From: a virus
Taxonomy: Duplodnaviria > Heunggongvirae > Uroviricota > Caudoviricetes
Reading direction: 5' to 3' (one strand)
Length of the DNA: 64,000 nucleotides
IMG/VR virus record: IMGVR_UViG_3300027749_005140
Location: 1-64,000 of that record
Below the pieces are notes generated by a model. That model was not told the origin of the DNA. It saw only the letters and a list, made by a program, of their open reading frames with translations, and ran no database searches. Shown here piece after piece: positions 1 through 64,000 of the stretch. The position numbers were made by a program, and so were the translations under genes. How positions within the stretch are numbered: position 1 is the first letter of the stretch; every line of letters starts with the position of its first letter.

Positions 1-135
1 AATTAGTTTTACTTTTTAAATTTACTATCATATTTTAATTGTTTTATTTATTTATATCACTAAATTTTTATTAGTTTAGTTTTGTTTTACTAAAAAATAG
101 TTGTATATTTGTATTTCAAAATATAAAGACGAAAT

Positions 136-783
136 ATGATTACATTAGGATTATCAGGTAGTAGATACTCAGGAAAAAAAACAACTATTGAAGTATTCAA
201 AAGAATAGGTATACCTGTTTTCGATGCAGACCTTATTTTAAAGTTTATCTTAAATCATAATCATGAACTATTAGGTGATGTAAGAAAAGAGATAGGTTCT
301 GACTTCTTTATAAATCATCAATTAGATTTTCGTAGTTTAAATAAATCTACATTTGATAAAGTTCTTGATATAACAGAAGACGATTTATTCAATGCTTATA
401 ATAAATTTTGTAATAGATATGAAAGAAAATCTTCAATCTATACAATTTTTCATTCATCGCTTTTATTTGAAAGAGACTGGGATAAAAAACTTGATTTAAG
501 TATCAATGTATTCTCTCCAGAGGGAGATAGATTAAAAAGAGCTCGTTATCAAACTAATGAAGGTTTACTAAACATTAGAGATAGAATGAAAACTGAAATG
601 AATCCACTTCAGAAAAATCAAATGGCAGACTATATTATAAATAACTATAATAATGGTGATGTCGTAGGAAATATTGGCCTACAACCTACAAAGCTACCAA
701 ACTTAGTAAAACAAGTAAATCAAATTGATCAAAAGGTTATTGATGAATACTTATATAAAGAAAGTTTAATACTTTGTGTGTAA
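136..783 (+). CDS. P-loop kinase, dephospho-CoA kinase-like
   Basis: N-terminal GLSGSRYSGKKT P-loop followed by VFDADLI, resembling the CoaE GLTGGIGSGKS...VIDAD pattern. Confidence 0.4.
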   Translation: MITLGLSGSRYSGKKTTIEVFKRIGIPVFDADLILKFILNHNHELLGDVRKEIGSDFFINHQLDFRSLNKSTFDKVLDITEDDLFNAYNKFCNRYERKSSIYTIFHSSLLFERDWDKKLDLSINVFSPEGDRLKRARYQTNEGLLNIRDRMKTEMNPLQKNQMADYIINNYNNGDVVGNIGLQPTKLPNLVKQVNQIDQKVIDEYLYKESLILCV

Positions 784-1236
784 ATGAAAAATGTAATAAG
801 AATAAAACTTATCAACCAATGTGCTGGTAAATTACAATTTGTAAAAAATATAAAAGAACTTTTAGGTTTAGGTTTAAAAGAAGCTAAAGACATTGTTGAT
901 AATATCTGTACTCAACCATTTAAGTATGTTGAGTTTGAAATTCCAAATAATACCAGTATCTATGATGTCAAAAAACTTTTAGATGATTTATCTTGGACTA
1001 GTATATCTCGTGATGATGAAATGGCTTTTTACAACTATGAGATCAATGGTGGCGTACAATGGCAGAGAGAAGCTAATATGTTAAAACTAGGAATAGGTTC
1101 ACGAGAAGATTATTTAGATTTTATTAAACAATCTATTCAAACAAATTTTGGTAACTCAGAAGAATTGATTACATTTGTACTCAATAAATTATCAGACGAA
1201 CAATTAAAACAAACATTAGAAAAAATAGAATATTAA
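784..1236 (+). CDS. ribosomal protein bL12 (L7/L12) C-terminal-domain-like protein
   Basis: [25 protein letters not shown] matches the L7/L12 CTD core ([21 protein letters not shown]). Extra ~80 aa C-terminal extension. Confidence 0.5.
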   Translation: [150 protein letters not shown]

Positions 1237-1653
1237 ATGGCAAATGCACATATACATTCAGTATCTTCAGCACGTAAATTTGGTGGACAACCAGAGGATT
1301 ACTTAACAATACATATAAAGATGGATTGCTCTAAAGCCTATTTATCAGATAATAGACATAGAGCTTTAACACACCACGGGTTTTGGATACACGAGGTGAT
1401 GATACCTATATTCGGATACACAATCACAAACTCAGATGATAAAATTGTATCTGTAAAAGATATATGTGAACAACATATATTAGAAGACTTTGGAATGAGG
1501 TTCATTCCAACTGCACAAGACTACCTTGAAAATTTAGATTTTAAAGAATGGATGCAAAATGGATTAAAAGATAATCCTTCATCTGCAATAAAAATTACAC
1601 AAAAAAATAAATCTGGACAAATACCTAGTCCAACTAACACAATTTTAGACTAA
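1237..1653 (+). CDS. hypothetical protein
   Basis: ORF in co-directional gene run; no recognisable motif. Confidence 0.3.
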   Translation: MANAHIHSVSSARKFGGQPEDYLTIHIKMDCSKAYLSDNRHRALTHHGFWIHEVMIPIFGYTITNSDDKIVSVKDICEQHILEDFGMRFIPTAQDYLENLDFKEWMQNGLKDNPSSAIKITQKNKSGQIPSPTNTILD

Positions 1654-2381
1654 TGATAGTAATATGTAAAAAAGGTAGTACCCGATTAGTAAAAGGACTT
1701 AGATACGAAGTAATCGCTATGAATAATAGTCCAACTTCCTCATATAATAGTGTACGTATTAAAGACTTTGGTGCTTACTCTGTAAAAAACTTTACAACTA
1801 TTGAGGGTAATGAATTACCAAAAATTGATATAGCATTACCACAATACTTCTATAATAGAAATACTTTATTAAAAGTTGATGAAATTAAGAAAGGTGATAT
1901 AATTGTTTGTACCCGAGATACATATAAAACTTTGGTACAAGATGGTATGTATCGTATTGAAGAAATTACTGTTAAATCAACACCGAGAACTTCTTATAAT
2001 GGTACTATACTTTCACCAAATATAGAACATTTCATTAAACTTGAAGGTGTTAAAAGAAAACTAAAGTTCAATGGTTGGACTTTTAGAAAATTGACAATCG
2101 CAGAAGCACGTGAAATGGCATTAGGTCAATTACTATTTGATGAAGAAACAGGAGTTATTACTACAAATGATGTAAGAAAAATTGACTTGGTTAAGAATAA
2201 GAACTTAGAACTAGTTAGATTGGTATCAAAATCTATATTAGACCCTAATAGACACGGGTTAAAGATTTTAGACTGGGGTATTCAACAAGTGTCTAAGAAA
2301 GTAGACGTAAAAGCAGATGATTATGAAGAACTTTTAAATATGTCTTTAAAAGATATATTAGAACTAATCGAAACTAATTAA
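1653..2381 (+). CDS. hypothetical protein
   Basis: ORF, start overlaps upstream stop (ATGA); no motif recognised. Confidence 0.3.
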   Translation: MIVICKKGSTRLVKGLRYEVIAMNNSPTSSYNSVRIKDFGAYSVKNFTTIEGNELPKIDIALPQYFYNRNTLLKVDEIKKGDIIVCTRDTYKTLVQDGMYRIEEITVKSTPRTSYNGTILSPNIEHFIKLEGVKRKLKFNGWTFRKLTIAEAREMALGQLLFDEETGVITTNDVRKIDLVKNKNLELVRLVSKSILDPNRHGLKILDWGIQQVSKKVDVKADDYEELLNMSLKDILELIETN

Positions 2382-2422
2382 GAATAAGTAATACAATTAA
2401 AACAATTAAAAACAATTAAATT

Positions 2423-4321
2423 ATGGTAGAACAGATTTTGGGCTATTGGCCCGTACTTTTAACGCTCGTATGTATCGTTATGTACAAATTCATTTTTCGT
2501 GTATTTTTTGGACTAGTCATTGTTCCTGAGGACAAGGTTGGTTTAGTAACGAAAAAATTCGTTCTTTTTGGAGACAATAAAGAACTTAGTGGTGATAGAA
2601 TCATCGCAGTAAACGGTGAAGCAGGTTTACAAGCTAAAATGCTTTCTCCTGGTTTACATTGGTGGATGTGGCCTTGGCAGTACTCTGTTGATATGCAGGC
2701 ATTCATCGTTATCCCAGAAGGACATATTGGATTAGTTTCTTCTAAAGATGGTAGAGTTCCTAAAACTGGACGTATCTTAGGACGTAGAGTTGAATGTGAT
2801 AATTTCCAAGATGCGGTAGCTTTCCTTAATAACGAAGGACAAAAAGGACGTCAGTCTGCTTATATCACGAATGGTACTTATAAAATCAACACTCACTTAT
2901 TTGAAGTGTCTGCAGTTAAACAAGTAAGTGTACAAGAGAATATGGTTGGTATTGTAACTACACTTGATGGTGAACCACTTAACACTGGTCAAATCGCAGG
3001 AGAACCTGTAACAGGACACAATAACTTCCAAGACTTTGATACATTCTTATCTGAGGGTGGTAATAGAGGTTTACAACAACAAGTAATTCTTGCGGGTTCT
3101 TATAACTTAAACCCTTGGGCAGTACAAGTTGAAGAGGTTCAAATGACTGAAATTCCTATTGGTAATGTTGGTGTTGTTATTTCTTATGTTGGTGCTGATG
3201 GTGTTGACTTAACTGGTGCTAACTTCAAACACGGTAACTTAGTATCTAAAGGACAAAAAGGTGTTTGGGCTGAACCACTTGGACCTGGTAAGTATGCAAT
3301 CAACAGATATACAAATCGTATTGAAGTTGTACCTACTACTAACTTAGTTCTTAACTGGGCAAATGCTAGAACAGAGTCTCACAACTTAGACAAGGGATTG
3401 AGTACGATTACAGTACGTTCTAAAGATGGTTTCCCATTCAACTTAGACGTTTCTCAAATCATTCACATTCCAATGACAGAAGCACCAAAAGTAATCGCTC
3501 GTTTCGGTTCTATGTTAAACCTTGTATCACAAGTATTAGAACCAACAATTGGTAACTACTTCCGTAACTCTGCACAAGATTCAGACGTTATTGCTTTCTT
3601 ATCTACTCGTCAGATTAGACAAGATGCAGCTAAAGCTTCTATCTCTGCAGTACTTGAAGAGTATAATGTTCACGCAGTAGATACCCTAATTGGAGACATT
3701 ACTCCACCAGAGTCTTTGATGAAAACTCTTACTGACCGTAAGATTGCAGAAGAGCAACAAGTGACTTACGAGACACAGAAAAAAGCTCAAGTTCAAAGAC
3801 AAACTCTTGAAAAAGAAACTGCTATTGCAGATATGCAAGGTGAGTTAGTAAAAGCTGACCAAGGTGTTCAAATCTCTGAGAGATTGGCAGACTCTGCAGT
3901 AAAAGACGCAACTGGTAAAGCTCGTTCAGTAAAAATTGCAGCAGAAGCTAACGCCGAATCTACAACATTGAATGCTAAAGCAGAAGCTACCAGAAAAACT
4001 CTTATTGGAGATGCTGAAGCTAACGCTATCTTAGCAGTAGGTAAATCGACTGCAGAATCTTACAGATTAGCTGTTGATGCAATGGGTCAAGATAACTTCA
4101 CGACTTATAAAGTAACAGAAGAAATCGGTAAAGGTAATGTGAAAATTATGCCAGACTTACTTATCAACGGTGGTGGTCAAGGTGGAAATGGTTCATTAGA
4201 TGGACTACTTGGAGTTCAAATCATGAATATGATGGGTAAAGGTTTTAAAAATCTTGAGACAACAGAAATTCCTGCTGAAGTGGTAGTAACAACTACCGAA
4301 GATAAAAAAGGAAAAAAATAA
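2423..4321 (+). CDS. SPFH/band-7 flotillin-like membrane protein
   Basis: N-terminal TM helix, SPFH-like core, long Ala/Glu/Lys-rich coiled-coil C-terminus typical of flotillin/YqiK; terminator follows. Confidence 0.6.
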   Translation: MVEQILGYWPVLLTLVCIVMYKFIFRVFFGLVIVPEDKVGLVTKKFVLFGDNKELSGDRIIAVNGEAGLQAKMLSPGLHWWMWPWQYSVDMQAFIVIPEGHIGLVSSKDGRVPKTGRILGRRVECDNFQDAVAFLNNEGQKGRQSAYITNGTYKINTHLFEVSAVKQVSVQENMVGIVTTLDGEPLNTGQIAGEPVTGHNNFQDFDTFLSEGGNRGLQQQVILAGSYNLNPWAVQVEEVQMTEIPIGNVGVVISYVGADGVDLTGANFKHGNLVSKGQKGVWAEPLGPGKYAINRYTNRIEVVPTTNLVLNWANARTESHNLDKGLSTITVRSKDGFPFNLDVSQIIHIPMTEAPKVIARFGSMLNLVSQVLEPTIGNYFRNSAQDSDVIAFLSTRQIRQDAAKASISAVLEEYNVHAVDTLIGDITPPESLMKTLTDRKIAEEQQVTYETQKKAQVQRQTLEKETAIADMQGELVKADQGVQISERLADSAVKDATGKARSVKIAAEANAESTTLNAKAEATRKTLIGDAEANAILAVGKSTAESYRLAVDAMGQDNFTTYKVTEEIGKGNVKIMPDLLINGGGQGGNGSLDGLLGVQIMNMMGKGFKNLETTEIPAEVVVTTTEDKKGKK

Positions 4322-4340
4322 TAAAATCCTTTTTAAGAAA

Positions 4341-4385
4341 AAACACCCCTATTTTTTAATAGGGGTGTTTTTATTTATAATTTTT
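4341..4385 (+). terminator. rho-independent terminator
   Basis: aacacccctatttttt / aataggggtgtttttattt hairpin plus T-run. Confidence 0.7.
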
Positions 4386-4398
4386 AATATATACAATT

Positions 4399-5145
4399 AT
4401 GTACAATAAAATATATGACTTCTGTAAAGTAAGAAATGAAGGAACTATCTATGATAATAATTCACAGACACCTCCTCCAAGAGTTCAATTTTTAATGGAA
4501 CTTTTAGATTCGGAAGGTATTAAATATGAATTAGATAAGTTTTATACTTCTGAAGTTACCGGATATAATCTTATTCTACAGGGAACATCAAATAGGATGG
4601 TTGTTGCACATCATGATGTAAGTAATCCTAACATAGATAATGCAAATGATAATAGTGCGTCAGTAATCAATGCAATAATGATTAAGAAGCTTTTACCAAC
4701 AATGAATGTAATTCTATTAGATGGTGAAGAAGTTGGGGGTGTAGGCTCTAATAGAGCTTCAGAACTAATCAATAATGGTAAGTTTGGTGATATAGAATGG
4801 GTACTTAATTTAGAGTTAAGTGGTAAAGGTGGTAAACACTTTTTCATCGGAGATTATCCAGGACCTTTAACAGATCACATTAAAAATATTTTTGATTGTC
4901 CAATAGTTCGAACACCTTTTAATGACTCAGTTACATTTAGAAGAAATGGAATTGATTCAGTAGTTATAAATCCATTACCTCCTGTTTTAGAAGGTAAAAC
5001 AAATGTTAAATGGAATGAAGATACATATTTAGATTACTCTATGTTATTTAATTGTCATTCATCAAAAGACACGATTGCAACAATTGATCCAACAGATATG
5101 AAAGAATTTGTTGAAGATGTTGTTTTAAAAATATTAACATATTAA
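4399..5145 (+). CDS. M28-family zinc peptidase-like protein
   Basis: VVAHHDV (H-x-D), DNSASV (Asp), LDGEEVGGVGS (EE-x-G-x-GS) resemble the M28 aminopeptidase metal-ligand motifs. Confidence 0.45.
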   Translation: MYNKIYDFCKVRNEGTIYDNNSQTPPPRVQFLMELLDSEGIKYELDKFYTSEVTGYNLILQGTSNRMVVAHHDVSNPNIDNANDNSASVINAIMIKKLLPTMNVILLDGEEVGGVGSNRASELINNGKFGDIEWVLNLELSGKGGKHFFIGDYPGPLTDHIKNIFDCPIVRTPFNDSVTFRRNGIDSVVINPLPPVLEGKTNVKWNEDTYLDYSMLFNCHSSKDTIATIDPTDMKEFVEDVVLKILTY

Positions 5146-6333
5146 ATGAGAAGTTTAACCAAGTATGATGAATTTATTGTAGAGAAACTTATATTAGAAC
5201 AGCTTCTATTAGAGTCTAATGTAATTTATTCTAGTAAGTTTAAAAAAGCACTTACAAAATTACCGGATAATGAAATAGCTCAAAAGTTATTAGAAATAGA
5301 AAATAAAGACTTAGAAGTAGTTTCTAACTTCTTTGATATAAAAATAGACAATGATAATATATTGACATTTACTCCTGACAGAGTTGCACAACAAATACTT
5401 GAAGATACTAGAGAATATGTAAATTATGTTGGCCGTAGAGGTGGTTGGTTGACTAATAATGTTAGAACTAACGGAGCTATCTTTGCAAGACTTGGATTTA
5501 CTCCTACAACAGAAGAGGTATTTCATCCAAACAATAATCTTATTGGTGAAGTAATTAGTGAAGTGACCTCTGAAAAAACTCATAAAACTTGGTGTTATGT
5601 TAAGTTTCCAACTGGTGAAGGTGTTTATAATAGAGAAAAGTTAAGAACTATTGTTGATGATAAACAAAAGATAGTATTTACTAAAAGTAGACAAGAAATA
5701 AGAATTGGTAGAGCAGTTAGGATTCTATTGACTGCATATAACTTCAATCCAACCGCTGCAGCGATAGAAACATTTGTAAATGAGTTTAGAGCAGTCTTGT
5801 CAATTATGAATGATGTATTCTCACGATTTGAGATAGTCGAAGGTGATGATTTAGGATTCTGGTATCATAGAAGAAACTATGAGTTTCCACACCAAGGTAC
5901 ATTAGGAGGATCTTGTCAAGCAGTTGGAAATCTTGATTGGTTAGAAATTTATATTAAAAATCCACAAACCGTTAAACTACTTATGTTAAAGTCAGAAAAC
6001 TTTGATAATAAAATTATTGGTAGAGCACTTCTTTGGACATTAGATGATGGTAGACAAGTAATGGATAGTATTTATACAAGTAAAGATTCTGATAGAAATG
6101 TATTTATTGAATATGGTAATGCAAAAGGATATCTACAAATGAATTATAGTGATACATTTGTTGCTCATATAAATCCTGGTGAATTTGATCAATATCCATC
6201 AGTTGATAATATGAATAATTGGGATCCAATAACTGGTAAAATTAGTAATAGAAGTTTTCCAGGTTCAAGAGGTATAATATGGAGTGAGAATGATGGTGAT
6301 GAAGAATGGGATGAAGACGATGATAACTGGTAA
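5146..6333 (+). CDS. hypothetical protein, paralog family A (acidic C-terminus)
   Basis: Shares SKF..L..IEN..FTPDR, IY(I/V)KNPQ, GRA(L/I)LW, IYTS(K/N)DSD and an acidic tail with the ORF at 50467..51696. Confidence 0.4.
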   Translation: MRSLTKYDEFIVEKLILEQLLLESNVIYSSKFKKALTKLPDNEIAQKLLEIENKDLEVVSNFFDIKIDNDNILTFTPDRVAQQILEDTREYVNYVGRRGGWLTNNVRTNGAIFARLGFTPTTEEVFHPNNNLIGEVISEVTSEKTHKTWCYVKFPTGEGVYNREKLRTIVDDKQKIVFTKSRQEIRIGRAVRILLTAYNFNPTAAAIETFVNEFRAVLSIMNDVFSRFEIVEGDDLGFWYHRRNYEFPHQGTLGGSCQAVGNLDWLEIYIKNPQTVKLLMLKSENFDNKIIGRALLWTLDDGRQVMDSIYTSKDSDRNVFIEYGNAKGYLQMNYSDTFVAHINPGEFDQYPSVDNMNNWDPITGKISNRSFPGSRGIIWSENDGDEEWDEDDDNW

Positions 6334-6525
6334 AAAAAATAATATATACTAAGTGAAATACTTAAAGCTTTTTGAAGCATTTGTTGCAGATATACCACAA
6401 GTAGAATTATCAGACAAAACAATTGATGATGTTCTTAATCCGAATTTCTTTGAAGAAGTGATTGAGGATGATGGTTCTACAATAGATTCAAATGGAGTTA
6501 TACATATAAAAAATTGGAATATATA

Positions 6526-7707
6526 CTAAAGAATACCGTCTTTTAGTTGATTTATTAAATGATTAGTAATTTTCTGAATGATTCTACTACTAATTATTTC
6601 TGCTTGTTCTTCGTTAAAATCTGAGAACTTTTTACGTTGTTCATTCAATTCTGATTCTTTGATATCATTTAATTTTTCTTTTAAAGCTTGAATGGTTGGT
6701 GCGAACTTTCTATTTTCTAACCAAGTTATAAATTCACCTTTTATTTCGTCTATGATTGATTCCGCAGCAGGTATATAAAGTTTTCGATTCTCGAGTGTTT
6801 CGTCAGTAATTTGTGATAAGTGATCCAAATGTATTAGTGTGACACCATTTATTTCGTTTACATTTTCATTTACATTTTTCGGAATTGATAAATCTAAAAT
6901 CAATAATGGTTTTTTAATATTAAGTATTTCTTTATCAACTGTTGGTTTTTTCGATCCAGTCGCAACAATAACAACATCTACATTTTGGAGTTCTGATTTC
7001 AAATTTTCATAATCTTTTACAATAACATTTACTTTTTGAGCTAACTTTTCTGCCTTGTACTTTGTTCTATTGATTAAAGTTATGTTATCGTGTTTAGTAT
7101 GTTTTACTAAGTTTTGACAAGTATTTATTCCAATTTTTCCTGTTCCTAAAAGAAGAATATTTTTGTTTGCAATATCTTCGACATTTTTAATGATATATTG
7201 AACAGATGCAAATGCAACTGAAGTAGCCCCACTAGAAAGTTTGGTTTCTGTTTTTATTTTTTTACTGGCTTGTATAACAGAATTCACTAATCTTTCCATA
7301 AAAGAATTTACTAATCCTGATGATTTACTTTGTATAAAAGAAGATTTTAACTGACCGATAATTTCAAAATCACCTAAAATTTGACTATCTAGTCCGGCTC
7401 CTACTCGAAACATATGACTTACTGCGTCATGATCCTTGTATACATAAATAACCTCTTGTAATTCTTCAACAGTACCCTCGCTGTTATTACAAAGTAATTT
7501 GATCAACTCATATGGATGATTTGAAAAACCATATATTTCAGTTCTATTACAGGTTGAAGTAACGATTAGAGATTCAATTCCAGCTGTTTTTGCTTGTAAT
7601 AATAATCTTGATTTAGTATTAGTATCTAAAATAAACTTACCTCTCAGTTCAGCATCAGCATTCTTGTAACTTAATCCGATGGCATAGAAAGAAGTGTGCT
7701 TCGTCAT
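6526..7707 (-). CDS. hemA: glutamyl-tRNA reductase
   Basis: Hallmark STCNRTEIY motif near the N-terminus, LLGTGKIG NADPH-binding glycine-rich motif, length ~390 aa. Confidence 0.8.
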   Translation of the reverse strand: MTKHTSFYAIGLSYKNADAELRGKFILDTNTKSRLLLQAKTAGIESLIVTSTCNRTEIYGFSNHPYELIKLLCNNSEGTVEELQEVIYVYKDHDAVSHMFRVGAGLDSQILGDFEIIGQLKSSFIQSKSSGLVNSFMERLVNSVIQASKKIKTETKLSSGATSVAFASVQYIIKNVEDIANKNILLLGTGKIGINTCQNLVKHTKHDNITLINRTKYKAEKLAQKVNVIVKDYENLKSELQNVDVVIVATGSKKPTVDKEILNIKKPLLILDLSIPKNVNENVNEINGVTLIHLDHLSQITDETLENRKLYIPAAESIIDEIKGEFITWLENRKFAPTIQALKEKLNDIKESELNEQRKKFSDFNEEQAEIISSRIIQKITNHLINQLKDGIL

Positions 7708-7721
7708 AGTTTTTAATATTT

Positions 7722-8132
7722 TTATACTTCTACAACCCAGGTATCAGTTTTAAAATCATCCTTTGTCATTACAGTGATTACCGTTAGTGTAAATTCATTC
7801 GCACCAGGTGTTAGTACACAAACTATATTTAATTTAGTTTTCTTATCTCTAATAACAAATCTATTTGGTTTACCATTTTCATCCATAATATCAAATTGAT
7901 CTTGCATTAAAGCAATTGTTATTTCTTCAATCGCAGATTCTACTAAACCTCTAATATCATCATCATCAATTTTACCACTTTCTTTATTAAAACCGTGTCT
8001 ATATTGTTGAATTGCAGCATGTTCTACCTTTTCAAGATCAATTCTAATTTCAACTCTTTTTTGAATTGGACCTAAATCTGTTACTCGTGGTCTAAAACCA
8101 CCTTTAAAGCTTTCAAATTTCTTAATTATCAT
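7722..8132 (-). CDS. hypothetical protein
   Basis: ORF immediately downstream of hemA on the same strand. Confidence 0.3.
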   Translation of the reverse strand: MIIKKFESFKGGFRPRVTDLGPIQKRVEIRIDLEKVEHAAIQQYRHGFNKESGKIDDDDIRGLVESAIEEITIALMQDQFDIMDENGKPNRFVIRDKKTKLNIVCVLTPGANEFTLTVITVMTKDDFKTDTWVVEV

Positions 8133-8165
8133 ATTAGTAAATTATTTTTTAATAAACTATATATT

Positions 8166-8200
8166 AAATAAAAAAACCCTAGATTTCTCCAGGGTTCAAT
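8166..8200 (-). terminator. rho-independent terminator (minus strand)
   Basis: Minus-strand hairpin aaccctgg..agggtt followed by ttttttt, downstream of the S1-like gene. Confidence 0.5.
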
Positions 8201-8235
8201 TTTATTTTATCATTTTAAAAATGGGTCGTTTTTAA

Positions 8236-9324
8236 TTATCCAATCGTTAAGAAGATCTTACGTGATTGTCTATCAACTGATAAAACTTTTACTTTGATGT
8301 CTTGTCCAGACACAAACTTTTTGCCTAATTTCTCCATTTCTGAAGTGTGGATTAGTCCAACTGTTTCATCATCTAAGATTACTAAAGTTCCAAATTGTTT
8401 CACATCTTTCACACGACCATCAATAACTTGACCGTTTTTGATGTTATCCCAAAGTGTTTCTCTTAGAACTTGAGTAAGAATAATCTTCTCTTTAATGATT
8501 TCTTTTACATAGAATTCAATCTCTTGTCCTGGTTTAATTTCGGAGATTCTGTTTTGCCAATCTTCTGTAACATTCGCTTTGTGAATCATACCAGTTAAAC
8601 ACTCGTTAAACTCAACAAAGATACCAAACGGTGTTGTTCCAGTTACTCTACCACCATATAAGTTATTAAACTCAAGATTACCAATTTCTTCTGGAATCAA
8701 TGATTGTAGATACTTTCTACGACTTACGATATAAGTTCCTTCATGTTCTGAGAAAGACTCAATCATTACTTGGAATGTATCACCAACAATTGAAGTTGGG
8801 TCGTAAAGTTTGTTGATACCTGCTAAGGTATTTGGCATAAATCCTGGAAGAGTTACTCCTCCATTTGTGATTTCAACATCGTAACCTGCTGGATTAAGTC
8901 CTCTTACATAAGCGGTTACTGATTCTCCTTCCTCTAAAGATTTAAGGTTTTCGTGAGCTCTTGACTCATATAGTGAAGCAATGCTTCCTTTGATGAAATA
9001 TTGACCGTGATTTATCTCGGTAATTAAAACATCAACCTCATCTCCAGTGTTGCAATTTTTAAGGTACTTTGCCTCATTTGGTTTGTCTTCAACTCTAACA
9101 TCATCTTTGAATCCGTCAACGCTAAATACAAACTGATTAGCCATAATACCTCGGTAGTTAGATCTAACCACATTACCTATTTGTGGTATTTCTAATTTAA
9201 TAGAGCTATAAAGAGCATCTAAGTCTTTATCACTCATATTCTTACCCTTTCTGTAGCTTTTTTCTTCAAATAAAAGCTCAAAGTCTGGGTTTCCTACTTC
9301 TGGGTTTAAAATTTCGTTTGTCAT
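8236..9324 (-). CDS. multi-S1-domain RNA-binding protein (ribosomal protein bS1-like)
   Basis: Repeated S1 OB-fold signatures, e.g. GQVIDGRVKDVKQFGTLVILDDETVGLIHTSEM and GGRVTGTTPFGIFVEF..GMIH. Confidence 0.6.
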   Translation of the reverse strand: MTNEILNPEVGNPDFELLFEEKSYRKGKNMSDKDLDALYSSIKLEIPQIGNVVRSNYRGIMANQFVFSVDGFKDDVRVEDKPNEAKYLKNCNTGDEVDVLITEINHGQYFIKGSIASLYESRAHENLKSLEEGESVTAYVRGLNPAGYDVEITNGGVTLPGFMPNTLAGINKLYDPTSIVGDTFQVMIESFSEHEGTYIVSRRKYLQSLIPEEIGNLEFNNLYGGRVTGTTPFGIFVEFNECLTGMIHKANVTEDWQNRISEIKPGQEIEFYVKEIIKEKIILTQVLRETLWDNIKNGQVIDGRVKDVKQFGTLVILDDETVGLIHTSEMEKLGKKFVSGQDIKVKVLSVDRQSRKIFLTIG

Positions 9325-9375
9325 ATAATTTTTTTAGTGTTTAAGTTTTAGTGTGAATTATTAAAAAGTTTTAAA

Positions 9376-9741
9376 TTATTTAATTCTTTTTATAGATTTT
9401 TTTAACATATAATCTCTAAGCTTTGCTGCTTCTTCAAACCTTTCATTTTTGATAAGTTCATCCATTTTATCATTTACTTCTTTGGTAACTTCTTCTAAAG
9501 TCTTATTACCTATCTTTATAGGATCTAAAATAGAATTATAAAAATCATCCATTTCCGAAATACTAGTTAGATAAACATCCTGATTTTTAGGATTATTTAA
9601 CTTAGCACTTTTCATTATTTTGTTTAGGAATGGTTTATTTAGAGCAGAATTTTCAATTAAGTACTTTGCTAGATGATAAGGTCTATTCTTAAACATCTTT
9701 AAAAAGTTTGCTAAAATTTCATTTAATTCTTCGTTATTCAT
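9376..9741 (-). CDS. small protein with UVR-like motif
   Basis: C-terminal FEEAAKLRDYMLKK resembles the UvrB/UvrC UVR motif. Confidence 0.3.
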   Translation of the reverse strand: MNNEELNEILANFLKMFKNRPYHLAKYLIENSALNKPFLNKIMKSAKLNNPKNQDVYLTSISEMDDFYNSILDPIKIGNKTLEEVTKEVNDKMDELIKNERFEEAAKLRDYMLKKSIKRIK

Positions 9742-9773
9742 ACTACATATTATAAGTAATTAAATGATAAGGT

Positions 9774-10472
9774 TTATATTTTTTCAAATAAAATGTTAAA
9801 GTAATAATCAAATTTATAAGTAGAGCTTGGTTTTTCTTGATTAAACATTATTTTAATTGACGATTGATCAAACTCTGTTTCAGTTTGAATCTTAATTAGT
9901 TTATAAGTAGGATCTATTATATTAGTCGACCATGTATTATTATATCTAAGTAAATTTTGATTTCTTAAATCTTGGTATCTTACATAAAGCTCTACACCTT
10001 TGTATTTATATCTATCTAAAACATTTGAACGTATATAACTAGTTACAGCAACATTTACATCATTAAACATGGTCATGTCATTCTTAACTCCCTCAAAAGT
10101 TCTATATTTTTTAAGTGTCGCAAATAAATAGTTAGTAATTATTGTTTTTAAATCAATGGTTAATATCCATCTGGTATTATTATCTAATTGATATTTTGGT
10201 TGTGTGTTATCAATAACCAATGTATGATTTTTGAACTTATCACCATTATTACTACCTGGTGAATAAATATAAGAATCTAGTGATGTTTCAATAGAAACAT
10301 CTAATTGTTCTCCATTAGGTCTTTGATAATATATAATATCTTGATTATCTATACTTATGGTATCTTCTACTTCAAGCATTTTCGCACCGAAGAAGGTACT
10401 TTCCTCTACCATGTTTAATGTTCCATAAACTGCTCTATTCTGATATTCTGGTGATATATAACTTCTTCTCAT
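9774..10472 (-). CDS. hypothetical structural protein
   Basis: ORF contiguous with giant structural genes; no motif recognised. Confidence 0.3.
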   Translation of the reverse strand: MRRSYISPEYQNRAVYGTLNMVEESTFFGAKMLEVEDTISIDNQDIIYYQRPNGEQLDVSIETSLDSYIYSPGSNNGDKFKNHTLVIDNTQPKYQLDNNTRWILTIDLKTIITNYLFATLKKYRTFEGVKNDMTMFNDVNVAVTSYIRSNVLDRYKYKGVELYVRYQDLRNQNLLRYNNTWSTNIIDPTYKLIKIQTETEFDQSSIKIMFNQEKPSSTYKFDYYFNILFEKI

Positions 10473-13400
10473 TTAACTATCTTGTGTTTTTCCTATATAA
10501 GATGGTATTACAATTGGTGTTGTAATATCAAATGTATTTATTACATTTTCATCAATAGTATATTTTTGTAAATAATCTTTATTTGTACTACTATAAACAG
10601 TTTCCAAATAATACTTTAAATCCCAAGTTGATGAGAATATAAAAAAGTCATAAATAGAATATCCAAACTCATCTAACATAGGATATATTGACTTTTCGTC
10701 ATTTATGTTACCTAATCTTAATATATTTCCCTTTCTATTGATTTTTCTAATTTTTCTTTCTTTCATTAAACCAAAATCATTTAATATGGTATCAAACTTA
10801 TAATTACCACCAGATGGTATTCCATTAGAATCTCTTTCAAACAATTGAACATCATAAAATACTGGACTATAATAACCACTATATCGGTGTATTTCATGTG
10901 AAATTATATTTTTATTACCATGATAATTCTCAAATACTTTAGGTGGATATTTATTTTCAATAATATTTGCCGCAACTGGAATATTATTATAATAATTTAA
11001 TTGTGTTATATCTATTATTCTACCACCATCCAACTTTTTAATTGGATTTAATGTATTCGGAAGTTCAACTGCTCTTTTAAATAAAGAGTTCACTTTAACA
11101 TCTAATTTATCTGGTTCTTCACACTTTAATAAATATGGTAAATCTTTTATATTACCACCATCTACATCTGAATAACTATATTTTTTAATATTATTATTTT
11201 CATCAATAACAACATATGATACATAATTACTAAACCCATATTTATTAGTAATATCATTGATAGCATTGGTAAAATTCGATGCAGTTAGTTTCTGATTTAC
11301 ATCATTGTATAAAATATCTCTATTTGAATTAGATATATTTGGTGTTGTACCATCACTTATATTTATATTTACTAATATATTTTTCCATTTTTTATTGATA
11401 TAAATAATAATACCATTATTAAGACCTGAAGAAGTGGATTGTCCACCACCAACTAAAATATTATATCTATTATTTAATTTAATTATTGAACTTGTACCAA
11501 CAACTGAATTAAATGACTTATCTTTTCTTTCTATCCAGTAGTTTGATTGTAATGGATTAGTACCCGGTAATACTGAAATACTACTAGTTCCATTCCAATA
11601 TAATTTATAGATACTATTATTATAAACAATATTACCAGAAAATGTTCCATCATAAGTGTATTGTTTAGTTGAATTCCAAGATTCTATTATTTCCCACTTT
11701 GATTGAGTGTACGAAGACATAGTCCAAGTATTCATAGTTGGCTTAAAGTAATTATCACCAATCAATGATGTATAATAATTATTCTTATAGATAACAATTG
11801 ATGCGGTTGTATAACCAGTTGTAATAGATTTTCCTGGGTTCCAAAAATCAATAATATTAGATTCTGATGCACAGTAATAATATTCTCCTGAATTATATAC
11901 AACTGATGGACCAGTAGCACTTATAAATGAGCTATATGCAGTTACTAATGGTGACCAAAAAACACTATTTTTATCATTATAAAATCCCCATTTTTGTGTA
12001 TATGGAGCAGATGGTATTGTAATACCATATGTTGCAAATATTGGATTATTAGTAGTATTTGAAGAATATCTATAATATAGAATATCATCATGTAAAACCT
12101 TTGAAGCATTTGCCCAAGCAGTTCCACCATATACATATTGTTTATCCATCTTCCATTCATCAATAACACTCCAAACAAGATTACTATCTGAACTAGTGAG
12201 TCCAATTATTTTACTTTTATCAATATTATCAAATATTGGAGAAGAGTTATTATCAGATAATAAAATAGAAAATTTATAATCATCAAATGAATTAGATGAT
12301 TTTATATTGATTTTATCAATTTGATTATTTGTATTGATTGTAATACTACTAACATCATAAATATCAAATTTTATACCTCTAAATAAAGTATGATTTGGTA
12401 CAGATTCATCACCAACATTAAAATATGAATACTTATTAGTATTCTTTTTAATTTTACCATTAAATAATTTAGTGGACTTACCAAACAAATATGAAAAATA
12501 GTCATATGGGTATGGTGATGTTGATTGAGTTGATGTAATAGAATATGTAAAGTTTAAATACTTATTTAACTCAAAATTAAACATATTATCTATAGTATTA
12601 TTACTATTTAGATTCTGTATATGTAAACTATGATAAACATATGATGATGATGCGGAGTTTATTGTATAAAAATAATCTAAATTTCTTTCAGATCTTATAG
12701 GATATGGTTCGTAAATATTAACAGTTCTATTAAAATCTTCAAAAATTAAAGAATTATTCAATGAATATGGTAGATCGTTTGCGGAAAGTGATTTGTGAAA
12801 TCCCCATTTACAATAAACCGGATTTTTTCTCCATATTTCAGAAAGATCATTTCCATCTATCTTAAATGTTTCATAATTTGCAGTATATTCAGAAGATGTT
12901 GGTATATTAACTATATTATTTTTATAATTAAAATCATCCAAATTTATAGGATCTGTTAAACCACGTATATCTTCTAAATACATTTTTGTTTCATCAGTGG
13001 AAGTAATATTAGTAGATTCCTCATATTCATATTTAGAATAATCGGTATCAACAATTCTTGTATCAAAATCTTTTATATCACAAAAATTAAGTTTATAAAT
13101 TGAAAACTTTTTAGGTGAATTATTAAAATCAACTACTGTACTAACCTTTGTTGATTCTCCACGAACTTTATATGTAAAGTCATTTTGATTAAAAATAAAA
13201 GAGTAGTCTGTACTAACCATTATGTTACCATCTATCTTAACTAAATTATGGTATATTCCATCTATCTCAATTACCCAAACATCAGCATCATCAAACTCTG
13301 TCATCTGGAAGCTTTTTACACCACTACTATCATTAGTGATAAGTTTATTAGCAATATCTATCTCAGCATAATTTTGATTAAAACTAGATGCCGTTAGTCC

Positions 13401-14651
13401 AGTTAAATTTAAGTCAGTTATTATTTTATATTTTGTGACAATAACATCACCAAAATCCTCTACTGCAGATTTTGTATTTGTTGTAACTGATTTTTTAATA
13501 ATACTGGCATTTTTATTATACTTTGATGAACCAAATCCAAGATCTTTTGACATTCTACTTTCTGTATTATTCAATGGATTAGAAATTTTAACTAATTGAT
13601 TTGTAATAGTTTCAGTAAACTTTTCGACCTTATAATAGTTTCCATTATATTCTACATAGAATGGTCTTTTACTCGACCACTCTTGAAGGAATGGATTCTC
13701 ACTACTTGGTGAGTATAGTATATTTGATACTCCTGTGCCACTATTCTGAGTAATAGTAATATCACTTCTTAAAGGTATCGATAAATATGGTGAAATAGTC
13801 TTAACTAATTCTAAATCATTTAGATAAAATCCATAGTATCTATTTATAGACCATTTTCTTTTAATATCTGGAGTTGATGGAGTATCATCAAATAAAAATG
13901 AGAAATTTATTATATTGGGAAAAACAACTTTATTATTTTTATAAGAATCAAATACAAATTTTTCAAGTTCAAATATCTCTTTTTCCTCATCTAATATATC
14001 ATCAATAAATAAAGACTTATAAGTATAACCACCATTTTGATAATCAATTCCGTTCCATCTACAAAATTCTAAATTTCTAAAATCAATGTCTAATGGAGAA
14101 TCTGGAAAATATTTATTATCTGTAAAGTTTTTTCCTAACCATTCTCCCAATATACTTTTCTTACTTAAATCAAATAATTTAACAGTTTTTAATTTTTTAA
14201 TTATTCCGCTATTAAAACTATTTGCATCGGTTGTACCAATACCAGACCCATCAACTCTAAAAATAATGAAGTTTTTTGGCAATCCATTTTTTGTAATGTA
14301 TAAAGGTGCAAAATACTCATACTCTTCAGTATAGTTTTTATTATCAACTATATTACGTGCACCATAGCTATACAACTCATCATATTGATTTTTAAAATCA
14401 TTTGACATTGTATCAACATCATTTTCATATTTAATTGAGAATGCAGTTTCTGCAGGTAAATTATTATAGAAATATGGAATCAACTCATCATAGTAGTTAT
14501 CTTTAGTAAAAGGAACCTTTTTAAATTTATCAAAAGATAGGTTAGGATCAGATTCAATACTATCTAAACTAAATTTATAGTTAGTATCAATCATAACCTT
14601 AATATTTGTTGTCAATCCAACATTTGTTCTTAATAAACCAAAACTTTTCAA
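10473..14651 (-). CDS. giant tail fibre / baseplate-like structural protein (1392 aa)
   Basis: Very long Asn/Tyr/Ser/Thr-rich ORF typical of phage fibre and baseplate proteins. Confidence 0.4.
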   Translation of the reverse strand: MKSFGLLRTNVGLTTNIKVMIDTNYKFSLDSIESDPNLSFDKFKKVPFTKDNYYDELIPYFYNNLPAETAFSIKYENDVDTMSNDFKNQYDELYSYGARNIVDNKNYTEEYEYFAPLYITKNGLPKNFIIFRVDGSGIGTTDANSFNSGIIKKLKTVKLFDLSKKSILGEWLGKNFTDNKYFPDSPLDIDFRNLEFCRWNGIDYQNGGYTYKSLFIDDILDEEKEIFELEKFVFDSYKNNKVVFPNIINFSFLFDDTPSTPDIKRKWSINRYYGFYLNDLELVKTISPYLSIPLRSDITITQNSGTGVSNILYSPSSENPFLQEWSSKRPFYVEYNGNYYKVEKFTETITNQLVKISNPLNNTESRMSKDLGFGSSKYNKNASIIKKSVTTNTKSAVEDFGDVIVTKYKIITDLNLTGLTASSFNQNYAEIDIANKLITNDSSGVKSFQMTEFDDADVWVIEIDGIYHNLVKIDGNIMVSTDYSFIFNQNDFTYKVRGESTKVSTVVDFNNSPKKFSIYKLNFCDIKDFDTRIVDTDYSKYEYEESTNITSTDETKMYLEDIRGLTDPINLDDFNYKNNIVNIPTSSEYTANYETFKIDGNDLSEIWRKNPVYCKWGFHKSLSANDLPYSLNNSLIFEDFNRTVNIYEPYPIRSERNLDYFYTINSASSSYVYHSLHIQNLNSNNTIDNMFNFELNKYLNFTYSITSTQSTSPYPYDYFSYLFGKSTKLFNGKIKKNTNKYSYFNVGDESVPNHTLFRGIKFDIYDVSSITINTNNQIDKINIKSSNSFDDYKFSILLSDNNSSPIFDNIDKSKIIGLTSSDSNLVWSVIDEWKMDKQYVYGGTAWANASKVLHDDILYYRYSSNTTNNPIFATYGITIPSAPYTQKWGFYNDKNSVFWSPLVTAYSSFISATGPSVVYNSGEYYYCASESNIIDFWNPGKSITTGYTTASIVIYKNNYYTSLIGDNYFKPTMNTWTMSSYTQSKWEIIESWNSTKQYTYDGTFSGNIVYNNSIYKLYWNGTSSISVLPGTNPLQSNYWIERKDKSFNSVVGTSSIIKLNNRYNILVGGGQSTSSGLNNGIIIYINKKWKNILVNINISDGTTPNISNSNRDILYNDVNQKLTASNFTNAINDITNKYGFSNYVSYVVIDENNNIKKYSYSDVDGGNIKDLPYLLKCEEPDKLDVKVNSLFKRAVELPNTLNPIKKLDGGRIIDITQLNYYNNIPVAANIIENKYPPKVFENYHGNKNIISHEIHRYSGYYSPVFYDVQLFERDSNGIPSGGNYKFDTILNDFGLMKERKIRKINRKGNILRLGNINDEKSIYPMLDEFGYSIYDFFIFSSTWDLKYYLETVYSSTNKDYLQKYTIDENVINTFDITTPIVIPSYIGKTQDS

Positions 14652-14660
14652 TTTAAACTA

Positions 14661-17600
14661 TTATTTTTTACTTGATGTTGACCAATCATCTATATATGCT
14701 GGACTACCACCAGTTGAGTTGAATTTTCTTACAATAACTTTATTTCTATTTAAGTTAAATTTAAGTGTAAATATAAATGGTCTATTTTCTGCCTCATTTT
14801 CCAAGAAGAATTTAATTTTCTTAACATGTTTAACAGTTTTTGTTGAATTATTAAGATCAACATACTGATAGTTTACTCCTGATTGACTATTATCTAGTGA
14901 GTTAAGTTTAAAATAAATGTTTAATGGAACTATAATAGAATTCTTATCACCAACATTTAATGTTTTAACCTTATCACTATTATTTTCTTGTATATTTTCT
15001 AAATTTTTAACTACTGGATGAATAGTTGTTAAGAATTTAGTTGTTGATGCAATTGAAACAGTCACATCATTCCATTTTGAAGGATCTAATAACGATTTAT
15101 TATTACCAATAAATTTTAATATACCAGACTCATTATAACCAACATTATAATCACTTGTCGCAAGTACATTTGTTATAGAGTTTGAGTTTACACTAGAATT
15201 ATCAAATCCATTACCTATATTCTCTGATAATTTAGCAACTGTATTTTGTGTAATAGAATCATAGTTCATTTGCCAAACAAATTGATTGTCTAAGTGAGTT
15301 CTTGTTTGACCAGTTTCAATAACATCATTTGTCAATAACTCATCTTGATTATTTACCCAGAAACTTTGAGGTGCCTGTGTATTATAAATTGAACTACTTT
15401 GTAAGTAAGTTCTGTTAGATAACAAACCTAATAAAGACTCTTTAGCATTATTTTTAATTTTCATAACAAAGTCTTTAATAACATAAATATTATTTTCATA
15501 AACTCTACCAGTTGCAGCTCCTTGTCCATTAAATATAGTGCAATAATCTTCACACTCAACATTAAATGTTGTTTCAGAACCATTATTTACTATAAATTCT
15601 TGATTATTTCTAAGAATAATAATTTGAAGTTCACCTTTAGCTCTTGTAATTTTCTCTTCTAGTGATGAAATTCTATCAGATAACTTTTGTATATAAGCAT
15701 ATAAATCTAATGATACACCATTCTCATCTTGAAAACCGGATAAAATCTTTTTAGCTTCGTGATGAAATGTAACATTATTTACAGTTACCGTATCTGCCAA
15801 GTGATTATCTAATCCTTTTGCAGATAATTCAGAATTCATACTTATTTTTAAATCCTCTTTAGTTGCAGTCGCTAATATAAAATCATTCTCATTAGCAATT
15901 GTGTTTAAATCATCTGGGAAATCAATTGTAATAATTTCAGACCAATCAGATTCTACTGCAGATTCTGGCCAACCAACCTCTGATATAGATTTTATTCTAA
16001 TATCAACTCTCTCATTAGATTGAATTGGAATATCTATTTGATTAATATTTGGAGTATCTGCATTAGTAACATCTTCAATTGCCCAAGTGTACTCACCCGT
16101 TGAAGTATTATACTGTCTTTTTCTTGCATCAGTTTTAAATTCTGTCCAGTTAGAGAACGAAGCTTTACTTTGAGAATCTGTAATTGTAAATGTATCTACT
16201 GGTGCTTCTCTACCATCTTTACTAGTATATCTATATTGTATTCTAAATTGTACAATCTCTTGTGGTTTAGTACCCGTAGTAACTACAGAACTTGGAATAG
16301 TCCAAAAGCCTCTTACACTAAATTTAGGAGCAACTTTATTTTTTGGATCTTTAGATAAGTCAATAACTTCTTGAGTAACTGATGCAAGTAATTTACTTTT
16401 ACTATCTTTTTTATTAGTTAATTCTTCAACTTCTAAATCGGCTTGTTTTTTCGCAGAGTCTGATTTAAACTTAGTAAATTTTGATGCCTTATTTCTTGAT
16501 AAAATTGCTTCTTGTAATTGTTGTATCTCTGATTTCAAAGATAACTGATAATTATGTTTTTGTTTAACTAAATTAGAATCAGGTGTATCAGTAAGATGTT
16601 TATTGATTTGAACTACTTTAAAGTTATCTAATGCCAATGTTGGTGAACCTGGTGTACCTGCTAATGAATTTGGAGTTTTCTTTGCAACTAAATCTTGTAA
16701 AACGACACCATAATCATAAACATAGTCAATATAAAACTGTTCCATTGATAATCCATTTGCCGTGGATGCAGAACTAAGTCTCAAGTCATTTGTATAATAT
16801 CCAGTACCCAAACTCCATTTTTTTGCAACTAAATTATTATCAGCATTTACTGGTTTAATAAAAAGAACATTTCGTTCATTATAACCAACACTTACTCTAA
16901 CTTTTTTGGTATATATAAGTGATGAGTAAATCTTTAAAGTACCAATACCAACAGGAATTGGTTCAATCCCCTCAAGTCTTTCTACTCTAATTCTAGGATT
17001 AGACTCTGCAGTCGAAACTTCTAATATTTTATATCTTGTTGATGTCTTGTCAGAATTTATAATAACTTCATCACCGTTAGATAATTTTTTTGTCATATTT
17101 GCATCAACTATCAAATAATCCAGAGTATCCAAAACGTACCAAAGTTTTCTATTTAATCTATCTTCCTGTATTCTTAAAACACTAAACTGACCATCATATA
17201 ATAGGTGGTTAGGCTCTAAGTCAAAAATTTGCTCATCATACTTAGGATTCGTTGGATTTAATAAACCCGTTGTAGTAGTATACCAATTTTCAAATTCTGA
17301 TATAACCACGTTGGCATTTCCTCTAAATAACTGATTATAACTATTAAGTGCCGACTGACCTAATGTAGTAAATGAACCATCTGCATTTTTTGCAAAATCA
17401 ATAATATATCTTCTAATTAAACATTTTCTAACATTATCTTCAATTTTACCAGATAAATCAAGTTCTACAGAAACCATAGGATCCATAAGTGAATCAAAAA
17501 ACCAATTAGGTGATGACTTAAAAGTACTTAAAGTTCCTAAACTTCCAATTGGAGTAGGATCTCTATTCAAATCAACTGTAATAATCTTTTTGTATTTATT

Positions 17601-17867
17601 TTGTGATGTTGTTTGAATTAAAGCACCCGCTGAATCAATACTATAAAGTGAATTAATATTATTATTTAATCTATCAATATCTGCTTTTAAAGATGTAAAA
17701 GAAGGTAATGTAAATTTTCTTAATATACCATTTTCATCATATACTTGAAGAGTAACAGAAGAATCTGTTGTTGTTGTTAAAGAATTGATTTTAGATAAAA
17801 TCTCAACAATATTTTTATTATACGTTATTATTTGATCCGCTACTTTTGGAAATGAACTTTGAACCAT
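14661..17867 (-). CDS. large structural protein (1068 aa) with central coiled-coil
   Basis: Long ORF with coiled-coil segment (QLQEAILSRNKASKF..) and beta-rich Asn/Ser-rich C-terminus. Confidence 0.4.
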   Translation of the reverse strand: MVQSSFPKVADQIITYNKNIVEILSKINSLTTTTDSSVTLQVYDENGILRKFTLPSFTSLKADIDRLNNNINSLYSIDSAGALIQTTSQNKYKKIITVDLNRDPTPIGSLGTLSTFKSSPNWFFDSLMDPMVSVELDLSGKIEDNVRKCLIRRYIIDFAKNADGSFTTLGQSALNSYNQLFRGNANVVISEFENWYTTTTGLLNPTNPKYDEQIFDLEPNHLLYDGQFSVLRIQEDRLNRKLWYVLDTLDYLIVDANMTKKLSNGDEVIINSDKTSTRYKILEVSTAESNPRIRVERLEGIEPIPVGIGTLKIYSSLIYTKKVRVSVGYNERNVLFIKPVNADNNLVAKKWSLGTGYYTNDLRLSSASTANGLSMEQFYIDYVYDYGVVLQDLVAKKTPNSLAGTPGSPTLALDNFKVVQINKHLTDTPDSNLVKQKHNYQLSLKSEIQQLQEAILSRNKASKFTKFKSDSAKKQADLEVEELTNKKDSKSKLLASVTQEVIDLSKDPKNKVAPKFSVRGFWTIPSSVVTTGTKPQEIVQFRIQYRYTSKDGREAPVDTFTITDSQSKASFSNWTEFKTDARKRQYNTSTGEYTWAIEDVTNADTPNINQIDIPIQSNERVDIRIKSISEVGWPESAVESDWSEIITIDFPDDLNTIANENDFILATATKEDLKISMNSELSAKGLDNHLADTVTVNNVTFHHEAKKILSGFQDENGVSLDLYAYIQKLSDRISSLEEKITRAKGELQIIILRNNQEFIVNNGSETTFNVECEDYCTIFNGQGAATGRVYENNIYVIKDFVMKIKNNAKESLLGLLSNRTYLQSSSIYNTQAPQSFWVNNQDELLTNDVIETGQTRTHLDNQFVWQMNYDSITQNTVAKLSENIGNGFDNSSVNSNSITNVLATSDYNVGYNESGILKFIGNNKSLLDPSKWNDVTVSIASTTKFLTTIHPVVKNLENIQENNSDKVKTLNVGDKNSIIVPLNIYFKLNSLDNSQSGVNYQYVDLNNSTKTVKHVKKIKFFLENEAENRPFIFTLKFNLNRNKVIVRKFNSTGGSPAYIDDWSTSSKK

Positions 17868-17947
17868 TTTATGATTTTTGATTTTTTAGTATATATTAAA
17901 TTGTCAGTTTTCTTTAATGGTTTATTTGTTATTTAAAATAAATTTTG

Positions 17948-17955
17948 TATATTTG
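17948..17955 (+). promoter_or_regulatory. Bacteroidetes-type -7 promoter box TAnnTTTG
   Basis: tatatttg 17 nt upstream of the ligase start codon. Confidence 0.45.
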
Positions 17956-17971
17956 TAGAAATAAATTATTT

Positions 17972-19807
17972 ATGATAGATAAAATAGTAGCAAAATTAGA
18001 AGAAGCAAATGAAGCTTACAGAACTGGTAATGCAATCATCTCCGATAAAGATTATGATGAGATGGTCGATTTACTGTTTTCATATGACCCAGAGAATGAA
18101 TTTTTCTCAAAAGTAGGTATTGAAATTCTTGATGAAACAAGAAAGTCAAAATTACCTATTGATATGGCATCTATGAATAAAATTAAAACCATTGAAGACA
18201 TACATACATGGTTAAGATTAAAAGGTATCAATCCGAATACCGAAATTGTATGTACTCCAAAATATGACGGACTTTCTTTATGTCATGACGAAATCAATAC
18301 AAACACCTGGACTAGAGGTGATGGTGAATTCGGCCAGAAATCCGATGAACACTACAAACTAATACAAAATCACTTATCTTTAAAAGGTGATGTATTTACA
18401 TATACTTATGGTGAAGTTATCATGCCTAAACAAGTTTTCTTAGACAAATACTCATTAGAGTTCGCAAATCCAAGAAATTTAGTTGCCGGTTTACTTAACT
18501 CAAAAGAAGTAACAGAACCATTAAAAGACTTACAATTCATTAAATACGGTGCAATACCAAATGAAGGATTTAACTTTAAAAACAAGTCAGACATTTTAGA
18601 TATGTTAAACTCTGGCCAAGAAGTTAAAGTAAATTATCATTTATTTATTGCGAAAGATATTACAGAAGACTTATTAGTAGAGCTATTCAAAAGATGGTCT
18701 ACCGACTATGAAATCGATGGTATTATTCTAGAAGTAAATGATCTTAAACTACAAGCAAGTTTAGGTCGTGAGACTTCATCTAACAATCCTTGTTATGCAA
18801 GAGCATTTAAACACGATAGTTTTGAACAAAAAGCAGAAGCGACAGTATTAGGTATTTCTTGGAATATCTCTAAACACGGTCTCTTAAAACCTGTTTTACA
18901 TATTACTCCAATTAAATTAGATGGAGTTACTGTTTCTAACGTAACTGGTAACAATGCTAAATTCGTAAGAGATATGGGTTTAGGAATTGGTGCGAAAGTT
19001 GTAGTTAAAAGAAGTGGTATGGTTATTCCTCTAATTGTAGAAGTATTACAAACGGTTGACTTTGTTATGCCAGTTGTTGAAGGTACTGAAATTGATTGGA
19101 ATGAGGCAGGTATTGAGCTGATTACTTTAACTGAAACTGACGATCAAAAGATAAGACAAAATATTGCTTTCTTTGAAATCTTAGAAGCAGACAATGTGTC
19201 AGAAGGTATCATCACTCAATTATGGGATGCTGGTTATAAAACTATCGAAGACATTTTAAATGTTACTACTACACAATTAGAGAGTATTGACAGATTTGGT
19301 AAAAGAAAGGCTCAGATTGTTTATAACTCAATTCAAAAATCAGTCACTGATGTTCAGTTATCTAAACTACAACACGCTACAGGTTTGTTCAGAGGATTAG
19401 GTAGTAAGAAGTTAGCTTTATTAGAACACTTTACAACTAAACCTACAATCGATCAAGTTATGGAGATTGAAGGATTTGCTGAGATTTCTGCAAAAGTTTT
19501 TGTGGATAACTACGATAATTTCTTTACCTTTGTAGGAAATCTTCCTATAACGATTGCTAAAAAAATAGAATCAGTTAAAGTTGGTACAGATTTAGATGGT
19601 AAATCATTTGTATTCACTGGAGTTCGTAGAAAAGATTTAGAAGAAGTAATTGAATCACGTGGTGGTAAAGTTGCAGGTTCTGTATCTAAAACTACAACTT
19701 ACTTGGTAATGAAAGCAAAAGGTTCAGGTTCAAGTAAAGAAACAAAAGCGGTTTCACTTGGAGTAGTAATATTGACAGTAGAAGAATTAGAAAACTTATT
19801 ATCATAA
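17972..19807 (+). CDS. ligA: NAD+-dependent DNA ligase
   Basis: N-terminal Ia domain (YRTGNAIISDKDYDEM), adenylation KYDG lysine motif, C-terminal BRCT. Start moved to the Met after the promoter box. Confidence 0.85.
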   Translation: MIDKIVAKLEEANEAYRTGNAIISDKDYDEMVDLLFSYDPENEFFSKVGIEILDETRKSKLPIDMASMNKIKTIEDIHTWLRLKGINPNTEIVCTPKYDGLSLCHDEINTNTWTRGDGEFGQKSDEHYKLIQNHLSLKGDVFTYTYGEVIMPKQVFLDKYSLEFANPRNLVAGLLNSKEVTEPLKDLQFIKYGAIPNEGFNFKNKSDILDMLNSGQEVKVNYHLFIAKDITEDLLVELFKRWSTDYEIDGIILEVNDLKLQASLGRETSSNNPCYARAFKHDSFEQKAEATVLGISWNISKHGLLKPVLHITPIKLDGVTVSNVTGNNAKFVRDMGLGIGAKVVVKRSGMVIPLIVEVLQTVDFVMPVVEGTEIDWNEAGIELITLTETDDQKIRQNIAFFEILEADNVSEGIITQLWDAGYKTIEDILNVTTTQLESIDRFGKRKAQIVYNSIQKSVTDVQLSKLQHATGLFRGLGSKKLALLEHFTTKPTIDQVMEIEGFAEISAKVFVDNYDNFFTFVGNLPITIAKKIESVKVGTDLDGKSFVFTGVRRKDLEEVIESRGGKVAGSVSKTTTYLVMKAKGSGSSKETKAVSLGVVILTVEELENLLS

Positions 19808-20115
19808 TGAAAGGAGATATAACAGAAGCTATCATAGAAAGATTAGAGAAACTCCAAAAAGATGTATTAGATTTACAAGACTTTGTAATTAGAGCCAAGA
19901 ACTTTGGATCTAACATTGAAGCAGCAGCTTTCAAAAATATTGAAGAGGGTATAGTAAAAAATCTTCATAAAGCTAATAAAGAACAATTACATAAAATCTT
20001 AAATGGCTGGAAGTTTAGATACTATACAGAATTTAATAAAGACAAAAGTTTGATTGTTAAAGAATTAAGAGATAATAGATTAAAAGATATATTAAATGGC
20101 GAAGACAAGAAATAA
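19807..20115 (+). CDS. hypothetical protein
   Basis: ORF, ATGA overlap with ligA stop. Confidence 0.3.
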   Translation: MKGDITEAIIERLEKLQKDVLDLQDFVIRAKNFGSNIEAAAFKNIEEGIVKNLHKANKEQLHKILNGWKFRYYTEFNKDKSLIVKELRDNRLKDILNGEDKK

Positions 20116-20689
20116 AATATTTGTATTAGGTGACTCTGTTTATAGATCAGAAGCAACCTTCTTAAAAAATATAAAAAGTATGGTTTCAAGACAAAACTTT
20201 GAAACTAGCTGGGCTGCAAAAATGACTTATCAAATTTTTGAAGTTAGTGAGTCTGGTACACTTGTTGATTATAAAGCAAGAGTAGATCAAACTAAAGTTA
20301 GTAATGAGAGAGATCTCCAATTGAAATCATTATTGGATCAACTAGATCCAATGGATAATGCAGTATTGACAATTATCAATATGTATCCCAATTTAGAGAA
20401 AGATGATAAAAAAAGAGCTAATGTTCTACGTGGACTAAATAATGTAAAGTTTGAGATTGATAATTTCAAAGGTTATATTATTGGTCATAAAGCTTATTTT
20501 TTAAATATATCTACAGATATTGAGTGGATGAAATCAATTTTAACTATTCACAATTTTAGAGATTGTAATTCTCAAAGATACTATGATTACACCCAAAGAA
20601 AGTATGTAACTACACAACCTAGTGAAGAATTACTTGCAACATTTAAACAAGCAAAGTTAGAATTAAGAAAAAAACGTAAAGTAAAATAA
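20096..20689 (+). CDS. hypothetical protein
   Basis: ORF. Confidence 0.3.
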   Translation: MAKTRNKIFVLGDSVYRSEATFLKNIKSMVSRQNFETSWAAKMTYQIFEVSESGTLVDYKARVDQTKVSNERDLQLKSLLDQLDPMDNAVLTIINMYPNLEKDDKKRANVLRGLNNVKFEIDNFKGYIIGHKAYFLNISTDIEWMKSILTIHNFRDCNSQRYYDYTQRKYVTTQPSEELLATFKQAKLELRKKRKVK

Positions 20690-20690
20690 T

Positions 20691-21059
20691 ATGATTTGGT
20701 TAGGTATACTGATAGGACTCATACTAGGTGTGGGTTCTACTTGTCTTTACTTCATAAGTAAAGATAAAAATAAGAAAATACAATTTATTAAAAGAGGCAT
20801 TTGGTCAAACCATTATACATGTGATGGTAAGTCATTCGATGTTCAGTTTGAATTAGGTGAGTTAGAAAAAACTTCGTTAAGATCAAAAGTAAAAGTTATA
20901 ACAATGGTTGCAAATCAATCTAAGTTTAATGATGATGATGTTAGAAAAAAAATTTCTGATATGGTTGATAATACTTGGATGTTATCGAGTAATATTGAAT
21001 GGATTGAAGACGACTTAGCAACTAAAAGAAATGATAAAATTGAACAAATACTTAAATAA
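20691..21059 (+). CDS. hypothetical membrane protein
   Basis: N-terminal hydrophobic helix. Confidence 0.3.
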   Translation: MIWLGILIGLILGVGSTCLYFISKDKNKKIQFIKRGIWSNHYTCDGKSFDVQFELGELEKTSLRSKVKVITMVANQSKFNDDDVRKKISDMVDNTWMLSSNIEWIEDDLATKRNDKIEQILK

Positions 21060-21086
21060 ATATGACATATTTCTTCAAGGAAGTTG

Positions 21087-21122
21087 ACAACTTTTAATAT
21101 ATATATCATATAATAATATTAC
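21087..21122 (+). promoter_or_regulatory. sigma-70-like TTGACA-N17/19-TATAAT consensus promoter
   Basis: ttgaca ... tataat with 17-19 nt spacing upstream of the sigma factor gene. Confidence 0.35.
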
Positions 21123-21203
21123 ATCAATTAGAATAAATAACAAGCCAAAATCACAATTAAAAGCAATTGACTGCAAGTCAAAAAGAAAAATCAAAAGCAA
21201 TCT

Positions 21204-21806
21204 ATGGAATTAAGCAAGACCCCCTTCTCTGAACAAGAGAAAATTTTTAAAGAAAGAACCGGTAAAGACTTCGCAACACTTTATCAAAAGTATTACCCAA
21301 AACTAATCTACTTTACATCAAGAATTTGTAATGATGTACAAAAAGCAGAAGACATTTCGACAGACTCATTTATGATAGCTCTGGAAAAAATAGAAATGTA
21401 TCAAAAAGAAAAATCACAATTCTCAACGTGGTTATTTACAATTGCAAAAAACTTATCTTTACAAGATAAAAAGTTAGAAAACCGAAACATATCACTAGAC
21501 ATTGAGTTTGATGATGAAGGTACTACTTTAAAAGATTTCTTACAAGAAACTGAAAGTAATGAAGCAATCTATGATGTTTTCACACAGAAAGCTGATGTAA
21601 TGAAGAAACATATCGACGAGTTAAAAGAACCGTATAAAACAGTTATTATAATGAGAGAGATAGAAAGAATGCAATACAAAGACATTGCAGATAAATTAAA
21701 TAAAAACTTATCTACAATAAAATCTCAAATCAGAAATGGTCGTCAAATACTTATGGAACAGTCTAAAAAAGAGTTTGAACAAATAGATGAAATGTTTTTG
21801 GATTAA
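21204..21806 (+). CDS. sigma-70 family (ECF-like) RNA polymerase sigma factor
   Basis: Region 2 FSTWLFTIAKN and region 4 HTH YKDIADKLNKNLSTIKSQIRNGRQIL. Confidence 0.6.
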   Translation: MELSKTPFSEQEKIFKERTGKDFATLYQKYYPKLIYFTSRICNDVQKAEDISTDSFMIALEKIEMYQKEKSQFSTWLFTIAKNLSLQDKKLENRNISLDIEFDDEGTTLKDFLQETESNEAIYDVFTQKADVMKKHIDELKEPYKTVIIMREIERMQYKDIADKLNKNLSTIKSQIRNGRQILMEQSKKEFEQIDEMFLD

Positions 21807-21949
21807 ATGAAAGATAAACAAATAAAAACAACAGAAGAATCGGAAGAAGTTAAAGATGAAAATCAGACTTCTTCTGATAATACTGTCAGAAGATCATTAA
21901 ATGATCACATATCAGAAGTTTTAAAATTAAACACTAAAAAAGAAAAGTA

Positions 21950-23203
21950 ATGAACGTAGAACAGTTAGCAAAGAATGCTATTCAAAAAATAAAATCGAAT
22001 TGGGGTTTGCCTAAAAGAGGTTTCATCGCAGGTGGTTCTGTTGCAAATCTTATATGGGAAGAAGTTTCTGGAACAAAAGCAATCATCAATGACATTGATG
22101 TTTTTTTGTTTGATGGTCTTTTAGATAACTATAACGAGAATAAAAAAGAATACTTTTTTTCATTTAAAGAAGATGAACAGAATATTTGGTATGATGATTA
22201 CGCTGGTCTAAGATTTATTGATAGAGCAAAAAATTATTACTCTATAGTTGAATCTACTACCGAAGGTATATTCAACTACGTTAGTTACAAGTCAAATACC
22301 CACAATCCAGAGATTATTATCAAATCATTTGATATAAACTGTACCGCAATTGGTTACTCAATTGAAGAAGATAAGTTTTATTGGACACCAGAATTTGAGA
22401 AGTTCTTAAAAACCGGAGAGTTAAAAATATCTAATTTGAAAACTCCTTGCCATACGGCAATCAGAATTGTTAAAAAAGCGGAAGAGCTTGATGTTAAATT
22501 AGATTTATTTGAATTGGAGATTGTTCAATGTGTTCTATCACGTCTTACAATTCCAAAACTACAAGATGTTTATAAAGTTAGATTTCAAGATAGATATTTT
22601 AATATGTTTAACAATCATAAGATACTCAATAACTATTTCACAATAGAAAAAGATCTTGACTGTATGACACACGTCAAAACGACATATGACAAAGATGTAG
22701 ATCTATGGACTTTAAAAACTAAAAAAGAGTTATTACTAGATAATAATCTACTTGCTATTCATAAAGGTGATGATTTCTTATTTTATTTAAGAAATATTTA
22801 TACCAAACCAGAATTAGTAGATATATGGAATCAGTTGAGACCTTTATTTGTAAATGAAGATTATGTAGATGGTGGTGTTGATGTAGAAGATATGAAATTA
22901 TTATCAAGTACAATTCAGTTTCTACCAAAAACAATACTTAATTTAAGAGGATATAAACTAACTGAACAGATTTCAATACTAAAACTATTATTAGAACGAT
23001 ATAAAGAAGATCCCGAAATTGCTTTTTCGGTATTAGAAAAACATACTATCGAACCAGGACAAGAGATTGATGATACAACAGCTTTACTTTATGAACTTTC
23101 AGTAAGAAAAGAAATTGTTGATGATGCACATAATTCTAGAGTTCAGAGTATCTTATCTAAAATAGAATCTAAAGTAGAAGATAGTGATCACTGGCCAATT
23201 TAA
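21950..23203 (+). CDS. hypothetical protein
   Basis: 417-aa ORF, no motif recognised. Confidence 0.3.
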   Translation: MNVEQLAKNAIQKIKSNWGLPKRGFIAGGSVANLIWEEVSGTKAIINDIDVFLFDGLLDNYNENKKEYFFSFKEDEQNIWYDDYAGLRFIDRAKNYYSIVESTTEGIFNYVSYKSNTHNPEIIIKSFDINCTAIGYSIEEDKFYWTPEFEKFLKTGELKISNLKTPCHTAIRIVKKAEELDVKLDLFELEIVQCVLSRLTIPKLQDVYKVRFQDRYFNMFNNHKILNNYFTIEKDLDCMTHVKTTYDKDVDLWTLKTKKELLLDNNLLAIHKGDDFLFYLRNIYTKPELVDIWNQLRPLFVNEDYVDGGVDVEDMKLLSSTIQFLPKTILNLRGYKLTEQISILKLLLERYKEDPEIAFSVLEKHTIEPGQEIDDTTALLYELSVRKEIVDDAHNSRVQSILSKIESKVEDSDHWPI

Positions 23204-23249
23204 AACTTTTCAACAAAATATAATATAAATATAAACTAAATATAAAATT

Positions 23250-23570
23250 ATGGGATTTATTACAGAATTAGATGAAACTAACTATGATGGATTTGTAGAA
23301 AGTGGAGTAGCATTAGTAGATATATGGGCAACGTGGTGTGGACCATGCCGTCAAATTGCACCAATTGTAGATCAATTTTCAATTGATTTCCAAGGAAGAG
23401 TAGCAGTTGGTAAATTAGATGCAACCCCAAATGGTGACAAAGTTTCCGAGTTAGGTATCAGAAACATTCCTACAATCTTAATCTATAAAGATGGAGAAAT
23501 TGTAGATAGAAGTGTTGGTATGACAACTAAAGAGAAATTGTCTGAACTTGTTGAGCAATACCTAAACTAA
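23250..23570 (+). CDS. trxA: thioredoxin
   Basis: WCGPC active site, 106 aa. Confidence 0.85.
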   Translation: MGFITELDETNYDGFVESGVALVDIWATWCGPCRQIAPIVDQFSIDFQGRVAVGKLDATPNGDKVSELGIRNIPTILIYKDGEIVDRSVGMTTKEKLSELVEQYLN

Positions 23571-24145
23571 TGGAAGAAATAGATTATTTATATGATCTAA
23601 TTAGTAAAACAGAGACAACCTTAATTGGTTATCGATTTTCAGATGAAAGAATTAAAGATGAAATTATTTCTAATCTTGGAGGAACCAAGATAATAGATTT
23701 AAGTTCATCTTTTTCTATGAAGTCAATCCTTAGAGATATGAAAATTGATCAAGTTTTAAATGAAGAAGAAAAACTTGAGTATCTATTATTAGATATAAAT
23801 GATATAAGAAATTCTTATATTAAACAAAGAAATTTTACTAATGAAGATATAAACCGGGCAGGTATAATAAAAAATACTATTTACGATATAAGAGATTGTT
23901 TAAGAGATAGTAGAAATGGTAAAGATATAAATGATATTAAATTGATAATTACTTGTCCACTACAATCTAATGGTTTAAATAAAGATAATAATATGATTGA
24001 TTCTTTTATAGGTGGTTCAACACCTTTATATTTGGCAGATTTAGCAATGGTTATAACTCAACAAAGTAATGATAAAGTAATACAAGTCATTAAGAATAGG
24101 GAATCAGATTTCCACAAAATTATAAAATATGATAGCATTAAATAG
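23570..24145 (+). CDS. hypothetical protein
   Basis: ORF. Confidence 0.3.
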   Translation: MEEIDYLYDLISKTETTLIGYRFSDERIKDEIISNLGGTKIIDLSSSFSMKSILRDMKIDQVLNEEEKLEYLLLDINDIRNSYIKQRNFTNEDINRAGIIKNTIYDIRDCLRDSRNGKDINDIKLIITCPLQSNGLNKDNNMIDSFIGGSTPLYLADLAMVITQQSNDKVIQVIKNRESDFHKIIKYDSIK

Positions 24146-24560
24146 AAGAGCACGTTATGAATATACGTTCATAGAAGAATTTGACTGCGGAATAATATTG
24201 GTCGGTAGTGAGGTAAAATCAGTTAGAATGGGTAATGTTACTTTAATCGATGCGTTTATTTTTATAAAAGATAATGAAGTTTGGATAAAGAATCTAAAAA
24301 TTGCTGCTTATAAATCAGCACATACTTTAGACATACACGAAGAAAATCGAGATAAAAAACTTCTTTTAAATAAAAAAGAGATTGTACGAATCAAAAGAAA
24401 ACTGGAAGATAAAGGTATAACCGCAATTCCACTTGGTATGTTTGTTAAGAATAACAAAATTAAAATTAAAATAGCTGTGGCTAAGGGTAAGAAAACTTGG
24501 GATAAAAGAGCTTCAATAAAGGAAAGAGATCTTACCAGAGAGATGCAACGAAATATATAA
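24129..24560 (+). CDS. smpB: SsrA-binding protein SmpB
   Basis: Full-length match to SmpB: IALNRRARYEY, GSEVKS, KLLLNKKE, AIPL..F, KIKIAVAKGKK.WDKR..IKERD. Confidence 0.85.
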   Translation: MIALNRRARYEYTFIEEFDCGIILVGSEVKSVRMGNVTLIDAFIFIKDNEVWIKNLKIAAYKSAHTLDIHEENRDKKLLLNKKEIVRIKRKLEDKGITAIPLGMFVKNNKIKIKIAVAKGKKTWDKRASIKERDLTREMQRNI

Positions 24561-24563
24561 TAT

Positions 24564-24917
24564 ATGAAATTGACGTTATTAGAATATCTTGATAAATTAC
24601 ACCTATCAAATACTGAAGATGAAGTTATTGATACACTTAAAAGACTTATGAAGAACTTTAGTTCCAATAATTACAAAGGTGTTATTATGTCAAATCCGTA
24701 TTTTAAATCATTAGCACTTGATTTAAAAGAAGAGGTCGGTAAAGAAATGAATTTAATGAAAGATTTAATAACTGTTGAAATCGATAATCTCAATTCACAA
24801 TTAAATAAAACTAAAAATACAGCGGACTTTTTAAAATTAAAGGATCTAAGAAGAGAATGTGTACACCTTTTAACTGAGTTAGAAACTAGACAACATGATT
24901 TATATCTACTATCTTAA
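24564..24917 (+). CDS. hypothetical protein
   Basis: ORF. Confidence 0.3.
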   Translation: MKLTLLEYLDKLHLSNTEDEVIDTLKRLMKNFSSNNYKGVIMSNPYFKSLALDLKEEVGKEMNLMKDLITVEIDNLNSQLNKTKNTADFLKLKDLRRECVHLLTELETRQHDLYLLS

Positions 24918-26582
24918 AAAGTCTTTAACTATTCGTTCAAGATTATCTAATTTTTTAATATCCTTTTTGTAGTCTTCATCACTATATCTTAATCTACTCA
25001 TCTTCAGTTTTAATGACGAAGAATCTGCATCTAAACTTGTAAGAATATCTTTAACAGGTCTTGAAAGGAAAAAAATATCATCTTGTGCTAACTCATATAA
25101 TGATGATAATCTAACTTGCACCGATTTAAGATCTTCAATAGTTTCTATATCTTTAGTTTTAACTGAAATTGATAAGTTTAAACCAATTTTAACCACTTTA
25201 TCAATTATATCAGACATTCTTTCTGCATTTTGATTATGTGTATCTTTAACAATTTTAATACCTTTAGAGTAAGCAGTCGTTTGTTTCAAGCGTCTTTTCT
25301 TAATAGTTTTGAATAATTCATACGTTTTCTCAAAGTTATAAGAATTATCATTTTCTGACATAAGTCTATATAAATAAGAAATAAAGTCTGTTAATCTATC
25401 AATATAAGCACTACTATTATAAAGAGCGATTATAAAGTAATCTCCGATAATTGATGATGAGACAACTGAGTTAAGATTTTTAAATTCTTGTTTATCTTTT
25501 TCAATTCCCAATTTTGTAAATAAAGTAGTTAGATACCTTTCAACATTTTCTTTTCTAATATCTTCTGGTTTTTTTAAAGCTAATGCGTTATTTTTGAATG
25601 ATTTTCTCCTACTTATAATATCAGATGTGGTATCATCAACATTTTTAATTATTATATCATCGAGAAAAAGAACAATTGCAAAATTTGCTTCTTTACTTAC
25701 TTTATTAAAAATTGAAGTTTTTCTCTGATTCCATTCTTCCAAATTAGTTCCATCCAATGGTAAATTGAAATCCCAAACAGATTCTTCTGTCTTATTCATC
25801 TTCTCTAAATCATCATCTTTAAATCTTAATGGTTTTTCATCAAGTATTACTTTATGTAACATAAGATGATCATCTGATTCATTTTCTGGACTTCCTAATG
25901 ACCAAGCATATTGATAAGCAGCGTTACCTTCATAAAGGTTATATCTATCTGGTATTTGTATTTCATTTCTGGTTACAGAAGGATCTGAACCTTCATGATC
26001 ATTTTGATAAAAGTAATACTGAGGATCATCATCATCTCTTCTATTATCCGCGTATATTTCACCAAAAGTTAAATAAGTAGGATCTCCATTGAAATCTTCA
26101 CCACAAACCATTACTACTTTATCACCAGTTACTAAATCTCCTAATCTAGCTGGAGTAATAATACCACCTATTTTATATTCTCTAGCTAGGTAAGCTAAGT
26201 GAGATTGATCTAAACCTTCACCATTACTCATCATAGCACCATTATAAGAATTATACTTATTATAATCCATTGTTTTATTTCCAGTTCCAGTACTACATAA
26301 ATATCCGTTTTCTAATGAAAACCAATACTTAATACAATAAGTTCCAGATGGATTCATTGCTTCTTCACCTCTACCAACAGAAAGTGCTTTATTTACTGGT
26401 AGATATTGTATTTCTTTATCACTTAATGTACTTAAAGGAAAATCAAATTTATCTGAAAGTTTTTTTAATACTTTCAAAAACTCTCTTGTAGGATTATCAC
26501 TCTTTATCTTGTTATTTAAAAATGAAAGTATTGCACTAATCCTATTAGATTCAAAACCTTCGTATAATTTTAAGTACTTCAT
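24909..26582 (-). CDS. hypothetical protein (557 aa)
   Basis: Long minus-strand ORF. Confidence 0.35.
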   Translation of the reverse strand: MKYLKLYEGFESNRISAILSFLNNKIKSDNPTREFLKVLKKLSDKFDFPLSTLSDKEIQYLPVNKALSVGRGEEAMNPSGTYCIKYWFSLENGYLCSTGTGNKTMDYNKYNSYNGAMMSNGEGLDQSHLAYLAREYKIGGIITPARLGDLVTGDKVVMVCGEDFNGDPTYLTFGEIYADNRRDDDDPQYYFYQNDHEGSDPSVTRNEIQIPDRYNLYEGNAAYQYAWSLGSPENESDDHLMLHKVILDEKPLRFKDDDLEKMNKTEESVWDFNLPLDGTNLEEWNQRKTSIFNKVSKEANFAIVLFLDDIIIKNVDDTTSDIISRRKSFKNNALALKKPEDIRKENVERYLTTLFTKLGIEKDKQEFKNLNSVVSSSIIGDYFIIALYNSSAYIDRLTDFISYLYRLMSENDNSYNFEKTYELFKTIKKRRLKQTTAYSKGIKIVKDTHNQNAERMSDIIDKVVKIGLNLSISVKTKDIETIEDLKSVQVRLSSLYELAQDDIFFLSRPVKDILTSLDADSSSLKLKMSRLRYSDEDYKKDIKKLDNLERIVKDFLR

Positions 26583-26625
26583 AAACTATATATTAAAATA
26601 TATTTTTTAAATTAAAACTTTGTTG

Positions 26626-26633
26626 TATATTTG
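26626..26633 (+). promoter_or_regulatory. -7 promoter box TAnnTTTG
   Basis: tatatttg about 200 nt upstream of the YqeY-tyrS operon. Confidence 0.4.
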
Positions 26634-26644
26634 CACAATAAATA

Positions 26645-26662
26645 ATGAGCTACTACAACTGA
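26645..26662 (+). CDS. candidate mini leader peptide MSYYN
   Basis: atg agc tac tac aac tga just downstream of the promoter box; two Tyr codons upstream of tyrS. Confidence 0.2.
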   Translation: MSYYN

Positions 26663-26837
26663 CCTGTTAGAGAATAAGTTTTGGTCACATAGTTATAGTT
26701 AGTGTTTATGGTAGTAATTAGCTGGGAAATACGTTTTCTTATACACTTTTAATAAAAACAGTGAACTACCTCGATATTAAATATAAAATATGAAAATAAA
26801 AGTGTATTTTTTTAGAAATTATTAAAAAATAAATATT

Positions 26838-27242
26838 ATGAATTTAAAAGAACAAATTAGCAAAGACTACATGATAGCTTTCAAAGAAAGAAATATCGTA
26901 GCAAAAAACTTACTTTCTGTAGTGAAAGGAGAGATCCAAACTATTGAGAAGAATACTAGTGTTGATTGTCTTTCTGATGTAGAAGTAGTTAAAATTCTTA
27001 ATAAAACTGCAAAGTCTTTAAATGAGGTTATTTCATTAAATGGTGATGAAGAGTCTAAATTACAATTAAAAATTGTAGAAGCTTTTCTTCCAACACCTTT
27101 AACTAAAGAAGATATTGTTATTAAAGTAAATGAACTAGTTGCATCTGGAATTACAAATGTTGGTGGTATTATGAAAGAGTTTGCTACTTTACATGTAGAT
27201 AGAAAAGTTGTATCAGAAGTTATTAAAGAAGTATTAGCATAA
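26838..27242 (+). CDS. GatB/YqeY-domain protein
   Basis: Colinear with YqeY (MNLKEQI..DYM.AFKERN..LLSVVKGEI.....EAFLP..LT.EDI). Confidence 0.6.
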   Translation: MNLKEQISKDYMIAFKERNIVAKNLLSVVKGEIQTIEKNTSVDCLSDVEVVKILNKTAKSLNEVISLNGDEESKLQLKIVEAFLPTPLTKEDIVIKVNELVASGITNVGGIMKEFATLHVDRKVVSEVIKEVLA

Positions 27243-28498
27243 TGAAAAATATAGTAGAAGAATTACAATGGCGTGGGTTAGTACACGATATAATACCCGG
27301 AACGGAGGCTCAACTTTTAAAAGAAGCCACCACCTCTTATATTGGTTTTGATCCAACGTCAGATTCTCTACACATTGGGAGTTTAGTTCCCATCATTCTT
27401 CTAAAACATATGAAGAATTTTGGACACAATCCTATCGCACTTGTTGGTGGGGCTACTGGTATGATCGGTGACCCCTCTGGTAAGTCAAATGAAAGAAATC
27501 TATTAGACGAACAAGAACTTAATAAAAATGTTGAAGGTATCAAAAATACTTTGACCAGATTTTTAGGTGATACTCCTGTAGTAAATAACTACGATTGGAT
27601 GTCAAAGTTTAGTTTCATAGATTTTGTAAGAGACATCGGTAAAAGAATTACTATAAATTACATGTTATCAAAACAATCTGTAAAGAACCGTATCGAAGGT
27701 GAAGGAATGTCTTTCACTGAGTTTACTTACCAGTTGATTCAAGGATACGATTTCTACCATCTAAATAAAGAGTATAACTGTTTATTACAAATGGGTGGTT
27801 CAGATCAATGGGGTAACATTACAACAGGAACTGAACTAATTCATAAAATGAATCCTGGTAGGGAAGCTTTTGCTATGACATGTCCTTTACTAACTAAATC
27901 GGATGGTTCTAAGTTCGGAAAATCTGAAGGAGGTACAAACATATGGTTAGATAAAGATAAGACCTCTGTGTACAAGTTTTACCAATTTTGGATAAGTACT
28001 GATGATAATGATGCAGAGAGATATATTAAAATCTTTACATTTTTAGATAAAGAAACTATTGATAATTTAATAGAAGAGCATAATAAAGCAAAACACTTAT
28101 TTTTGTTACAAAAAACATTAGCAAGAGAAATAACTATTATGGTTCACGGTCAACAAGAGTTTGAAAAAGCAGTAGAAGCTTCTAACATTTTATTCAATGG
28201 TGGAGATTTAAACTTACTTGATGAAGAATTATTCTTAGATATATTTGGTGGAATACCACAAGCGAAAGTTCCTATGGAAGATATTCTTGCTGGTATTACA
28301 ATGACAGACATTCTATTTAAAACAGGTTTCTTAAAATCAAATAATGAAGCTAGAAGAGCTTTAAAAGAAAACTCTGTTGCAGTAAATAAAATAAAGAGAG
28401 AGGAAGACTACATAGTAACAGATGTTGATTTGATAAATGATAAGTTTATCATACTACAAAGAGGTAAGAAAAGTTACTTCTTAGTTGAAGCATCATAG
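27242..28498 (+). CDS. tyrS: tyrosyl-tRNA synthetase
   Basis: YIGFDPTSDSLHIGSLVPI (HIGH region, here HIGS), VGGATGMIGDPSGKS, KFGKS, C-terminal S4-like domain. Confidence 0.85.
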   Translation: MKNIVEELQWRGLVHDIIPGTEAQLLKEATTSYIGFDPTSDSLHIGSLVPIILLKHMKNFGHNPIALVGGATGMIGDPSGKSNERNLLDEQELNKNVEGIKNTLTRFLGDTPVVNNYDWMSKFSFIDFVRDIGKRITINYMLSKQSVKNRIEGEGMSFTEFTYQLIQGYDFYHLNKEYNCLLQMGGSDQWGNITTGTELIHKMNPGREAFAMTCPLLTKSDGSKFGKSEGGTNIWLDKDKTSVYKFYQFWISTDDNDAERYIKIFTFLDKETIDNLIEEHNKAKHLFLLQKTLAREITIMVHGQQEFEKAVEASNILFNGGDLNLLDEELFLDIFGGIPQAKVPMEDILAGITMTDILFKTGFLKSNNEARRALKENSVAVNKIKREEDYIVTDVDLINDKFIILQRGKKSYFLVEAS

Positions 28499-28677
28499 TT
28501 TTCACTTACATAAGTTTGAAAACTTTTAACTTTGTTTGGTAACCCACTGGCTTTAACACCTTGGGACCAATCTTTGTTAAATACCCATTTCATATGTTTA
28601 GGTGCACTTTTTTTATTTTTATATTTATGACGCATAGCCCAAATATACTTTAATTGCTGTTTGGATTTTGCTGGCAT
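28474..28677 (-). CDS. small basic hypothetical protein
   Basis: 67-aa Lys-rich ORF on the minus strand. Confidence 0.3.
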   Translation of the reverse strand: MPAKSKQQLKYIWAMRHKYKNKKSAPKHMKWVFNKDWSQGVKASGLPNKVKSFQTYVSENYDASTKK

Positions 28678-28723
28678 TTTAACATATTTTTTCTTTTATA
28701 TATAAAAAACACAAAATACAATT

Positions 28724-28990
28724 ATGGAAATGACCAAAATTAGTAAAGAGGAAAAAATAATTCTCGATATACATCGTCAATTGTTTAAAGAATCTATGCC
28801 AAGTGCAAATTATGATGAACTTATTAAAAAAGAAAAAACTAACTTTAAAAGTTACATTTTATCGGGTTTATCATACCACCTTATTTTAGAAGAAGCATTA
28901 AAAAATAAAAAACTAACTCCGCTAAAAAAAGCAGTTATTCGTAATATGGTTAACTCAAGTGAAACTTTACCTGACATTAAAAGACTTTAA
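28724..28990 (+). CDS. hypothetical protein
   Basis: ORF. Confidence 0.3.
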   Translation: MEMTKISKEEKIILDIHRQLFKESMPSANYDELIKKEKTNFKSYILSGLSYHLILEEALKNKKLTPLKKAVIRNMVNSSETLPDIKRL

Positions 28991-28992
28991 AC

Positions 28993-29250
28993 ATGGTTTT
29001 AAAAATATTCTGTATAACAGAACCAGACATTTCCTATACAAGAAACAAAGAATTAGTTGTAAATGAAACTTATTATGGTGTATATGAAGAAGTCACACTT
29101 CTAGGTGATTATGGTATTTGTCCTATATATGATGTATTTGACGAAAGAAAAAATAAACTTGGTCAATACTATGCTAGAGATTTTATAACTTTAGAAGAGT
29201 ATAGAGATAGAAAACTTGAAGAAATTTTAGGTTTAAGTTTGGTAGATTAA
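28993..29250 (+). CDS. hypothetical protein
   Basis: ORF. Confidence 0.3.
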   Translation: MVLKIFCITEPDISYTRNKELVVNETYYGVYEEVTLLGDYGICPIYDVFDERKNKLGQYYARDFITLEEYRDRKLEEILGLSLVD

Positions 29251-29260
29251 AATAAAGCTG

Positions 29261-29268
29261 TATATTTG
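29261..29268 (+). promoter_or_regulatory. -7 promoter box TAnnTTTG
   Basis: tatatttg 22 nt upstream of a small ORF. Confidence 0.4.
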
Positions 29269-29290
29269 CAGTGTTAAAAAAATAACAAAA

Positions 29291-29410
29291 TATGAAAATT
29301 AAAAATTACGGATTGGTAGTATTATTTCTAATCATTATTGGTGTAACAGAAAGTTGTGCTTCAAGATGTGGACAACAAAGAAGATACTGGAGTAAACATA
29401 GATGTGTGTA
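29291..29410 (+). CDS. small Cys-rich peptide with N-terminal hydrophobic segment (39 aa)
   Basis: MKIKNYGLVVLFLIIIGVTESCASRCGQQRRYWSKHRCV, not in the ORF track. Confidence 0.2.
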
Positions 29411-29467
29411 ATTATCAGAAAAATTAAAATAAAAACATAAAAATTAGGTAGATAAGTAAACTTTTAT

Positions 29468-29475
29468 TACTTTTG
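29468..29475 (+). promoter_or_regulatory. -7 promoter box TAnnTTTG of leader/tRNA module 1
   Basis: tacttttg followed by conserved AAAAAGAGAGAATAAACTTTTAATATATA 5' UTR element. Confidence 0.5.
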
Positions 29476-29533
29476 TACTATAAAAATAACAAAAAAACAA
29501 AAAGAGAGAATAAACTTTTAATATATAATAACA

Positions 29534-29644
29534 ATGAGAACAAATTCAATACATACAAGCTTTAGTAAGTCGTTCAAGTGGTTTAGCCACAAGTTCGGAT
29601 GTATGAGTATGTCGTTCTCAAAAGAAGATGTTATTGTAGGATAA
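29534..29644 (+). CDS. leader peptide 1 (36 aa) of tRNA array 1
   Basis: MRTNSIHTSFSKSFKWFSHKFGCMSMSFSKEDVIVG; Lys/Phe/Trp/His codons mirror the downstream tRNAs. Confidence 0.45.
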   Translation: MRTNSIHTSFSKSFKWFSHKFGCMSMSFSKEDVIVG

Positions 29645-29674
29645 TGTCATAAAAGAGAATAAAACATAAACGTA

Positions 29675-29707
29675 AACCCGAACTTAAAATTAAGTTCGGG
29701 TTTTTTT
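29675..29707 (+). terminator. rho-independent terminator/attenuator 1
   Basis: aaacccgaactt aaaatt aagttcggg + ttttttt. Confidence 0.7.
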
Positions 29708-29716
29708 ATTTTATAA

Positions 29717-29789
29717 TCCCTCTAAACATTGTTGGTGGATGTACCAGACTTTTAATCTGGGAAGGTGGTTTCGATTACCACAGGGGGAA
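29717..29789 (+). tRNA. tRNA-Lys (anticodon TTT)
   Basis: Hand fold: acceptor tccctct/aggggga, anticodon loop cttttaa, T-arm gtggt ttcgatt accac. Confidence 0.55.
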
Positions 29790-29795
29790 CAAAAT

Positions 29796-29868
29796 ACAGG
29801 TCAGCATAATGGTATGCACCAGGTCTCCAAAACCTCGGATGGAAAGGGTTCGACTCCCTTGGCTTGTG
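29796..29868 (+). tRNA. tRNA-Trp (anticodon CCA)
   Basis: Acceptor acaggtc/ggcttgt, loop ctccaaa, T-arm aaggg ttcgact ccctt; D-arm slightly atypical. Confidence 0.45.
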
Positions 29869-29875
29869 CAAAAAA

Positions 29876-29948
29876 GTGGAGGTAGCTCAGTTGGTAGAGC
29901 ACTACCCTGAAGAGGTAGGTGTCGCGGGTTCGAGCCCCGCTCTCCACA
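29876..29948 (+). tRNA. tRNA-Phe (anticodon GAA)
   Basis: Acceptor gtggagg/tctccac, D-arm tagctcagttggtagagc, loop ctgaaga, T-arm gcggg ttcgagc cccgc. Confidence 0.65.
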
Positions 29949-29955
29949 CAAATAT

Positions 29956-30044
29956 GGTGTTTGTAACCGGTAAAGGCAGCCGACCAGATTGTGAATCTGG
30001 AATGAATTAATTTTCTAATGCGGGTTCGAATCCCGTCTCACACC
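29956..30044 (+). tRNA. tRNA-His-like (anticodon GTG) with G-1 and expanded variable region
   Basis: Extra 5' G, anticodon loop ttgtgaa, T-arm gcggg ttcgaat cccgt; 19-nt variable region and two acceptor mismatches. Possibly degenerate. Confidence 0.35.
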
Positions 30045-30062
30045 CTAAATTCTCCCTCTAAA

Positions 30063-30135
30063 CATTGTTGGTGGATGTACCAGACTTTTAATCTGGGAAG
30101 GTGGTTTCGATTACCACAGAGGGAACTAAGTCTTT
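30063..30135 (+). tRNA. tRNA-Lys (anticodon TTT), second copy
   Basis: Near-identical (1 nt difference) to the copy at 29717..29789. Confidence 0.55.
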
Positions 30136-30195
30136 GTAACTTATTATAAAGGAGCCACTAACTTATTAATATATAAATAAAAATTATTATTATAT

Positions 30196-31233
30196 ATGAT
30201 AAGTTGTAAATTTTGTAAAAAAGTATATATAGGACGTAATAAAAATAAAGATGTTTTAATACATGAGTCCCATTGTATTCTAAATACAGATAGAGTACCA
30301 TATATATGTAATATATGTGATATGGAGTTTGATAAAAGACATTCTTTAATAGGACATAAAAGTCATTGCGGTAATTTAAAAGTTAGGAAAAAACGGATTA
30401 CAAAAGAGAAAGTAATTAAAATACACAAATGTAAATACTGTGATTCAATATTCGAAAATGGTTATAAATTGGGCGGACATGTATCACATTGTGATAGAGA
30501 TCCAGAATATGAAACTAAGAGGAGAAAAATGTGTGATAATATCTCTTTTCTTAATAAAGGAAAGAAATTATCAGATGAAACTAGAAAAAAAATATCAAAT
30601 AGTAGAAGAGAATATTTAAAAAATAATCCAGATAAAGTTCCCTATCTATTAAACCATAGTAGAAATGAATCATATCCTGAGAAATACTTTACTGATGTTT
30701 TTTTAGATAGAAATATTAGTGTAATAAAATCTTACAGAATTGGATTATATGAATTAGATTTTTGTATTTTAGATAAAAAAATAGATATAGAAATCGATGG
30801 TGGTCAACACTATTTAGATAATAAAATTATTGAAAGTGATAAAAGAAGAAATAAATATCTAGAAGATTTAGGTTGGGATATAATTAGAATAAAATGGAGT
30901 GATTATCAATTGTTGGATAAAGATTCTAAAAGAGAATTTATTGATAATATAATCTATTACATAAATGGTCTGGTAAAAACTAAACCAACATTTGAAATAT
31001 TAGATAATAAAAATTATTGTAAATGTGGTATAGAAATATACAAATGTTCTAAAATGTGTTCTAAATGTGATTCATTTAGACAAAGAAAAGTTGAAAGACC
31101 TTCATTAGAGCAAATTTTAAAAGATATAAAAGAAACAAACTATGTCTTGACCGGTAAAAAATATGGTGTTAGTGATAACACTATAAGAAAGTGGATAAGA
31201 CAATATAATGCGGATTTAGCTGAGACGGTTTAG
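30196..31233 (+). CDS. homing-endonuclease-like protein: 3x C2H2 zinc fingers + DUF559/Vsr-like PD-(D/E)xK nuclease + C-terminal HTH
   Basis: CxxC..HxxxH x3; YELDF..IDIEIDGGQHY..D.RR..L..GWDIIRIKW core; stop codon lies inside the D-loop of the following tRNA. Confidence 0.55.
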   Translation: MISCKFCKKVYIGRNKNKDVLIHESHCILNTDRVPYICNICDMEFDKRHSLIGHKSHCGNLKVRKKRITKEKVIKIHKCKYCDSIFENGYKLGGHVSHCDRDPEYETKRRKMCDNISFLNKGKKLSDETRKKISNSRREYLKNNPDKVPYLLNHSRNESYPEKYFTDVFLDRNISVIKSYRIGLYELDFCILDKKIDIEIDGGQHYLDNKIIESDKRRNKYLEDLGWDIIRIKWSDYQLLDKDSKREFIDNIIYYINGLVKTKPTFEILDNKNYCKCGIEIYKCSKMCSKCDSFRQRKVERPSLEQILKDIKETNYVLTGKKYGVSDNTIRKWIRQYNADLAETV

Positions 31234-31281
31234 CGTATGGTTGAAAGCCATAAGAGGTCAATTCGATTTTGACAATCCGCA
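31210..31281 (+). tRNA. tRNA-Phe (anticodon GAA), second gene
   Basis: Acceptor gcggatt/aatccgc, loop ttgaaag, T-arm gtcaa ttcgatt ttgac; 5' 24 nt overlap the endonuclease ORF. Confidence 0.5.
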
Positions 31282-31285
31282 CAAA

Positions 31286-31422
31286 TAGAAAGTAGCTCAA
31301 TTGGTAGAGCACGTAATCATACTTAGTCAGTCTTTCTCTAAGAAACTCTCTTAGTAGCAATGAAATAAGTTACTTCGCTCTGTTAAAGCCGTGGTTGTGG
31401 GTTCGAGTCCCACCTTTCTATC
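31286..31422 (+). tRNA. tRNA-like gene with ~65-nt internal insertion
   Basis: Perfect acceptor tagaaag/ctttcta, canonical D-arm tagctcaattggtagagc and T-arm gtggg ttcgagt cccac, but 87 nt between D- and T-arms. Confidence 0.3.
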
Positions 31423-31464
31423 AGATAAATAAAAACAAAGAATAAAATTTTAATATATAGTAAT

Positions 31465-31542
31465 ATGAAAACAATTATCACAACATCGTCAAGTTCGTCT
31501 AGTCGCTCAAGTAATTTGAGGGAGGTTCTGTTGTGCTCATAA
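31465..31542 (+). CDS. leader peptide 5 (25 aa), Ser/Arg-rich
   Basis: MKTIITTSSSSSSRSSNLREVLLCS; upstream of tRNA-Arg and three tRNA-Ser. Confidence 0.45.
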   Translation: MKTIITTSSSSSSRSSNLREVLLCS

Positions 31543-31564
31543 TTGATATAAAAAATTAGTATGA

Positions 31565-31609
31565 AACCCACAGACTTCAAAGTTTGTGGGTCTTTTGTTT
31601 TTAATTGGT
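31565..31609 (+). terminator. rho-independent terminator/attenuator 5
   Basis: aaacccacagact tcaa agtttgtgggtc + ttttgttttt. Confidence 0.65.
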
Positions 31610-31678
31610 TCCATCGTTTAACGGATAGGATAGGTCGCTACGAACGATCAGGTGGGGGTTCGATTCCCTCTGGAATCA
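31607..31678 (+). tRNA. tRNA-Arg (anticodon ACG)
   Basis: Acceptor ggttcca/tggaatc, anticodon stem ggtcg/cgatc, loop ctacgaa. Confidence 0.5.
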
Positions 31679-31687
31679 CAAATATAT

Positions 31688-31770
31688 GGAGGGTACCGCT
31701 AAGGTAGCAAACTGGGCTTGAACCCCAGGGGTACGGGCAACTGTACGGGTTTCGATTACTCTACCCTCTT
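31688..31770 (+). tRNA. tRNA-Ser (anticodon TGA), class II
   Basis: Acceptor ggagggt/accctct, stem ctggg/cccag, loop cttgaac, long variable arm. Confidence 0.5.
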
Positions 31771-31776
31771 CAGAAT

Positions 31777-31862
31777 AGTGAGTAAGCCTTGATGGTGATA
31801 GGGTCTGCCTGGAAAGCAGTACGTACGTTTAGATGTATAGGGTTCGATTCCCTTGCTCACTA
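31777..31862 (+). tRNA. tRNA-Ser (anticodon GGA), class II
   Basis: Acceptor agtgagt/gctcact, loop ctggaaa, long variable arm, T-loop ttcgatt. Confidence 0.45.
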
Positions 31863-31870
31863 CAAAATAT

Positions 31871-31956
31871 GGAGGATGAATTCACTGGGTAGTGGACGCA
31901 GTTTGCTAAACTGTTGGTGCGTTAAATCGCATTGGGATCGAGACCTACTTCCTCCG
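31871..31956 (+). tRNA. tRNA-Ser (anticodon GCT), class II
   Basis: Acceptor ggaggat/ttcctcc, stem gcagt/actgt, loop ttgctaa, variable hairpin tgcg ttaaat cgca. Confidence 0.4.
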
Positions 31957-31960
31957 CATA

Positions 31961-31999
31961 AAAGAAAAGACTTTGATTTATCAAAGTCTTTTTTATTTT
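31961..31999. terminator. bidirectional terminator
   Basis: aaaagactttgat ttatc aaagtctttttt between the tRNA array (+) and the tail fibre gene (-). Confidence 0.65.
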
Positions 32000-34900
32000 T
32001 ATAATAACTCTATCCAAGTTGTATCTGGACAGAAATATAATAGACTTGTATCAACACAATAACCAATTACTCTAACAACTTCACCAGTTCCTGTAGGTTG
32101 AACTTCTTCAAACTCACCATCTGTTACTGATAAGAATTGTACTGTACCAAGAGTACCCATCGCCATATATATAGGTGTTGTATCAAATCTAGAGAATCCT
32201 CTTAATAACATACCATCAGAAGAGCTAGTTCCCAATGCAATTGCTAATAATCCTGATGAAGTTGCTTCTACTGAAGCACTTGCTAATGTCCAATCACCAC
32301 CATCATAATAGTATATTGAACCTGGAGTTAAACCAGTAGTAACATTACCAAAATAAACAACATCTCCTGAAGTCATATTATTATCAGGTAAAGTAAATGT
32401 TTGATTACCTTTTACTTCTAAATCACAATTTGGCGAAACTGAGGTTCCCGTAAATCCTATTGCAACATTTCCTTTAAGAATAGTTTTTTCTATATTATCA
32501 TTACCTAAAGTAACTGTATTAGAACCATTACCAAGTGCGGTTGCACCAATAACAATTTCATTACTTACATTAAAATTTACTGAATTTGCATTATATCCAA
32601 TATATACAGAGTCATTTGTATCAGCTAAATATCCATAACTACCAGCAAGACTTCCAATTCCTATATTACGTGCACCACCAAAAACATTATTTAATGCCTG
32701 ATAACCAAGTGCAGTGTTATCATCACCGGCTGGTTTTATACTTGCTATGTTTATTGAAAATCCTGATCCAGAACCTGGTATTTGATAATACTGAATACCG
32801 GTTTGTATACCAAATACAACTGTTTCATCAGGTACTACACTTCCTTCTGAAGTTAAAGTAACAGAACTTACAGTTCCACCAGCACCAACAACTATAGTAA
32901 CTTGAGGATAATCTCCAACATTATTACCAGGGTAGTAAGATGAACCACCTATACCAAATAAAACAATGTGTGGCCATGTACCTGGAGTATAACCGCCACC
33001 CGCAGAAAATGTTGCCGCTAAAGCTGTTACTCTGGTTGTAGAATTTCTCAATGTTTCTACACCAACCGCAGTATTAAAGTTACCTGTATTATTTTTATAT
33101 AGTGAAGAGTATCCAATTGCCACACTATTAGTTGCGGTTGTATTATTATATGATGAATTTTCACCAATCGCAGTATTTTGAAACCCAATTGTATTATTCC
33201 TTAATGAGTTTGCACCAAGTGCACTATTAGAATTACCTGTTGTATTAACATATAGTGAGTAGTTACCGATTGCGATATTATTTATACCTGTTGTATTTGA
33301 ATATAATGATTCAAGACCTAATCCTATATTATAACTACTTTTAGTATTAAGTAATGATCTATAACCAATTGCAATATTATAATTAGAAGAAGTTGCCGTA
33401 TATAGTGAATCAAAACCAATTGCGATATTATAAGAACCTGTTTTATTAAAATATAGTGAATCTGAACCCAATCCTACATTATAAGAACCAGTTGTATTAT
33501 TATACAATGAACCATATCCAAATGCAGTATTCGTATAACCAGATGTATTATTATACAATGAATTTACACCAACTGCAGTATTATAACTAGATGTATTATT
33601 ATACAATGAATTTGCACCAAGTGCACTATTAGAATTACCTATCAAATTATGATATAATGTAGCATATCCAATAGCGGTATTATTATAACCAGTTGTATTT
33701 AAACTTGATGAGCTTGCACCAATCGCAATATTATTATAACCAGTTGTATTTGATAGTAACGAATTGTGTCCAAATGCCGCATTATCATTACCGATATTTG
33801 ATTTTAATGAATTATAACCAAATGATGTATTACGAACAACTGCAAGATTAATGGTTATATAAAAACCAGAACCAGAATCAAAATTAGCAGTAAGTTGTGT
33901 TGATGAACTAGTAAATCCAGTACCATTAGTTACGATTACAACTTCTTGTACATAACCATCCTCAACATATATGTTTACTATTGGGTAAGTTAGTGGTGCT
34001 GGACCAGAATATAATTCCATCTCTATACCAGAATACCAACCATCATCATAACTTGAACCACCTATAATACTAGCCACACTAATACTCCCTGATGGAGAAT
34101 CCTTTTGTGAACCATAACCAAATGCGGTATTATAAGTAGATTTTGATCCACCTTGATTATAAACATTACCAGACTCATCAACTATTAAGGAAACAATTCC
34201 ATCATATGATGAAACTATAAATCTATCATTTGTATCAAAATCACCAGTTCCAACTTTTAAAACACCAGTTCTTACATTAGAATAATCTGTTATAGTAACA
34301 TTACCTGATACCGTATCACCATCTGGTGTAGAAATGAATTTAAACTCATCCATTGATTCATCCCAAATAAAAGCTTGAGTCGCACCAATACCACGATCTA
34401 CAAATAAACCTGAGTCTAATGTTGGTGTTCCTGACTGACTTGCAGCCAATACGATAATAGGATCTTTAACTATTAAATTCTCACTACTTATTGTCGTTGT
34501 TGAACCTTTAACCACTAAATTACCATCAATAGTAATAGTATTACCACTTTGGAAAGACATACTATATTCACTTCCTAATAAAGTTGACTGTCTATCATAG
34601 AAATAATTATTCAATATTAAATTATCTTGTAATGAATTTATATCAGTATTCATATTGAATTGAGCAGATGAATTATTCATTGTTATATTAGTTTGTAAAA
34701 TACCTCTAAAATTTAGATTCTCATTATAAGAGTTTACTATATTTTGACTCGCAATACCAACTCCAGTCGATGTACTATATACATTACCCCATTGAAATAC
34801 TTTTATTGGATCATATAATCCAACATCATCTACCCAATAACTAATATTATCTGCATTTGTACTTACTGTATTTATACCTCTTTCACTTCTATAAATGATT

Positions 34901-36390
34901 TTATCAGTAGCTCTGTCATACTTAATTTTATCATAACTAATTCTATAATATAATCCATTTGTATAAGGAATAACAGTCCACTCTGTTGGATTTAAGAAAA
35001 AGATAGTCAATGGGGATGAAGTATTAGTTCCACTATTATTAGACCATGCTCTACCACCCCAATAAACAACGGAAGCTGTTGCATAAGATGATGAAGTACC
35101 ACTCCAAATTCTATATCCTTCAACTGTTTGATCATATTTAGGATTATAGAATTTACCCTCACCAACATCATTTAATATTCCTTGTGAGTTTGTTGTTAAG
35201 TATATTTCTGTACCACCATATAAATCTGTATCAACACCAGTTATTCTATAGGTGCTAGATGATGAGAATGATGAAAGTCCAGCAAATGTTGCTGCGGTTA
35301 CAGTAATAACTGGTGTTCCAACTCCGGATGACCAACTAAGATTACCAGCACCATCTGTTTTTATAACTTGTCCGGATGTTCCATCTGATAGCGGCAATTT
35401 ATATTGATTATTAATATCTACTACACCACCTAGATAAACGGTATCAGAACTATCTACAGTTAAAAACTGTCCTCCAACAACAACGGTATTATTTATACTT
35501 GGATCAAATGTTGTATTTGATGTTGATATAAAAGTATTGACTGTTGTTGTTGATGTTTCAGTATCTCCAGATGGACCAGTAACACTATCTGTAATTATAA
35601 TACCATTGTTATTAAGCATTGTTGAACTACCTGCTTCCAATATACCAATAACTTTTGTACCTGATGACATATAAACCTCGTTATTACTATTAAATTTTAA
35701 TTGTCCATCTCCGATAGTTCCTTTTACATAACCACCATCTTTTATTATTAGATTAGGTGTATAGACAGAGTTTGATTGTGTTCCAGTAATACCAGAACCA
35801 CCAATAATAACACTATTAGTAACCGTATTTGAAAATCTTGATCCGTTTGATGATATAAATACAGGAACTCTATTACCACTTGCTCTAGAAGCAGTTGATG
35901 TTGTAAATTCTAAAACTCTTGTAGTTCCTAGCTGTAAGTAGGAATTATTATTTTGTAATAAAAATTGATTCACCCCAAAGTTTAAACGAATGTCTGTTGT
36001 ACTCATTTGTATAGATGAACTTAATCCTCTTAATTGAATAGTAGTATCATTCATAGTTAAAGTAGAACCGGTTGTTAAATTAGAGGATGATAATTCTACA
36101 TAATTACCAGGACTACCATTATCTAATCTTAAACTAGCAGAACCACCAGATGACTTAATACCAGAATTTACATCTAAATATATTGAATTAGTACCAGTTG
36201 TATTACCAATAGATAATGTTTGTGATAAAGAACCTATTCCTCCACCGGAACCAATTGGTGTGATAACACCTTGGTCATCTTTTTGTTTTAAAACTCCATC
36301 TAATGTATCATATGCAACTAGAAACCCACCAATTGAAGGTGTGGCCGCAGTTATCATATTTACTCTACTTTCAAAAAGAACTAATGCCAT
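31999..36390 (-). CDS. giant tail fibre protein (1463 aa) with tandem ~15-aa N-x-(A/S)-(I/V/L)-G repeats
   Basis: About 25 consecutive NTxGYNNIAIG / SLYNNTxG repeats (beta-helix/fibre-like); Gly/Ser/Thr/Asn-rich throughout. Confidence 0.5.
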   Translation of the reverse strand: MALVLFESRVNMITAATPSIGGFLVAYDTLDGVLKQKDDQGVITPIGSGGGIGSLSQTLSIGNTTGTNSIYLDVNSGIKSSGGSASLRLDNGSPGNYVELSSSNLTTGSTLTMNDTTIQLRGLSSSIQMSTTDIRLNFGVNQFLLQNNNSYLQLGTTRVLEFTTSTASRASGNRVPVFISSNGSRFSNTVTNSVIIGGSGITGTQSNSVYTPNLIIKDGGYVKGTIGDGQLKFNSNNEVYMSSGTKVIGILEAGSSTMLNNNGIIITDSVTGPSGDTETSTTTVNTFISTSNTTFDPSINNTVVVGGQFLTVDSSDTVYLGGVVDINNQYKLPLSDGTSGQVIKTDGAGNLSWSSGVGTPVITVTAATFAGLSSFSSSSTYRITGVDTDLYGGTEIYLTTNSQGILNDVGEGKFYNPKYDQTVEGYRIWSGTSSSYATASVVYWGGRAWSNNSGTNTSSPLTIFFLNPTEWTVIPYTNGLYYRISYDKIKYDRATDKIIYRSERGINTVSTNADNISYWVDDVGLYDPIKVFQWGNVYSTSTGVGIASQNIVNSYNENLNFRGILQTNITMNNSSAQFNMNTDINSLQDNLILNNYFYDRQSTLLGSEYSMSFQSGNTITIDGNLVVKGSTTTISSENLIVKDPIIVLAASQSGTPTLDSGLFVDRGIGATQAFIWDESMDEFKFISTPDGDTVSGNVTITDYSNVRTGVLKVGTGDFDTNDRFIVSSYDGIVSLIVDESGNVYNQGGSKSTYNTAFGYGSQKDSPSGSISVASIIGGSSYDDGWYSGIEMELYSGPAPLTYPIVNIYVEDGYVQEVVIVTNGTGFTSSSTQLTANFDSGSGFYITINLAVVRNTSFGYNSLKSNIGNDNAAFGHNSLLSNTTGYNNIAIGASSSSLNTTGYNNTAIGYATLYHNLIGNSNSALGANSLYNNTSSYNTAVGVNSLYNNTSGYTNTAFGYGSLYNNTTGSYNVGLGSDSLYFNKTGSYNIAIGFDSLYTATSSNYNIAIGYRSLLNTKSSYNIGLGLESLYSNTTGINNIAIGNYSLYVNTTGNSNSALGANSLRNNTIGFQNTAIGENSSYNNTTATNSVAIGYSSLYKNNTGNFNTAVGVETLRNSTTRVTALAATFSAGGGYTPGTWPHIVLFGIGGSSYYPGNNVGDYPQVTIVVGAGGTVSSVTLTSEGSVVPDETVVFGIQTGIQYYQIPGSGSGFSINIASIKPAGDDNTALGYQALNNVFGGARNIGIGSLAGSYGYLADTNDSVYIGYNANSVNFNVSNEIVIGATALGNGSNTVTLGNDNIEKTILKGNVAIGFTGTSVSPNCDLEVKGNQTFTLPDNNMTSGDVVYFGNVTTGLTPGSIYYYDGGDWTLASASVEATSSGLLAIALGTSSSDGMLLRGFSRFDTTPIYMAMGTLGTVQFLSVTDGEFEEVQPTGTGEVVRVIGYCVDTSLLYFCPDTTWIELL
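33040..33850 (-). repeat. tandem ~45-nt coding repeats inside the tail fibre gene
   Basis: Periodic recurrence of ttatacaatgaatttgcaccaa.. units at nucleotide level. Confidence 0.55.
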
Positions 36391-36430
36391 AATTTTATAT
36401 AAAATATTTTGTATCTTATATATTATTTTT

Positions 36431-36438
36431 TATATTTG
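36431..36438 (+). promoter_or_regulatory. -7 promoter box TAnnTTTG
   Basis: tatatttg 20 nt upstream of the ATG at 36458. Confidence 0.4.
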
Positions 36439-36457
36439 TAAATTAAAGCAAAGCTAC

Positions 36458-36961
36458 ATGATTATAACAAAAGGTGAGATAAGTGAGAAGAAAAATAAAT
36501 CTAAAGTATTTAGATTTGAAAATGATGAGGATGAAAAAGAACATTATCAAAAATTTGACTTACATCAAACTAAAATTAAAACAGGTAAATTCTTTTTATA
36601 TGAGTCTGTTATTGGAAGAGGTCAATCAGTTTTAACTTATCCAAAGTTAGGACTTTTTGTAGATACTTATCTGGTAGATCAAGCTTTAGAAGTTGAATGG
36701 ATTGATACTAGAAGAACTTGGGAATATAACTGTGAGTATGAGTATGATTATAATGGTAAAACATACACTAATATTGTTGCAGAAGATAAATCTGAGTTAA
36801 AAAGTTTAATTCTATGGGATGATGTAATGTATGTTTATGGAATTTGGGATATAAAGCCAGATTGGAAACAATTACGACAAGCATACGAAAGAACTTTATG
36901 GTTCAAAAAAACAAAATCTGAACTGAGAAATTCTCAAATAAATAGAATACTTAGTATCTAG
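36458..36961 (+). CDS. hypothetical protein (start revised)
   Basis: ORF-track start 36260 would overlap the fibre gene by 130 nt; an internal Met follows a promoter box. Confidence 0.35.
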   Translation: MIITKGEISEKKNKSKVFRFENDEDEKEHYQKFDLHQTKIKTGKFFLYESVIGRGQSVLTYPKLGLFVDTYLVDQALEVEWIDTRRTWEYNCEYEYDYNGKTYTNIVAEDKSELKSLILWDDVMYVYGIWDIKPDWKQLRQAYERTLWFKKTKSELRNSQINRILSI

Positions 36962-37316
36962 GTAATTGCATATCAGTTGTAATCTCAATCTTAAAACCAA
37001 ATCCAGAATCATCATCAGATGTATATCTAACTTCTGAATCATATCCTCTACCACCATCAAATGTTTTTGGCTTTGGTCCATTCATCTGTTGTTGTCTTCT
37101 CATTTGATTATTTCTTTCCTCTGCTTCTTGTTGAGCAATCATTTGATCAAATGTTAAACCCGGTTGTTGAACTGGTACTTCTTCTTGACGAGTTGTAAAT
37201 TGTTCTGGTTGATGTCCATATTTACGAAGTAGTTGTTCTGCTTCCCAACTTGGAATATTAGCTGGTTTAGTTTCTTCTGATTGAGGTTCAACCATTCTTA
37301 CTTGAGGTCTTTCCAT
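36951..37316 (-). CDS. hypothetical Gln/Glu-rich protein
   Basis: ORF. Confidence 0.3.
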   Translation of the reverse strand: MERPQVRMVEPQSEETKPANIPSWEAEQLLRKYGHQPEQFTTRQEEVPVQQPGLTFDQMIAQQEAEERNNQMRRQQQMNGPKPKTFDGGRGYDSEVRYTSDDDSGFGFKIEITTDMQLPRY

Positions 37317-37413
37317 AAATTTTTATTTATTTTATTAGTTATATATAAAATAAATTAAACTTTCTTATTTACGAGATTATAATTATGAGATTTTATTTGA
37401 AGTCTGATTAAAA

Positions 37414-38118
37414 ATGAAAATGAAAATGAATTTAGAAAAATTTAACTGGGGGTGGATGTATACAGAAGATGAGTCACATAAAAATCACATCATTTACGAA
37501 ATATTTGAAAGTAAAATATATGAAAAAATATTTGAGGTAGAATCTGGAGATATAGTGTTAGATGTAGGTGCCAGTATTGGTCCATTCACATATTCAATTT
37601 TAGATAAGAAACCTAAACACATATATTGTTTAGAACCAAGTGAATTACAGTTTCCAACTTTAATATCAAATACAGTAGGTCATCCAGTAACACCTATTTT
37701 AAAGGGTATTTCAAATATAAATTCATACGTTGATACCGAATTTCTTCATAAATTGAATTTACTTTTAGGTAATGATGAATCAAAAATGGAAGGCATTACA
37801 TTCAAAAAATTAAGACAAGTTTATAACTTAGAAAAAATTGACTTTTTAAAAACCGATTGTGAAGGTGGTGAATATGATATTTTTAATGAAGAAAATTTTG
37901 AATTTATTAAAAATAATGTTAAGAAAATATCAGGTGAGTGGCATTTAGGAAATACTGAGCTTAAAGAAAAATTCAGATACTTTAGAGACAATTACCTAGT
38001 TCAATTTGATAAAATAGAAGTATTCTCTGTAGATAATATTGATATTAAGTGGGACTTATGGAACGATCACTTTATTGATTATTACACCGAAATATTAATT
38101 CATATAGATAATCGTTAA
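37414..38118 (+). CDS. FkbM-family SAM-dependent methyltransferase
   Basis: VLDVGASIGPFT motif I and DFLKTDCEGGEYDIF typical of FkbM-family MTases. Confidence 0.55.
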   Translation: MKMKMNLEKFNWGWMYTEDESHKNHIIYEIFESKIYEKIFEVESGDIVLDVGASIGPFTYSILDKKPKHIYCLEPSELQFPTLISNTVGHPVTPILKGISNINSYVDTEFLHKLNLLLGNDESKMEGITFKKLRQVYNLEKIDFLKTDCEGGEYDIFNEENFEFIKNNVKKISGEWHLGNTELKEKFRYFRDNYLVQFDKIEVFSVDNIDIKWDLWNDHFIDYYTEILIHIDNR

Positions 38119-38181
38119 AAATATTTCAAAAATATCAAAAGGGAGAAAAACTTTTTAATATATAGAACTATAAACATATAT

Positions 38182-38251
38182 CGCGTTAAAGTGTAAAGGT
38201 TGCATGAGACTTTCATAAGGTCTACGGGGTGGTTCGAATCCACGCTACGCT
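38182..38251 (+). tRNA. tRNA-like, anticodon CAT (poorly folding, possibly degenerate)
   Basis: Anticodon arm agact ttcataa ggtct and T-loop ggttcgaatcc; acceptor and D stems weak. Confidence 0.3.
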
Positions 38252-38298
38252 ACAAAAGAGATAGGTAACGATTTAGATACAAGTCTCAAAAAATATAT

Positions 38299-38371
38299 CG
38301 CGGGATAGAGCAGTAGGCAGCTCGTGTGGCTCATAACCATAAGGTCGGAGGTTCGAGTCCTTCTCCCGCTA
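38299..38371 (+). tRNA. tRNA-Met/Ile2-like (anticodon CAT) with C1:U72 mismatch
   Basis: Acceptor cgcggga/tcccgct, D-arm gagcagtaggcagctc, stem tgtgg/ccata, loop ctcataa, T-arm ggagg ttcgagt ccttc. Confidence 0.55.
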
Positions 38372-38420
38372 CTAAAAGAATAAAAAATTAAAAAAGATTT
38401 GGTGGTTTAAAAACTTATCG

Positions 38421-38428
38421 TATCTTTG
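38421..38428 (+). promoter_or_regulatory. -7 promoter box TAnnTTTG of leader/tRNA module 3
   Basis: tatctttg upstream of leader ORF 3. Confidence 0.45.
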
Positions 38429-38496
38429 TACTCACAAGATGAGAGTCACATAAGTGACTAGAAGAATTAAAAACAACAATTTAAAAAATAGAAAAA

Positions 38497-38598
38497 ATGA
38501 CAACAATTACTAACATAACAATAGCTATCGAAGCCATAGGCGGGTATGAAGCGGGGTATATTATACCATCGGTCAGAAGCGTTATGTCTATAAAGTAA
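38497..38598 (+). CDS. leader peptide 3 (33 aa), Ile/Thr/Gly/Glu/Tyr/Ala-rich
   Basis: MTTITNITIAIEAIGGYEAGYIIPSVRSVMSIK; resembles thr-operon leader; codons ATA, GAA, GGC/GGG, TAT, GCN match the downstream tRNAs. Confidence 0.45.
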   Translation: MTTITNITIAIEAIGGYEAGYIIPSVRSVMSIK

Positions 38599-38627
38599 TG
38601 AGTTGAAAAAAACATTATTATATAACA

Positions 38628-38667
38628 AACCCAATCTGACTTAAAAATCAGATTGGGTTTTTTTATT
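38628..38667 (+). terminator. rho-independent terminator/attenuator 3
   Basis: aacccaatctga cttaaaaa tcagattgggtt + tttttt. Confidence 0.7.
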
Positions 38668-38682
38668 GAATTAAAAGTACAA

Positions 38683-38767
38683 GGGAGTACGCCGGAGTTG
38701 GAGAGCCGGAGCGGTCTGTAACACCGTTGGCATTACGCCTGAGTAGGTTCGAGTCCTACTACTCTCA
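38683..38767 (+). tRNA. tRNA-Tyr (anticodon GTA), class II
   Basis: Acceptor gggagta/tactctc, stem gcggt/accgt, loop ctgtaac, variable arm, T-arm gtagg ttcgagt cctac. Confidence 0.6.
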
Positions 38768-38773
38768 CAAAAT

Positions 38774-38841
38774 AAAAGTGACTATGTGCGGGTCGAAAGA
38801 CTTGAAAAGCCAACCGAAATAGTCTAACGTGGTCACTTTTT
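38774..38841 (+). other. extended imperfect hairpin flanked by A-run and T-run
   Basis: aaaagtgactat ... atagtc taacgt ggtcactttttt; not a tRNA (no T-loop). Confidence 0.3.
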
Positions 38842-38848
38842 AGAATAT

Positions 38849-38921
38849 GGTGTATTCGTCTAGTGGTAAGGATTACGCTTTTTCAAAGCGGAGGACGTCG
38901 GTTCGAATCCGACATACACTA
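38849..38921 (+). tRNA. tRNA-Glu (anticodon TTC)
   Basis: Acceptor ggtgtat/atacact, D-arm tcgtctagtggtaaggat (Glu-like), loop ttttcaa, T-arm gtcgg ttcgaat ccgac. Confidence 0.5.
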
Positions 38922-38925
38922 CAAA

Positions 38926-38987
38926 TGTAAGTAGAGCTCCGGTGACTTCTACCTAACCGGGCATTGTGCTTGAGTAGAAGACTTACA
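38926..38987 (+). other. nested hairpin element between tRNA genes
   Basis: tgtaagt..cttctac..gtagaag..acttaca nested inverted repeats. Confidence 0.25.
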
Positions 38988-38991
38988 AAAT

Positions 38992-39066
38992 GCTGCTATC
39001 GTCTAACGGTAGGACAACATCTTCTCAAGGTGTGAGATACGGGTTCGATCCCCGTTAGCAGCACCA
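38992..39066 (+). tRNA. tRNA-Glu (anticodon CTC) with encoded CCA
   Basis: Perfect acceptor gctgcta/tagcagc, loop ttctcaa, T-arm acggg ttcgatc cccgt, followed by a cca. Confidence 0.55.
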
Positions 39067-39182
39067 AACAGATACTTGAGTGCAAGCAAGTTATAGTATC
39101 AGTCGTTAGGTCCTTGCAGACAGTGAACGGTGGTCCGAATGTCATTATTCGGTGGTGGATACCAGGCAACTCCATCATATAT

Positions 39183-39254
39183 GATCCGGTCTTCTAATGG
39201 TCAGGAAGCAAGGTTTTCATCCTTGTAATCAGGGTTCGATTCCCTGTCGGATTA
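39183..39254 (+). tRNA. tRNA-like, anticodon TTC (Glu-like; G1:U72 and G7:U66 wobbles)
   Basis: Acceptor gatccgg/tcggatt, stem caagg/ccttg, loop ttttcat, T-arm caggg ttcgatt ccctg. Confidence 0.4.
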
Positions 39255-39264
39255 CAAAAAAAAT

Positions 39265-39338
39265 TGGTAAGTAGCTTAGACGGTAGAAGCATCTGTCTTA
39301 TACACAGAAGATAGTGGGTTCGATACCCACCTTACCAA
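39265..39338 (+). tRNA. tRNA-Ile (anticodon TAT)
   Basis: Acceptor tggtaag/cttacca, stem tctgt/acaga, loop cttatac, T-arm gtggg ttcgata cccac. Confidence 0.55.
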
Positions 39339-39345
39339 CAAAATC

Positions 39346-39419
39346 GCGGGAGTCGTATAATGGCTCGATTATGCTGGCTTTCCACGTCAGAGACGAGGGT
39401 TCGATTCCCTTCTCCCGCA
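39346..39419 (+). tRNA. tRNA-Gly (anticodon TCC)
   Basis: Acceptor gcgggag/ctcccgc, stem ctggc/gtcag, loop tttccac, T-arm gaggg ttcgatt ccctt. Confidence 0.55.
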
Positions 39420-39428
39420 CCGCATAAT

Positions 39429-39502
39429 GCAAATGTATATCAATTGGTAGATAGTCTCGTTGCCAACGAGAAGGCTTGCGGGTTCGAGCCCCGTCATTTG
39501 CT
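39429..39502 (+). tRNA. tRNA-Gly (anticodon GCC)
   Basis: Acceptor gcaaatg/catttgc, stem tctcg/cgaga, loop ttgccaa. Confidence 0.6.
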
Positions 39503-39600
39503 CAGTAGAAGTGGTTTAAGTTATAGAAATCTCTATATCTAAGACGTTAGATGTAAATTTTTATACACCACTTTAATTATAAAGATAGTAGTAATATAAA

Positions 39601-39700
39601 GCGTTACTTCGTATTCAAACGACTATTATAGGTTCGAATCCTATTGTCCGCACAAATAATTAAATTGCGGATATAGTGTAATGGTAGCACAGTAAAATAC
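39601..39700 (+). other. two orphan tRNA halves: a 3' half (T-arm + acceptor 3') lying upstream of a 5' half (acceptor 5' + D-arm); their acceptor strands are mutually complementary
   Basis: ...ataggttcgaatcctat tgtccgc a (39628-39652) and gcggata ta gtgtaatggtagcac (39667-39690); tgtccgc pairs perfectly with gcggata. Confidence 0.25.
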
Positions 39701-39728
39701 GCTTAATAAACTTTCTCTATCTTATTTT

Positions 39729-39800
39729 GGGGCTATCGTATAATGGCTATTACACAGGGTTTGCAACTCTGATATTCCGGATCGTCCCCGGATAGCTCCA
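39729..39800 (+). tRNA. tRNA-Ala-like (anticodon TGC) with non-canonical T-loop
   Basis: Acceptor ggggcta/tagctcc (G3:U70 present), stem caggg/ctctg, loop tttgcaa, T-arm tccgg atcgtcc ccgga. Confidence 0.45.
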
Positions 39801-39977
39801 CAAAAAATAAAAAATAGATATGAAAACTAAAGAACAGTCGCTGGACGCATTTTAGTCACAGAAGAATATAAATCTTACTGTGACGGTAATAAAACAGAAA
39901 GAATTAAAAGATCATTAGTAAAAAATGGTTCACGTAATGATAGAAAATTACAAAAATATTCTGATAAATTTAACAAA

Positions 39978-40358
39978 ATGTTTGAGTTTTATTTCAAAAT
40001 TTACAGAAGTGGTTTAGTTAAATTCTGTGGTGATATTGTTAAGGTAGACTTTGATGTAAATGGTTCAGAAGGAAAATTTGCATTTAGAGAATATGATAAT
40101 GGTCGTTTTAAATTAATAACACCTATATCAAGACATCCTAATATACTTCAATCAGTAATTATTGGTAAAAAAGGTTGGGGATTATGGGTAAGTCAATGGA
40201 CTGATGGAATTGTTGACTGGTCATTCACAAAAGAAGAAATACTAAAAGAATTTGAATTAAGAGATATAGAAATACCAGAATCACTAATGATTGAATGGGA
40301 TAAATTGATCTTAAAAAGAAAAATTATACGAAATGAGAATTATATAAAATCTAAATAA
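39978..40358 (+). CDS. hypothetical protein
   Basis: ORF followed by a terminator. Confidence 0.3.
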   Translation: MFEFYFKIYRSGLVKFCGDIVKVDFDVNGSEGKFAFREYDNGRFKLITPISRHPNILQSVIIGKKGWGLWVSQWTDGIVDWSFTKEEILKEFELRDIEIPESLMIEWDKLILKRKIIRNENYIKSK

Positions 40359-40384
40359 TCCGAGAATATTCTCGGATTTTTTTA
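40357..40384 (+). terminator. rho-independent terminator
   Basis: aatccgagaatattctcggatt + tttttt. Confidence 0.7.
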
Positions 40385-40403
40385 TTATATTAAATTTTTT
40401 ACT

Positions 40404-40411
40404 TACTTTTG
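40404..40411 (+). promoter_or_regulatory. -7 promoter box TAnnTTTG
   Basis: tacttttg 15 nt upstream of the ATG at 40426. Confidence 0.4.
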
Positions 40412-40425
40412 TAAAAATTAAAATT

Positions 40426-40695
40426 ATGGAAGTAAAAGATTTTCTTATAAAAGCAGGTTTAAAATCTTCTGAGGTTTCATTCTTCTATAAGAATAGAACT
40501 GATGAAAGACCAGTAGAAGTAAAAGTAATTCAATCTAGTAAGAAAGGTGAATGGGAGGTAATTAGAGAAAGTCAAATTCAAGGTAGAACTGAGTATGCTG
40601 GTTTCTTCACTACTTTCTCTACTCTCTGGGTTAAAACATCATCAAGATTTTTACAAATAGGTAAATTGTTACAAGAATTAAATGCTGTTGAATAA
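40426..40695 (+). CDS. hypothetical protein
   Basis: ORF. Confidence 0.3.
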   Translation: MEVKDFLIKAGLKSSEVSFFYKNRTDERPVEVKVIQSSKKGEWEVIRESQIQGRTEYAGFFTTFSTLWVKTSSRFLQIGKLLQELNAVE

Positions 40696-41164
40696 AGATA
40701 CACCGAGAAGAATTAAACAACGTCAAGATTGTCGTACTGTTGAACAAATAAAAGATTTTGTTAAGCAGTATTTCGACATATACGAAAGGTATGAAAATCG
40801 ACAGTTTGGACATCAAAGTAACTTCACTTTAGTTTACAAAGACAAACCAAAAGGAAATAATCATACTGACATCAACATAAAACTTGTTTGGTATAATGAT
40901 GAAGAATTAGTTACTGAGGTTAGTTTAGAATGGTATAAAGGATGGAGGTCAGATGAATGTAAATACAAAAAATTGGAGTGGACATTTAAGAATGATGATT
41001 TCAATTACGAATGTTGGTTTCTATGGAACGAACAAGGTCGTAAAGATATAGTAGAAAACTGTGACATATTGACAGAGATTACAAATTTTATCATTGAATA
41101 CGAACCAAGATTATCAACCGCTCTATTAAGAGAGAAGAATTTAAAACAATTACTCGGGATATAG
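40682..41164 (+). CDS. hypothetical protein
   Basis: ORF. Confidence 0.3.
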   Translation: MLLNKDTPRRIKQRQDCRTVEQIKDFVKQYFDIYERYENRQFGHQSNFTLVYKDKPKGNNHTDINIKLVWYNDEELVTEVSLEWYKGWRSDECKYKKLEWTFKNDDFNYECWFLWNEQGRKDIVENCDILTEITNFIIEYEPRLSTALLREKNLKQLLGI

Positions 41165-41195
41165 TATAAGTTTATATTATATATCATGATGTTAC

Positions 41196-41840
41196 ATGTT
41201 TTTAGAAACACTAATAAAAAAAATTAAAAAGAAAATGAATAAAATTGAATACGATCCATTTGTAACCAGACAATTCTCACAGAATTTCTCTGGAACTAAA
41301 GTTGATCCCGAAGTTAAAGATGAACTATTAGAAGTAATAAACGATGCTTATGAGTATATGTCAACAGAATCTATGTTAGACTCTGAATGGGATTTCTGTA
41401 AGTACTTGGTTTTACCAAATGAGTTTGGTGTAAAATGTGCTGTTAGAGAAATTACATTAGACATTTATCCTTATATTAGAACAGACTATTCTCAAAGAAC
41501 ACCAGAGGAATTGGCTGTTCTAACTAGATATGTTCAATTACCACCTGGATTCAAATCAGCAGAAGCAAACTATATTGTTTTAGTTCTTTACTCAAAAGAA
41601 CAACTTCAAAAGGAATTTAAACCAAAAGAAGAAGGACAAGAATTCTACTTTGATGATTCTGTTGATTGGGGTGTGGTAAGCATAATGGGTACGATGGAGC
41701 CGAAGCCAGATCCACTTGTACCAATTACTATTATGAGAAATGCTTTAGGCGTTGAAGAAGGTGGCAACGGAGAAACATTAAATAGAAAAGTTTATAATGA
41801 ATCAGTGGAATTCTGGTCTAAATATATTTTAGTTAAGTAA
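41196..41840 (+). CDS. hypothetical protein
   Basis: ORF. Confidence 0.3.
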   Translation: MFLETLIKKIKKKMNKIEYDPFVTRQFSQNFSGTKVDPEVKDELLEVINDAYEYMSTESMLDSEWDFCKYLVLPNEFGVKCAVREITLDIYPYIRTDYSQRTPEELAVLTRYVQLPPGFKSAEANYIVLVLYSKEQLQKEFKPKEEGQEFYFDDSVDWGVVSIMGTMEPKPDPLVPITIMRNALGVEEGGNGETLNRKVYNESVEFWSKYILVK

Positions 41841-42076
41841 TGAAAAAATTTATAATCACATTTATCGTATCATTTATTATATTCTATTTAATTGAGTATT
41901 CATTACACTATTTCTTCGATATAGACCTCGATACACTTGAATTAGGATGGTTAGGATGGCTTGGCTTCATAATTGTATATGGATTTAAGTTTCACATTTT
42001 TTGTTGCCTTATACCTCTTATTATTACTTCGTATAAATGTAAACATAAAAAATGTGAACACGATCACTGTAAATAA
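41840..42076 (+). CDS. small membrane protein with Cys/His-rich tail
   Basis: Two predicted TM helices, C-terminal CKHKKCEHDHCK. Confidence 0.3.
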   Translation: MKKFIITFIVSFIIFYLIEYSLHYFFDIDLDTLELGWLGWLGFIIVYGFKFHIFCCLIPLIITSYKCKHKKCEHDHCK

Positions 42077-42140
42077 ACCACCTTTTACTAGGTAATTACA
42101 AATATATGTTGTATATTTGCCCAATAAAATAAAAAAAAAT

Positions 42141-42896
42141 ATGGAACTTAAAGACATAAACGTAGATACAATTACATCAGACGAACTTTCAAAGATTGAC
42201 TTTTCAGATTTTGCTAGTTTACTAACAGACTTAAAAAACGACCACTTAACAACTGATGAAGAAAGAAAAACTTTCTTAACTGTTTTAAAAAGAATGTATG
42301 GTGGAGACTCATTCCCACATGTTGACATCTATCTTAAAAATACTCAATCTGGAGAACTTATTGAGAAGAAATTCGTTGATATGGTAAACGGAATTACTCG
42401 TGTAACAAGTGAAAACTATGACTTCTTATATGATGATAAGAAAGGTGAAATCAAATCTATTAGAGTAATGTCTAGTAAAGATAAAGATAAGTATCCTGTA
42501 CAAAGAGCAATGTCTATCTTTGAAAAACAAACCTGTCTTTCTAACACAAGTTTTCAGCAAATTAAACCAAGTGAGTTCGACTCAATGGTTGGTGTGTTAG
42601 TCTATAAAGACGGTATAAGTATATACAATGTTCCAAATACAGTATTCCACCCAACAGTGATTAAGAAAACTGATAAAACTAAGAAAGCTTTCATCAAAGA
42701 ATTAAATGATGCGGGTAAAATTGTTTTATCTGGACAACACAAGTCTAACTTAACAGAAGGACAAATTGGATTTAACGAATTGAAAAAATATCTTAAATTC
42801 TCACTTTATGTAAAAGATGGTAATTACTACTACGTAGAGAATGGTAAGAAAACTGACAAACTATACACTAACTTAGACTTTAGTGACTTGCTATAA
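42141..42896 (+). CDS. hypothetical protein (start revised)
   Basis: Promoter box tatatttg at 42112-42119; first Met after it at 42141. Confidence 0.3.
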   Translation: MELKDINVDTITSDELSKIDFSDFASLLTDLKNDHLTTDEERKTFLTVLKRMYGGDSFPHVDIYLKNTQSGELIEKKFVDMVNGITRVTSENYDFLYDDKKGEIKSIRVMSSKDKDKYPVQRAMSIFEKQTCLSNTSFQQIKPSEFDSMVGVLVYKDGISIYNVPNTVFHPTVIKKTDKTKKAFIKELNDAGKIVLSGQHKSNLTEGQIGFNELKKYLKFSLYVKDGNYYYVENGKKTDKLYTNLDFSDLL

Positions 42897-42898
42897 TA

Positions 42899-42930
42899 AA
42901 AAAGGAGACTAATGTCTCCTTTTTTTATTT
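42899..42930. terminator. bidirectional terminator between convergent genes
   Basis: aaaaggagactaatgtctcctttttt. Confidence 0.65.
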
Positions 42931-44352
42931 CTTATATTTAAACTCTTCCATAAATTCTACCGGTACTCCAAAGTAAAACTTACTATAAGTTTTCTTAATA
43001 TTCTTATACCAATCAGATTTGTAGATAAATATCATATACTCATAAATCATATCAATTGGCATTTCAGTATTTTCATACCAATACTTTTTAAATTCATCCG
43101 TAAGATTATCTTCTATACCAGCAAGAGGAATAGTTCTTATACTTCCTGGACTAGAGTTTCTATTTGCATCATAATCTGTGTATCCATAATAATCTGTTGA
43201 TATTGATGTTGGATTACTTGTGAAGTAAAAAGACTCACCAGGATTACTGTTTATAAGATAAACAAATGAAACCTTTTTAATACTCTCGTGTCTAAAATAG
43301 AATCTCCATTCATTTCTATGTTTTATTCTTTTGTAGTTATCAATATTCTGAAATATCGATAGATCATAAGAATCTTTAATCTCATTTACATAACTTAGAA
43401 TTATAGCTAACTTCTTATCATCAATTTTACTCAGGTGATGTGAATTATTATAAGATAGTTTATCCTTTAAATTAGTAAGATTAGTTTCTTCAAAAAACAT
43501 ACTACATACTCTTTCCATAAAATGTTCTTTAGATTCATCTTTACAAGAAAGTAAAAATGATTCAGCAGGAACACTACCTAAATAAGTTTTCTTAAAAATC
43601 TTGTTATAAGGTATGATATTCTGATTAGCACCTAAGAAATCATCTAATAAAATTTCCTCGTCATTATACAACATAGTTTTACTATTAGTAATATTAGTAG
43701 TAAAATGAACAAGTATTAAATTCTGACTTACATTCTCAAAGTTACTTTTATCAATGTCTTTTATAGAAACAATATTCAAATGGTTATTTAAGAAAGTATA
43801 AAATGACTTAAATGCTTTAGTTGGGTTTTGAAAGATTGTTTTTGGTAGAATATAGAAAACATCTGCTTCTTTATTCACATTTTTAATAACATCAAGTGTT
43901 TTTACTATAAAGAATATACATTCTTCTTTTACACCATCAATACTATATAATCTTTTCAATCTATCAATCTCTGGCTTTCTATCTTTCAAAGATAATGCTG
44001 GAGTTCTATAAGGTGGATTACCAACTAATAAAATTCTATCACAATCTTCGATGAAGTCTTTATCTAAATCAAAATCATAAATATTCTGATTTATCAATTG
44101 ACAATTATCTATTGGTGTAAACTCTGAGAAAACTTCATCATCTATCTCAACTGCAACAATCTTATTTTTATAAACTTTTCTAAATGATTTGACAAAATTA
44201 CCAGAACCAAAAGATGGTTCTATAAAAACTGTTTTATCAGTAATCTCAACAGGTAGTTCTGAAATAATTTTATCAGTACCTTCTATCTTAGTATTATACT
44301 GACCGAGTATTTCTACTTTTGTATAATTATCTTTATTTGTTGCTTTTCTCAT
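42925..44352 (-). CDS. N6-adenine DNA methyltransferase (gamma-class, motif I then NPPY)
   Basis: EPSFGSGNF (motif I) followed by LLVGNPPYRT (motif IV). Confidence 0.6.
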   Translation of the reverse strand: MRKATNKDNYTKVEILGQYNTKIEGTDKIISELPVEITDKTVFIEPSFGSGNFVKSFRKVYKNKIVAVEIDDEVFSEFTPIDNCQLINQNIYDFDLDKDFIEDCDRILLVGNPPYRTPALSLKDRKPEIDRLKRLYSIDGVKEECIFFIVKTLDVIKNVNKEADVFYILPKTIFQNPTKAFKSFYTFLNNHLNIVSIKDIDKSNFENVSQNLILVHFTTNITNSKTMLYNDEEILLDDFLGANQNIIPYNKIFKKTYLGSVPAESFLLSCKDESKEHFMERVCSMFFEETNLTNLKDKLSYNNSHHLSKIDDKKLAIILSYVNEIKDSYDLSIFQNIDNYKRIKHRNEWRFYFRHESIKKVSFVYLINSNPGESFYFTSNPTSISTDYYGYTDYDANRNSSPGSIRTIPLAGIEDNLTDEFKKYWYENTEMPIDMIYEYMIFIYKSDWYKNIKKTYSKFYFGVPVEFMEEFKYKK

Positions 44353-44429
44353 TATAAAAATTGTTTATTATTATATGAGTATATAGAATTAAAGTTTCAA
44401 CTTTACTTTGTATTATCAATATAATTCAT

Positions 44430-44437
44430 TATCTTTG
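44430..44437 (+). promoter_or_regulatory. -7 promoter box TAnnTTTG
   Basis: tatctttg 21 nt upstream of the ATG at 44458. Confidence 0.4.
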
Positions 44438-44457
44438 TTATCTAAATATAAAATAAT

Positions 44458-44895
44458 ATGGAAGATAATGTTAGTGTAGTTTATGATATTTTTTCAGAAT
44501 CATCTTGGGAAAATATCTATCAATTTGAAAAGGATATTAGAAGAATAACTGATAAGAAATTCTTACTTGGTTTATTAATGGAGTTTGTTAGAGCAGATCT
44601 TAATTATGATGTAGATAAAGAATACATTAGTGAACTAATGCTTTCTATTGATGATAACATTGATAATCATTTTGATGCAAGTGATTATTATATTGATAGT
44701 ATACGTAAGGATGTTAGATCAATAATGAATGATTTTTTATATCAAGGAGAAGGTGATTTAAGTGAGAATGAAGAAATGATAACTTGGATTAAAAGTCTTT
44801 CAAAAGAAGAAATTGAAATACTTGAGAGCTACTATGTTAGTAGTGAAATGTATGAGACAATAGGATTTATAATGGACATACATAAAAAAAAATAA
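44458..44895 (+). CDS. hypothetical acidic protein
   Basis: ORF. Confidence 0.3.
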   Translation: MEDNVSVVYDIFSESSWENIYQFEKDIRRITDKKFLLGLLMEFVRADLNYDVDKEYISELMLSIDDNIDNHFDASDYYIDSIRKDVRSIMNDFLYQGEGDLSENEEMITWIKSLSKEEIEILESYYVSSEMYETIGFIMDIHKKK

Positions 44896-44899
44896 AAAT

Positions 44900-47065
44900 A
44901 TGAAAGATATATACCTAATATCAACAAAAACACTACAATATCCTTCAACAATTCATAGAAGTGAATCACAAAAAGAGGATATTGAGCGTGGTTGTATTAT
45001 AAAAGTTGGTGAGGCCATAGATGCAGAAGTTAGGGTTGAGACACTTGATGGAACATTTGTTTTTGAAAAACCAATAATATTGAAAGTTTGGAAAGACTCG
45101 CCTATGACCGATAAGGAAATACACATAGAACTTGAAAAAAGAGGATTTCCTAAATATAGAGAAGATAGAGATAGAGAGTTCTTTGAATGGCAAAGTCAAG
45201 AACAAGCCATCAGAGAAATAAATAATATAATCTATGGAACAAAAAAACTAAAAACATACTCTGCTAGACCAGAACAATCCGAAATGGTAGATGGTGTATG
45301 TAAACTATTTAATATACAATTAAATAGAAAAGATAAAAGAGATTTATCACGTAAATGTAAAGGTCGTGCACTTATTAACGCAAAAATGAGAGCAGGTAAA
45401 TGTCATATATCATATAGAATAATCAAAAAAATGAATTTTAAAAGAATTCTAGTTTTAACATATAAACCAAACGGTGTTGCAGAAAGCTGGGAAGATGATA
45501 TTGATCACGTTGATTTTAAAGACTTTATCTTTAAAAAAGCAATAGATTTATCAGATGTTAAATTTGAGGAAGGTGATAAAGTACAGATAATCTTCTCATC
45601 ATTCCAAGATGCACTTGGTGAAGTAAGAGATCAAGATGGTAATATTATTAAACAAAATAAAGATAAATGGAATAATATCTTTGGACAAAAAATCGACTTG
45701 ATTATCAAAGATGAGGATCATTATGGGTATGAAACTGAAAGATCAACTAACTTTTTATCTAAGTTAGATTATGATTTTGAATTGTCTCTATCAGGAACCC
45801 CATTTAAAGCAATTTTAGATGGTAAATATGAAAAAGATGAGGTTTTTACCTGGACATATTTACAAGAGCAAGTAAAAAGAAATGAAGAGAAAGAAAAAGG
45901 ATGGAACACACAGGTTTATAGAGCACTTCCAGAATTTGAGGTATTTTTATGTAAATATGATAATGATATTATTAAAAAATTTTTAAAATATTATACAGAG
46001 GAGGAAAAAGTAACTAACTTTAAATTATTCTCAAATGAGAGAATTGTGTATGATTTTTTAACTTGGATTAAAATGGACCCAAGTATGAATAATCTTATTA
46101 CAAACCATATGTTTTGGTACTTACCACAAGTTATAAACTGTGATACTATTGAAAGTATTATTAAAATACATCCATATTGGAAAGATTATAGTATAATAAA
46201 CGCATCTGGTAATAGTGTTAGAGATTTAGAAGATACTAAAAATAATATTTTTAATAAAAAAGCAAATTCTATAACACTCTCTTGTGGAAGATGGAATACA
46301 GGTTCAACAGTTCCACAATGGAATTCTGTTTGGATGTTAGATGATGGATACTCTGCAGAAAATTGGTTTCAGACAGGTATGAGATCAGGTAGTCCTTTTA
46401 TTAGTAGAGAAGGAGAGGTTTTAAAAGAGAAAGTACATATCGTCGATTTTAATTCTGATAGAATGTTGAAATGTTATATTGAATACTCAACAGTTATATC
46501 TAAATATACTGGTTATGAAGCATCGGAATTTAGCACCGAAATGCTAAAGTGTATGCCCATTTTCAGTGTTGATGGAGCAACTATCAATAAAATTGACAGT
46601 GATGATCTACTTGAGCACTTTAATAGATTTTTAACCGATTCATTTGGTTCACTATCTCTTTTAGATAGAGATAAATTTGACAGTGATATAAAAGATATAC
46701 TTGAGGATATAAATGGAAATTTATCAAAGGAAGAATTATTATCAATGAATAAATCATCAAAAGGTAGAGGTAAAGATAATCAAAGAACAAAAGTTAGTGA
46801 AGGTGTCAAAGGTGAAGTTGAAAAAATTGAAGATTATGTTATAAAAGCAAGGTTGATTACTAATAGATTTAAAAACTTCCTATTTGTGATTGATAAGATT
46901 TCAAACATAGATGATATTTTTAAATATAAAGAAGAGTTTAAAACTCAAACAGGAGTTGAAGCAGAAAAATTCAAAATACTTTTAGATAAAGGATTCATTT
47001 TGAAAGAGAAAATAAATGATAGTATTGATTTATTCAATATTAACAACGAATACTTATATAACTAA
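44900..47065 (+). CDS. SF2 (SNF2/ResIII-like) helicase-family protein
   Basis: Motif Ia KPNGVAESW, motif II DLIIKDEDH (DExH), motif III LSGTPF, motif VI-like FQTGMRSGSP; Walker A degenerate (RAGKCH). Confidence 0.45.
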   Translation: MKDIYLISTKTLQYPSTIHRSESQKEDIERGCIIKVGEAIDAEVRVETLDGTFVFEKPIILKVWKDSPMTDKEIHIELEKRGFPKYREDRDREFFEWQSQEQAIREINNIIYGTKKLKTYSARPEQSEMVDGVCKLFNIQLNRKDKRDLSRKCKGRALINAKMRAGKCHISYRIIKKMNFKRILVLTYKPNGVAESWEDDIDHVDFKDFIFKKAIDLSDVKFEEGDKVQIIFSSFQDALGEVRDQDGNIIKQNKDKWNNIFGQKIDLIIKDEDHYGYETERSTNFLSKLDYDFELSLSGTPFKAILDGKYEKDEVFTWTYLQEQVKRNEEKEKGWNTQVYRALPEFEVFLCKYDNDIIKKFLKYYTEEEKVTNFKLFSNERIVYDFLTWIKMDPSMNNLITNHMFWYLPQVINCDTIESIIKIHPYWKDYSIINASGNSVRDLEDTKNNIFNKKANSITLSCGRWNTGSTVPQWNSVWMLDDGYSAENWFQTGMRSGSPFISREGEVLKEKVHIVDFNSDRMLKCYIEYSTVISKYTGYEASEFSTEMLKCMPIFSVDGATINKIDSDDLLEHFNRFLTDSFGSLSLLDRDKFDSDIKDILEDINGNLSKEELLSMNKSSKGRGKDNQRTKVSEGVKGEVEKIEDYVIKARLITNRFKNFLFVIDKISNIDDIFKYKEEFKTQTGVEAEKFKILLDKGFILKEKINDSIDLFNINNEYLYN

Positions 47066-48421
47066 ATGATAACAAAGGAACAACAATTAAGAATTGATAT
47101 ACTTTTTAAACAGATTTCTAATTTAGAAAGCTCTGATTCTTCTACAATGACAGAATTATCTGTTTGTAGAGATTTAATATCTCAAAAATTTGATTTTAAT
47201 TTATCGTATATGGATATATGTTGTGGTAAAGGAACAATTTTACTTTGTCTATATCTTGAATATTGGAAAAAATTAGATATACCTGATATTGAGGAAAAGA
47301 ATAAATATATCATTGATAGAATATGTGGAGTGGATATCTCAAAATCTCAAGTAGATATTACAAAAAGTACACTTAAAAAGATACAAAAAATACTGAAAAT
47401 ACACAACATTTTAGTGCCTTTTGTATATAATTATAACATACTTGACTGTGATAAAAAAGAAATAAATGACTTGAAAAGAAAATTTGATGTCGTAATAACA
47501 AATCCTCCATATAATTCGGAAAGAGGTGATAACAATCAATCTGTGGATATTTATCCAGATTTTGTAGATAAAGCATTTGAGTTGGCTGATAGATATGTAA
47601 TAATGATTACAAAATCTAATTGGATGAATAAACCATCTATGAAAGATTTTAGAGAGAAAATGATTAACAAATACAATGTTGATAAAATTGTTCATTATCC
47701 TGAAAATCCTTTTAAGGGAACACTAATATCAGGTGGTGTTTCATATTTTGTTATTGATAACAAAAACACAAAAGAAACATTTGAATTAAATGGTGTTGTT
47801 TATGATAGGAAAGTTGCCTTAGATTTTTTACCTTATGAACTTAATAAAGATGAATTATCAGTTCTAAGTAAACTACTAAAAATAGATAAAATAAACATGG
47901 ATAATTTTAGAACTCAAGGATATTATACTATAAAAACAAATGACAACAGACTAATAAGTGATAACTCTGATGAAGTTGTTGAGTGTCATGTATCAGAACA
48001 AAAGGGTAAAATAAAATATTTCCCAAGAGTATTATTCAATACTAAGATTAGTAATGATTTACTAAATCCTAAAATATTTACAACATCTGCATATGGCTCA
48101 AACCCATTTTCATTAGGTAGAATACTAAAATCTGATGGAAACCAGATATGTAGTGAAAGTTTAGTATCATGGTCATTTAATACTGTTAATGATAGAGATA
48201 TTTTTCATGATTATATGAATACTAAACTTTTCAGAGTTGCTGTTTCCTTTATAAAAAACAAAAAACATGTTAGTAAAAATACATTTTCTCTAATTCCACA
48301 AATTGATTTCTCAAAATTAGAGAAAATAGATGATGAAAATATTTACAAATACTTAAACTTAACAGAAGAAGATATTCAAACTATTGAAGAAAGATGTGAT
48401 AGACTAAAATTACTTAGGTAA
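47066..48421 (+). CDS. N6-adenine DNA methyltransferase (gamma-class)
   Basis: CCGKGTILLCL (motif I) and VITNPPYNSE (motif IV); C-terminal ~300 aa putative target-recognition domain. Confidence 0.6.
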   Translation: MITKEQQLRIDILFKQISNLESSDSSTMTELSVCRDLISQKFDFNLSYMDICCGKGTILLCLYLEYWKKLDIPDIEEKNKYIIDRICGVDISKSQVDITKSTLKKIQKILKIHNILVPFVYNYNILDCDKKEINDLKRKFDVVITNPPYNSERGDNNQSVDIYPDFVDKAFELADRYVIMITKSNWMNKPSMKDFREKMINKYNVDKIVHYPENPFKGTLISGGVSYFVIDNKNTKETFELNGVVYDRKVALDFLPYELNKDELSVLSKLLKIDKINMDNFRTQGYYTIKTNDNRLISDNSDEVVECHVSEQKGKIKYFPRVLFNTKISNDLLNPKIFTTSAYGSNPFSLGRILKSDGNQICSESLVSWSFNTVNDRDIFHDYMNTKLFRVAVSFIKNKKHVSKNTFSLIPQIDFSKLEKIDDENIYKYLNLTEEDIQTIEERCDRLKLLR

Positions 48422-48442
48422 TTATAAAAATAATAAGAAAAT

Positions 48443-48847
48443 GTGTCAAAAATTAAAGGAATTGAGAAAATCAAAGATGAAATAAATAAACTTACTAAAT
48501 ATAGAAAAGAACATGCCGACACATTTGGTGAAGTATTTACAGAGTTCTATCTTATAGAAGAACACGTATCTAATATTGATAGTAAATTATTTGAAGATCC
48601 TAACTCAACATTTCTTGATCCATGTTCCGGATTTGGTTCATATTCTATTATTTTAATAGAAAGACTGATGGAAGGACTTAAAGATTGGGAACCAAATATT
48701 GAAAAAAGATATAAACATATACTTGAAAACCAAATATTTATGGTAGAGATACAAAAAGAATCTTGTGAGGTAATTGAAAGATTATTTAATCCAAAAGGTA
48801 AATATAAATTAAATTTATATAACCAATCATTTTTGAACTTTGAATAA
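48443..48847 (+). pseudogene. truncated N6A-methyltransferase N-terminal fragment (motif I only)
   Basis: GEVFTE...FLDPCSGFGSY matches the N-terminus/motif I of TaqI/Eco57I-like MTases, but no NPPY follows before the stop. Confidence 0.35.
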
Positions 48848-48861
48848 TTTAAAATTATTTG

Positions 48862-48869
48862 TACCTTTG
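48862..48869 (+). promoter_or_regulatory. -7 promoter box TAnnTTTG
   Basis: tacctttg 16 nt upstream of the ATG at 48885. Confidence 0.4.
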
Positions 48870-48884
48870 ATAAAAATTAAAATT

Positions 48885-49193
48885 ATGTTTAAGAATAGTG
48901 ATAACTTATTTGTTGGTAAGTATTTTGGAGAAAATGTAAATGGTTTCATAAAAGGTAATACTTATACCTTCCGTGCACTAATGTATAATAAAGGTGTATC
49001 TATAAATACATCACCTGGTAGATCACATAAAATAATGGAGTTTGATAGTATGAGAGACCTATTACTCACTTTCAAGATAACTGATATACCAAATTATGTC
49101 ACAGATGATGTTGCTCTAGAATATGATAGAGGACTCGATCTATTAAAATCGGATTATAGAGAATATCAAATAAATCGTATTCTAAATATTTAA
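48885..49193 (+). CDS. hypothetical protein (start revised)
   Basis: First Met after the promoter box. Confidence 0.3.
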   Translation: MFKNSDNLFVGKYFGENVNGFIKGNTYTFRALMYNKGVSINTSPGRSHKIMEFDSMRDLLLTFKITDIPNYVTDDVALEYDRGLDLLKSDYREYQINRILNI

Positions 49194-49214
49194 GGAAACA
49201 TAAATCAATATGTA

Positions 49215-49655
49215 ATGAATAAGAAAGAAAAATTAGACGAACTATATAAAAAACTATCAAACGGACAAAGATTTGGATTTAATTTTTTGTATGGTTCACC
49301 TAGTGATATAAGTGATGATAAGATAGATACCGCAATAAAAACTTGTGAAAGTTATATTAGTAAAAAACCTAACCTTATTCAAACACTACCTGGTATCAAT
49401 TTCACAACCTCAACCGCATCTACTACCCCAACAGTAACACATTGTTTATGTGGAAATATCCCATCAAAAGGTGATATATTCTACTATCAATCAAAATATA
49501 GTAAAGTTCCACTCGAAGGTATCGTTGATGTTATTTATCACGACTCAATTCGTTCTAAAAATGGTACTGCTTATAAATTTGATGAAATTACTATTAAACC
49601 AAAGTCTGAAATAAGAGACGAAATAATAAATGAAATACTGAAGTTTAATATATAA
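49215..49655 (+). CDS. hypothetical protein
   Basis: ORF. Confidence 0.3.
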   Translation: MNKKEKLDELYKKLSNGQRFGFNFLYGSPSDISDDKIDTAIKTCESYISKKPNLIQTLPGINFTTSTASTTPTVTHCLCGNIPSKGDIFYYQSKYSKVPLEGIVDVIYHDSIRSKNGTAYKFDEITIKPKSEIRDEIINEILKFNI

Positions 49656-49658
49656 ATA

Positions 49659-50387
49659 ATGAAGAAGATATATACATATGAAGAAATGCTAAAATCCATT
49701 AAAAATAGTAAAAGAATATTTGAACAAGCCATGACACCTGAAAAAATATCAAAACTTAAAAGATTAAAGGATGCGGGTGATGTTAAAGGTGTATTAAAAG
49801 AATTACAAATAGATATTGATGATATTTGTAAAAAAGTTAAAGAATTAGAATGGAATGATATTAATTATTCATATAAAAATGATATTATAACCATATTATA
49901 TATAAATAATATAATGACATCATTATCCATACTAAAAGGAAAGATTAAAGAATATTCAAGTGATGAAATTGATGAAAGAATATTTGGTGGTGATTGGAAA
50001 GAGTTATTTTTAGAAATTGAATTAGATAAAGATATGTTAAATAGAATAGATATTATGAATGGTCTTCCCCTTTTTATGAAAGGTTTAGGACTTGGTAAAA
50101 AAATCTACAAAAAATTAATATGTGATTTTGGGTATATATCATCATATAATGGTTATGAACCAAGTTTAGATAGTTCAATGGTTTGGGAATCACTTGTACA
50201 AGATACAGAATTATTTACCTTTTCAAATGATGAAAATCTAATAAGTTTTTGGAATGAATTGGAATATGAAACTATTATCGAAAAATTAAAATTGTTCTGT
50301 AAACATAAAGGGAATATCCAATTTGATGATGATTTCCTAAATAAATATAATTTAAGTGAAACAAGTTTAAAAACACTATTAGAATAA
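49659..50387 (+). CDS. hypothetical protein
   Basis: ORF followed by a terminator. Confidence 0.3.
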   Translation: MKKIYTYEEMLKSIKNSKRIFEQAMTPEKISKLKRLKDAGDVKGVLKELQIDIDDICKKVKELEWNDINYSYKNDIITILYINNIMTSLSILKGKIKEYSSDEIDERIFGGDWKELFLEIELDKDMLNRIDIMNGLPLFMKGLGLGKKIYKKLICDFGYISSYNGYEPSLDSSMVWESLVQDTELFTFSNDENLISFWNELEYETIIEKLKLFCKHKGNIQFDDDFLNKYNLSETSLKTLLE

Positions 50388-50416
50388 ACCTCAAATTAAA
50401 TTTTGAGGTTTTTCTT
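50388..50416 (+). terminator. rho-independent terminator
   Basis: aacctcaaa ttaaa ttttgaggtt + tttctttttt. Confidence 0.7.
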
Positions 50417-50436
50417 TTTTATTCAAATAATTTACT

Positions 50437-50444
50437 TATATTTG
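50437..50444 (+). promoter_or_regulatory. -7 promoter box TAnnTTTG
   Basis: tatatttg 22 nt upstream of the ATG at 50467. Confidence 0.45.
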
Positions 50445-50466
50445 TACTCTAATATAAAAACAACAT

Positions 50467-51696
50467 ATGCAATCTGAAATTAAATATTCCAGTAAGTTCA
50501 CAAACTTATTAAGACTTATCGACCACCGTGTCGCAAAAATACTTTTAGACATTGAAAATAAAAGTTTTATAGTTACTCAAAACTATATTGATATTACCGA
50601 CAAAAAAGATACCGTATCTTTTACTCCTGATAGAAAAGTTGCTGAAATAAAAGCAAGTATACCTCAATTGTGGAAAACTACTGAAGATACAAAACATCTT
50701 ACACACGGTTCTGCAAATGATAAAATCTACGAAGATTTAGGATATGAAAAACCTAATAGAGATCCTTGGTCACCAGAGTACGGTACTTTAGGAACTATTT
50801 TAGGCGAAGCCAAGTCACGTACTACTGATAAGGTATATGTTATCTTTCAAAAATATGAAGGAGAATATAAAGTTGTCGTAAACAAAGCTACTTTGATACC
50901 AACAACTAACTTCAATAAAATCTGGTCTTCTAATAGAAACTCTATTAGAATTGGTAGATTGACAAGATCTCTTTTATCTTCTGTTGGTGCAATATTTACT
51001 GAGAAAGATATTGAAGAATTTACTAATAAGTTTAAGGCAGCTTATGACTTTAATAAAGATACTACCAATAAATTTGATATAGTATCTGGTGAAGACATTG
51101 CAAAATGGTATCACTTTGAGAAATATACCAAAGGTGGTGGAACACTTAACAATTCTTGTATGGCTAATGTAAAATCAGATTTCTTTGAGATTTATGTTAA
51201 AAATCCACAAGTTAAATTAGTTATTCTTTATGATGATGCTGGTAAAATTGAAGATGGCAAATATACTTCTGATAAAATCAAAGGTAGAGCCATTCTATGG
51301 AATGATGCTAAATGTGTTGGTGTAGAAGGTAATATAAACTTTATGGATAGAATTTATACAAGTAATGACTCTGATACTGATTTGTTTAAAACTTTTGCAG
51401 AGTCTAAAAACTTTTGGTATAAAAAATCACAAAGTATGGATTTTGATTGCCATATCTGTAATGGAGTTATCGAACAAAAAGCGACTATCACAGTTAAGTT
51501 AGATGAAACTAACTTTGCTTTTTACCCTTATACCGATACAATGTCTTTTGCTAATTTAGATGATAATACATTGATGAACTTCAGTGATGAATTTGATAGA
51601 AGACTTAGAGGTACAAATGGTGGATATGAAGGTTCGGACGAACACTATTATGATCCACAAGATTATGATGAAGATGAATATAATGATGAAGATTAA
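50467..51696 (+). CDS. hypothetical protein, paralog family A (acidic C-terminus)
   Basis: Paralog of 5146..6333 (shared motifs listed there). Confidence 0.4.
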   Translation: MQSEIKYSSKFTNLLRLIDHRVAKILLDIENKSFIVTQNYIDITDKKDTVSFTPDRKVAEIKASIPQLWKTTEDTKHLTHGSANDKIYEDLGYEKPNRDPWSPEYGTLGTILGEAKSRTTDKVYVIFQKYEGEYKVVVNKATLIPTTNFNKIWSSNRNSIRIGRLTRSLLSSVGAIFTEKDIEEFTNKFKAAYDFNKDTTNKFDIVSGEDIAKWYHFEKYTKGGGTLNNSCMANVKSDFFEIYVKNPQVKLVILYDDAGKIEDGKYTSDKIKGRAILWNDAKCVGVEGNINFMDRIYTSNDSDTDLFKTFAESKNFWYKKSQSMDFDCHICNGVIEQKATITVKLDETNFAFYPYTDTMSFANLDDNTLMNFSDEFDRRLRGTNGGYEGSDEHYYDPQDYDEDEYNDED

Positions 51697-51701
51697 AAAT
51701 T

Positions 51702-52655
51702 ATGAAAGTAACACAACATATAGACGCAGCCAAGAAACCATTGTTTTCCTTTGAAATTTTACCACCTTTAAAAGGACAAAACATACAATCTATATTTGAT
51801 GGTATTGATCCACTAATGGAGTTCGATCCACCATTTATTGATGTAACTTATCATCGTGAAGAATATGAGTATAAAGAATTACCTAATGGGTTATTTCAAA
51901 AGAAAGTTGTAAAGAAACGTCCTGGCACAGTTGGTATTTGTTCTGCTATTCAAAACAAGTATAATATTGATGCTATTCCACATGTTCTTTGTGGTGGATT
52001 TACTAAAGAAGATACTGAGAATCTATTGATTGACTTAGATTTCTTAGGAATTGATAATGTAGTAGCACTTCGTGGTGATTCTTTAATTACAGAAACATAT
52101 TTTAGTGCGGAAAAGGATGGAAATAATTATGCATCCGAATTAGTTACCCAAATTAGTAATCTGAATAAAGGAATCTATTTAGATGAAAGTTTAAAAAATG
52201 TTGCCAAGACAAATTTTTGTATTGGTGTGGCAGGTTACCCAGAGAAACACATGGAAGCTCCTAGTTTAGATAGTGACATTCACTTTTTGAAAGAGAAAAT
52301 AAAAAATGGAGCAGAGTATATTATTACTCAGATGTTTTTTGATAATAAGAAGTTCTTTGAGTTTGTTGATAAATGTAGAGCGGCAGGAATCACAGTCCCA
52401 ATTATTCCAGGATTAAAACCAATTTCAACTAAGAGACAACTTAATCTAATCTCACATAGATTTAGTATTGATTTTCCAGATGATTTGATTATGGCAGTAG
52501 TTAAAGCTCCCGATAATAATGCAGTAAAACAAATTGGTATTGAATGGTGTACTGAACAAAGCAAGGAATTAGTTAAAGTAGGTATTCCACTTTTACATTA
52601 TTATTCGATGGGGAAAGCAGAAAATATTAAAGCTATTGCAAAAGAAATTTTCTAA
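51702..52655 (+). CDS. metF: 5,10-methylenetetrahydrofolate reductase
   Basis: Colinear with MetF: FSFEILPP, IDVTYH, IPHVLCGG, VVALRGD, VAGYPEKH, IITQMFFD, IPIIPGLKPIS, HYYSMGKAE. Confidence 0.8.
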   Translation: MKVTQHIDAAKKPLFSFEILPPLKGQNIQSIFDGIDPLMEFDPPFIDVTYHREEYEYKELPNGLFQKKVVKKRPGTVGICSAIQNKYNIDAIPHVLCGGFTKEDTENLLIDLDFLGIDNVVALRGDSLITETYFSAEKDGNNYASELVTQISNLNKGIYLDESLKNVAKTNFCIGVAGYPEKHMEAPSLDSDIHFLKEKIKNGAEYIITQMFFDNKKFFEFVDKCRAAGITVPIIPGLKPISTKRQLNLISHRFSIDFPDDLIMAVVKAPDNNAVKQIGIEWCTEQSKELVKVGIPLLHYYSMGKAENIKAIAKEIF

Positions 52656-52656
52656 A

Positions 52657-52682
52657 AAATCCTCCAATCGGAGGATTTTTCA
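52657..52682 (+). terminator. rho-independent terminator
   Basis: aatcctcc aatc ggaggatt + tttt. Confidence 0.65.
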
Positions 52683-52690
52683 TATCTTTG
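52683..52690 (+). promoter_or_regulatory. -7 promoter box TAnnTTTG (probable leaderless transcript)
   Basis: tatctttg only 4 nt upstream of the ATG at 52695. Confidence 0.4.
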
Positions 52691-52694
52691 TACT

Positions 52695-53078
52695 ATGAAA
52701 ATTAAACTACAAGACGTTAAAGAAGATATTGAAGATATAATCGATGGTGTTCTCGTAGAACTAATTGATGATGATTTTGAGATTAGAAAAGTCTTTGTAG
52801 ACTCTAAAAATTATCCATACAGTAATGGTAGACATCTTATAGATGTTTACATAAACAAAGAAAATAATAAAGGATTTAAGATAAGTGAAATACAATCAAA
52901 AGTTTTAACACTTAATGACTTTATGAGACGTAGATATGATGCAACTGTTAGTTACCAAACAATGGATAGTAAAAGTAAAAGACAACTTCATGGAACTTTT
53001 CCACTTTTCAAATATAATCAAATAAGAAAATTTAAAATAATTATAACCTTTTTAGAGGAAACTACTAACATTCGATAA
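52695..53078 (+). CDS. hypothetical protein
   Basis: ORF. Confidence 0.3.
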   Translation: MKIKLQDVKEDIEDIIDGVLVELIDDDFEIRKVFVDSKNYPYSNGRHLIDVYINKENNKGFKISEIQSKVLTLNDFMRRRYDATVSYQTMDSKSKRQLHGTFPLFKYNQIRKFKIIITFLEETTNIR

Positions 53079-53128
53079 AAATACGATATAATAATTGTAA
53101 CCTTGTACTATAAAATAAAACATATATT

Positions 53129-54124
53129 ATGATAATCAAATCAGAAATAAATCCGAAAGACTTTGAGGTCGGTACAATCATTGGCCGTTTCCAAGTAAAC
53201 AAACTACACGATGGTCACAGATCATTAATCAACTACGTATTAGATAACCATAAAAAAGTAATCATACTTTTAGGTGTATCAAGAGTTCAAAATACTCGCA
53301 AAAATCCACTAGACTTTGCTTCTCGTAAAGCAATGATTCAAGCAGAGTTTCCTTCTGTTATGATACTACCAATTCAAGATCAAAGATATAACGAAAAATG
53401 GTCTCAACAAGTTGATTCTATTATCCCAATTCCTTTCGGTGAGAAAAAAACAGTAATCTACGGAAGTAGAGACTCTTTCATTCCTTACTACTCTGGTAAA
53501 TTTCCAGTTATCGAATTAGAAGAAAGTGTTACTTATAATGGTACAAACATCCGTGAAGAAGTTGCAAAAGAAACATTAGACTCTGACGACTTTAGAGCAG
53601 GTGTTATTTACTCTTCTTTTAATCATAGACCTACAACCTTCCCAACAGTTGATATTATTGCACACGATAATGAAGGTAATATCCTTTTAGGTAGAAAACC
53701 TAATGAGAAATTATTTAGATTTGTTGGTGGTTTTGTTGATACTTCAGATAGTTCATTTGAAGCAGCAGCTTTAAGAGAACTTAATGAAGAAACTGGTGGG
53801 AACTTAGTAGTAAATAAAGAATTAAAATATATTACTTCTCAAAAAGTAAATGATTGGAGATATAAAGGTGAAGACTCTGGTATTATGACTACATTATATT
53901 TGGCAACAAGACACTTTGGATTTGCTAAAGCTTCTGACGACATAGCCGAAGTAAAATGGATACCTGCTAATAAATTTAGTAACTATGATGGTATCAGAAC
54001 TGGAATTGTTCCGGAACACAGAGAGTTGATGAAAACATTTATTGATAAAGTTTATGATCAAAATCTTATGCCAATTGCAGAAAGATTAGAAGAAAGAACT
54101 AATGTAACTTACACCATTGAGTAA
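53129..54124 (+). CDS. nadM: bifunctional NMN adenylyltransferase / Nudix hydrolase (NadM-Nudix)
   Basis: N-terminal GRFQVNKLHDGH (nucleotidyltransferase H-x-G-H) plus C-terminal Nudix box GGFVDTSDSSFEAAALRELNEETG. Confidence 0.8.
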   Translation: MIIKSEINPKDFEVGTIIGRFQVNKLHDGHRSLINYVLDNHKKVIILLGVSRVQNTRKNPLDFASRKAMIQAEFPSVMILPIQDQRYNEKWSQQVDSIIPIPFGEKKTVIYGSRDSFIPYYSGKFPVIELEESVTYNGTNIREEVAKETLDSDDFRAGVIYSSFNHRPTTFPTVDIIAHDNEGNILLGRKPNEKLFRFVGGFVDTSDSSFEAAALRELNEETGGNLVVNKELKYITSQKVNDWRYKGEDSGIMTTLYLATRHFGFAKASDDIAEVKWIPANKFSNYDGIRTGIVPEHRELMKTFIDKVYDQNLMPIAERLEERTNVTYTIE

Positions 54125-54459
54125 TGAACAATCCAGTTATAAAAATAGCAAATGGTTTAATGATGGTTCAATCTTATCCATTTAATTGGATAAAAGATCA
54201 AGCCGCGGGTACCTCAGGTATTTCAACACCATGTTATTACATATTTTTAGGTGATATGTCTGGTGGTCCTACATGTGTTTATAGAGAGGAAAAAAACGAA
54301 TTATCTATTTCAGACTTAAAGTTTAAAGTCGAAAGTATCGAAGAAGCAGGTGAAATAGTTCTTAAACTTACACAAGGTATGGGAAAAAGTTTAGAAGGAA
54401 CTGTACATGAATCTGCTGTAGACATTAGAGATAAAAAGATAGAAAAAATATTAAATTAA
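54124..54459 (+). CDS. hypothetical protein
   Basis: ORF. Confidence 0.3.
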   Translation: MNNPVIKIANGLMMVQSYPFNWIKDQAAGTSGISTPCYYIFLGDMSGGPTCVYREEKNELSISDLKFKVESIEEAGEIVLKLTQGMGKSLEGTVHESAVDIRDKKIEKILN

Positions 54460-54464
54460 ATATT

Positions 54465-56057
54465 ATGAGTTTACAAAGACAAATTACTCGAAAATTAGAA
54501 AGAGTCATTGCTGATAAAGATTGGACTTCTTTAGAAGGTATTCAAAAATACCTAACAAAAATTATTACAAAACCAGACAATTTAATTCTTTGTTCTGATG
54601 CTTACAAATACTCACACCATAAATTCTATGGTGATGAAATGACTAAGATGATTTCTTATATGGAATCTCGTGGTGGTAAATTCTCAGAAACTTTATTCTA
54701 TGGTTTACAAATCATTATCAAACAATACTTAGAAGGTATCGCTATTACCAAAGAAGAAGTAGATGAAGCAAATGATTACTTAGCTTCTAAACTAGGTGTG
54801 TTCGGTAGAGAAGATGTATTTGATCGTTCTAAGTTTGATTATATCGTTGATAAATATGATGGTAAACTTCCTATCAGTATTAAAGCTGTACCAGAAGGAA
54901 CCGTTGTAAATACAAAAAATGTACTTTTCATTATTGAAAGTTTAGATGAAAAATGTGCTTGGTTGACAAACTTCTTAGAAAGTATCTTACTTCAAGTTTG
55001 GTATCCAATTACTGTTGCAACCCTTTCAAGAGAAGTTAGAAAAATTGTAACTAATTCATTTTTAGATTGTACTTCTTATGATGATAAAACAATCAATTTC
55101 TTAGTTGATTTTGTTTTAAATGATTTTGGTTTCAGAGGTGTATCATCTGTACAATCAGCTAAAATTGGTGGGTCCGCACATCTTGTCAACTTCTTAGGTT
55201 CAGACACTGTAATCGCTTCTAAATTGATTAGAGACGTATATAATACTGAACGAATCTATGGGTTATCAATTCCTGCAACCGAACACTCTATTATGACGCT
55301 TAAAGGTAAAGAAGGAGAGTTAGAACTAATGACGAGAGTGTTAAAAACATTCCCTACTGGATTAGTAGCGTGTGTATCTGATTCATATAACATCTTTAGA
55401 GCTTGTTCTCAATACTGGGGAACTGAGTTGAGAGATTTAGTTCTTTCAAGACCTGCAACACCTGGAAATCAATTAGTTATTAGACCTGACTCTGGCCACG
55501 TTTTAAGAACATTGAAAGAGATTTTTGATATATTATTTGACAAGTTTGGATATACGGTAAATGAAAAAGGTTACAAAGTACTTCCACCACAAGTTAGAGT
55601 AATTCAAGGTGACGGTGTCAACCTAGAATCAATTGGTGAAATCTATACAATGTTAAAATCAGAAGGTATTTCTCCAGAGAACTTAGCATTGGGTATGGGT
55701 GGTAAATTATTACAAGCGGATATAAACCGTGATACAAATAACTTTGCAACTAAAGCTTGTTTCGCAGTGGTTGATGGTCAAGAAAGAAATGTAGTTAAAT
55801 CTCCTACAGAAATGGATGCAGATGGTAACATTATGAAATCTTTCAAAAAATCTAAACAAGGTCGTTTGAAACTTGTTAAGAATGATGATGGTACTTACAG
55901 AACTGTTACTTCAATGGATGCAGACTTTGATACTGTTAAAGACGAGTTAGTTGAAGTATTTAGAATGGGAGAAATTACTAAAGAGTGGAACTTTGATGAG
56001 ATTAGACAAAGAGCTGCAGTTTTAGTAGAACAAGAAACAGAAGAATTGATAGCATAA
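54465..56057 (+). CDS. nadV: nicotinamide phosphoribosyltransferase
   Basis: LCSDAYKYSHHKFYG and GMGGKLLQ..NRDT motifs, ~530 aa. Confidence 0.85.
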   Translation: MSLQRQITRKLERVIADKDWTSLEGIQKYLTKIITKPDNLILCSDAYKYSHHKFYGDEMTKMISYMESRGGKFSETLFYGLQIIIKQYLEGIAITKEEVDEANDYLASKLGVFGREDVFDRSKFDYIVDKYDGKLPISIKAVPEGTVVNTKNVLFIIESLDEKCAWLTNFLESILLQVWYPITVATLSREVRKIVTNSFLDCTSYDDKTINFLVDFVLNDFGFRGVSSVQSAKIGGSAHLVNFLGSDTVIASKLIRDVYNTERIYGLSIPATEHSIMTLKGKEGELELMTRVLKTFPTGLVACVSDSYNIFRACSQYWGTELRDLVLSRPATPGNQLVIRPDSGHVLRTLKEIFDILFDKFGYTVNEKGYKVLPPQVRVIQGDGVNLESIGEIYTMLKSEGISPENLALGMGGKLLQADINRDTNNFATKACFAVVDGQERNVVKSPTEMDADGNIMKSFKKSKQGRLKLVKNDDGTYRTVTSMDADFDTVKDELVEVFRMGEITKEWNFDEIRQRAAVLVEQETEELIA

Positions 56058-56686
56058 TGGAAGAAAGAAAAACACTTGGGTTATCACCACTTATTATAGT
56101 TGAACCAGATCCTACTCTTATAGAATATTATAAGATAGCAAAGATTTTTGAAGTAAGTGAAATGCTTGTAAGTAAAACAGAAGATGGTGAGTGGTTATAC
56201 ATTCAAAGTAATTTAGATCAAAACATCTTTTTGTTGAAGAAACTAGAAGATATGGGATTGCTTCCAGATTCGGGAAAGATATGTGATTGTGGTATTGGAT
56301 TAGGAACTGCGATTTTTGATATTTATCTTCAATCTAAAAAACTTGAAAAGAACTATTCTTTTGTAGGGATAGAGAAACAATCTAAATATGTAAACTATCT
56401 CAATGAAAATCTTTTAGATTATTGGAATAATGATTTGCAAATAGTAGAAGGCGATTTAATGGAACAAAAGTATGATGATTATAATATCATATATTGTTAT
56501 ACACCTTTTAGAGATATAGAAAAACTCAAAACTTTCTATTTAAAAGTAATAGAAGAAATGCAACCAGGTTCTATTCTTATTGAGAATAAGAATTATGGAT
56601 TGGGAGAAAGAGAAATTCTTACTTCTTTGTCTGATAAAATATCTGCAATAGAGTTAGATGGAATAACAGTATTTAAGAAATTTTAA
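56057..56686 (+). CDS. class I SAM-dependent methyltransferase-like protein
   Basis: ICDCGIGLGTAIFDIY glycine-rich motif I. Confidence 0.35.
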   Translation: MEERKTLGLSPLIIVEPDPTLIEYYKIAKIFEVSEMLVSKTEDGEWLYIQSNLDQNIFLLKKLEDMGLLPDSGKICDCGIGLGTAIFDIYLQSKKLEKNYSFVGIEKQSKYVNYLNENLLDYWNNDLQIVEGDLMEQKYDDYNIIYCYTPFRDIEKLKTFYLKVIEEMQPGSILIENKNYGLGEREILTSLSDKISAIELDGITVFKKF

Positions 56687-56716
56687 AATAAAAAGAGTCT
56701 TTTTAAAAGACTCTTT
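56687..56716. terminator. bidirectional terminator
   Basis: aaaagagtcttt ttaa aaagactctttt between convergent genes. Confidence 0.65.
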
Positions 56717-57232
56717 TTATTTACCTTGTTCTATAACCTTCTTAACAGATTTAAAAACATTTTCCTTATCAATATCTGATAAATCTTTTTTAAAAATTAA
56801 ATACATTATATAATCATCATTACCTCTATTGGATAAGTTAAGATTTTTTTCCTTACAAAATTTAGTACAAAAAGAACTATAAAGTCTTTTCCTAGTATCA
56901 TTAGAATCTATTGCAGAAAATAATATAGAATTTGGATTCTTTTGTTCATATAGGTAATAGATATTAGTTTGTATTGTAGAAAGTACTCTAAATATAGATT
57001 TATTACTGTTATTTAACTCAAAACTCCAGTTATTACCATCCAAAAATGAAAATGAATAAGACCAGTTATTACCAAATTGTTTAAAACATTCTATTTTATA
57101 AGTAATATCATCTATTTCAAAATAACCAACTAAATAATTATCATCATCTATTCTCCAACTAACAACCACTGGAGAATCCAGTGATTCCTCTACAATATCT
57201 ACATAATCATTAAACTTTTTTATTAAATCCAT
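56717..57232 (-). CDS. hypothetical protein
   Basis: ORF. Confidence 0.3.
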   Translation of the reverse strand: MDLIKKFNDYVDIVEESLDSPVVVSWRIDDDNYLVGYFEIDDITYKIECFKQFGNNWSYSFSFLDGNNWSFELNNSNKSIFRVLSTIQTNIYYLYEQKNPNSILFSAIDSNDTRKRLYSSFCTKFCKEKNLNLSNRGNDDYIMYLIFKKDLSDIDKENVFKSVKKVIEQGK

Positions 57233-57261
57233 ATACTATATATATTAAAAAAGTAATACCT

Positions 57262-57594
57262 ATGAGTAAATGTAAAGTAGTACACTTTAGAAAAGAACCT
57301 TATGATATAATGATAGATAGGACAACCAAATGGGGTTGTCCTTTTTCTCATATAAAAGATAGAAAAACAAAAGCTAAGTATCATGTAAATTCAAGAAAAG
57401 AAGCTATTGATTCTTATAAAGAATGGATTACAAAAGGTGAAGGTCAACACTTATTGAATGATCTTCACGAGTTAAAAGGTAAAACATTGGGTTGTTGGTG
57501 TAAAGATGAAAATGGTAAAGGAAAATCTTGCCACGGTGACGTTCTAGTAGAACTGGTGAATGATGTGTTTAGAACAGATGGGTTTACTATTTAG
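57262..57594 (+). CDS. DUF4326-like small protein (conserved W-G-x-P-F ... CWC ... CHGD)
   Basis: YDIMIDRTTKWGCPF ... GKTLGCWC ... SCHGDVL. Confidence 0.35.
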   Translation: MSKCKVVHFRKEPYDIMIDRTTKWGCPFSHIKDRKTKAKYHVNSRKEAIDSYKEWITKGEGQHLLNDLHELKGKTLGCWCKDENGKGKSCHGDVLVELVNDVFRTDGFTI

Positions 57595-58087
57595 GTAAAC
57601 CAACAACAAAACTAATGGATCTCAATTTTTTACCTTCAAGAGAGGAAGAATTATCAAGTAATTCTTTACTTTGAAATTTTATATTATGTCCAGTAGCAAA
57701 TTCTAAATTAAAACGTGATTTCTGTATTGAAGTAACAGTAGATCTAGGATCTATTTTTAAAAGGTTATAATTATCTATTAGATATTTTACAAATGGTATA
57801 AATCTATCTGATACTTCTTCCCATAAAAATATTTTAAATGGGAAGCCTGGTCCTGCACTATTAGGTTTACCCAATTTTACTCTAAAATAATTTGTTTGAT
57901 AACCTAATTCAGGATAATTTTTTTTACCAATACATGGCCAAGAATCACTGGCCTCGTGTACTTGAATACTTATTTCGAAACCTTCATCCGTAAGATAAGA
58001 TAAATACATTTCACAGAAGTCTTGTAACTCCTCTTTTTGTAATTTAAGTTCTTCTCGGCTTTCGTTAAATTTTTTTAAATGTTTCAT
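57587..58087 (-). CDS. hypothetical protein, tandem paralog family B (1 of 3)
   Basis: MKHLKKFNES..EEL.DFCE.YL.YL.DEGF shared with two adjacent ORFs. Confidence 0.4.
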   Translation of the reverse strand: MKHLKKFNESREELKLQKEELQDFCEMYLSYLTDEGFEISIQVHEASDSWPCIGKKNYPELGYQTNYFRVKLGKPNSAGPGFPFKIFLWEEVSDRFIPFVKYLIDNYNLLKIDPRSTVTSIQKSRFNLEFATGHNIKFQSKELLDNSSSLEGKKLRSISFVVGLPK

Positions 58088-58091
58088 GTTA

Positions 58092-58583
58092 TTATTTAGT
58101 TTTAACCATAAAGTAAACCTCCCTTAATTTTACTCTATCAAGTGCATTATGTCTTTCTTCAAGAAGTCCTTTAGTTTGATACATAATACCATGCCATCTA
58201 TAATCTACAAATTTTATATCCGTTTTTCTATGGTAAGGTACAGTTGAACTTGGATCTACTTTTTCTAAGTTATAATTATCTTTTAGAAATTTAAGAAATG
58301 GTAAAAAATGATTGATTATATCTTGCCATGAAAAAATAGATTTATCTTGTTTTACTAAAGAAACTTGAAAAGGATTTCGTTTGATTACATTACCATTACT
58401 AGTAATTTGACCACCTCCATAAATTTTTAATTCAAATCCTTCGTCTAAAAGATAAGCTAGGTAGGTCTCACAGAAATCACGTAATTCTTCTCTCTGTAAA
58501 TTAAGTTCTTCTGGACTTAAAGCTTTAACTCCTGGTAGGAAATTTAGGACTGAACTCTCATTAAATCTTTTTAAATGTTTCAT
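58092..58583 (-). CDS. hypothetical protein, tandem paralog family B (2 of 3)
   Basis: MKHLKRFNES..EELRDFCETYLAYLLDEGF. Confidence 0.4.
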   Translation of the reverse strand: MKHLKRFNESSVLNFLPGVKALSPEELNLQREELRDFCETYLAYLLDEGFELKIYGGGQITSNGNVIKRNPFQVSLVKQDKSIFSWQDIINHFLPFLKFLKDNYNLEKVDPSSTVPYHRKTDIKFVDYRWHGIMYQTKGLLEERHNALDRVKLREVYFMVKTK

Positions 58584-58975
58584 AAACTATATTCTTCTAT
58601 TTTAAATGTTATCCTAGAAAGATCCCAATATACATTTATATCATCTAATTTATAATATGGAAAGCTTATTAAATCCATCGAATTTGATGAAGTGAAATTT
58701 ATGTAATCACTAGAAAGTTTATAGGTATTTTTTATTCTTTGTATAAATGGTATATAATGATCTTTTATATCATCCCACTTAAAATAAGAAGTATGAACAC
58801 CGTGTTGATTTGTAGTTAAACTTTTTCTAAGTGTAATATTATAGTACGCACCATTATGTGAGTGTACATCAATAAAAAATCCTTCATCTATTAGATAAGC
58901 TAGATTCATTTCACAATAATCTTTTATCTCTAATCTATCTTCTAAATTTTCATTAAACTTTCTTAAAAACTTCAT
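58580..58975 (-). CDS. hypothetical protein, tandem paralog family B (3 of 3)
   Basis: MKFLRKFNEN..DYCEMNLAYLIDEGF. Confidence 0.4.
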   Translation of the reverse strand: MKFLRKFNENLEDRLEIKDYCEMNLAYLIDEGFFIDVHSHNGAYYNITLRKSLTTNQHGVHTSYFKWDDIKDHYIPFIQRIKNTYKLSSDYINFTSSNSMDLISFPYYKLDDINVYWDLSRITFKIEEYSL

Positions 58976-59031
58976 AATCTATATATAAAAACATTTGACT
59001 AATAAAATCATATAATAAGAAAAAACTTTTT

Positions 59032-59685
59032 ATGGAATTATTTCACTTCGATATAGAAACTGCCGGCCAATATAGAAACTTTACAGAATTTGAAAAAAAT
59101 GATGAACGTGGTTCAGACCTCTTTAGAGGTAAGTTCCGAAAAATGGGTTGGGATTCTAAATATGAAAATGTTGATGAAGCTTACGCAGATAATTGTGGTA
59201 TTGTACCAACTTATGGTAGAATCGTTTGTATTTCATTTGGCTATTTAGATAATGGTCAAGAAAGAATTTCAAGTTTTTATGGTGAAGATGAAAGAGACAT
59301 CGTAGAAAAATTTAACAATTTACTTAAAAAGATTGAGAAGAAAGACTTTAATCTATCTGGATTCAGAATAGCTTACTTTGACATTCCCTGGGTAGCTCAT
59401 AAGTTAGCTAAGTATGGTATTAAACCAGCTGATATAATTACGACTTATAATAAGAAACCTTGGGAGATGAGAATTACTGATATGTCTGATGATTGGAAGT
59501 CAAAATTCGCTTGGGCATTCTCATTTGATGAGATGTGTTATGAGTTGGGTATTGAATCTCCAAAGGATAATATGAATGGTGGAGACGTACATGATGCTTA
59601 CTGGGAAGGTAGAGTTGAAGAAGTAAAAACCTACTGTGAAAAGGATGTAAAAGCCTCTATTAGAGTATCTCAGGTTATTTATTAA
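59032..59685 (+). CDS. DEDDy-type 3'-5' exonuclease (DnaQ/RNase D-like)
   Basis: Exo I FDIETAG, Exo II GFRIAYFDIPWV, Exo III YCEKDVKAS. Confidence 0.5.
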   Translation: MELFHFDIETAGQYRNFTEFEKNDERGSDLFRGKFRKMGWDSKYENVDEAYADNCGIVPTYGRIVCISFGYLDNGQERISSFYGEDERDIVEKFNNLLKKIEKKDFNLSGFRIAYFDIPWVAHKLAKYGIKPADIITTYNKKPWEMRITDMSDDWKSKFAWAFSFDEMCYELGIESPKDNMNGGDVHDAYWEGRVEEVKTYCEKDVKASIRVSQVIY

Positions 59686-59720
59686 AAAACTTCAAAAAGA
59701 GCGTTTTTCGATATATTTTT

Positions 59721-60068
59721 ATGATATATAGTTTTATGGAAAACCTTACTATCACGTACATCAAGACACATGGACAAACTTTGGAAATGTGGTCTGCAAC
59801 CGATACAAAAATAAACCTTTCGGTGGGTCATATTTGTATGAATGTAGAGAAAGATAACAGGATAAAATTCCTAGATGCTTGGGTACACGATGATTATCGT
59901 AGAAGAGGAATATATCGAAAACTATGGGAAACTAGATGGGAATATGTAAATAAAGAGTATAAAGGATATACAATATATGCTTGGTGTAAAGAAACATCAT
60001 TACCATTACTTTTAGAGAAGGAATTCACTCCAGGTGAAGTAGTTACTTATGTTGAGAAAAAGATTTAA
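59721..60068 (+). CDS. GNAT-family N-acetyltransferase
   Basis: HDDYRRRGIYRKLWE resembles GNAT motif A. Confidence 0.4.
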   Translation: MIYSFMENLTITYIKTHGQTLEMWSATDTKINLSVGHICMNVEKDNRIKFLDAWVHDDYRRRGIYRKLWETRWEYVNKEYKGYTIYAWCKETSLPLLLEKEFTPGEVVTYVEKKI

Positions 60069-60097
60069 ACTTTTTTAAAAAGTATAATATAAGTTGC

Positions 60098-60283
60098 ATG
60101 ATGAGACCCTTAAAATCAGTAGCCAAGTACTACTCAAAAGGATTTTTTTTAGCATATGGTTTATTAGCAATAATAAATCTACCAGAGTTTAACTTCTCTA
60201 CATTACTTGAACAATCACTTATGTTTGGCATAGGTATGGCACTTCTAATACACGGATTTGAAGACTTCTATAAAACAAAATAA
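60098..60283 (+). CDS. small membrane protein
   Basis: 61 aa with a hydrophobic helix. Confidence 0.3.
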   Translation: MMRPLKSVAKYYSKGFFLAYGLLAIINLPEFNFSTLLEQSLMFGIGMALLIHGFEDFYKTK

Positions 60284-60286
60284 ATT

Positions 60287-60463
60287 ATGGCAAATAAAGA
60301 CAGAAACTTTATAATTAGAATATCAGAAAAATTATTGGAAGAGTTTCAAGAGTTTTGTGATGATAATTCAATGAATGCTTCTAAAAGAATTAGAAAGTAT
60401 ATTGAGAACGATGTTGATGCGTGGAAGAAAAGAAAATTACAACAACAAAATAATCAAAAATAA
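60287..60463 (+). CDS. ribbon-helix-helix (CopG/Arc-like) small DNA-binding protein (58 aa)
   Basis: NFIIRISEKLLEEFQEFCDDNSMNASKRIRKYIE fits the RHH beta-strand + two-helix pattern; stop overlaps the next ATG (TAATG); not in the ORF track. Confidence 0.35.
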   Translation: MANKDRNFIIRISEKLLEEFQEFCDDNSMNASKRIRKYIENDVDAWKKRKLQQQNNQK

Positions 60464-61194
60464 TGGGTAATATACTTAAATTTATACTTGAATACCAAGA
60501 CTATATAGAAAATATAGAAAACTCCGATAAAGATGATTATATTTTTAATGAGATATTAAAAAGAAGCTATAATAGCAGATTAAAAATATCGGAAGGTCTC
60601 ATTAAAACACATCCCGTAAAAAAATCTGAAGATATTCTAAAAAGAAGATTTCCTGAACTAAATATAGAAATAGACGAAGATGATGAAATTTATATCTACA
60701 ATCTTAATGATAAAATAAGTAAATATCTACCCATAATAACCAACCTTGGATATTTTATATCACAAGTTACAATAGATGGTGATAATTGGCAACATAATGG
60801 TATAAATGATAATTTGTATACAAAAGGTATTTGTATAGAAGCAAAATATGATTATGAAGTAGAAATACCAAGTACTCTTTATCATGCATCACCAATTAAA
60901 TTAAAAAATAAAATATTAAAAAATGGCCTATCACCAAGATCTGGAAATAAAATAGCTAAACATCCAGAAAGAATATATTTAACCGATAATATCAATATCG
61001 CAATACAATTTGGAAAATATCTTAAAAATGAAGAAAATAATGAATGGTATAAAAATGGATTTTGTATCTATTCAATAGACGGTAAAGGTATATCAAACCT
61101 GTATTCAGATGTTAATCTTAGACAAGGTGGTTTTTATACTATGAACTATATAAAACCAGAAAACATAAAACTTATCTGGGATAATAGAAATTAG
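60463..61194 (+). CDS. putative ADP-ribosyltransferase-fold / Tpt1(KptA)-like protein
   Basis: LYHASPIKLKNKILKNGLSPRSGNKIAKHPERIYL resembles the Tpt1/H-Y-E ART core (L-Y-H-G-T...I...GL.P..R.HVHL). Confidence 0.25.
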   Translation: MGNILKFILEYQDYIENIENSDKDDYIFNEILKRSYNSRLKISEGLIKTHPVKKSEDILKRRFPELNIEIDEDDEIYIYNLNDKISKYLPIITNLGYFISQVTIDGDNWQHNGINDNLYTKGICIEAKYDYEVEIPSTLYHASPIKLKNKILKNGLSPRSGNKIAKHPERIYLTDNINIAIQFGKYLKNEENNEWYKNGFCIYSIDGKGISNLYSDVNLRQGGFYTMNYIKPENIKLIWDNRN

Positions 61195-61245
61195 CGGAAA
61201 TAAGAAATAAAAACAAAAAAATTAGGTAAAGCAGAAAACTTTTAT

Positions 61246-61253
61246 TACTTTTG
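61246..61253 (+). promoter_or_regulatory. -7 promoter box TAnnTTTG of leader/tRNA module 2
   Basis: tacttttg + conserved AAACAAAAAGAGAGAATAA 5' UTR element. Confidence 0.5.
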
Positions 61254-61309
61254 TACTATAAAAATAACAAATAAACAAAAAGAGAGAATAACATCTTAAT
61301 ATATACAAT

Positions 61310-61390
61310 AATGAAAACAACTAATCTAAATATTAACTTAACGCTGAATGTCTTATGTCTAAGACGTGAACCGGGTTTTGCCTTATTTAG
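61310..61390 (+). CDS. leader peptide 2 (26 aa), Leu/Asn/Arg-rich
   Basis: MKTTNLNINLTLNVLCLRREPGFALI; codons CTA, TTA x3, CTG, CTT, AGA, CGT match the downstream Arg(TCT) and Leu tRNAs. Confidence 0.45.
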
Positions 61391-61439
61391 AGCAAATGAT
61401 AATGTTATTGGATAACATATTATAACTAAATATACAAAC

Positions 61440-61472
61440 AAAACCCGAAATCTAAAAGTTTCGGGTTTTTTT
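61440..61472 (+). terminator. rho-independent terminator/attenuator 2
   Basis: aaacccgaaa tctaaaa gtttcgggtt + ttttttg. Confidence 0.7.
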
Positions 61473-61492
61473 GTGGAAAAAAATAAATAATT

Positions 61493-61565
61493 GGCTCTAT
61501 GATGTAATGGATTAGCATATAAATCTTCTAAATTTATCGTATAGGTTCGAATCCTATTAGAGTCA
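61493..61565 (+). tRNA. tRNA-Arg (anticodon TCT)
   Basis: Acceptor ggctcta/tagagtc, D-stem atgt/gcat, stem taaat/attta, loop cttctaa, T-arm atagg ttcgaat cctat. Confidence 0.6.
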
Positions 61566-61571
61566 CAAAAA

Positions 61572-61645
61572 GTCTGGGTGGTGAAACTGGAAAACACAAC
61601 AAGTTTAAGCCTTGTAAGCTGCGGGTTCGACTCCCGTCCCAGATA
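61572..61645 (+). tRNA. tRNA-Leu-like (anticodon TAA) with class-I architecture (short variable loop)
   Basis: Acceptor gtctggg/cccagat, stem acaag/cttgt, loop tttaagc, T-arm gcggg ttcgact cccgt. Confidence 0.45.
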
Positions 61646-61651
61646 CAAATT

Positions 61652-61733
61652 GCAGAGGTGATGTAATGTAACCATGCTGGTCTAAGAAGCCAGTGTCCGA
61701 AAGGACGTGCGGGTTCGAGTCCCGCTCTCGGTA
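61652..61733 (+). tRNA. tRNA-Leu (anticodon AAG by hand fold), class II
   Basis: Acceptor gcagagg/tctcggt (one mismatch), stem ctggt/gccag, loop ctaagaa, variable arm gtcc gaaa ggac. Confidence 0.45.
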
Positions 61734-61735
61734 CA

Positions 61736-62002
61736 ATGAAAGAAATAGATTATATACAGTACACATCATATACATTATTATCAAGTGGTAATGTATTTAA
61801 GGTAAATTCAGTTATGCCTTTACAAAGTTTAGACAAACACTTGAATGAAAGTACAAACTTAATTATGTTTGTAGTTCATAATATAAAGTGTAATGATAAA
61901 GAAGTAATGGTTTATAATAGAGATCTATTTAGATTTACATATGGATCAAAAGAATGTCCTGAAATGATTATGAAAATGAAACATTCACATATATTAGAAT
62001 AA
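61736..62002 (+). CDS. hypothetical protein embedded in tRNA array 3
   Basis: 88-aa ORF between tRNA genes. Confidence 0.3.
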   Translation: MKEIDYIQYTSYTLLSSGNVFKVNSVMPLQSLDKHLNESTNLIMFVVHNIKCNDKEVMVYNRDLFRFTYGSKECPEMIMKMKHSHILE

Positions 62003-62004
62003 TG

Positions 62005-62086
62005 TCGGAGTGATGAAATGGTAGACGTGCTAGCCTCAAAAGTTAGTGTCCAAGTGACGTGTGGGTTCGACTCCCACCTTCGATAC
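62005..62086 (+). tRNA. tRNA-Leu (anticodon CAA), class II
   Basis: Acceptor gtcggag/cttcgat, stem ctagc/gttag, loop ctcaaaa, variable arm gtcc aagt gac. Confidence 0.6.
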
Positions 62087-62095
62087 AAAAATATG

Positions 62096-62178
62096 CAGGT
62101 ATGGGGGAATGGTAGACCCGCTGGCCTTAGAAGTCAGTGCTGAAATATGCGTGTCGGTTCGAGTCCGACTACCTGTAC
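62096..62178 (+). tRNA. tRNA-Leu (anticodon TAG), class II
   Basis: Acceptor gcaggta/tacctgt, stem ctggc/gtcag, loop cttagaa. Confidence 0.6.
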
Positions 62179-62220
62179 AAAATAATACTAATAAAATTAG
62201 GTAGATTAAAAAACTAATAG

Positions 62221-62228
62221 TATATTTG
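62221..62228 (+). promoter_or_regulatory. -7 promoter box TAnnTTTG of leader/tRNA module 4
   Basis: tatatttg followed by perfect hairpin ctctgta ataa tacagag (62231-62248). Confidence 0.5.
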
Positions 62229-62314
62229 TACTCTGTAATAATACAGAGAGTGTTTTACACTACTATAAATAAAGATAAACAAAAAGGGACAATAAAAATT
62301 TAATATATAATATA

Positions 62315-62404
62315 ATGAAAACAAATACTGTAAATATTAATGTGATTACGATTACGAATTGTGTGAATAACACGACTTCGGGTAAGCGATTATGTATAGT
62401 ATAA
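62315..62404 (+). CDS. leader peptide 4 (29 aa), Asn/Thr/Val/Ile/Cys-rich
   Basis: MKTNTVNINVITITNCVNNTTSGKRLCIV; AAT/AAC, ACN, GTA/GTG, ATT, TGT codons match the downstream Asn, Thr, Val, Ile, Cys tRNAs. Confidence 0.45.
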   Translation: MKTNTVNINVITITNCVNNTTSGKRLCIV

Positions 62405-62430
62405 ACTCATATATTATATACAATTTATAA

Positions 62431-62466
62431 AGACCCGAACTCAAAAAGTTTGGGTCTTTTCTTTTA
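62431..62466 (+). terminator. rho-independent terminator/attenuator 4
   Basis: aagacccgaac tcaaaa agtttgggtctt + ttcttttat. Confidence 0.7.
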
Positions 62467-62471
62467 TATAT

Positions 62472-62542
62472 TCTTCTATAGTGAAATGGTATCACGTCTG
62501 ACTGTTAATCAGTTATTCCAGGTTCGAGCCCTGGTGGAAGAG
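62472..62542 (+). tRNA. tRNA-Asn (anticodon GTT)
   Basis: Acceptor tcttcta/tggaaga, D-stem gtga/tcac, loop ctgttaa, T-arm ccagg ttcgagc cctgg. Confidence 0.6.
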
Positions 62543-62551
62543 CAAAAAAAT

Positions 62552-62639
62552 TACTGGGTTGCCATAGCCAGGTCGAATGGTTCGGACTGTTAATCCGATG
62601 AGCATCGCTCCACCGTGGGTTCGAATCCCACCCCAGTAG
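62552..62639 (+). tRNA. tRNA-like, anticodon GTT, with class-II-length variable hairpin (atypical)
   Basis: Perfect acceptor tactggg/cccagta, stem tcgga/tccga, loop ctgttaa, variable hairpin gagc atc gctc, T-arm gtggg ttcgaat cccac. Confidence 0.35.
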
Positions 62640-62647
62640 CAATACAT

Positions 62648-62728
62648 TGGCACATACCAGCCCAACCTGATAAGTTGGAGAACTGTAGCGGTACGTTGAA
62701 AACGTGGGTTCGAATCCCTCTGTGCCAA
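62648..62728 (+). tRNA. tRNA-Ile-like (anticodon GAT) with atypical architecture
   Basis: Acceptor tggcaca/tgtgcca, anticodon arm ccaac ctgataa gttgg (loop identical to bacterial tRNA-Ile); D region too short and 26 nt between anticodon and T arms. Confidence 0.35.
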
Positions 62729-62735
62729 CAAAAAT

Positions 62736-62810
62736 AGTCCTATAGCTCAGTTGGTTCAGAGCGATTGTTTAACACACAATAGGTCGTCGGTTCGAATCCG
62801 TCTAGGACTA
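62736..62810 (+). tRNA. tRNA-Val (anticodon AAC by hand fold)
   Basis: Perfect acceptor agtccta/taggact, D-arm tagctcagttggttcagagc, stem attgt/acaat, loop ttaacac. Confidence 0.5.
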
Positions 62811-62847
62811 CTGAAAGTTGTTTTGTGAAACAAAACACTACAAAATC

Positions 62848-62919
62848 AGTTCCTTAGCTCAGCGGGAGAGCGGTTGTTTTACATGCAACAGGTCGTGGGT
62901 TCGATCCCCACAGGAACTA
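62848..62919 (+). tRNA. tRNA-Val (anticodon TAC)
   Basis: Perfect acceptor agttcct/aggaact, stem gttgt/gcaac, loop tttacat, T-arm gtggg ttcgatc cccac. Confidence 0.6.
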
Positions 62920-62924
62920 CAAAA

Positions 62925-62998
62925 ATACCTTGGTCGGTATATCAATTGGTTTAGATTATCACGCTGATACCGTGAAGGTTGCGAGTTCGAGTCTCGCA
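62925..62998 (+). other. degenerate tRNA-like element (T-arm only)
   Basis: gcgag ttcgagt ctcgc T-arm and cggtat/ataccg pairing, but no anticodon arm or acceptor 3' strand. Confidence 0.25.
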
Positions 62999-63007
62999 CA
63001 AAAATAT

Positions 63008-63095
63008 GGCATAGTGTCTGAGTGGTCGAAAGATGCGGTCTGCAAAACCGTAATGATTAAGTTCATCATCGTAGGTTCAAATCCTACCTATGCTT
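63008..63095 (+). tRNA. tRNA-Cys (anticodon GCA) with expanded variable hairpin
   Basis: Acceptor ggcatag/ctatgct, stem gcggt/accgt, loop ctgcaaa, variable atga ttaagt tcat, T-arm gtagg ttcaaat cctac. Confidence 0.5.
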
Positions 63096-63102
63096 CAATA
63101 AT

Positions 63103-63176
63103 GGCGCGGTGGCCGAGTGGCACGTAGGCGGTGGATTGCAAACTCACACACACTGGTTCGATCCCAGTTCGCGCCT
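63103..63176 (+). tRNA. tRNA-like, anticodon GCA (second Cys-like, irregular D-arm)
   Basis: Acceptor ggcgcgg/tcgcgcc, loop ttgcaaa, T-arm actgg ttcgatc ccagt. Confidence 0.4.
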
Positions 63177-63183
63177 CAAAAAT

Positions 63184-63256
63184 GCCGATATAGCTCAATA
63201 GGTAGAGTGCCAACTTGGTAGGTTGGAGGTTAAGGGTTCGATTCCCTTTATCGGAT
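63184..63256 (+). tRNA. tRNA-Thr (anticodon GGT)
   Basis: Acceptor gccgata/tatcgga (1:72 mismatch), stem ccaac/gttgg, loop ttggtag, T-arm aaggg ttcgatt ccctt. Confidence 0.55.
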
Positions 63257-63265
63257 CAATAAAAT

Positions 63266-63346
63266 GCTAGTGTGGCCCAGTGGCGACGGCACTTCCCTTG
63301 TAAGGAAGAAATAAAAACACCGCAGGTTCGAGTCCTGTCACTAGCT
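63266..63346 (+). tRNA. tRNA-Thr (anticodon TGT) with 13-nt A-rich variable region
   Basis: Perfect acceptor gctagtg/cactagc, stem cttcc/ggaag, loop cttgtaa, T-arm gcagg ttcgagt cctgt. Confidence 0.55.
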
Positions 63347-63351
63347 CAACA

Positions 63352-63386
63352 AAAAGACTTCTTTTAATTAAGAAGTCTTTTTTATT
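63352..63386 (+). terminator. rho-independent terminator
   Basis: aaaagacttctt ttaatt aagaagtctttt + tttatttt. Confidence 0.7.
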
Positions 63387-63400
63387 TTAAACTAAAACCG

Positions 63401-63408
63401 TATCTTTG
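63401..63408 (+). promoter_or_regulatory. -7 promoter box TAnnTTTG
   Basis: tatctttg 24 nt upstream of the ATG at 63433. Confidence 0.4.
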
Positions 63409-63432
63409 TATAGAATAATAAATACTACTATT

Positions 63433-63906
63433 ATGAAAGATATAAAACCTCGTTGCTTCGTGGATATGGATGGCGTCCTATGTGATTTTTTCGGAGCATT
63501 CAAAGATGTTCGTCAGAAAGATCCAAACTTTAAATATCCTCAATCCAGAATAGGGTTCTTCAAAAATCTTGAACCAATGCCAAACGCAATCGAATCTTTT
63601 AATAAATTAAAAGAACATTATGACGTTTGGATTTTAACACGTCCTTCATTTAAAAACATTAGTTGTTTTAACGAGAAAGCCGAGTGGGTTTTAGAACATT
63701 TAGGTTTTGACGTATTAGAAAAAACGATTATGTGTGGTGATAAATCTTTATTGAAAGGTGACTTCCTTATTGACGACAATGGTCAGAATGGACAACCTGA
63801 GTTTGAAGGTGAGTGGATACAATTCGGAACTAAACCTTTTGAAAATTGGCAAGATGTCATAAATTATCTATTAAAATCAGATTCCCATATAGATACAACA
63901 TTATAA
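63433..63906 (+). CDS. HAD-family 5'(3')-deoxyribonucleotidase-like protein
   Basis: CFVDMDGVLCDF (HAD motif I, D-x-D-G-V-L), typical of NT5C-like nucleotidases; start revised to the Met after the promoter box. Confidence 0.6.
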   Translation: MKDIKPRCFVDMDGVLCDFFGAFKDVRQKDPNFKYPQSRIGFFKNLEPMPNAIESFNKLKEHYDVWILTRPSFKNISCFNEKAEWVLEHLGFDVLEKTIMCGDKSLLKGDFLIDDNGQNGQPEFEGEWIQFGTKPFENWQDVINYLLKSDSHIDTTL

Positions 63907-64000
63907 CCTATTGATTTCAAATAGGACTCTTTTATCAAAGTTTTTTCATATAAATCTCCAAATTTTATGTTATTTACATAATTTATATCATTTGGATTAT

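Follow-up and report, generated by a model that had tools for sequence, protein, structure and literature searches.

For some 50 years leader-peptide attenuation has served as the textbook model of how amino-acid biosynthesis is controlled. In attenuators such as trpL, hisL, leuL, thrL and pheL a short translated leader is rich in regulatory codons, the 5' arm of the terminator can alternatively pair with an upstream strand, and the position of the ribosome decides between the two structures. Some leaders respond to several amino acids with OR-logic, as those of ilvGMEDA and ilvBN (Leu, Val and Ile codons) and thr (Thr and Ile codons). In E. coli, phenylalanyl-tRNA synthetase (pheST) is under pheM leader attenuation, which senses its own cognate decoding step and places a component of the translation apparatus under leader-peptide control. 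T-box riboswitches also couple the status of a tRNA to the choice between terminator and antiterminator ahead of translation-related genes, but they do so without translation, by binding the uncharged tRNA directly with their specifier loop and T-box sequence.

Phage tRNA arrays are believed to keep translation running in late infection or to stand in for host tRNAs that have been depleted. Clusters of this kind are found in T4, T5, mycobacteriophages and huge phages (Al-Shayeb et al. 2020, PMC7162821), and the strings 'leader' and 'attenuat' are absent from the text of that paper. A full-text search of the literature returned no description of regulatory leaders or attenuation for tRNA genes. 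We know of no case in which leader-peptide attenuation controls tRNA genes.

The stretch of DNA analysed here (64,000 nt, hereafter the window) contains five modules in which a leader ORF, a terminator and tRNAs follow one another (Table 1). We consider it probable, at roughly 80%, that a tRNA operon is controlled by ribosome-mediated (leader-peptide) transcription attenuation at the module preceding the Arg/Leu array (module 2), and that this module belongs to a family gating the tRNA arrays of this phage. The short leader rich in regulatory codons and the alternative upstream pairing of the terminator 5' arm are as in the biosynthetic-operon attenuators. Unlike these, the phage modules are encoded by a virus, cover two to seven codon families per leader and regulate tRNAs rather than enzymes; what is sensed and what is made are thus molecules of one class, which closes the loop directly. 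Moreover, the 5' strand of the antiterminator is part of the ORF, which runs 5-15 codons beyond it, no clear 1:2 anti-antiterminator was found, and read-through is the prediction for the untranslated state. Multivalency is shared with the ilvGMEDA, ilvBN and thr leaders, with module 2 covering Leu plus Arg and other modules up to seven residues, but in the phage it mirrors the downstream tRNA content, shifts when arrays split or merge, and has RNA genes as targets. The pheST operon differs in being protein-coding, chromosomal and devoted to one amino acid, and T-boxes differ in that the phage signal is frame-dependent.

An Rfam scan at gathering thresholds found no leader family (Leu_leader, Thr_leader, Trp_leader, His_leader and others); the best sub-threshold scores were 26.9 bits for Thr_leader (gathering 55) and 16 for Trp_leader (gathering 41), with matches that cover chiefly the terminator hairpin and the leader tail. 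The T-box family (RF00230) gave no match even at E <= 10 in 61200-62480 and 38100-39850.

Anatomy and predicted folding of module 2

Table 1. Coordinates of module 2 and of the other modules in the window.
Feature	Position	Strand	Details
Promoter, -7 element	61246..61253	+	Bacteroidota-type, TACTTTTG (TAnnTTTG); kept in relatives
Conserved box	61277..61305	+	AAAAAGAGAGAATAA-N4-TTAATATATA, 5 nt 5' of leader ATG; alignment of five modules
Leader ORF	61311..61415	+	MKTTNLNINLTLNVLCLRREPGFALFRANDNVIG; 34 codons + TAA, ATG start; promoter upstream, terminator and tRNAs downstream
Regulatory codon run	61326..61367	+	codons 6-19: Leu cta, tta, ctg, tta, cta; Arg aga, cgt
Hairpin P1	61348..61367	+	AUGUCUUA-UGUC-UAAGACGU, regulatory codons 13-19; possible pause hairpin
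Antiterminator 5' strand	61372..61390	+	CGGGUUUUG (61372-80) and UAUUUAG (61384-90), within ORF; co-varies with terminator arm in relatives
Nested hairpin in antiterminator	61396..61423	+	holds leader stop codon (61413-15)
Antiterminator 3' strand	61425..61446	+	CUAAAUA (61425-31) and CAAAACCCG (61438-46), the latter overlapping the terminator 5' arm
Intrinsic terminator	61440..61472	+	stem 61440-51 / 61458-69, U7 tract to 61472; hairpin about -14 to -15 kcal/mol
tRNA-Arg(UCU)	61493..61566	+	ARAGORN, Rfam
tRNA-Leu(UAA)	61572..61646	+	ARAGORN, Rfam; 75 nt only, without long variable arm
tRNA-Leu(AAG)	61652..61734	+	ARAGORN, Rfam
88-aa ORF	61736..62002	+	between tRNA-Leu(AAG) and tRNA-Leu(CAA)
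tRNA-Leu(CAA)	62004..62086	+	ARAGORN, Rfam
tRNA-Leu(UAG)	62095..62178	+	ARAGORN, Rfam
Next module	62221..63382	+	promoter TATATTTG 62221-28; leader 62315-62404 MKTNTVNINVITITNCVNNTTSGKRLCIV; attenuator terminator 62429-62460
Next module, tRNAs	62472-63347	+	Asn x2, Ile(GAU)-like, Val x2, Cys x2, Thr x2; final terminator 63351-63382
Sister module	29534..29707	+	leader MRTNSIHTSFSKSFKWFSHKFGCMSMSFSKEDVIVG (29534-29644), terminator 29674-29707; then Lys, Trp, Phe, His, Lys, Phe tRNAs
Sister module	31465..31596	+	leader MKTIITTSSSSSSRSSNLREVLLCS (31465-31542), terminator 31566-31596; then Arg(ACG), Ser(UGA), Ser(GGA), Ser(GCU)
Sister module	38497..38664	+	leader MTTITNITIAIEAIGGYEAGYIIPSVRSVMSIK (38497-38598), terminator 38627-38664; then Tyr, Glu x3, Ile(UAU), Gly x2, Ala

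The leader ORF of module 2 lies between a promoter and a strong intrinsic terminator, and each leader in the window is separated from its upstream gene by a promoter. Further copies of the TAnnTTTG element upstream of modules are found at 29468, 38421 and 62221, and the full consensus TTTG-N18-21-TAnnTTTG occurs 12 times in the window against 3.1 expected. A scan for sigma-70 promoters was uninformative (29 sites versus 32 expected), and it is the Bacteroidota consensus that fits instead. The conserved box ahead of the start codon may be a translation-initiation region or a second, phage-type promoter; as a marker only the longer box is specific, TTAATATATA alone having 50 sites against 50 expected with one mismatch. 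The same box also stands ahead of a leaderless tRNA(CAT) at 38155.

The leader encodes 34 amino acids, and the tail '...GFALI' that the sequence-only reading had given it is wrong. The leader is indeed rich in Leu and Arg as that reading had claimed, while its list of codons stands in part: Leu is encoded by CTA twice, TTA three times and CTG once, the CTT that had been listed being absent, and of the two Arg codons named AGA occurs twice and CGT once. These minor errors leave the interpretation as a leader attenuator unaffected. Leu and Arg make up 7 of the 18 codons at positions 2-19, versus 11.9% expected (P = 3e-3), interspersed within the regulatory run with Asn, Ile, Thr, Val and Cys codons, and further Leu/Arg codons are found in the tail (codons 25 and 27). 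The five tRNAs that had been read from the letters downstream, Arg(TCT), Leu(TAA), Leu(AAG), Leu(CAA) and Leu(TAG), were all recovered by ARAGORN and Rfam, the two sources of our tRNA calls. Among them Leu(UAG) reads cta and ctg, Leu(UAA) reads tta and Arg(UCU) reads aga; the CGT of codon 19 is not read by Arg(UCU), and the leader has no cognate codons for Leu(CAA) (TTG) and Leu(AAG) (CTT/CTC).

No strong terminator is found at the junction with the next module, just a weak terminator-like hairpin at 62231-62248. Seventeen of the 18 codons at positions 2-19 specify amino acids of the array of module 2 or of the next one (P = 3e-6). The indication that module 2 also senses the next array is no more than suggestive (P = 0.02-0.08), since Thr, Asn and Ile are a generic feature of the N-terminus in every leader. 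For module 1, which precedes the Ser/Arg module, sensing of Ser rests on 9 Ser and Arg among 35 residues (P = 0.012).

Two mutually exclusive structures are predicted for the leader RNA. With the complete transcript, RNAfold forms the terminator (-39.6 kcal/mol, z = -4.7), whereas a transcript ending before the terminator 3' arm forms the antiterminator, in which 61372-80 pairs with 61438-46 (-28.0 kcal/mol, z = -3.95), and the same alternation is obtained for all five modules of the window. This pairing bears out the complementarity that had been noted between 'ccgggttt' (61371-78) and 'aaacccg' of the terminator 5' arm (61440-46), and the antiterminator-like arrangement proposed ahead of the Arg/Leu array is supported: a short ORF, cognate codons, a terminator and a mutually exclusive antiterminator are all found. 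The duplex between leader and terminator arm has -11.5 kcal/mol versus a shuffle mean of -4.6, with none of 200 shuffles as good. Over the scored modules, with one false positive excluded, the attenuator terminator hairpins range from -14 to -21 kcal/mol. A consensus terminator scan puts the hairpin of module 2 on the - strand, the hairpin being flanked by both an A- and a U-tract.

The effect of a ribosome on this choice was explored with an occlusion model. With the A site on codons 1 to ~17 the terminator 5' arm is predicted to be sequestered (P about 0.6-0.7), while on codons ~18-27 it is freed (P 0.01-0.2). The placement of the regulatory codons would therefore let a stalled ribosome favour the antiterminator, with Arg codons 18-19 as borderline cases at which part of the antiterminator strand would be covered by a halted ribosome. 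For the untranslated leader the antiterminator is the predicted default (P 0.57-0.73), and no strong 1:2 anti-antiterminator was found in the predicted folds of module 2, the full fold having a weak pairing of 61325-33 with 61384-91; the logic is therefore unlike that of trp-type superattenuation. In modules 1 and 2 the ORF extends 10-14 codons beyond the antiterminator strand, and in the model a ribosome at the leader stop no longer covers that strand, so that termination at this stage rests on a kinetic or steric argument.

Leaders and arrays in the window and in related phages

Within the window, the true assignment of the five leaders to their arrays is the single best of 120 permutations. 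Relatives were gathered by scanning IMG/VR with TTAATATATA-N4-6-ATGARAACA, which gave at least 117 loci, about two thirds of them chance matches without tRNAs, and only loci with an ORF followed by a terminator and then tRNAs were kept. Beyond the window, IMG/VR contigs and two huge phages in GenBank, LR745206.1 and LR756502.1, contain at least about 40 further modules, homologous or analogous; in the two GenBank genomes they carry no annotation. Other routes to relatives gave little: megablast of 60000-64000 had no match among deposited phages, tblastn with a 721-aa protein returned only relatives below 30% identity, and the 243-aa upstream protein used as an anchor in IMG/VR retrieved no related locus. 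The system was not found in cellular genomes when a single leader type, that of Lys/Trp/Phe/His, was searched in 185,579 species genomes, the one match lying in a coding region without tRNAs and being due to chance. In L039 a candidate upstream of Lys tRNAs (at -9927, MKTIITLIILHQ...) was rejected for having neither a terminator nor a codon match.

Among the matches listed, 35 unique leaders have 424 cognate residues out of 1037, versus 200.6 +/- 21 when the arrays are permuted (z = 10.7), a figure to be read as that of related phages gathered by motif and not of independent events. For seven type representatives the true leader/array assignment is the unique best of 5040, and in the leaders among the matches listed all 20 amino acids are commoner when the matching tRNA is downstream, rare residues such as Trp, His, Cys, Gln and Pro included. 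A Thr/Asn/Ile-rich N-terminus with a generic MKT/MRT start is common to all leaders, and the fit to Asn/Ile/Thr arrays is therefore partly generic. The agreement extends to the choice of codon. AGA accompanies Arg(UCU) and CGY accompanies Arg(ACG), AGR:CGN being 8:1 with Arg(UCU) arrays versus 3:10 with Arg(ACG-type) arrays (p = 0.0075); likewise, ATA accompanies Ile(UAU) and ATT accompanies Ile(GAU), with ATA:ATY at 9:4 and 1:7, respectively (p = 0.024). Cognate codons reach 35.9% in frame 0 versus 14% in frames 1 and 2, and the match is thus limited to the frame of the ORF.

Homologues of the module 2 leader are found in L031, L092, L019 (which likewise has hairpin P1) and L122, and in merged form in L002, L010, L028, L120 and LR745206.1. 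Every relative keeps the ORF open, against 108 and 128 stops in the other two frames, and the indels visible in the aligned stretch of coding sequence have lengths divisible by 3 and preserve the frame. Where arrays are merged the leaders are merged too (L010, L118, LR745206.1), and where they are split so are the leaders, as in L120, with YYYEAYEE before Glu/Tyr and ITIAIIGGGAGAG before Ile/Gly. New specificities also appear in relatives, with NPQPQ..DQDQDPD before Asp/Pro and QYQQQQQ before Gln.

The antiterminator strand changes together with the terminator. In the module 2 family the antiterminator/arm pairs are CGGGUUUU/AAAACCCG in the window, UGGGUUUU/AAAACCCA in L019, UGAGGGUUUU/AAAAACCCUCA in L002, UCUGAGGG/CCCUCAGA in L010 and GGUUCGGG/CCCGAACC in L028 and L120, with compensatory changes between the in-ORF strand and the arm in L019, L002, L010 and L028. 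Cognate duplexes of leader and arm average -10.4 kcal/mol versus -7.4 for non-cognate ones (Wilcoxon p = 3e-8); in poly-Ser and poly-Gln leaders this complementarity is weak (p > 0.3). The peptides PGFA, EGFH, MGFA and SGCA after the codon run all encode xGGGUUx, and the peptide in this part of the leader follows the RNA constraint.

Proposed mechanism and alternatives

The anatomy of the module, the alternative pairings and the co-variation of leader with array and of antiterminator with terminator are established at the level of sequence; from them we infer that the leader is translated, which way the switch works and what physiological signal it answers to. Transcription would start at the Bacteroidota-type promoter, and the 34-codon leader would be translated while RNA polymerase advances. 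Scarcity of aminoacyl-tRNA for Leu CUA, UUA or CUG or for Arg AGA (positions 6-18) would stall the ribosome upstream of 61372, allowing CGGGUUUUG/UAUUUAG to pair with CUAAAUA/CAAAACCCG and to sequester the terminator 5' arm, and the polymerase would then read into tRNA-Arg(UCU) and the four tRNA-Leu and go on to meet the next attenuator, the putative gate for the Asn, Ile, Val, Cys and Thr tRNAs. With fast decoding, the ribosome would pass the antiterminator strand and the nested hairpin at the stop codon, the terminator would form and the tRNAs would stay silent. The net effect would be that the supply of tRNA feeds back negatively on its own synthesis, with OR-logic across several codon families. 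The signal could be the abundance or integrity of tRNA rather than the supply of amino acids.

This last point bears on a variant of the same attenuator in which the signal is amino-acid starvation, sensed through uncharged tRNA, so that tRNA output of the phage is coupled to host nutrition. Classical attenuators such as the trp and his systems respond to tRNA charging, and a stalled ribosome cannot distinguish a missing tRNA from an uncharged one. Nonetheless, extra tRNA does not relieve a shortage of amino acids, and therefore the feedback loop would not close; the leaders, furthermore, match the phage's own anticodons at the codon level (ATA with Ile(UAU), AGA with Arg(UCU)), which points to sensing of the decoding capacity for those codons and makes starvation quite improbable as the signal. 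A reversed switch of the pyrBI type is unlikely. In it, efficient translation of the leader would block the terminator hairpin and stalling would lead to termination, such that tRNAs would be expressed only when translation already works. The stop codon, however, lies 15-33 nt 5' of the terminator arm across modules (25 nt in module 2), too far for a ribosome at the stop to reach the hairpin; most cognate codons are upstream of the antiterminator strand, the in-ORF strand co-varying with the terminator 5' arm would be left without a role, and no use is apparent for a positive feedback on the supply of tRNA. What agrees with reversal is that the untranslated leader is not predicted to terminate and that a ribosome stalled on codons ~18-27, the zone of Arg codons 18-19 and of the Leu/Arg codons of the tail, would expose the terminator arm.

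Sensing without translation, by a leader RNA that contacts tRNAs through codon-anticodon pairing and so sets the terminator/antiterminator choice as a T-box does, would share with T-boxes both the output and the tRNA-related input, and codon-anticodon specificity is indeed seen. It is nevertheless highly improbable, given that no T-box or other Rfam family matches at gathering score, that cognate triplets are enriched only in the frame of the conserved ATG, which is open in every relative and preserved by the indels, and that each leader has many different codons, unlike a single specifier. Equally hard to credit is the absence of any regulation, with ORFs arising by chance or encoding real micro-proteins, hairpins that are plain terminators of the upstream genes, and a codon match produced by AT-rich composition. 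AT-rich genomes do abound in Asn, Ile, Lys, Leu and Thr codons, and the start shared by all leaders is generic; but rare residues match as well, the permutation tests reject chance, a promoter stands between each leader and the upstream gene, leaders split and merge along with arrays, and both the co-variation of the antiterminator strand with the terminator and the xGGGUUx constraint on the peptide after the run speak against it.

In the preferred reading, namely attenuation by a ribosome stalled on the leader, what is new is the target, classical ribosome-mediated attenuation being turned onto tRNA genes in a large freshwater phage. The decoding of a codon, as sensor, and the decoding tRNA, as product, would form a direct, virus-encoded homeostatic loop, offering a testable answer to the question of how phages that carry dozens of tRNAs regulate them and why these are grouped as they are; the text of a leader would predict the co-regulated tRNAs. 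It would also connect phage tRNA arrays with defences that target tRNAs, and provide natural modular sensors of tRNA level, of many specificities, for use in synthetic biology. A broader proposal is tentative and rather doubtful at present: that these phages, including the largest known (634-642 kb), carry genome-wide multi-codon attenuators that monitor the decoding of all 20 amino acids and each induce exactly the array that is running short, as a virus-encoded sensor of tRNA depletion. If true, this would be an on-demand answer of the phage to host tRNA loss, be it by shut-off, codon-usage mismatch or anticodon-nuclease defences, and nested attenuators (module 2 then 3; module 1 then the Ser/Arg module) would give hierarchical control. 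Material for such studies is available in the public huge-phage genomes LR745206.1 and LR756502.1.

Pfam and PHROG searches gave no function for the 243-aa upstream protein or for the 88-aa ORF. The latter had been noted as embedded between the Leu tRNAs and does exist there; it is absent from L031 and occupies the same place in the related contig L092, with 90% amino-acid identity.

Leader, tRNA array and alternative folds of module 2

Both ARAGORN and Rfam call five tRNAs on the plus strand of module 2 (61240-62180), which agrees with the array of Arg(TCT) and four Leu tRNAs proposed in the sequence-only reading. The gene for Leu(taa) is only 75 nt long and has no long variable arm. The 88-aa ORF that had been noted within the Leu tRNAs is present at 61736-62002; a copy with 90% identity occupies the same position in one locus of the comparative set (L092), and another locus (L031) lacks it. 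Searches of Pfam and PHROG assigned it to no family, and it is taken to be a small gene inserted into the array.

The leader peptide is MKTTNLNINLTLNVLCLRREPGFALFRANDNVIG, and the tail 'GFALI' given previously is wrong. The leader is indeed rich in Leu and Arg, which account for 7 of the 18 codons in positions 2-19 (P = 3e-3), while 17 of these 18 encode amino acids of its own and the next array (P = 3e-6). The Leu codons are cta, tta, ctg, tta, cta and tta, and the Arg codons aga, cgt and aga; the earlier codon list was correct for CTA (two), CTG and CGT, but TTA occurs three times, AGA twice and CTT is absent. The window contains 12 copies of the Bacteroidota promoter consensus TTTG-N18-21-TAnnTTTG versus 3.1 expected, with none of 100 shuffles reaching as many, and the hosts of this clade of freshwater phages are probably Bacteroidota.

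The full-length leader transcript is predicted to fold into the terminator (-39.6 kcal/mol, z = -4.7), and a transcript ending before the terminator 3' arm into a long-range helix (-28.0 kcal/mol, z = -3.95). This helix pairs CGGGUUUUG (61372-80, codons 21-24) with CAAAACCCG (61438-46, overlapping the terminator 5' arm), bearing out the antiterminator-like complementarity that had been proposed. A second segment pairs UAUUUAG (61384-90) with CUAAAUA (61425-31), and a hairpin holding the leader stop codon (61396-61423) is nested within the helix. The terminator and antiterminator folds are mutually exclusive. The regulatory codons 13-19 form a further hairpin, P1 (61348-67). The best duplex between leader and terminator arm reaches -11.5 kcal/mol, versus a mean of -4.6 for shuffled leaders (0 of 200 as good).

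Coordinates of module 2 features, leaders of the five modules of the window and related huge-phage modules
Feature	Coordinates	Strand	Details
Bacteroidota-type -7 promoter element TACTTTTG	61246-53		upstream of module 2 leader ORF
Conserved box AAAAAGAGAGAATAA-N4-TTAATATATA	61277-61305		five bases 5' of leader ATG
Module 2 leader ORF	61311-61415	+	ATG at 61311, TAA at 61413-15; MKTTNLNINLTLNVLCLRREPGFALFRANDNVIG; Arg(tct), Leu x4 tRNAs
Terminator hairpin, then U7	61440-51/61458-69		downstream of leader ORF
tRNA-Arg(tct)	61493-61566	+	ARAGORN and Rfam
tRNA-Leu(taa)	61572-61646	+	ARAGORN and Rfam
tRNA-Leu(aag)	61652-61734	+	ARAGORN and Rfam
tRNA-Leu(caa)	62004-62086	+	ARAGORN and Rfam
tRNA-Leu(tag)	62095-62178	+	ARAGORN and Rfam
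Leader, module 1	29534-29644		MRTNSIHTSFSKSFKWFSHKFGCMSMSFSKEDVIVG; Lys, Trp, Phe, His, Lys, Phe tRNAs
Leader	31465-31542		MKTIITTSSSSSSRSSNLREVLLCS; Arg(acg), Ser(tga), Ser(gga), Ser(gct) tRNAs
Leader	38497-38598		MTTITNITIAIEAIGGYEAGYIIPSVRSVMSIK; Tyr, Glu x3, Ile(tat), Gly x2, Ala tRNAs
Leader, module 3	62315-62404		MKTNTVNINVITITNCVNNTTSGKRLCIV; Asn x2, Ile(gat)-like, Val x2, Cys x2, Thr x2 tRNAs
Final operon terminator	63351-82		terminator scan
Huge-phage modules (L125-L128)	LR745206.1 342.3-344 kb, 365-369 kb, 387.7-390.3 kb; LR756502.1 372.9-376 kb

Array-matched leaders in the window and its relatives

In all five modules of the window, folding the full transcript gives a terminator and folding the truncated one an antiterminator, and in each the antiterminator strand lies inside the ORF, directly after the codon run. 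With the true pairing of leaders and arrays, 74 residues are cognate (mean 34.8), and of the 120 permutations no other does as well. The Ser tRNAs and the Ile(gat)-like gene are called by ARAGORN at relaxed thresholds only; of these, the Rfam tRNA model also accepts one Ser gene and the Ile(gat)-like one. Between the module 2 array and the next promoter and leader, the scan detected no strong terminator, only a weak terminator-like hairpin (62231-62248), and for this reason read-through transcripts of module 2 would probably enter the attenuator of the next module. Short hairpins directly 3' of TAnnTTTG occur in two modules (62231-62248 and 38441-38456, both +) and are lacking in modules 1 and 2; given that they adjoin the promoter element, they are placed at the predicted 5' ends of transcripts.

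No close relative was found among deposited phages by nucleotide search of 60000-64000 or by tblastn of one 721-aa protein; the same DNA occurs in the JGI freshwater-lake metagenomes 3300009151 and 3300010885. The comparative set was obtained by a motif scan of IMG/VR, with the loci then screened for tRNAs, and extra loci were added from two further scans and relaxed detection. At least about 40 loci of the same design are found among the IMG/VR matches listed. In these relatives, leader MKTLINILVNPQPQVVVDQDQDPD precedes Asp and Pro tRNAs, MTTFTQYQQQQQ three Gln tRNAs, MKLINTSSSSSR Arg, Ser and Ser tRNAs, and MNTLIYIGYIAEGGYEAG Glu x3, Tyr x2 and Gly tRNAs. Merged arrays carry merged leaders, namely MKTMNLNMNMNTLTVVNNTLCIRR in L010 (Ile, Asn, Arg, Leu, Val, Thr and Met tRNAs) and MTTMNLNMTMNLTLNVVNITLCNIR in LR745206.1 (N R R L N N V I T T V T L L L I), and in L120 split arrays have split leaders, MTTVTTYYYEAYEE before Glu/Tyr and MKTLNITIAIIGGGAGAG before Ile(tat)/Gly. 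The same leader/terminator/tRNA modules are carried by the unannotated GenBank huge phages LR745206.1 (634,780 bp) and LR756502.1 (642,428 bp); for the Glu/Tyr array of the former at 365,267, no leader passed the filter. In L022 (IMGVR_UViG_3300009692_000025), a 64-codon ORF (2140-2334) that shares the start motif of the leaders precedes Pro, Gln, Asn and Tyr tRNAs, with 15 tRNAs of mixed specificity about 1 kb further on; it may be a 'generalist' leader or merely a small gene.

Across 35 unique leaders, 424 of 1037 residues are cognate versus 200.6 +/- 21 with permuted arrays (z = 10.7), but the modules are mutually related and the P values of the family are therefore not over independent events; the distinct specificities and the split and merged cases are the stronger argument. 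When each of seven types is reduced to a single representative, no other of the 5040 assignments scores as well as the true one, and all 20 amino acids have a higher mean leader frequency when a matching tRNA lies downstream. The match extends to codons, as tested after removal of nested and near-identical leaders: Arg AGR:CGN is 8:1 for Arg(tct) arrays versus 3:10 for Arg(acg/gcg/tcg) arrays (Fisher p = 0.0075), and Ile ATA:ATY is 9:4 with Ile(tat) versus 1:7 with Ile(gat) (p = 0.024). Cognate triplets make up 35.9% in the ORF frame versus 14.2% and 14.0% in the other two.

Terminator stems vary by lineage, and the in-ORF strand varies along with them. In the module 2 family, C-GGGUUUU faces AAAACCC-G in the window, U-GGGUUUU faces AAAACCC-A in L019, UGA-GGGUUUU faces AAAAACCC-UCA in L002/L118, UCUGA-GGG faces CCC-UCAGA in L010, and GGUUC-GGG faces CCC-GAACC in L028/L120. 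Other leader types give the pairs AAGUUCGG/CCGAACUU, GAACUUGG/CCAAGUU and GACUAACUG/CAGUUAGUC. Taking the modules together, the mean energy is -10.4 kcal/mol for cognate leader/arm duplexes versus -7.4 for non-cognate ones (Wilcoxon p = 3e-8). The residues PGFA, EGFH, MGFA and SGCA after the codon run are attributed to this RNA pairing constraint and not to peptide function. Poly-Ser and poly-Gln leaders are short and show weak antiterminator complementarity.

Proposed switching mechanism and relation to known attenuators

The folds, the codon match and the co-variation in relatives support the sequence-only reading of module 2 as a Leu/Arg-rich leader with an antiterminator-like arrangement ahead of its tRNA array, and we put at roughly 0.8 the probability that the modules are functional ribosome-mediated attenuators of tRNA transcription. 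In an occlusion model, the ribosome was represented by a 28-nt unpaired block moved through each A-site position, and the pairing probability of the terminator 5' arm was calculated for a transcript ending at the terminator loop. In all five modules, while the A site is on codons 1 to about 17, the range holding the regulatory codons, this arm is sequestered (0.57-0.76); once the A site is on roughly codons 18-27 and the ribosome is over the antiterminator strand, the arm is freed (0.01-0.2). This pattern agrees with classical attenuation logic. Slow decoding of cognate codons would favor the antiterminator and transcription of the tRNA array, while fast decoding would let the terminator form. 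In modules 1 and 2 the ORF extends 10-14 codons beyond the antiterminator strand, and termination would have to rest on the ribosome melting the nested hairpin and itself occupying the space between the two strands, a step outside the occlusion model. Arg codons 18-19 of module 2 are at the edge of the permissive zone; CGT in its leader lacks a partner anticodon, and no codon of the leader matches anticodon CAA or AAG.

For a stalled ribosome, tRNA scarcity and amino-acid shortage are indistinguishable. We infer the direction of the switch and its physiological trigger, which is likely decoding capacity (tRNA abundance or integrity), given that extra tRNA leaves an amino-acid shortage uncured.

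Judged from sequence, module 2 would work like the leader-peptide attenuators, with five of the seven defining features of that class found. It differs from trp-type attenuators in that the unoccupied leader is predicted to read through, folding gave no strong anti-antiterminator in module 2, and the ORF runs past the antiterminator strand in modules 1 and 2. Module 2 belongs to no curated leader family: an Rfam scan at gathering thresholds returned tRNAs only, T-box gave no match at E <= 10, and Thr_leader (26.9 bits, gathering 55) and Trp_leader (16, gathering 41) were sub-threshold at E <= 10, mainly over the terminator hairpin. A full-text literature search found no account of tRNA genes, phage or cellular, being controlled by a leader peptide or attenuator; Al-Shayeb et al. 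2020 (PMC7162821) discuss tRNAs, and neither 'leader' nor 'attenuat' occurs in the text. In 185,579 species genomes scanned for one leader type, the only match was due to chance. As far as can be told, tRNA genes as target, the viral origin and array-matched multi-codon leaders are new, and the finding extends to a putative attenuator family gating tRNA arrays in a clade of freshwater phages of up to 642 kb.

Other features of the window

Within the Lys/Trp/Phe/His array, a 345-aa ORF (30196-31233, +) with REase_MTES_1575, DUF559 and NUMOD3 domains resembles a homing endonuclease, and its 3' end overlaps the start of tRNA-Phe (31210-31282). Directly 5' of the Ser/Arg leader, a tRNA-like gene (31286-31422, +) with a 56-nt insertion after the anticodon loop is read by ARAGORN in intron mode as an intron-bearing Met(cat) and may be a tRNA interrupted by an intron. 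A copy of the conserved box, AAAAGGGAGAAAAA-N-TTAATATATA, precedes two CAT-anticodon tRNAs in 38127-38372 (+), at 38182-38252 (sub-threshold, 24.7 bits) and 38299-38372. Neither a leader ORF nor a terminator was found before them, and for this reason Met/initiator-type tRNAs appear ungated. The box itself may be a promoter.

Spacers of 70-225 nt within the Tyr/Glu/Ile/Gly/Ala array (38769-38848, 38923-38991, 39067-39182 and 39504-39728, +) gave no tRNA call by ARAGORN or Rfam; some show hairpins by eye, and they are candidates for degenerate tRNAs or other small RNAs. Besides the 75-nt Leu(taa) gene, three tRNAs are of unusual size, at 89 nt (His 29957-30045, one Asn 62552-62640 and one Cys 63008-63096), and similar size variants recur in related contigs. 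The Rfam tRNA match at 62926-63000 (+; 37 bits, partial model 8-63), called by ARAGORN at relaxed thresholds only, has by eye a GAT (Ile) anticodon loop, and no canonical acceptor stem was found. Directly 5' of module 2, a 243-aa protein (60463-61194, +) with no Pfam or PHROG family, and no IMG/VR relative by pattern search, is conserved exactly in three metagenome contigs. The window also encodes an NAD-dependent DNA ligase (17945-19807), a nicotinamide phosphoribosyltransferase (54465-56057) and an NT5C-type deoxyribonucleotidase (63406-63906), a gene content consistent with a large phage genome.

Follow-up and report, generated by a model that had tools for sequence, protein, structure and literature searches.

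Why phages carry tRNA genes, and by what means they express them, is a long-standing question. In the 64-kb stretch of DNA analysed here (the window), a phage tRNA array for five amino acids lies behind a short open reading frame rich in codons for the same five, which raises the question of whether translation of the small reading frame governs transcription of the tRNAs behind it. We propose, with a probability of roughly 0.8, that the tRNA operon of this locus, referred to below as module E, is controlled by ribosome-mediated (leader-peptide) transcription attenuation.

A tRNA operon behind a codon-matched leader

Genes for tRNAs were detected with ARAGORN, including relaxed settings, and with the Rfam tRNA model. 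The array and its end comprise the following features.

62472..62543, + strand: tRNA-Asn(GTT) (ARAGORN, Rfam)
62552..62640, + strand: tRNA-Asn(GTT), 89 nt, long variable arm (ARAGORN, Rfam)
62637..62729, + strand: atypical tRNA-Ile(GAT), weak D arm, long variable region (relaxed ARAGORN)
62736..62811, + strand: tRNA-Val(AAC) (ARAGORN, Rfam)
62848..62920, + strand: tRNA-Val(TAC) (ARAGORN, Rfam)
62938..62997, + strand: tRNA-like piece without acceptor, Ile(GAT)-type anticodon loop (Rfam tRNA 37 bits, model positions 8-63 only)
63008..63096, + strand: tRNA-Cys(GCA), 89 nt, long variable arm (ARAGORN, Rfam)
63103..63177, + strand: tRNA-Cys(GCA) (ARAGORN, Rfam)
63184..63257, + strand: tRNA-Thr(GGT) (ARAGORN, Rfam)
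63266..63347, + strand: tRNA-Thr(TGT), 82 nt (ARAGORN, Rfam)
63351..63382, + strand: end-of-operon intrinsic terminator (terminator scan)

The full Asn, Ile, Val, Cys and Thr set named in the original prediction is thus present, with Ile represented by the atypical Ile(GAT) gene (Rfam tRNA 34.6 bits at 62648-62728) and by the acceptor-less Ile-like piece. Between the attenuator and the terminator at 63351-63382 there are tRNA genes only. The prediction had placed the module at 62215-63350; the whole unit is slightly wider, at 62197-63382, running from the start of the promoter to the end of this terminator.

Upstream of the array, and 3' of the promoter, lies the leader.

62315..62404, + strand: leader ORF, 29 codons plus TAA, peptide MKTNTVNINVITITNCVNNTTSGKRLCIV (frame-specific enrichment; outlier among small ORFs)
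62321..62377, + strand: regulatory run, codons 3-21 of the leader (codon-by-anticodon check, run-length statistics)

Translation of this ORF gave the predicted composition of six Asn, six Thr, four Val, four Ile and two Cys residues. These five amino acids account for 22 of the 28 residues after the initial methionine (binomial 1.1e-7, against a baseline of 0.295 for the same amino acids in the long ORFs of the window), a match that is inflated for module E specifically, as the N-termini of all leaders are rich in Asn, Ile and Thr. Beyond position 9, the next 12 residues are all in the set (12/12). From codon 3 to codon 21 there is no interruption: every codon (Asn AAT/AAC, Thr ACN, Val GTA/GTG, Ile ATT or Cys TGT) is one that the tRNAs at 62472-63347 can decode. 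This run of 19 in-set codons compares with 8 for the runner-up among the 219 small ORFs of the window, of which the leader is the sole outlier. A leader of this kind could in principle arise by chance or as a by-product of AT-rich, low-complexity sequence, given that Asn, Ile, Thr and Val are common in this AT-rich genome (29.5% with Cys included) and that the leader holds short direct repeats (gattacgattacga); both the binomial value and the run length speak against this explanation, as does the covariation described below.

Promoter and upstream elements

Three elements were located upstream of the leader.

62197..62230, + strand: Bacteroidota-type promoter, TTAGGT (-33-like), 20-nt spacer, TATATTTGTA (pattern search, orthologue conservation)
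62231..62248, + strand: perfect 7-bp hairpin CTCTGTA-ATAA-TACAGAG, then AGTGTTTTAC (hairpin scan)
62300..62309, + strand: TTAATATATA motif, 5-7 nt before the leader ATG (motif count, related contigs)

The -7 box, TAnnTTTG, lies at 62221-62228 and is kept in the orthologous modules. Exact matches to TTnG-N20-TAnnTTTGTA occur at only three sites in the 64 kb, which are those of tRNA modules A, D and E. A scan for sigma-70 promoters yielded no enrichment, and promoters of that type were rejected in favor of the Bacteroidota type, which fits. The hairpin formed by ctctgta and tacagag, which had been suggested to act as an additional operator or 5' stabiliser, is real and sits immediately after the -7 box. 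However, an alignment places it within an insertion of ~32 nt that is missing from the orthologous E modules of three relatives (L015, L004 and L008); it is therefore no conserved component of the device, and its proposed role was rejected as a core part of the module.

With 13 copies in the window compared to 1.9 expected, the TTAATATATA motif also precedes ordinary ORFs, and most leaders in related contigs are preceded by it. We regard it as a general phage upstream motif that is possibly a second promoter, and with the ATG so close behind this promoter-like sequence, leaderless initiation in the phage modules is conceivable.

Terminator and alternative pairing

Downstream of the regulatory run, the features of the predicted switch are as follows.

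62376..62384, + strand: antiterminator strand (segment 2) CUUCGGGUA, codons 21-24, ORF nt 62-70 (truncated-transcript folds)
62388..62425, + strand: internal hairpin across the stop codon, inside the antiterminator helix (MFE and truncated folds)
62429..62469, + strand: intrinsic terminator (attenuator), 13-bp stem, then TCTTTTATAT (folds, terminator scan)

The terminator begins 24 nt past the leader stop codon and ends 12 nt ahead of the first tRNA, with its 5' arm at 62429-62441, its 3' arm at 62447-62459 and a T-rich tail after the stem. Its fold is about -17 kcal/mol, and the whole leader has a z of -4.95. The proposed complementarity between ttcgggt in the leader and acccgaa in the terminator was located at 62377-62383 and 62433-62439, the latter within the 5' arm of the 13-bp stem. 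When modelled transcripts end before the 3' arm, CUUCGGGUA pairs with the 5' arm in a duplex of -11.2 kcal/mol (z -3.4), a value reached by 0 of 200 dinucleotide shuffles. Modules A, B and D have counterparts of the hairpin across the stop codon in their folds.

Folds constrained by a ribosome show that the pairing is present with the A site at codons 5-14 and is lost from about codons 17-20 on, and equilibrium folds still permit pairing of segment 2 with the 5' arm (2:3) once the ribosome has reached the stop codon. That a ribosome at the stop codon would block this pairing is a steric and kinetic argument rather than a computed result. A conserved 1:2 protector helix was not found in a comparison of segment 2 with the upstream ORF, using codon-shuffled leaders as the control (29 leaders, mean z -0.08). 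Module E does form a local hairpin at nt 41-66 in its MFE fold, which is not a conserved feature. As there is no 1:2 protector helix, the model predicts read-through, not super-attenuation, when no ribosome is present.

Leader composition follows the downstream tRNAs

Four sister modules, each with a different matched amino-acid set, reside in the same window.

29444..30126, + strand: module A, leader 29534-29644 (..FSKSFKWFSHKF..), then Lys, Trp, Phe, His and Lys tRNAs
31450..31957, + strand: module B, leader 31465-31542 (MKTIITTSSSSSSRSS..), then Arg(ACG), Ser(TGA), Ser(GGA) and Ser(GCT) tRNAs
38421..39801, + strand: module C, leader 38497-38598 (..IAIEAIGGYEAGYII..), then Tyr, three Glu, Ile(TAT), two Gly and Ala tRNAs
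61222..62178, + strand: module D, promoter, leader 61311-61415 (MKTTNLNINLTLNVLCLRREPGFALFRANDNVIG), terminator, Arg(TCT) and four Leu tRNAs

For each of the five modules, its own array is the best match to its leader, and the diagonal ranks first of the 120 permutations. Module D lies directly upstream of module E and its leader also contains the Asn, Ile, Thr, Val and Cys codons of module E; the modular layout is possibly nested, as the codons of a following module recur in upstream leaders.

Dozens more modules were found in related huge Bacteroidota phages (IMG/VR contigs, LR745206 and LR756501). Across 48 leaders, every one of the 20 amino acids is more common in the leader if its cognate tRNA is encoded downstream. 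An array of only Gln tRNAs follows the leader MTTFTQYQQQQQINRTD, Asp/Pro arrays follow leaders with NPQPQ..DQDQDPD, Gly/Ala arrays follow leaders with IIGNGAIAGGG, and arrays containing Met tRNAs follow leaders with MNLNMNMN. LR745206 has the Tyr/Glu/Ile/Gly/Ala module divided in two, with ASYESYYEEG before the Tyr/Glu array and ISIAVIGNGAGAI before the Ile/Gly/Ala array. Some leaders hold codons that lack an adjacent cognate tRNA, such as Gln in the Asp/Pro leaders of two relatives (L003 and L019).

The enrichment is specific to the reading frame, at 0.341 in the ORF frame compared to 0.139 and 0.127 in the other two (39 leaders), with the ORF frame highest in 36 of these leaders (Wilcoxon 6.6e-8), and in 100,000 permutations of the arrays among the 39 leaders the observed match was never equalled or exceeded. 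As many of the compared leaders are homologous, the nominal p-values overstate the independence of the leaders. Together with the run length and binomial value of leader E, the permutations, the lack of enrichment in the other two frames and the covariation over all 20 amino acids effectively refute an origin by chance or low complexity. Codon choice in the leaders tracks the anticodon of the downstream tRNA as well. Leaders of Arg(TCT) arrays contain 15 AGA and 3 CGN codons, and those of Arg(ACG) arrays 8 CGN and 5 AGR; likewise, the leaders of Ile(GAT) arrays contain 13 ATT and 3 ATA codons, and those of Ile(TAT) arrays 9 ATA and 5 ATY.

In every module, a terminator lies between leader and tRNAs, 17-39 nt and mostly 20-30 nt past the stop codon, and its 5' arm complements the ORF segment just past the regulatory run with a mean z of -2.4 (39 leaders). 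The arm and its partner covary, as in the pairs CCCGAAC/GUUCGGG, CCCUCAGA/UCUGAGGG, CCCAGUUAGUC/GACUAACUG and CCUUGGACA/UUCCAAGGCG. This complementarity is weak in several modules of the Ser/Arg and Tyr/Glu types. The covariation across related phages and the sister modules of the window lend strong further support to the core of the original prediction, a codon-matched leader combined with a terminator and antiterminator.

These comparisons also bear on whether the ORFs encode functional micropeptides, or have no function at all, with the hairpins being ordinary terminators or structures and the resemblance to the tRNAs incidental. The leaders do have a conserved N-terminus in common (M-K/R/T-T-I/N...), and this might point to a family of peptides. 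Yet orthologous leaders keep their composition while scrambling the order of their residues (KWF, KFWF, SFW), which argues for regulatory codons and not for a functional peptide, and for each of the 20 amino acids the composition varies together with the downstream array, in the ORF frame only and down to the choice of codon. In addition, the terminator sits between the promoter and the tRNAs, and the 12-30 nt before the first tRNA are too short for another promoter. We consider such an explanation very improbable.

The reach of the pattern was followed in other genomes. There was no tRNA among the features of the first 50 kb of Tenacibaculum phage PTm1, considered as a close cultured relative, and the regions covered in LR756504 and Lak-A2, 42 kb around the homologue of a 1068-aa protein, are without tRNAs, which speaks neither for nor against the design in these phages. 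In GTDB species genomes, none of the matches listed (at least 120 loci) to a phage-specific query pattern combined a leader, a terminator and a tRNA, which is weak evidence against such modules in cells.

Proposed attenuation of the tRNA operon

The model for module E builds on parts whose presence, spacing and alternative pairing are evident in the sequence, as is the covariation of composition and codon choice with tRNA identity. The promoter at 62197-62230, perhaps together with the phage motif just before the ATG, would start transcription, and the 29-codon leader would be translated by a ribosome while RNA polymerase moves on. With an ample supply of charged Asn-, Thr-, Val-, Ile- and Cys-tRNAs, the ribosome would pass the 19 matched codons, mask ORF nt 62-70 and then occupy the stop codon within the would-be antiterminator; because nt 62-70 would be masked, the 13-bp terminator would form and transcription would stop short of the first tRNA. 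With any of the five tRNAs scarce, the ribosome would stall in the first ~14 codons and leave nt 62-70 free to pair with the nascent 5' arm, which would block the terminator and allow the whole Asn/Ile/Val/Cys/Thr array to be transcribed. The new tRNAs would then lift the stall, so that decoding capacity would be under negative feedback. In this phage and its relatives, the remaining tRNA arrays would be governed by the same design, each with its own codon set. Leader translation, the direction of the switch, regulated read-through and the physiological trigger are the steps that we infer, and candidates for the trigger include depletion or cleavage of host tRNAs and a mismatch in codon usage. 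A sensor of charged tRNA would also react to amino-acid starvation, a condition in which extra tRNA is of no help.

A device that likewise depends on translation could have another readout or the opposite polarity: it might be a general gauge of translation capacity, the position of the ribosome might affect the processing or stability of the RNA (RNase access, or 5' maturation of the first tRNA) instead of intrinsic termination, or read-through might be promoted by efficient translation and not by stalling. The missing conserved 1:2 helix is in line with such alternatives, as are the equilibrium folds, which do not by themselves exclude 2:3 pairing with the ribosome at the stop codon, and the short distance from terminator to first tRNA, which places processing and termination signals close together. 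A general gauge, however, would not need a different array-matched codon set in each module, and a hairpin followed by a U-run is a canonical intrinsic terminator. Furthermore, the partner of the 5' arm follows immediately after the regulatory codons, where it would be free if the ribosome stalls and covered if it translates on, so the geometry fits read-through induced by stalling. We therefore judge a different readout or polarity to be unlikely and favor attenuation relieved by stalled ribosomes.

Extending this reading, it is likely that the entire tRNA complement of the huge Bacteroidota phages is organized as demand-driven operons behind codon-matched leaders, covering all 20 amino acids, which would make these the first tRNA genes under ribosome-mediated attenuation. 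If this is true, the phage measures and corrects the tRNA supply of the infection codon by codon, and infected cells do run short of particular decoders, a genuine and variable stress that may stem from mismatched codon usage, host tRNA turnover or anticodon-nuclease defences. Leader-peptide attenuation would then reach from metabolic genes to the decoding machinery, and the family would amount to about ten natural, compact sensor types that jointly cover all 20 amino acids.

Comparison with known systems

Module E has the general features of leader-peptide attenuators, namely a short ORF after a promoter, cognate codons, a terminator and an antiterminator that depends on ribosome position, and it departs from the class in the genes regulated, which are tRNAs only. 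Compared with the canonical trp-type attenuator of four segments (1:2, 2:3, 3:4), it differs in the 1:2 protector. To our knowledge, ribosome-mediated attenuators regulate genes for amino-acid biosynthesis, transport or aminoacyl-tRNA synthetases, and we know of no direct feedback loop of this kind on tRNA abundance for cellular tRNA genes. In full-text literature searches and a term search of the paper describing related genomes, we found no account of tRNA genes being controlled by a leader peptide.

In mycobacteria, leaderless poly-Cys short ORFs are reported to act as Cys-responsive attenuators (bioRxiv 10.1101/834739). The likeness lies in a short ORF that may sit at the very 5' end of the transcript and through whose codons downstream expression responds to one amino acid; the mycobacterial system differs in controlling protein-coding operons of Cys metabolism, by another mechanism and in another host.

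T-box elements recognise uncharged tRNA by direct binding, for which they use a specifier codon and the T-box sequence; neither a ribosome nor a leader ORF takes part. They resemble the phage modules in using transcription attenuation to report the state of a specific tRNA and in having translation-related targets; we know of no T-box that controls tRNA genes. The T-box model (Rfam RF00230) had no match at gathering score in the window, nor at E<=1 in 61200-63420.

In the E. coli pheM-pheST system, leader-peptide attenuation of an aminoacyl-tRNA synthetase operon responds to charged tRNA. As in the phage modules, a component of the translation apparatus is placed under a leader peptide; the system differs in that the target is a synthetase and one amino acid is sensed. 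Phe-leader attenuators at the E. coli tRNA-Phe genes pheU and pheV were considered as a parallel and rejected, the upstream regions having neither a Phe-rich ORF nor a terminator.

Finally, the multivalent attenuators of enterobacteria include thrL (Thr and Ile) and ilvL (Ile, Leu and Val), alongside trpL, hisL, leuL and pheL. Matches to the Rfam models Thr_leader (RF00506) and Phe_leader (RF01859) scored 24-27 bits, compared to a gathering score of 55, and covered essentially the terminator only. The phage modules share with the enterobacterial attenuators a short codon-rich leader, an intrinsic terminator, a mutually exclusive antiterminator that depends on the ribosome, and the sensing of several amino acids, and leader E resembles thrL in appearance. 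Unlike the tandem runs of the enterobacterial leaders, those of the phage interleave up to seven or more amino acids, and the modules are phage-encoded, carry a Bacteroidota-type promoter and form a genome-wide set for all 20 amino acids. They also regulate tRNA genes instead of biosynthetic enzymes, so that the product fed back would be the decoder itself.

A codon-matched leader upstream of the module E tRNA array

The combined layout of module E, a short leader ORF followed by an Asn/Ile/Val/Cys/Thr tRNA array, is that of a ribosome-mediated attenuator, and the module belongs to a genome-wide set. The best explanation is a leader-peptide attenuator with matched codons, through which a phage tRNA operon is regulated by feedback; we place the probability of this mechanism at roughly 0.8 and hold the direction of the switch with somewhat lower confidence.

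Components of module E
62231-62248, +, perfect 7-bp hairpin directly 3' of the TAnnTTTG box
62315-62404, +, leader ORF, MKTNTVNINVITITNCVNNTTSGKRLCIV
62429-62459, +, attenuator hairpin, 13 bp, then TCTTTTAT
62472-62543 and 62552-62640, +, tRNA-Asn(GTT), two copies (tRNA search)
62637-62729, +, atypical tRNA-Ile(GAT) (ARAGORN, relaxed threshold; Rfam 34.6 bits at 62648-62728)
62736-62811, +, tRNA-Val(AAC)
62848-62920, +, tRNA-Val(TAC)
62938-62997, +, second Ile(GAT)-like piece (Rfam 37 bits, model positions 8-63)
63008-63096 and 63103-63177, +, tRNA-Cys(GCA), two copies
63184-63257, +, tRNA-Thr(GGT)
63266-63347, +, tRNA-Thr(TGT)
63351-63382, +, end-of-operon terminator

The leader contains Asn 6, Thr 6, Val 4, Ile 4 and Cys 2, the composition given in the original prediction. 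These five amino acids make up 29.5% of residues in the long ORFs of the window and 22 of the 28 residues counted in the leader (binomial probability 1.1e-7). Among 219 ATG-initiated ORFs of 20-45 codons taken from all six frames of the window, this leader had the highest in-set fraction and the longest unbroken in-set run, at 19 codons compared to 8 for the next. With ordinary wobble, the anticodons downstream can read all of codons 3-21 (19/19), and the alternative two frames of the same DNA contain many stop codons and show no enrichment. The match is genuine and statistically robust.

The expectation that the array would supply exactly these five amino acids was confirmed; its Ile(GAT) is atypical, requiring the relaxed ARAGORN threshold. 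The piece at 62938-62997 lacks an acceptor stem and retains a D arm, a T arm and an anticodon arm (CUGAUAC, Ile-GAT type). In the orthologous array of L008, a related IMG/VR locus, the second Ile(GAT) is complete. For many amino acids an ordinary tRNA is accompanied by a second copy of 82-93 nt with a class-II-like long variable arm (Asn 62552-62640, Cys 63008-63096, His 29957-30045, Thr 63266-63347 and Ile 62637-62729 in the window; Pro, Asp, Trp and Gln in relatives, at loci including L002, L003, L019 and L023). In bacteria, long variable arms are normally found only in Leu, Ser and Tyr tRNAs.

Matched leaders elsewhere in the window

Four further units share this build: a promoter and/or TTAATATATA motif is followed by a short ORF and a terminator, with the tRNA array last.

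Sister modules in the window
Module A, leader 29534-29644, ..FSKSFKWFSHKF..; tRNAs Lys, Trp, Phe, His, Lys
Module B, leader 31465-31542, MKTIITTSSSSSSRSS..; tRNAs Arg(ACG), Ser(TGA), Ser(GGA), Ser(GCT)
Module C, leader 38497-38598, ..IAIEAIGGYEAGYII..; tRNAs Tyr, Glu x3, Ile(TAT), Gly x2, Ala
Module D, leader 61311-61415, MKTTNLNINLTLNVLCLRR..; tRNAs Arg(TCT), Leu x4

When the five leaders were scored against the five arrays, the true pairing was the best among 120 permutations. Module D adjoins E on its upstream side, and its leader alternates Leu with N/I/T/V/C codons; between them, the D and E arrays can decode every codon from 3 to 18. Transcription reading through from D may thus give E a second, nested input. 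Similarly, leader A contains 9 Ser, matching the module that follows it, B (Ser/Arg tRNAs). Upstream leaders carrying the codons of the next module could reflect nested, hierarchical control, or the pattern could be a trace of the splitting of a merged module like those in related loci L002, L097 and L111 and in the huge-phage genome LR745206.

The Met region (38155-38372) lies behind a TTAATATATA motif and comprises a Met-like tRNA-like sequence (~38170-38250) followed by Met(CAT) (38299-38372); it differs from every other array in the window in having neither leader ORF nor terminator. Protein-coding insertions interrupt two arrays: a 345-aa endonuclease-like ORF (REase_MTES_1575, DUF559, NUMOD3) lies between Lys and Phe in array A (30196-31233), and an 88-aa ORF without a Pfam hit lies between Leu tRNAs in array D (61736-62002). 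By eye, a T arm and 3' acceptor strand at 39600-39700 precede a 5' acceptor strand that matches and a D arm, either a permuted or a broken gene, and at 31290-31422 a tRNA 5' part and T arm stand ~70 nt apart, intron-like in look.

Leader composition covaries with the array in relatives

The window derives from a huge phage. It encodes a 1068-aa protein (14661-17867, minus strand) that shares 73.5% identity with LR745206.1 (634,780 bp), 66.6% with LR756502 and 37% with LR756501; remoter matches include Lak megaphages as well as Tenacibaculum and Chryseobacterium jumbo phages. Genomes >634 kb have been placed in the Mahaphage clade, with replication predicted in Bacteroidetes, in a paper whose text lacks the word stems 'attenuat' and 'leader' (PMC7162821).

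Related leaders were collected with two IMG/VR pattern scans, which used only the upstream motif and first three codons, so that the regulatory codons were not built in, and with a composition-blind pipeline (terminator <=70 nt upstream of a tRNA; longest ATG-ORF ending <=90 nt before the terminator). Together these yielded ~40 distinct leaders on ~25 contigs, some of 476-597 kb, and leader composition tracks the array in every class of relatives.

Leaders of relatives and the tRNAs downstream
Relative, MTTFTQYQQQQQINRTD; Gln x3
Relative, MKTLINILVNPQPQVVVDQDQDPD..; Asp, Pro, Pro
Relative, MKTINVNIAQVQPQDQDP..; Gln, Asp, Pro
Relative, MKAVNNISIIGNGAIAGGGP..; Gly, Gly, Ala, Ala
Relative, MKTMNLNMNMNTLTVVNNTLCIRR..; merged Ile/Asn/Arg/Leu/Val/Thr array including two Met(CAT)
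LR745206, MNTITNIASYESYYEEG.. (ASYESYYEEG); Glu, Tyr
LR745206, MKNLNNISIAVIGNGAGAI.. (ISIAVIGNGAGAI); Ile(TAT), Gly, Ala
LR756501, MLQTSKHSKHFSSSSKWF..; Trp, His, His, Phe, Lys
LR756501, MNNILHINLLNSLCLLGIKLIG; Leu x5

Seven leader/tRNA modules were found within the 100 kb of LR745206 examined. The Tyr/Glu/Ile/Gly/Ala unit of the window exists there as two modules (45029-46400 of L133, a part of that genome, corresponding to ~365.0-366.4 kb of LR745206), and this split, with each leader restricted to its own subset, is a natural experiment in support of codon matching.

The match of leaders to their own arrays was 0.353, compared to 0.158 +/- 0.017 with arrays permuted among 39 leaders (0/100,000 as high), and the ORF frame scored 0.341 against 0.139 and 0.127, ranking top in 36/39 leaders (Wilcoxon p = 6.6e-8), p-values that overstate independence because many leaders are homologous. 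Even so, the covariation signal is drawn from ~10 module classes plus splits and fusions of modules. For 20/20 amino acids, the mean leader count was higher with a cognate tRNA downstream (48 leaders). Codon choice also tracks the downstream anticodon: leaders before Arg(TCT) arrays use AGA 15 and CGN 3, those before Arg(ACG) CGN 8 and AGR 5, those before Ile(GAT) ATT 13 and ATA 3, and those before Ile(TAT) ATA 9 and ATY 5. Orthologous leaders keep their composition while residue order is scrambled (KWF, KFWF, SFW), a comparison pointing to regulatory codons and away from a functional peptide.

Relatives also carry anticodon-CTA tRNAs (L068, in the array after 5668; L135, part of LR745206, position 12344, ~507.3 kb), which would read the amber codon; one such tRNA heads a Gly/Ala array behind a Gly/Ala leader.

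Promoters and upstream motifs

Exact matches to TTnG-N20-TAnnTTTGTA, which we take to be of the Bacteroidota -33/-7 promoter type, occur only three times in 64 kb, at modules A (29444-29477), D (61222-61255) and E (62197-62230), and a scan found no enrichment of sigma-70-type sites. The restriction of exact matches to A, D and E suggests that the tRNA modules are transcribed by the host polymerase, perhaps at an early stage of infection. The TTAATATATA motif ends 5-7 nt before most leader ATGs and has 13 copies in the window versus 1.9 expected, preceding ordinary ORFs too (sites include 4384, 21094, 30166 and 49645 on the plus strand and 8158, 17890, 26587 and 57239 on the minus strand). It is probably a phage promoter or a 5' motif; if the former, its distance from the ATG means that leader mRNAs could be leaderless.

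The 7-bp hairpin, originally proposed as an additional operator or 5' stabiliser, is perfect and lies right after the -7 box, but it falls within a ~32-nt insertion missing from 3/3 orthologous E modules (L015, L004, L008) and was rejected as a conserved part of the device.

A predicted three-segment switch

The module E leader RNA (62315-62470) folds at -38.5 kcal/mol (z = -4.95 versus shuffles) with the terminator intact. The predicted complementarity between ttcgggt (62377-62383) and acccgaa (62433-62439), within the terminator 5' arm, was borne out, and when the transcript ends before the 3' arm, ORF nt 61-69 become the pairing partner of the 5' arm (58-69 in module A, 60-70 in B, 62-69 in D), forming an antiterminator helix that encloses a hairpin spanning the stop codon. 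Complementarity of the 5' arm to upstream RNA had a mean z of -2.4 over 39 leaders, versus dinucleotide shuffles of that RNA, and z = -3.4 in module E (0/200 shuffles as good). Across the 39 leaders, the partner sits without exception immediately 3' of the regulatory run and varies in step with the arm sequence; the stop codon precedes the terminator by 17-39 nt, mostly 20-30 nt.

With the ribosome modelled as an unpaired footprint, the 2:3-type pairing in E was kept at A-site codons 5-14, weaker at 17 and gone at 20. Early stalling would thus leave segment 2, the antiterminator strand in the ORF, free to capture the 5' arm, and polymerase would read through. Unimpeded translation would cover segment 2 and bring the ribosome to rest at the stop codon, within the region that would otherwise form the antiterminator; we infer that the terminator then forms, steric exclusion at that position lying outside the folds. 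No conserved 1:2 protector helix was found (mean z -0.08), so an untranslated leader would default to read-through, and the design is therefore one of three segments, not the classical four.

Comparison with known systems

No T-box match was found, and the device is therefore not a T-box. A possible precedent, a Phe leader before E. coli tRNA-Phe genes, was checked and rejected. No description of leader-peptide attenuation of tRNA genes was found in the full-text papers searched, which take in only a minority of those from subscription journals. Rfam leader models score the phage device below threshold (24-27 bits versus 55). The closest analogues are thrL and ilvL, multivalent leader-peptide attenuators, and pheM-pheST, in which a synthetase operon is attenuated. 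The phage device has the parts that generally define an attenuator: cognate codons within an ORF, an intrinsic terminator and a predicted ribosome-dependent antiterminator; unlike these three systems, it is missing the 1:2 helix and regulates tRNA genes.
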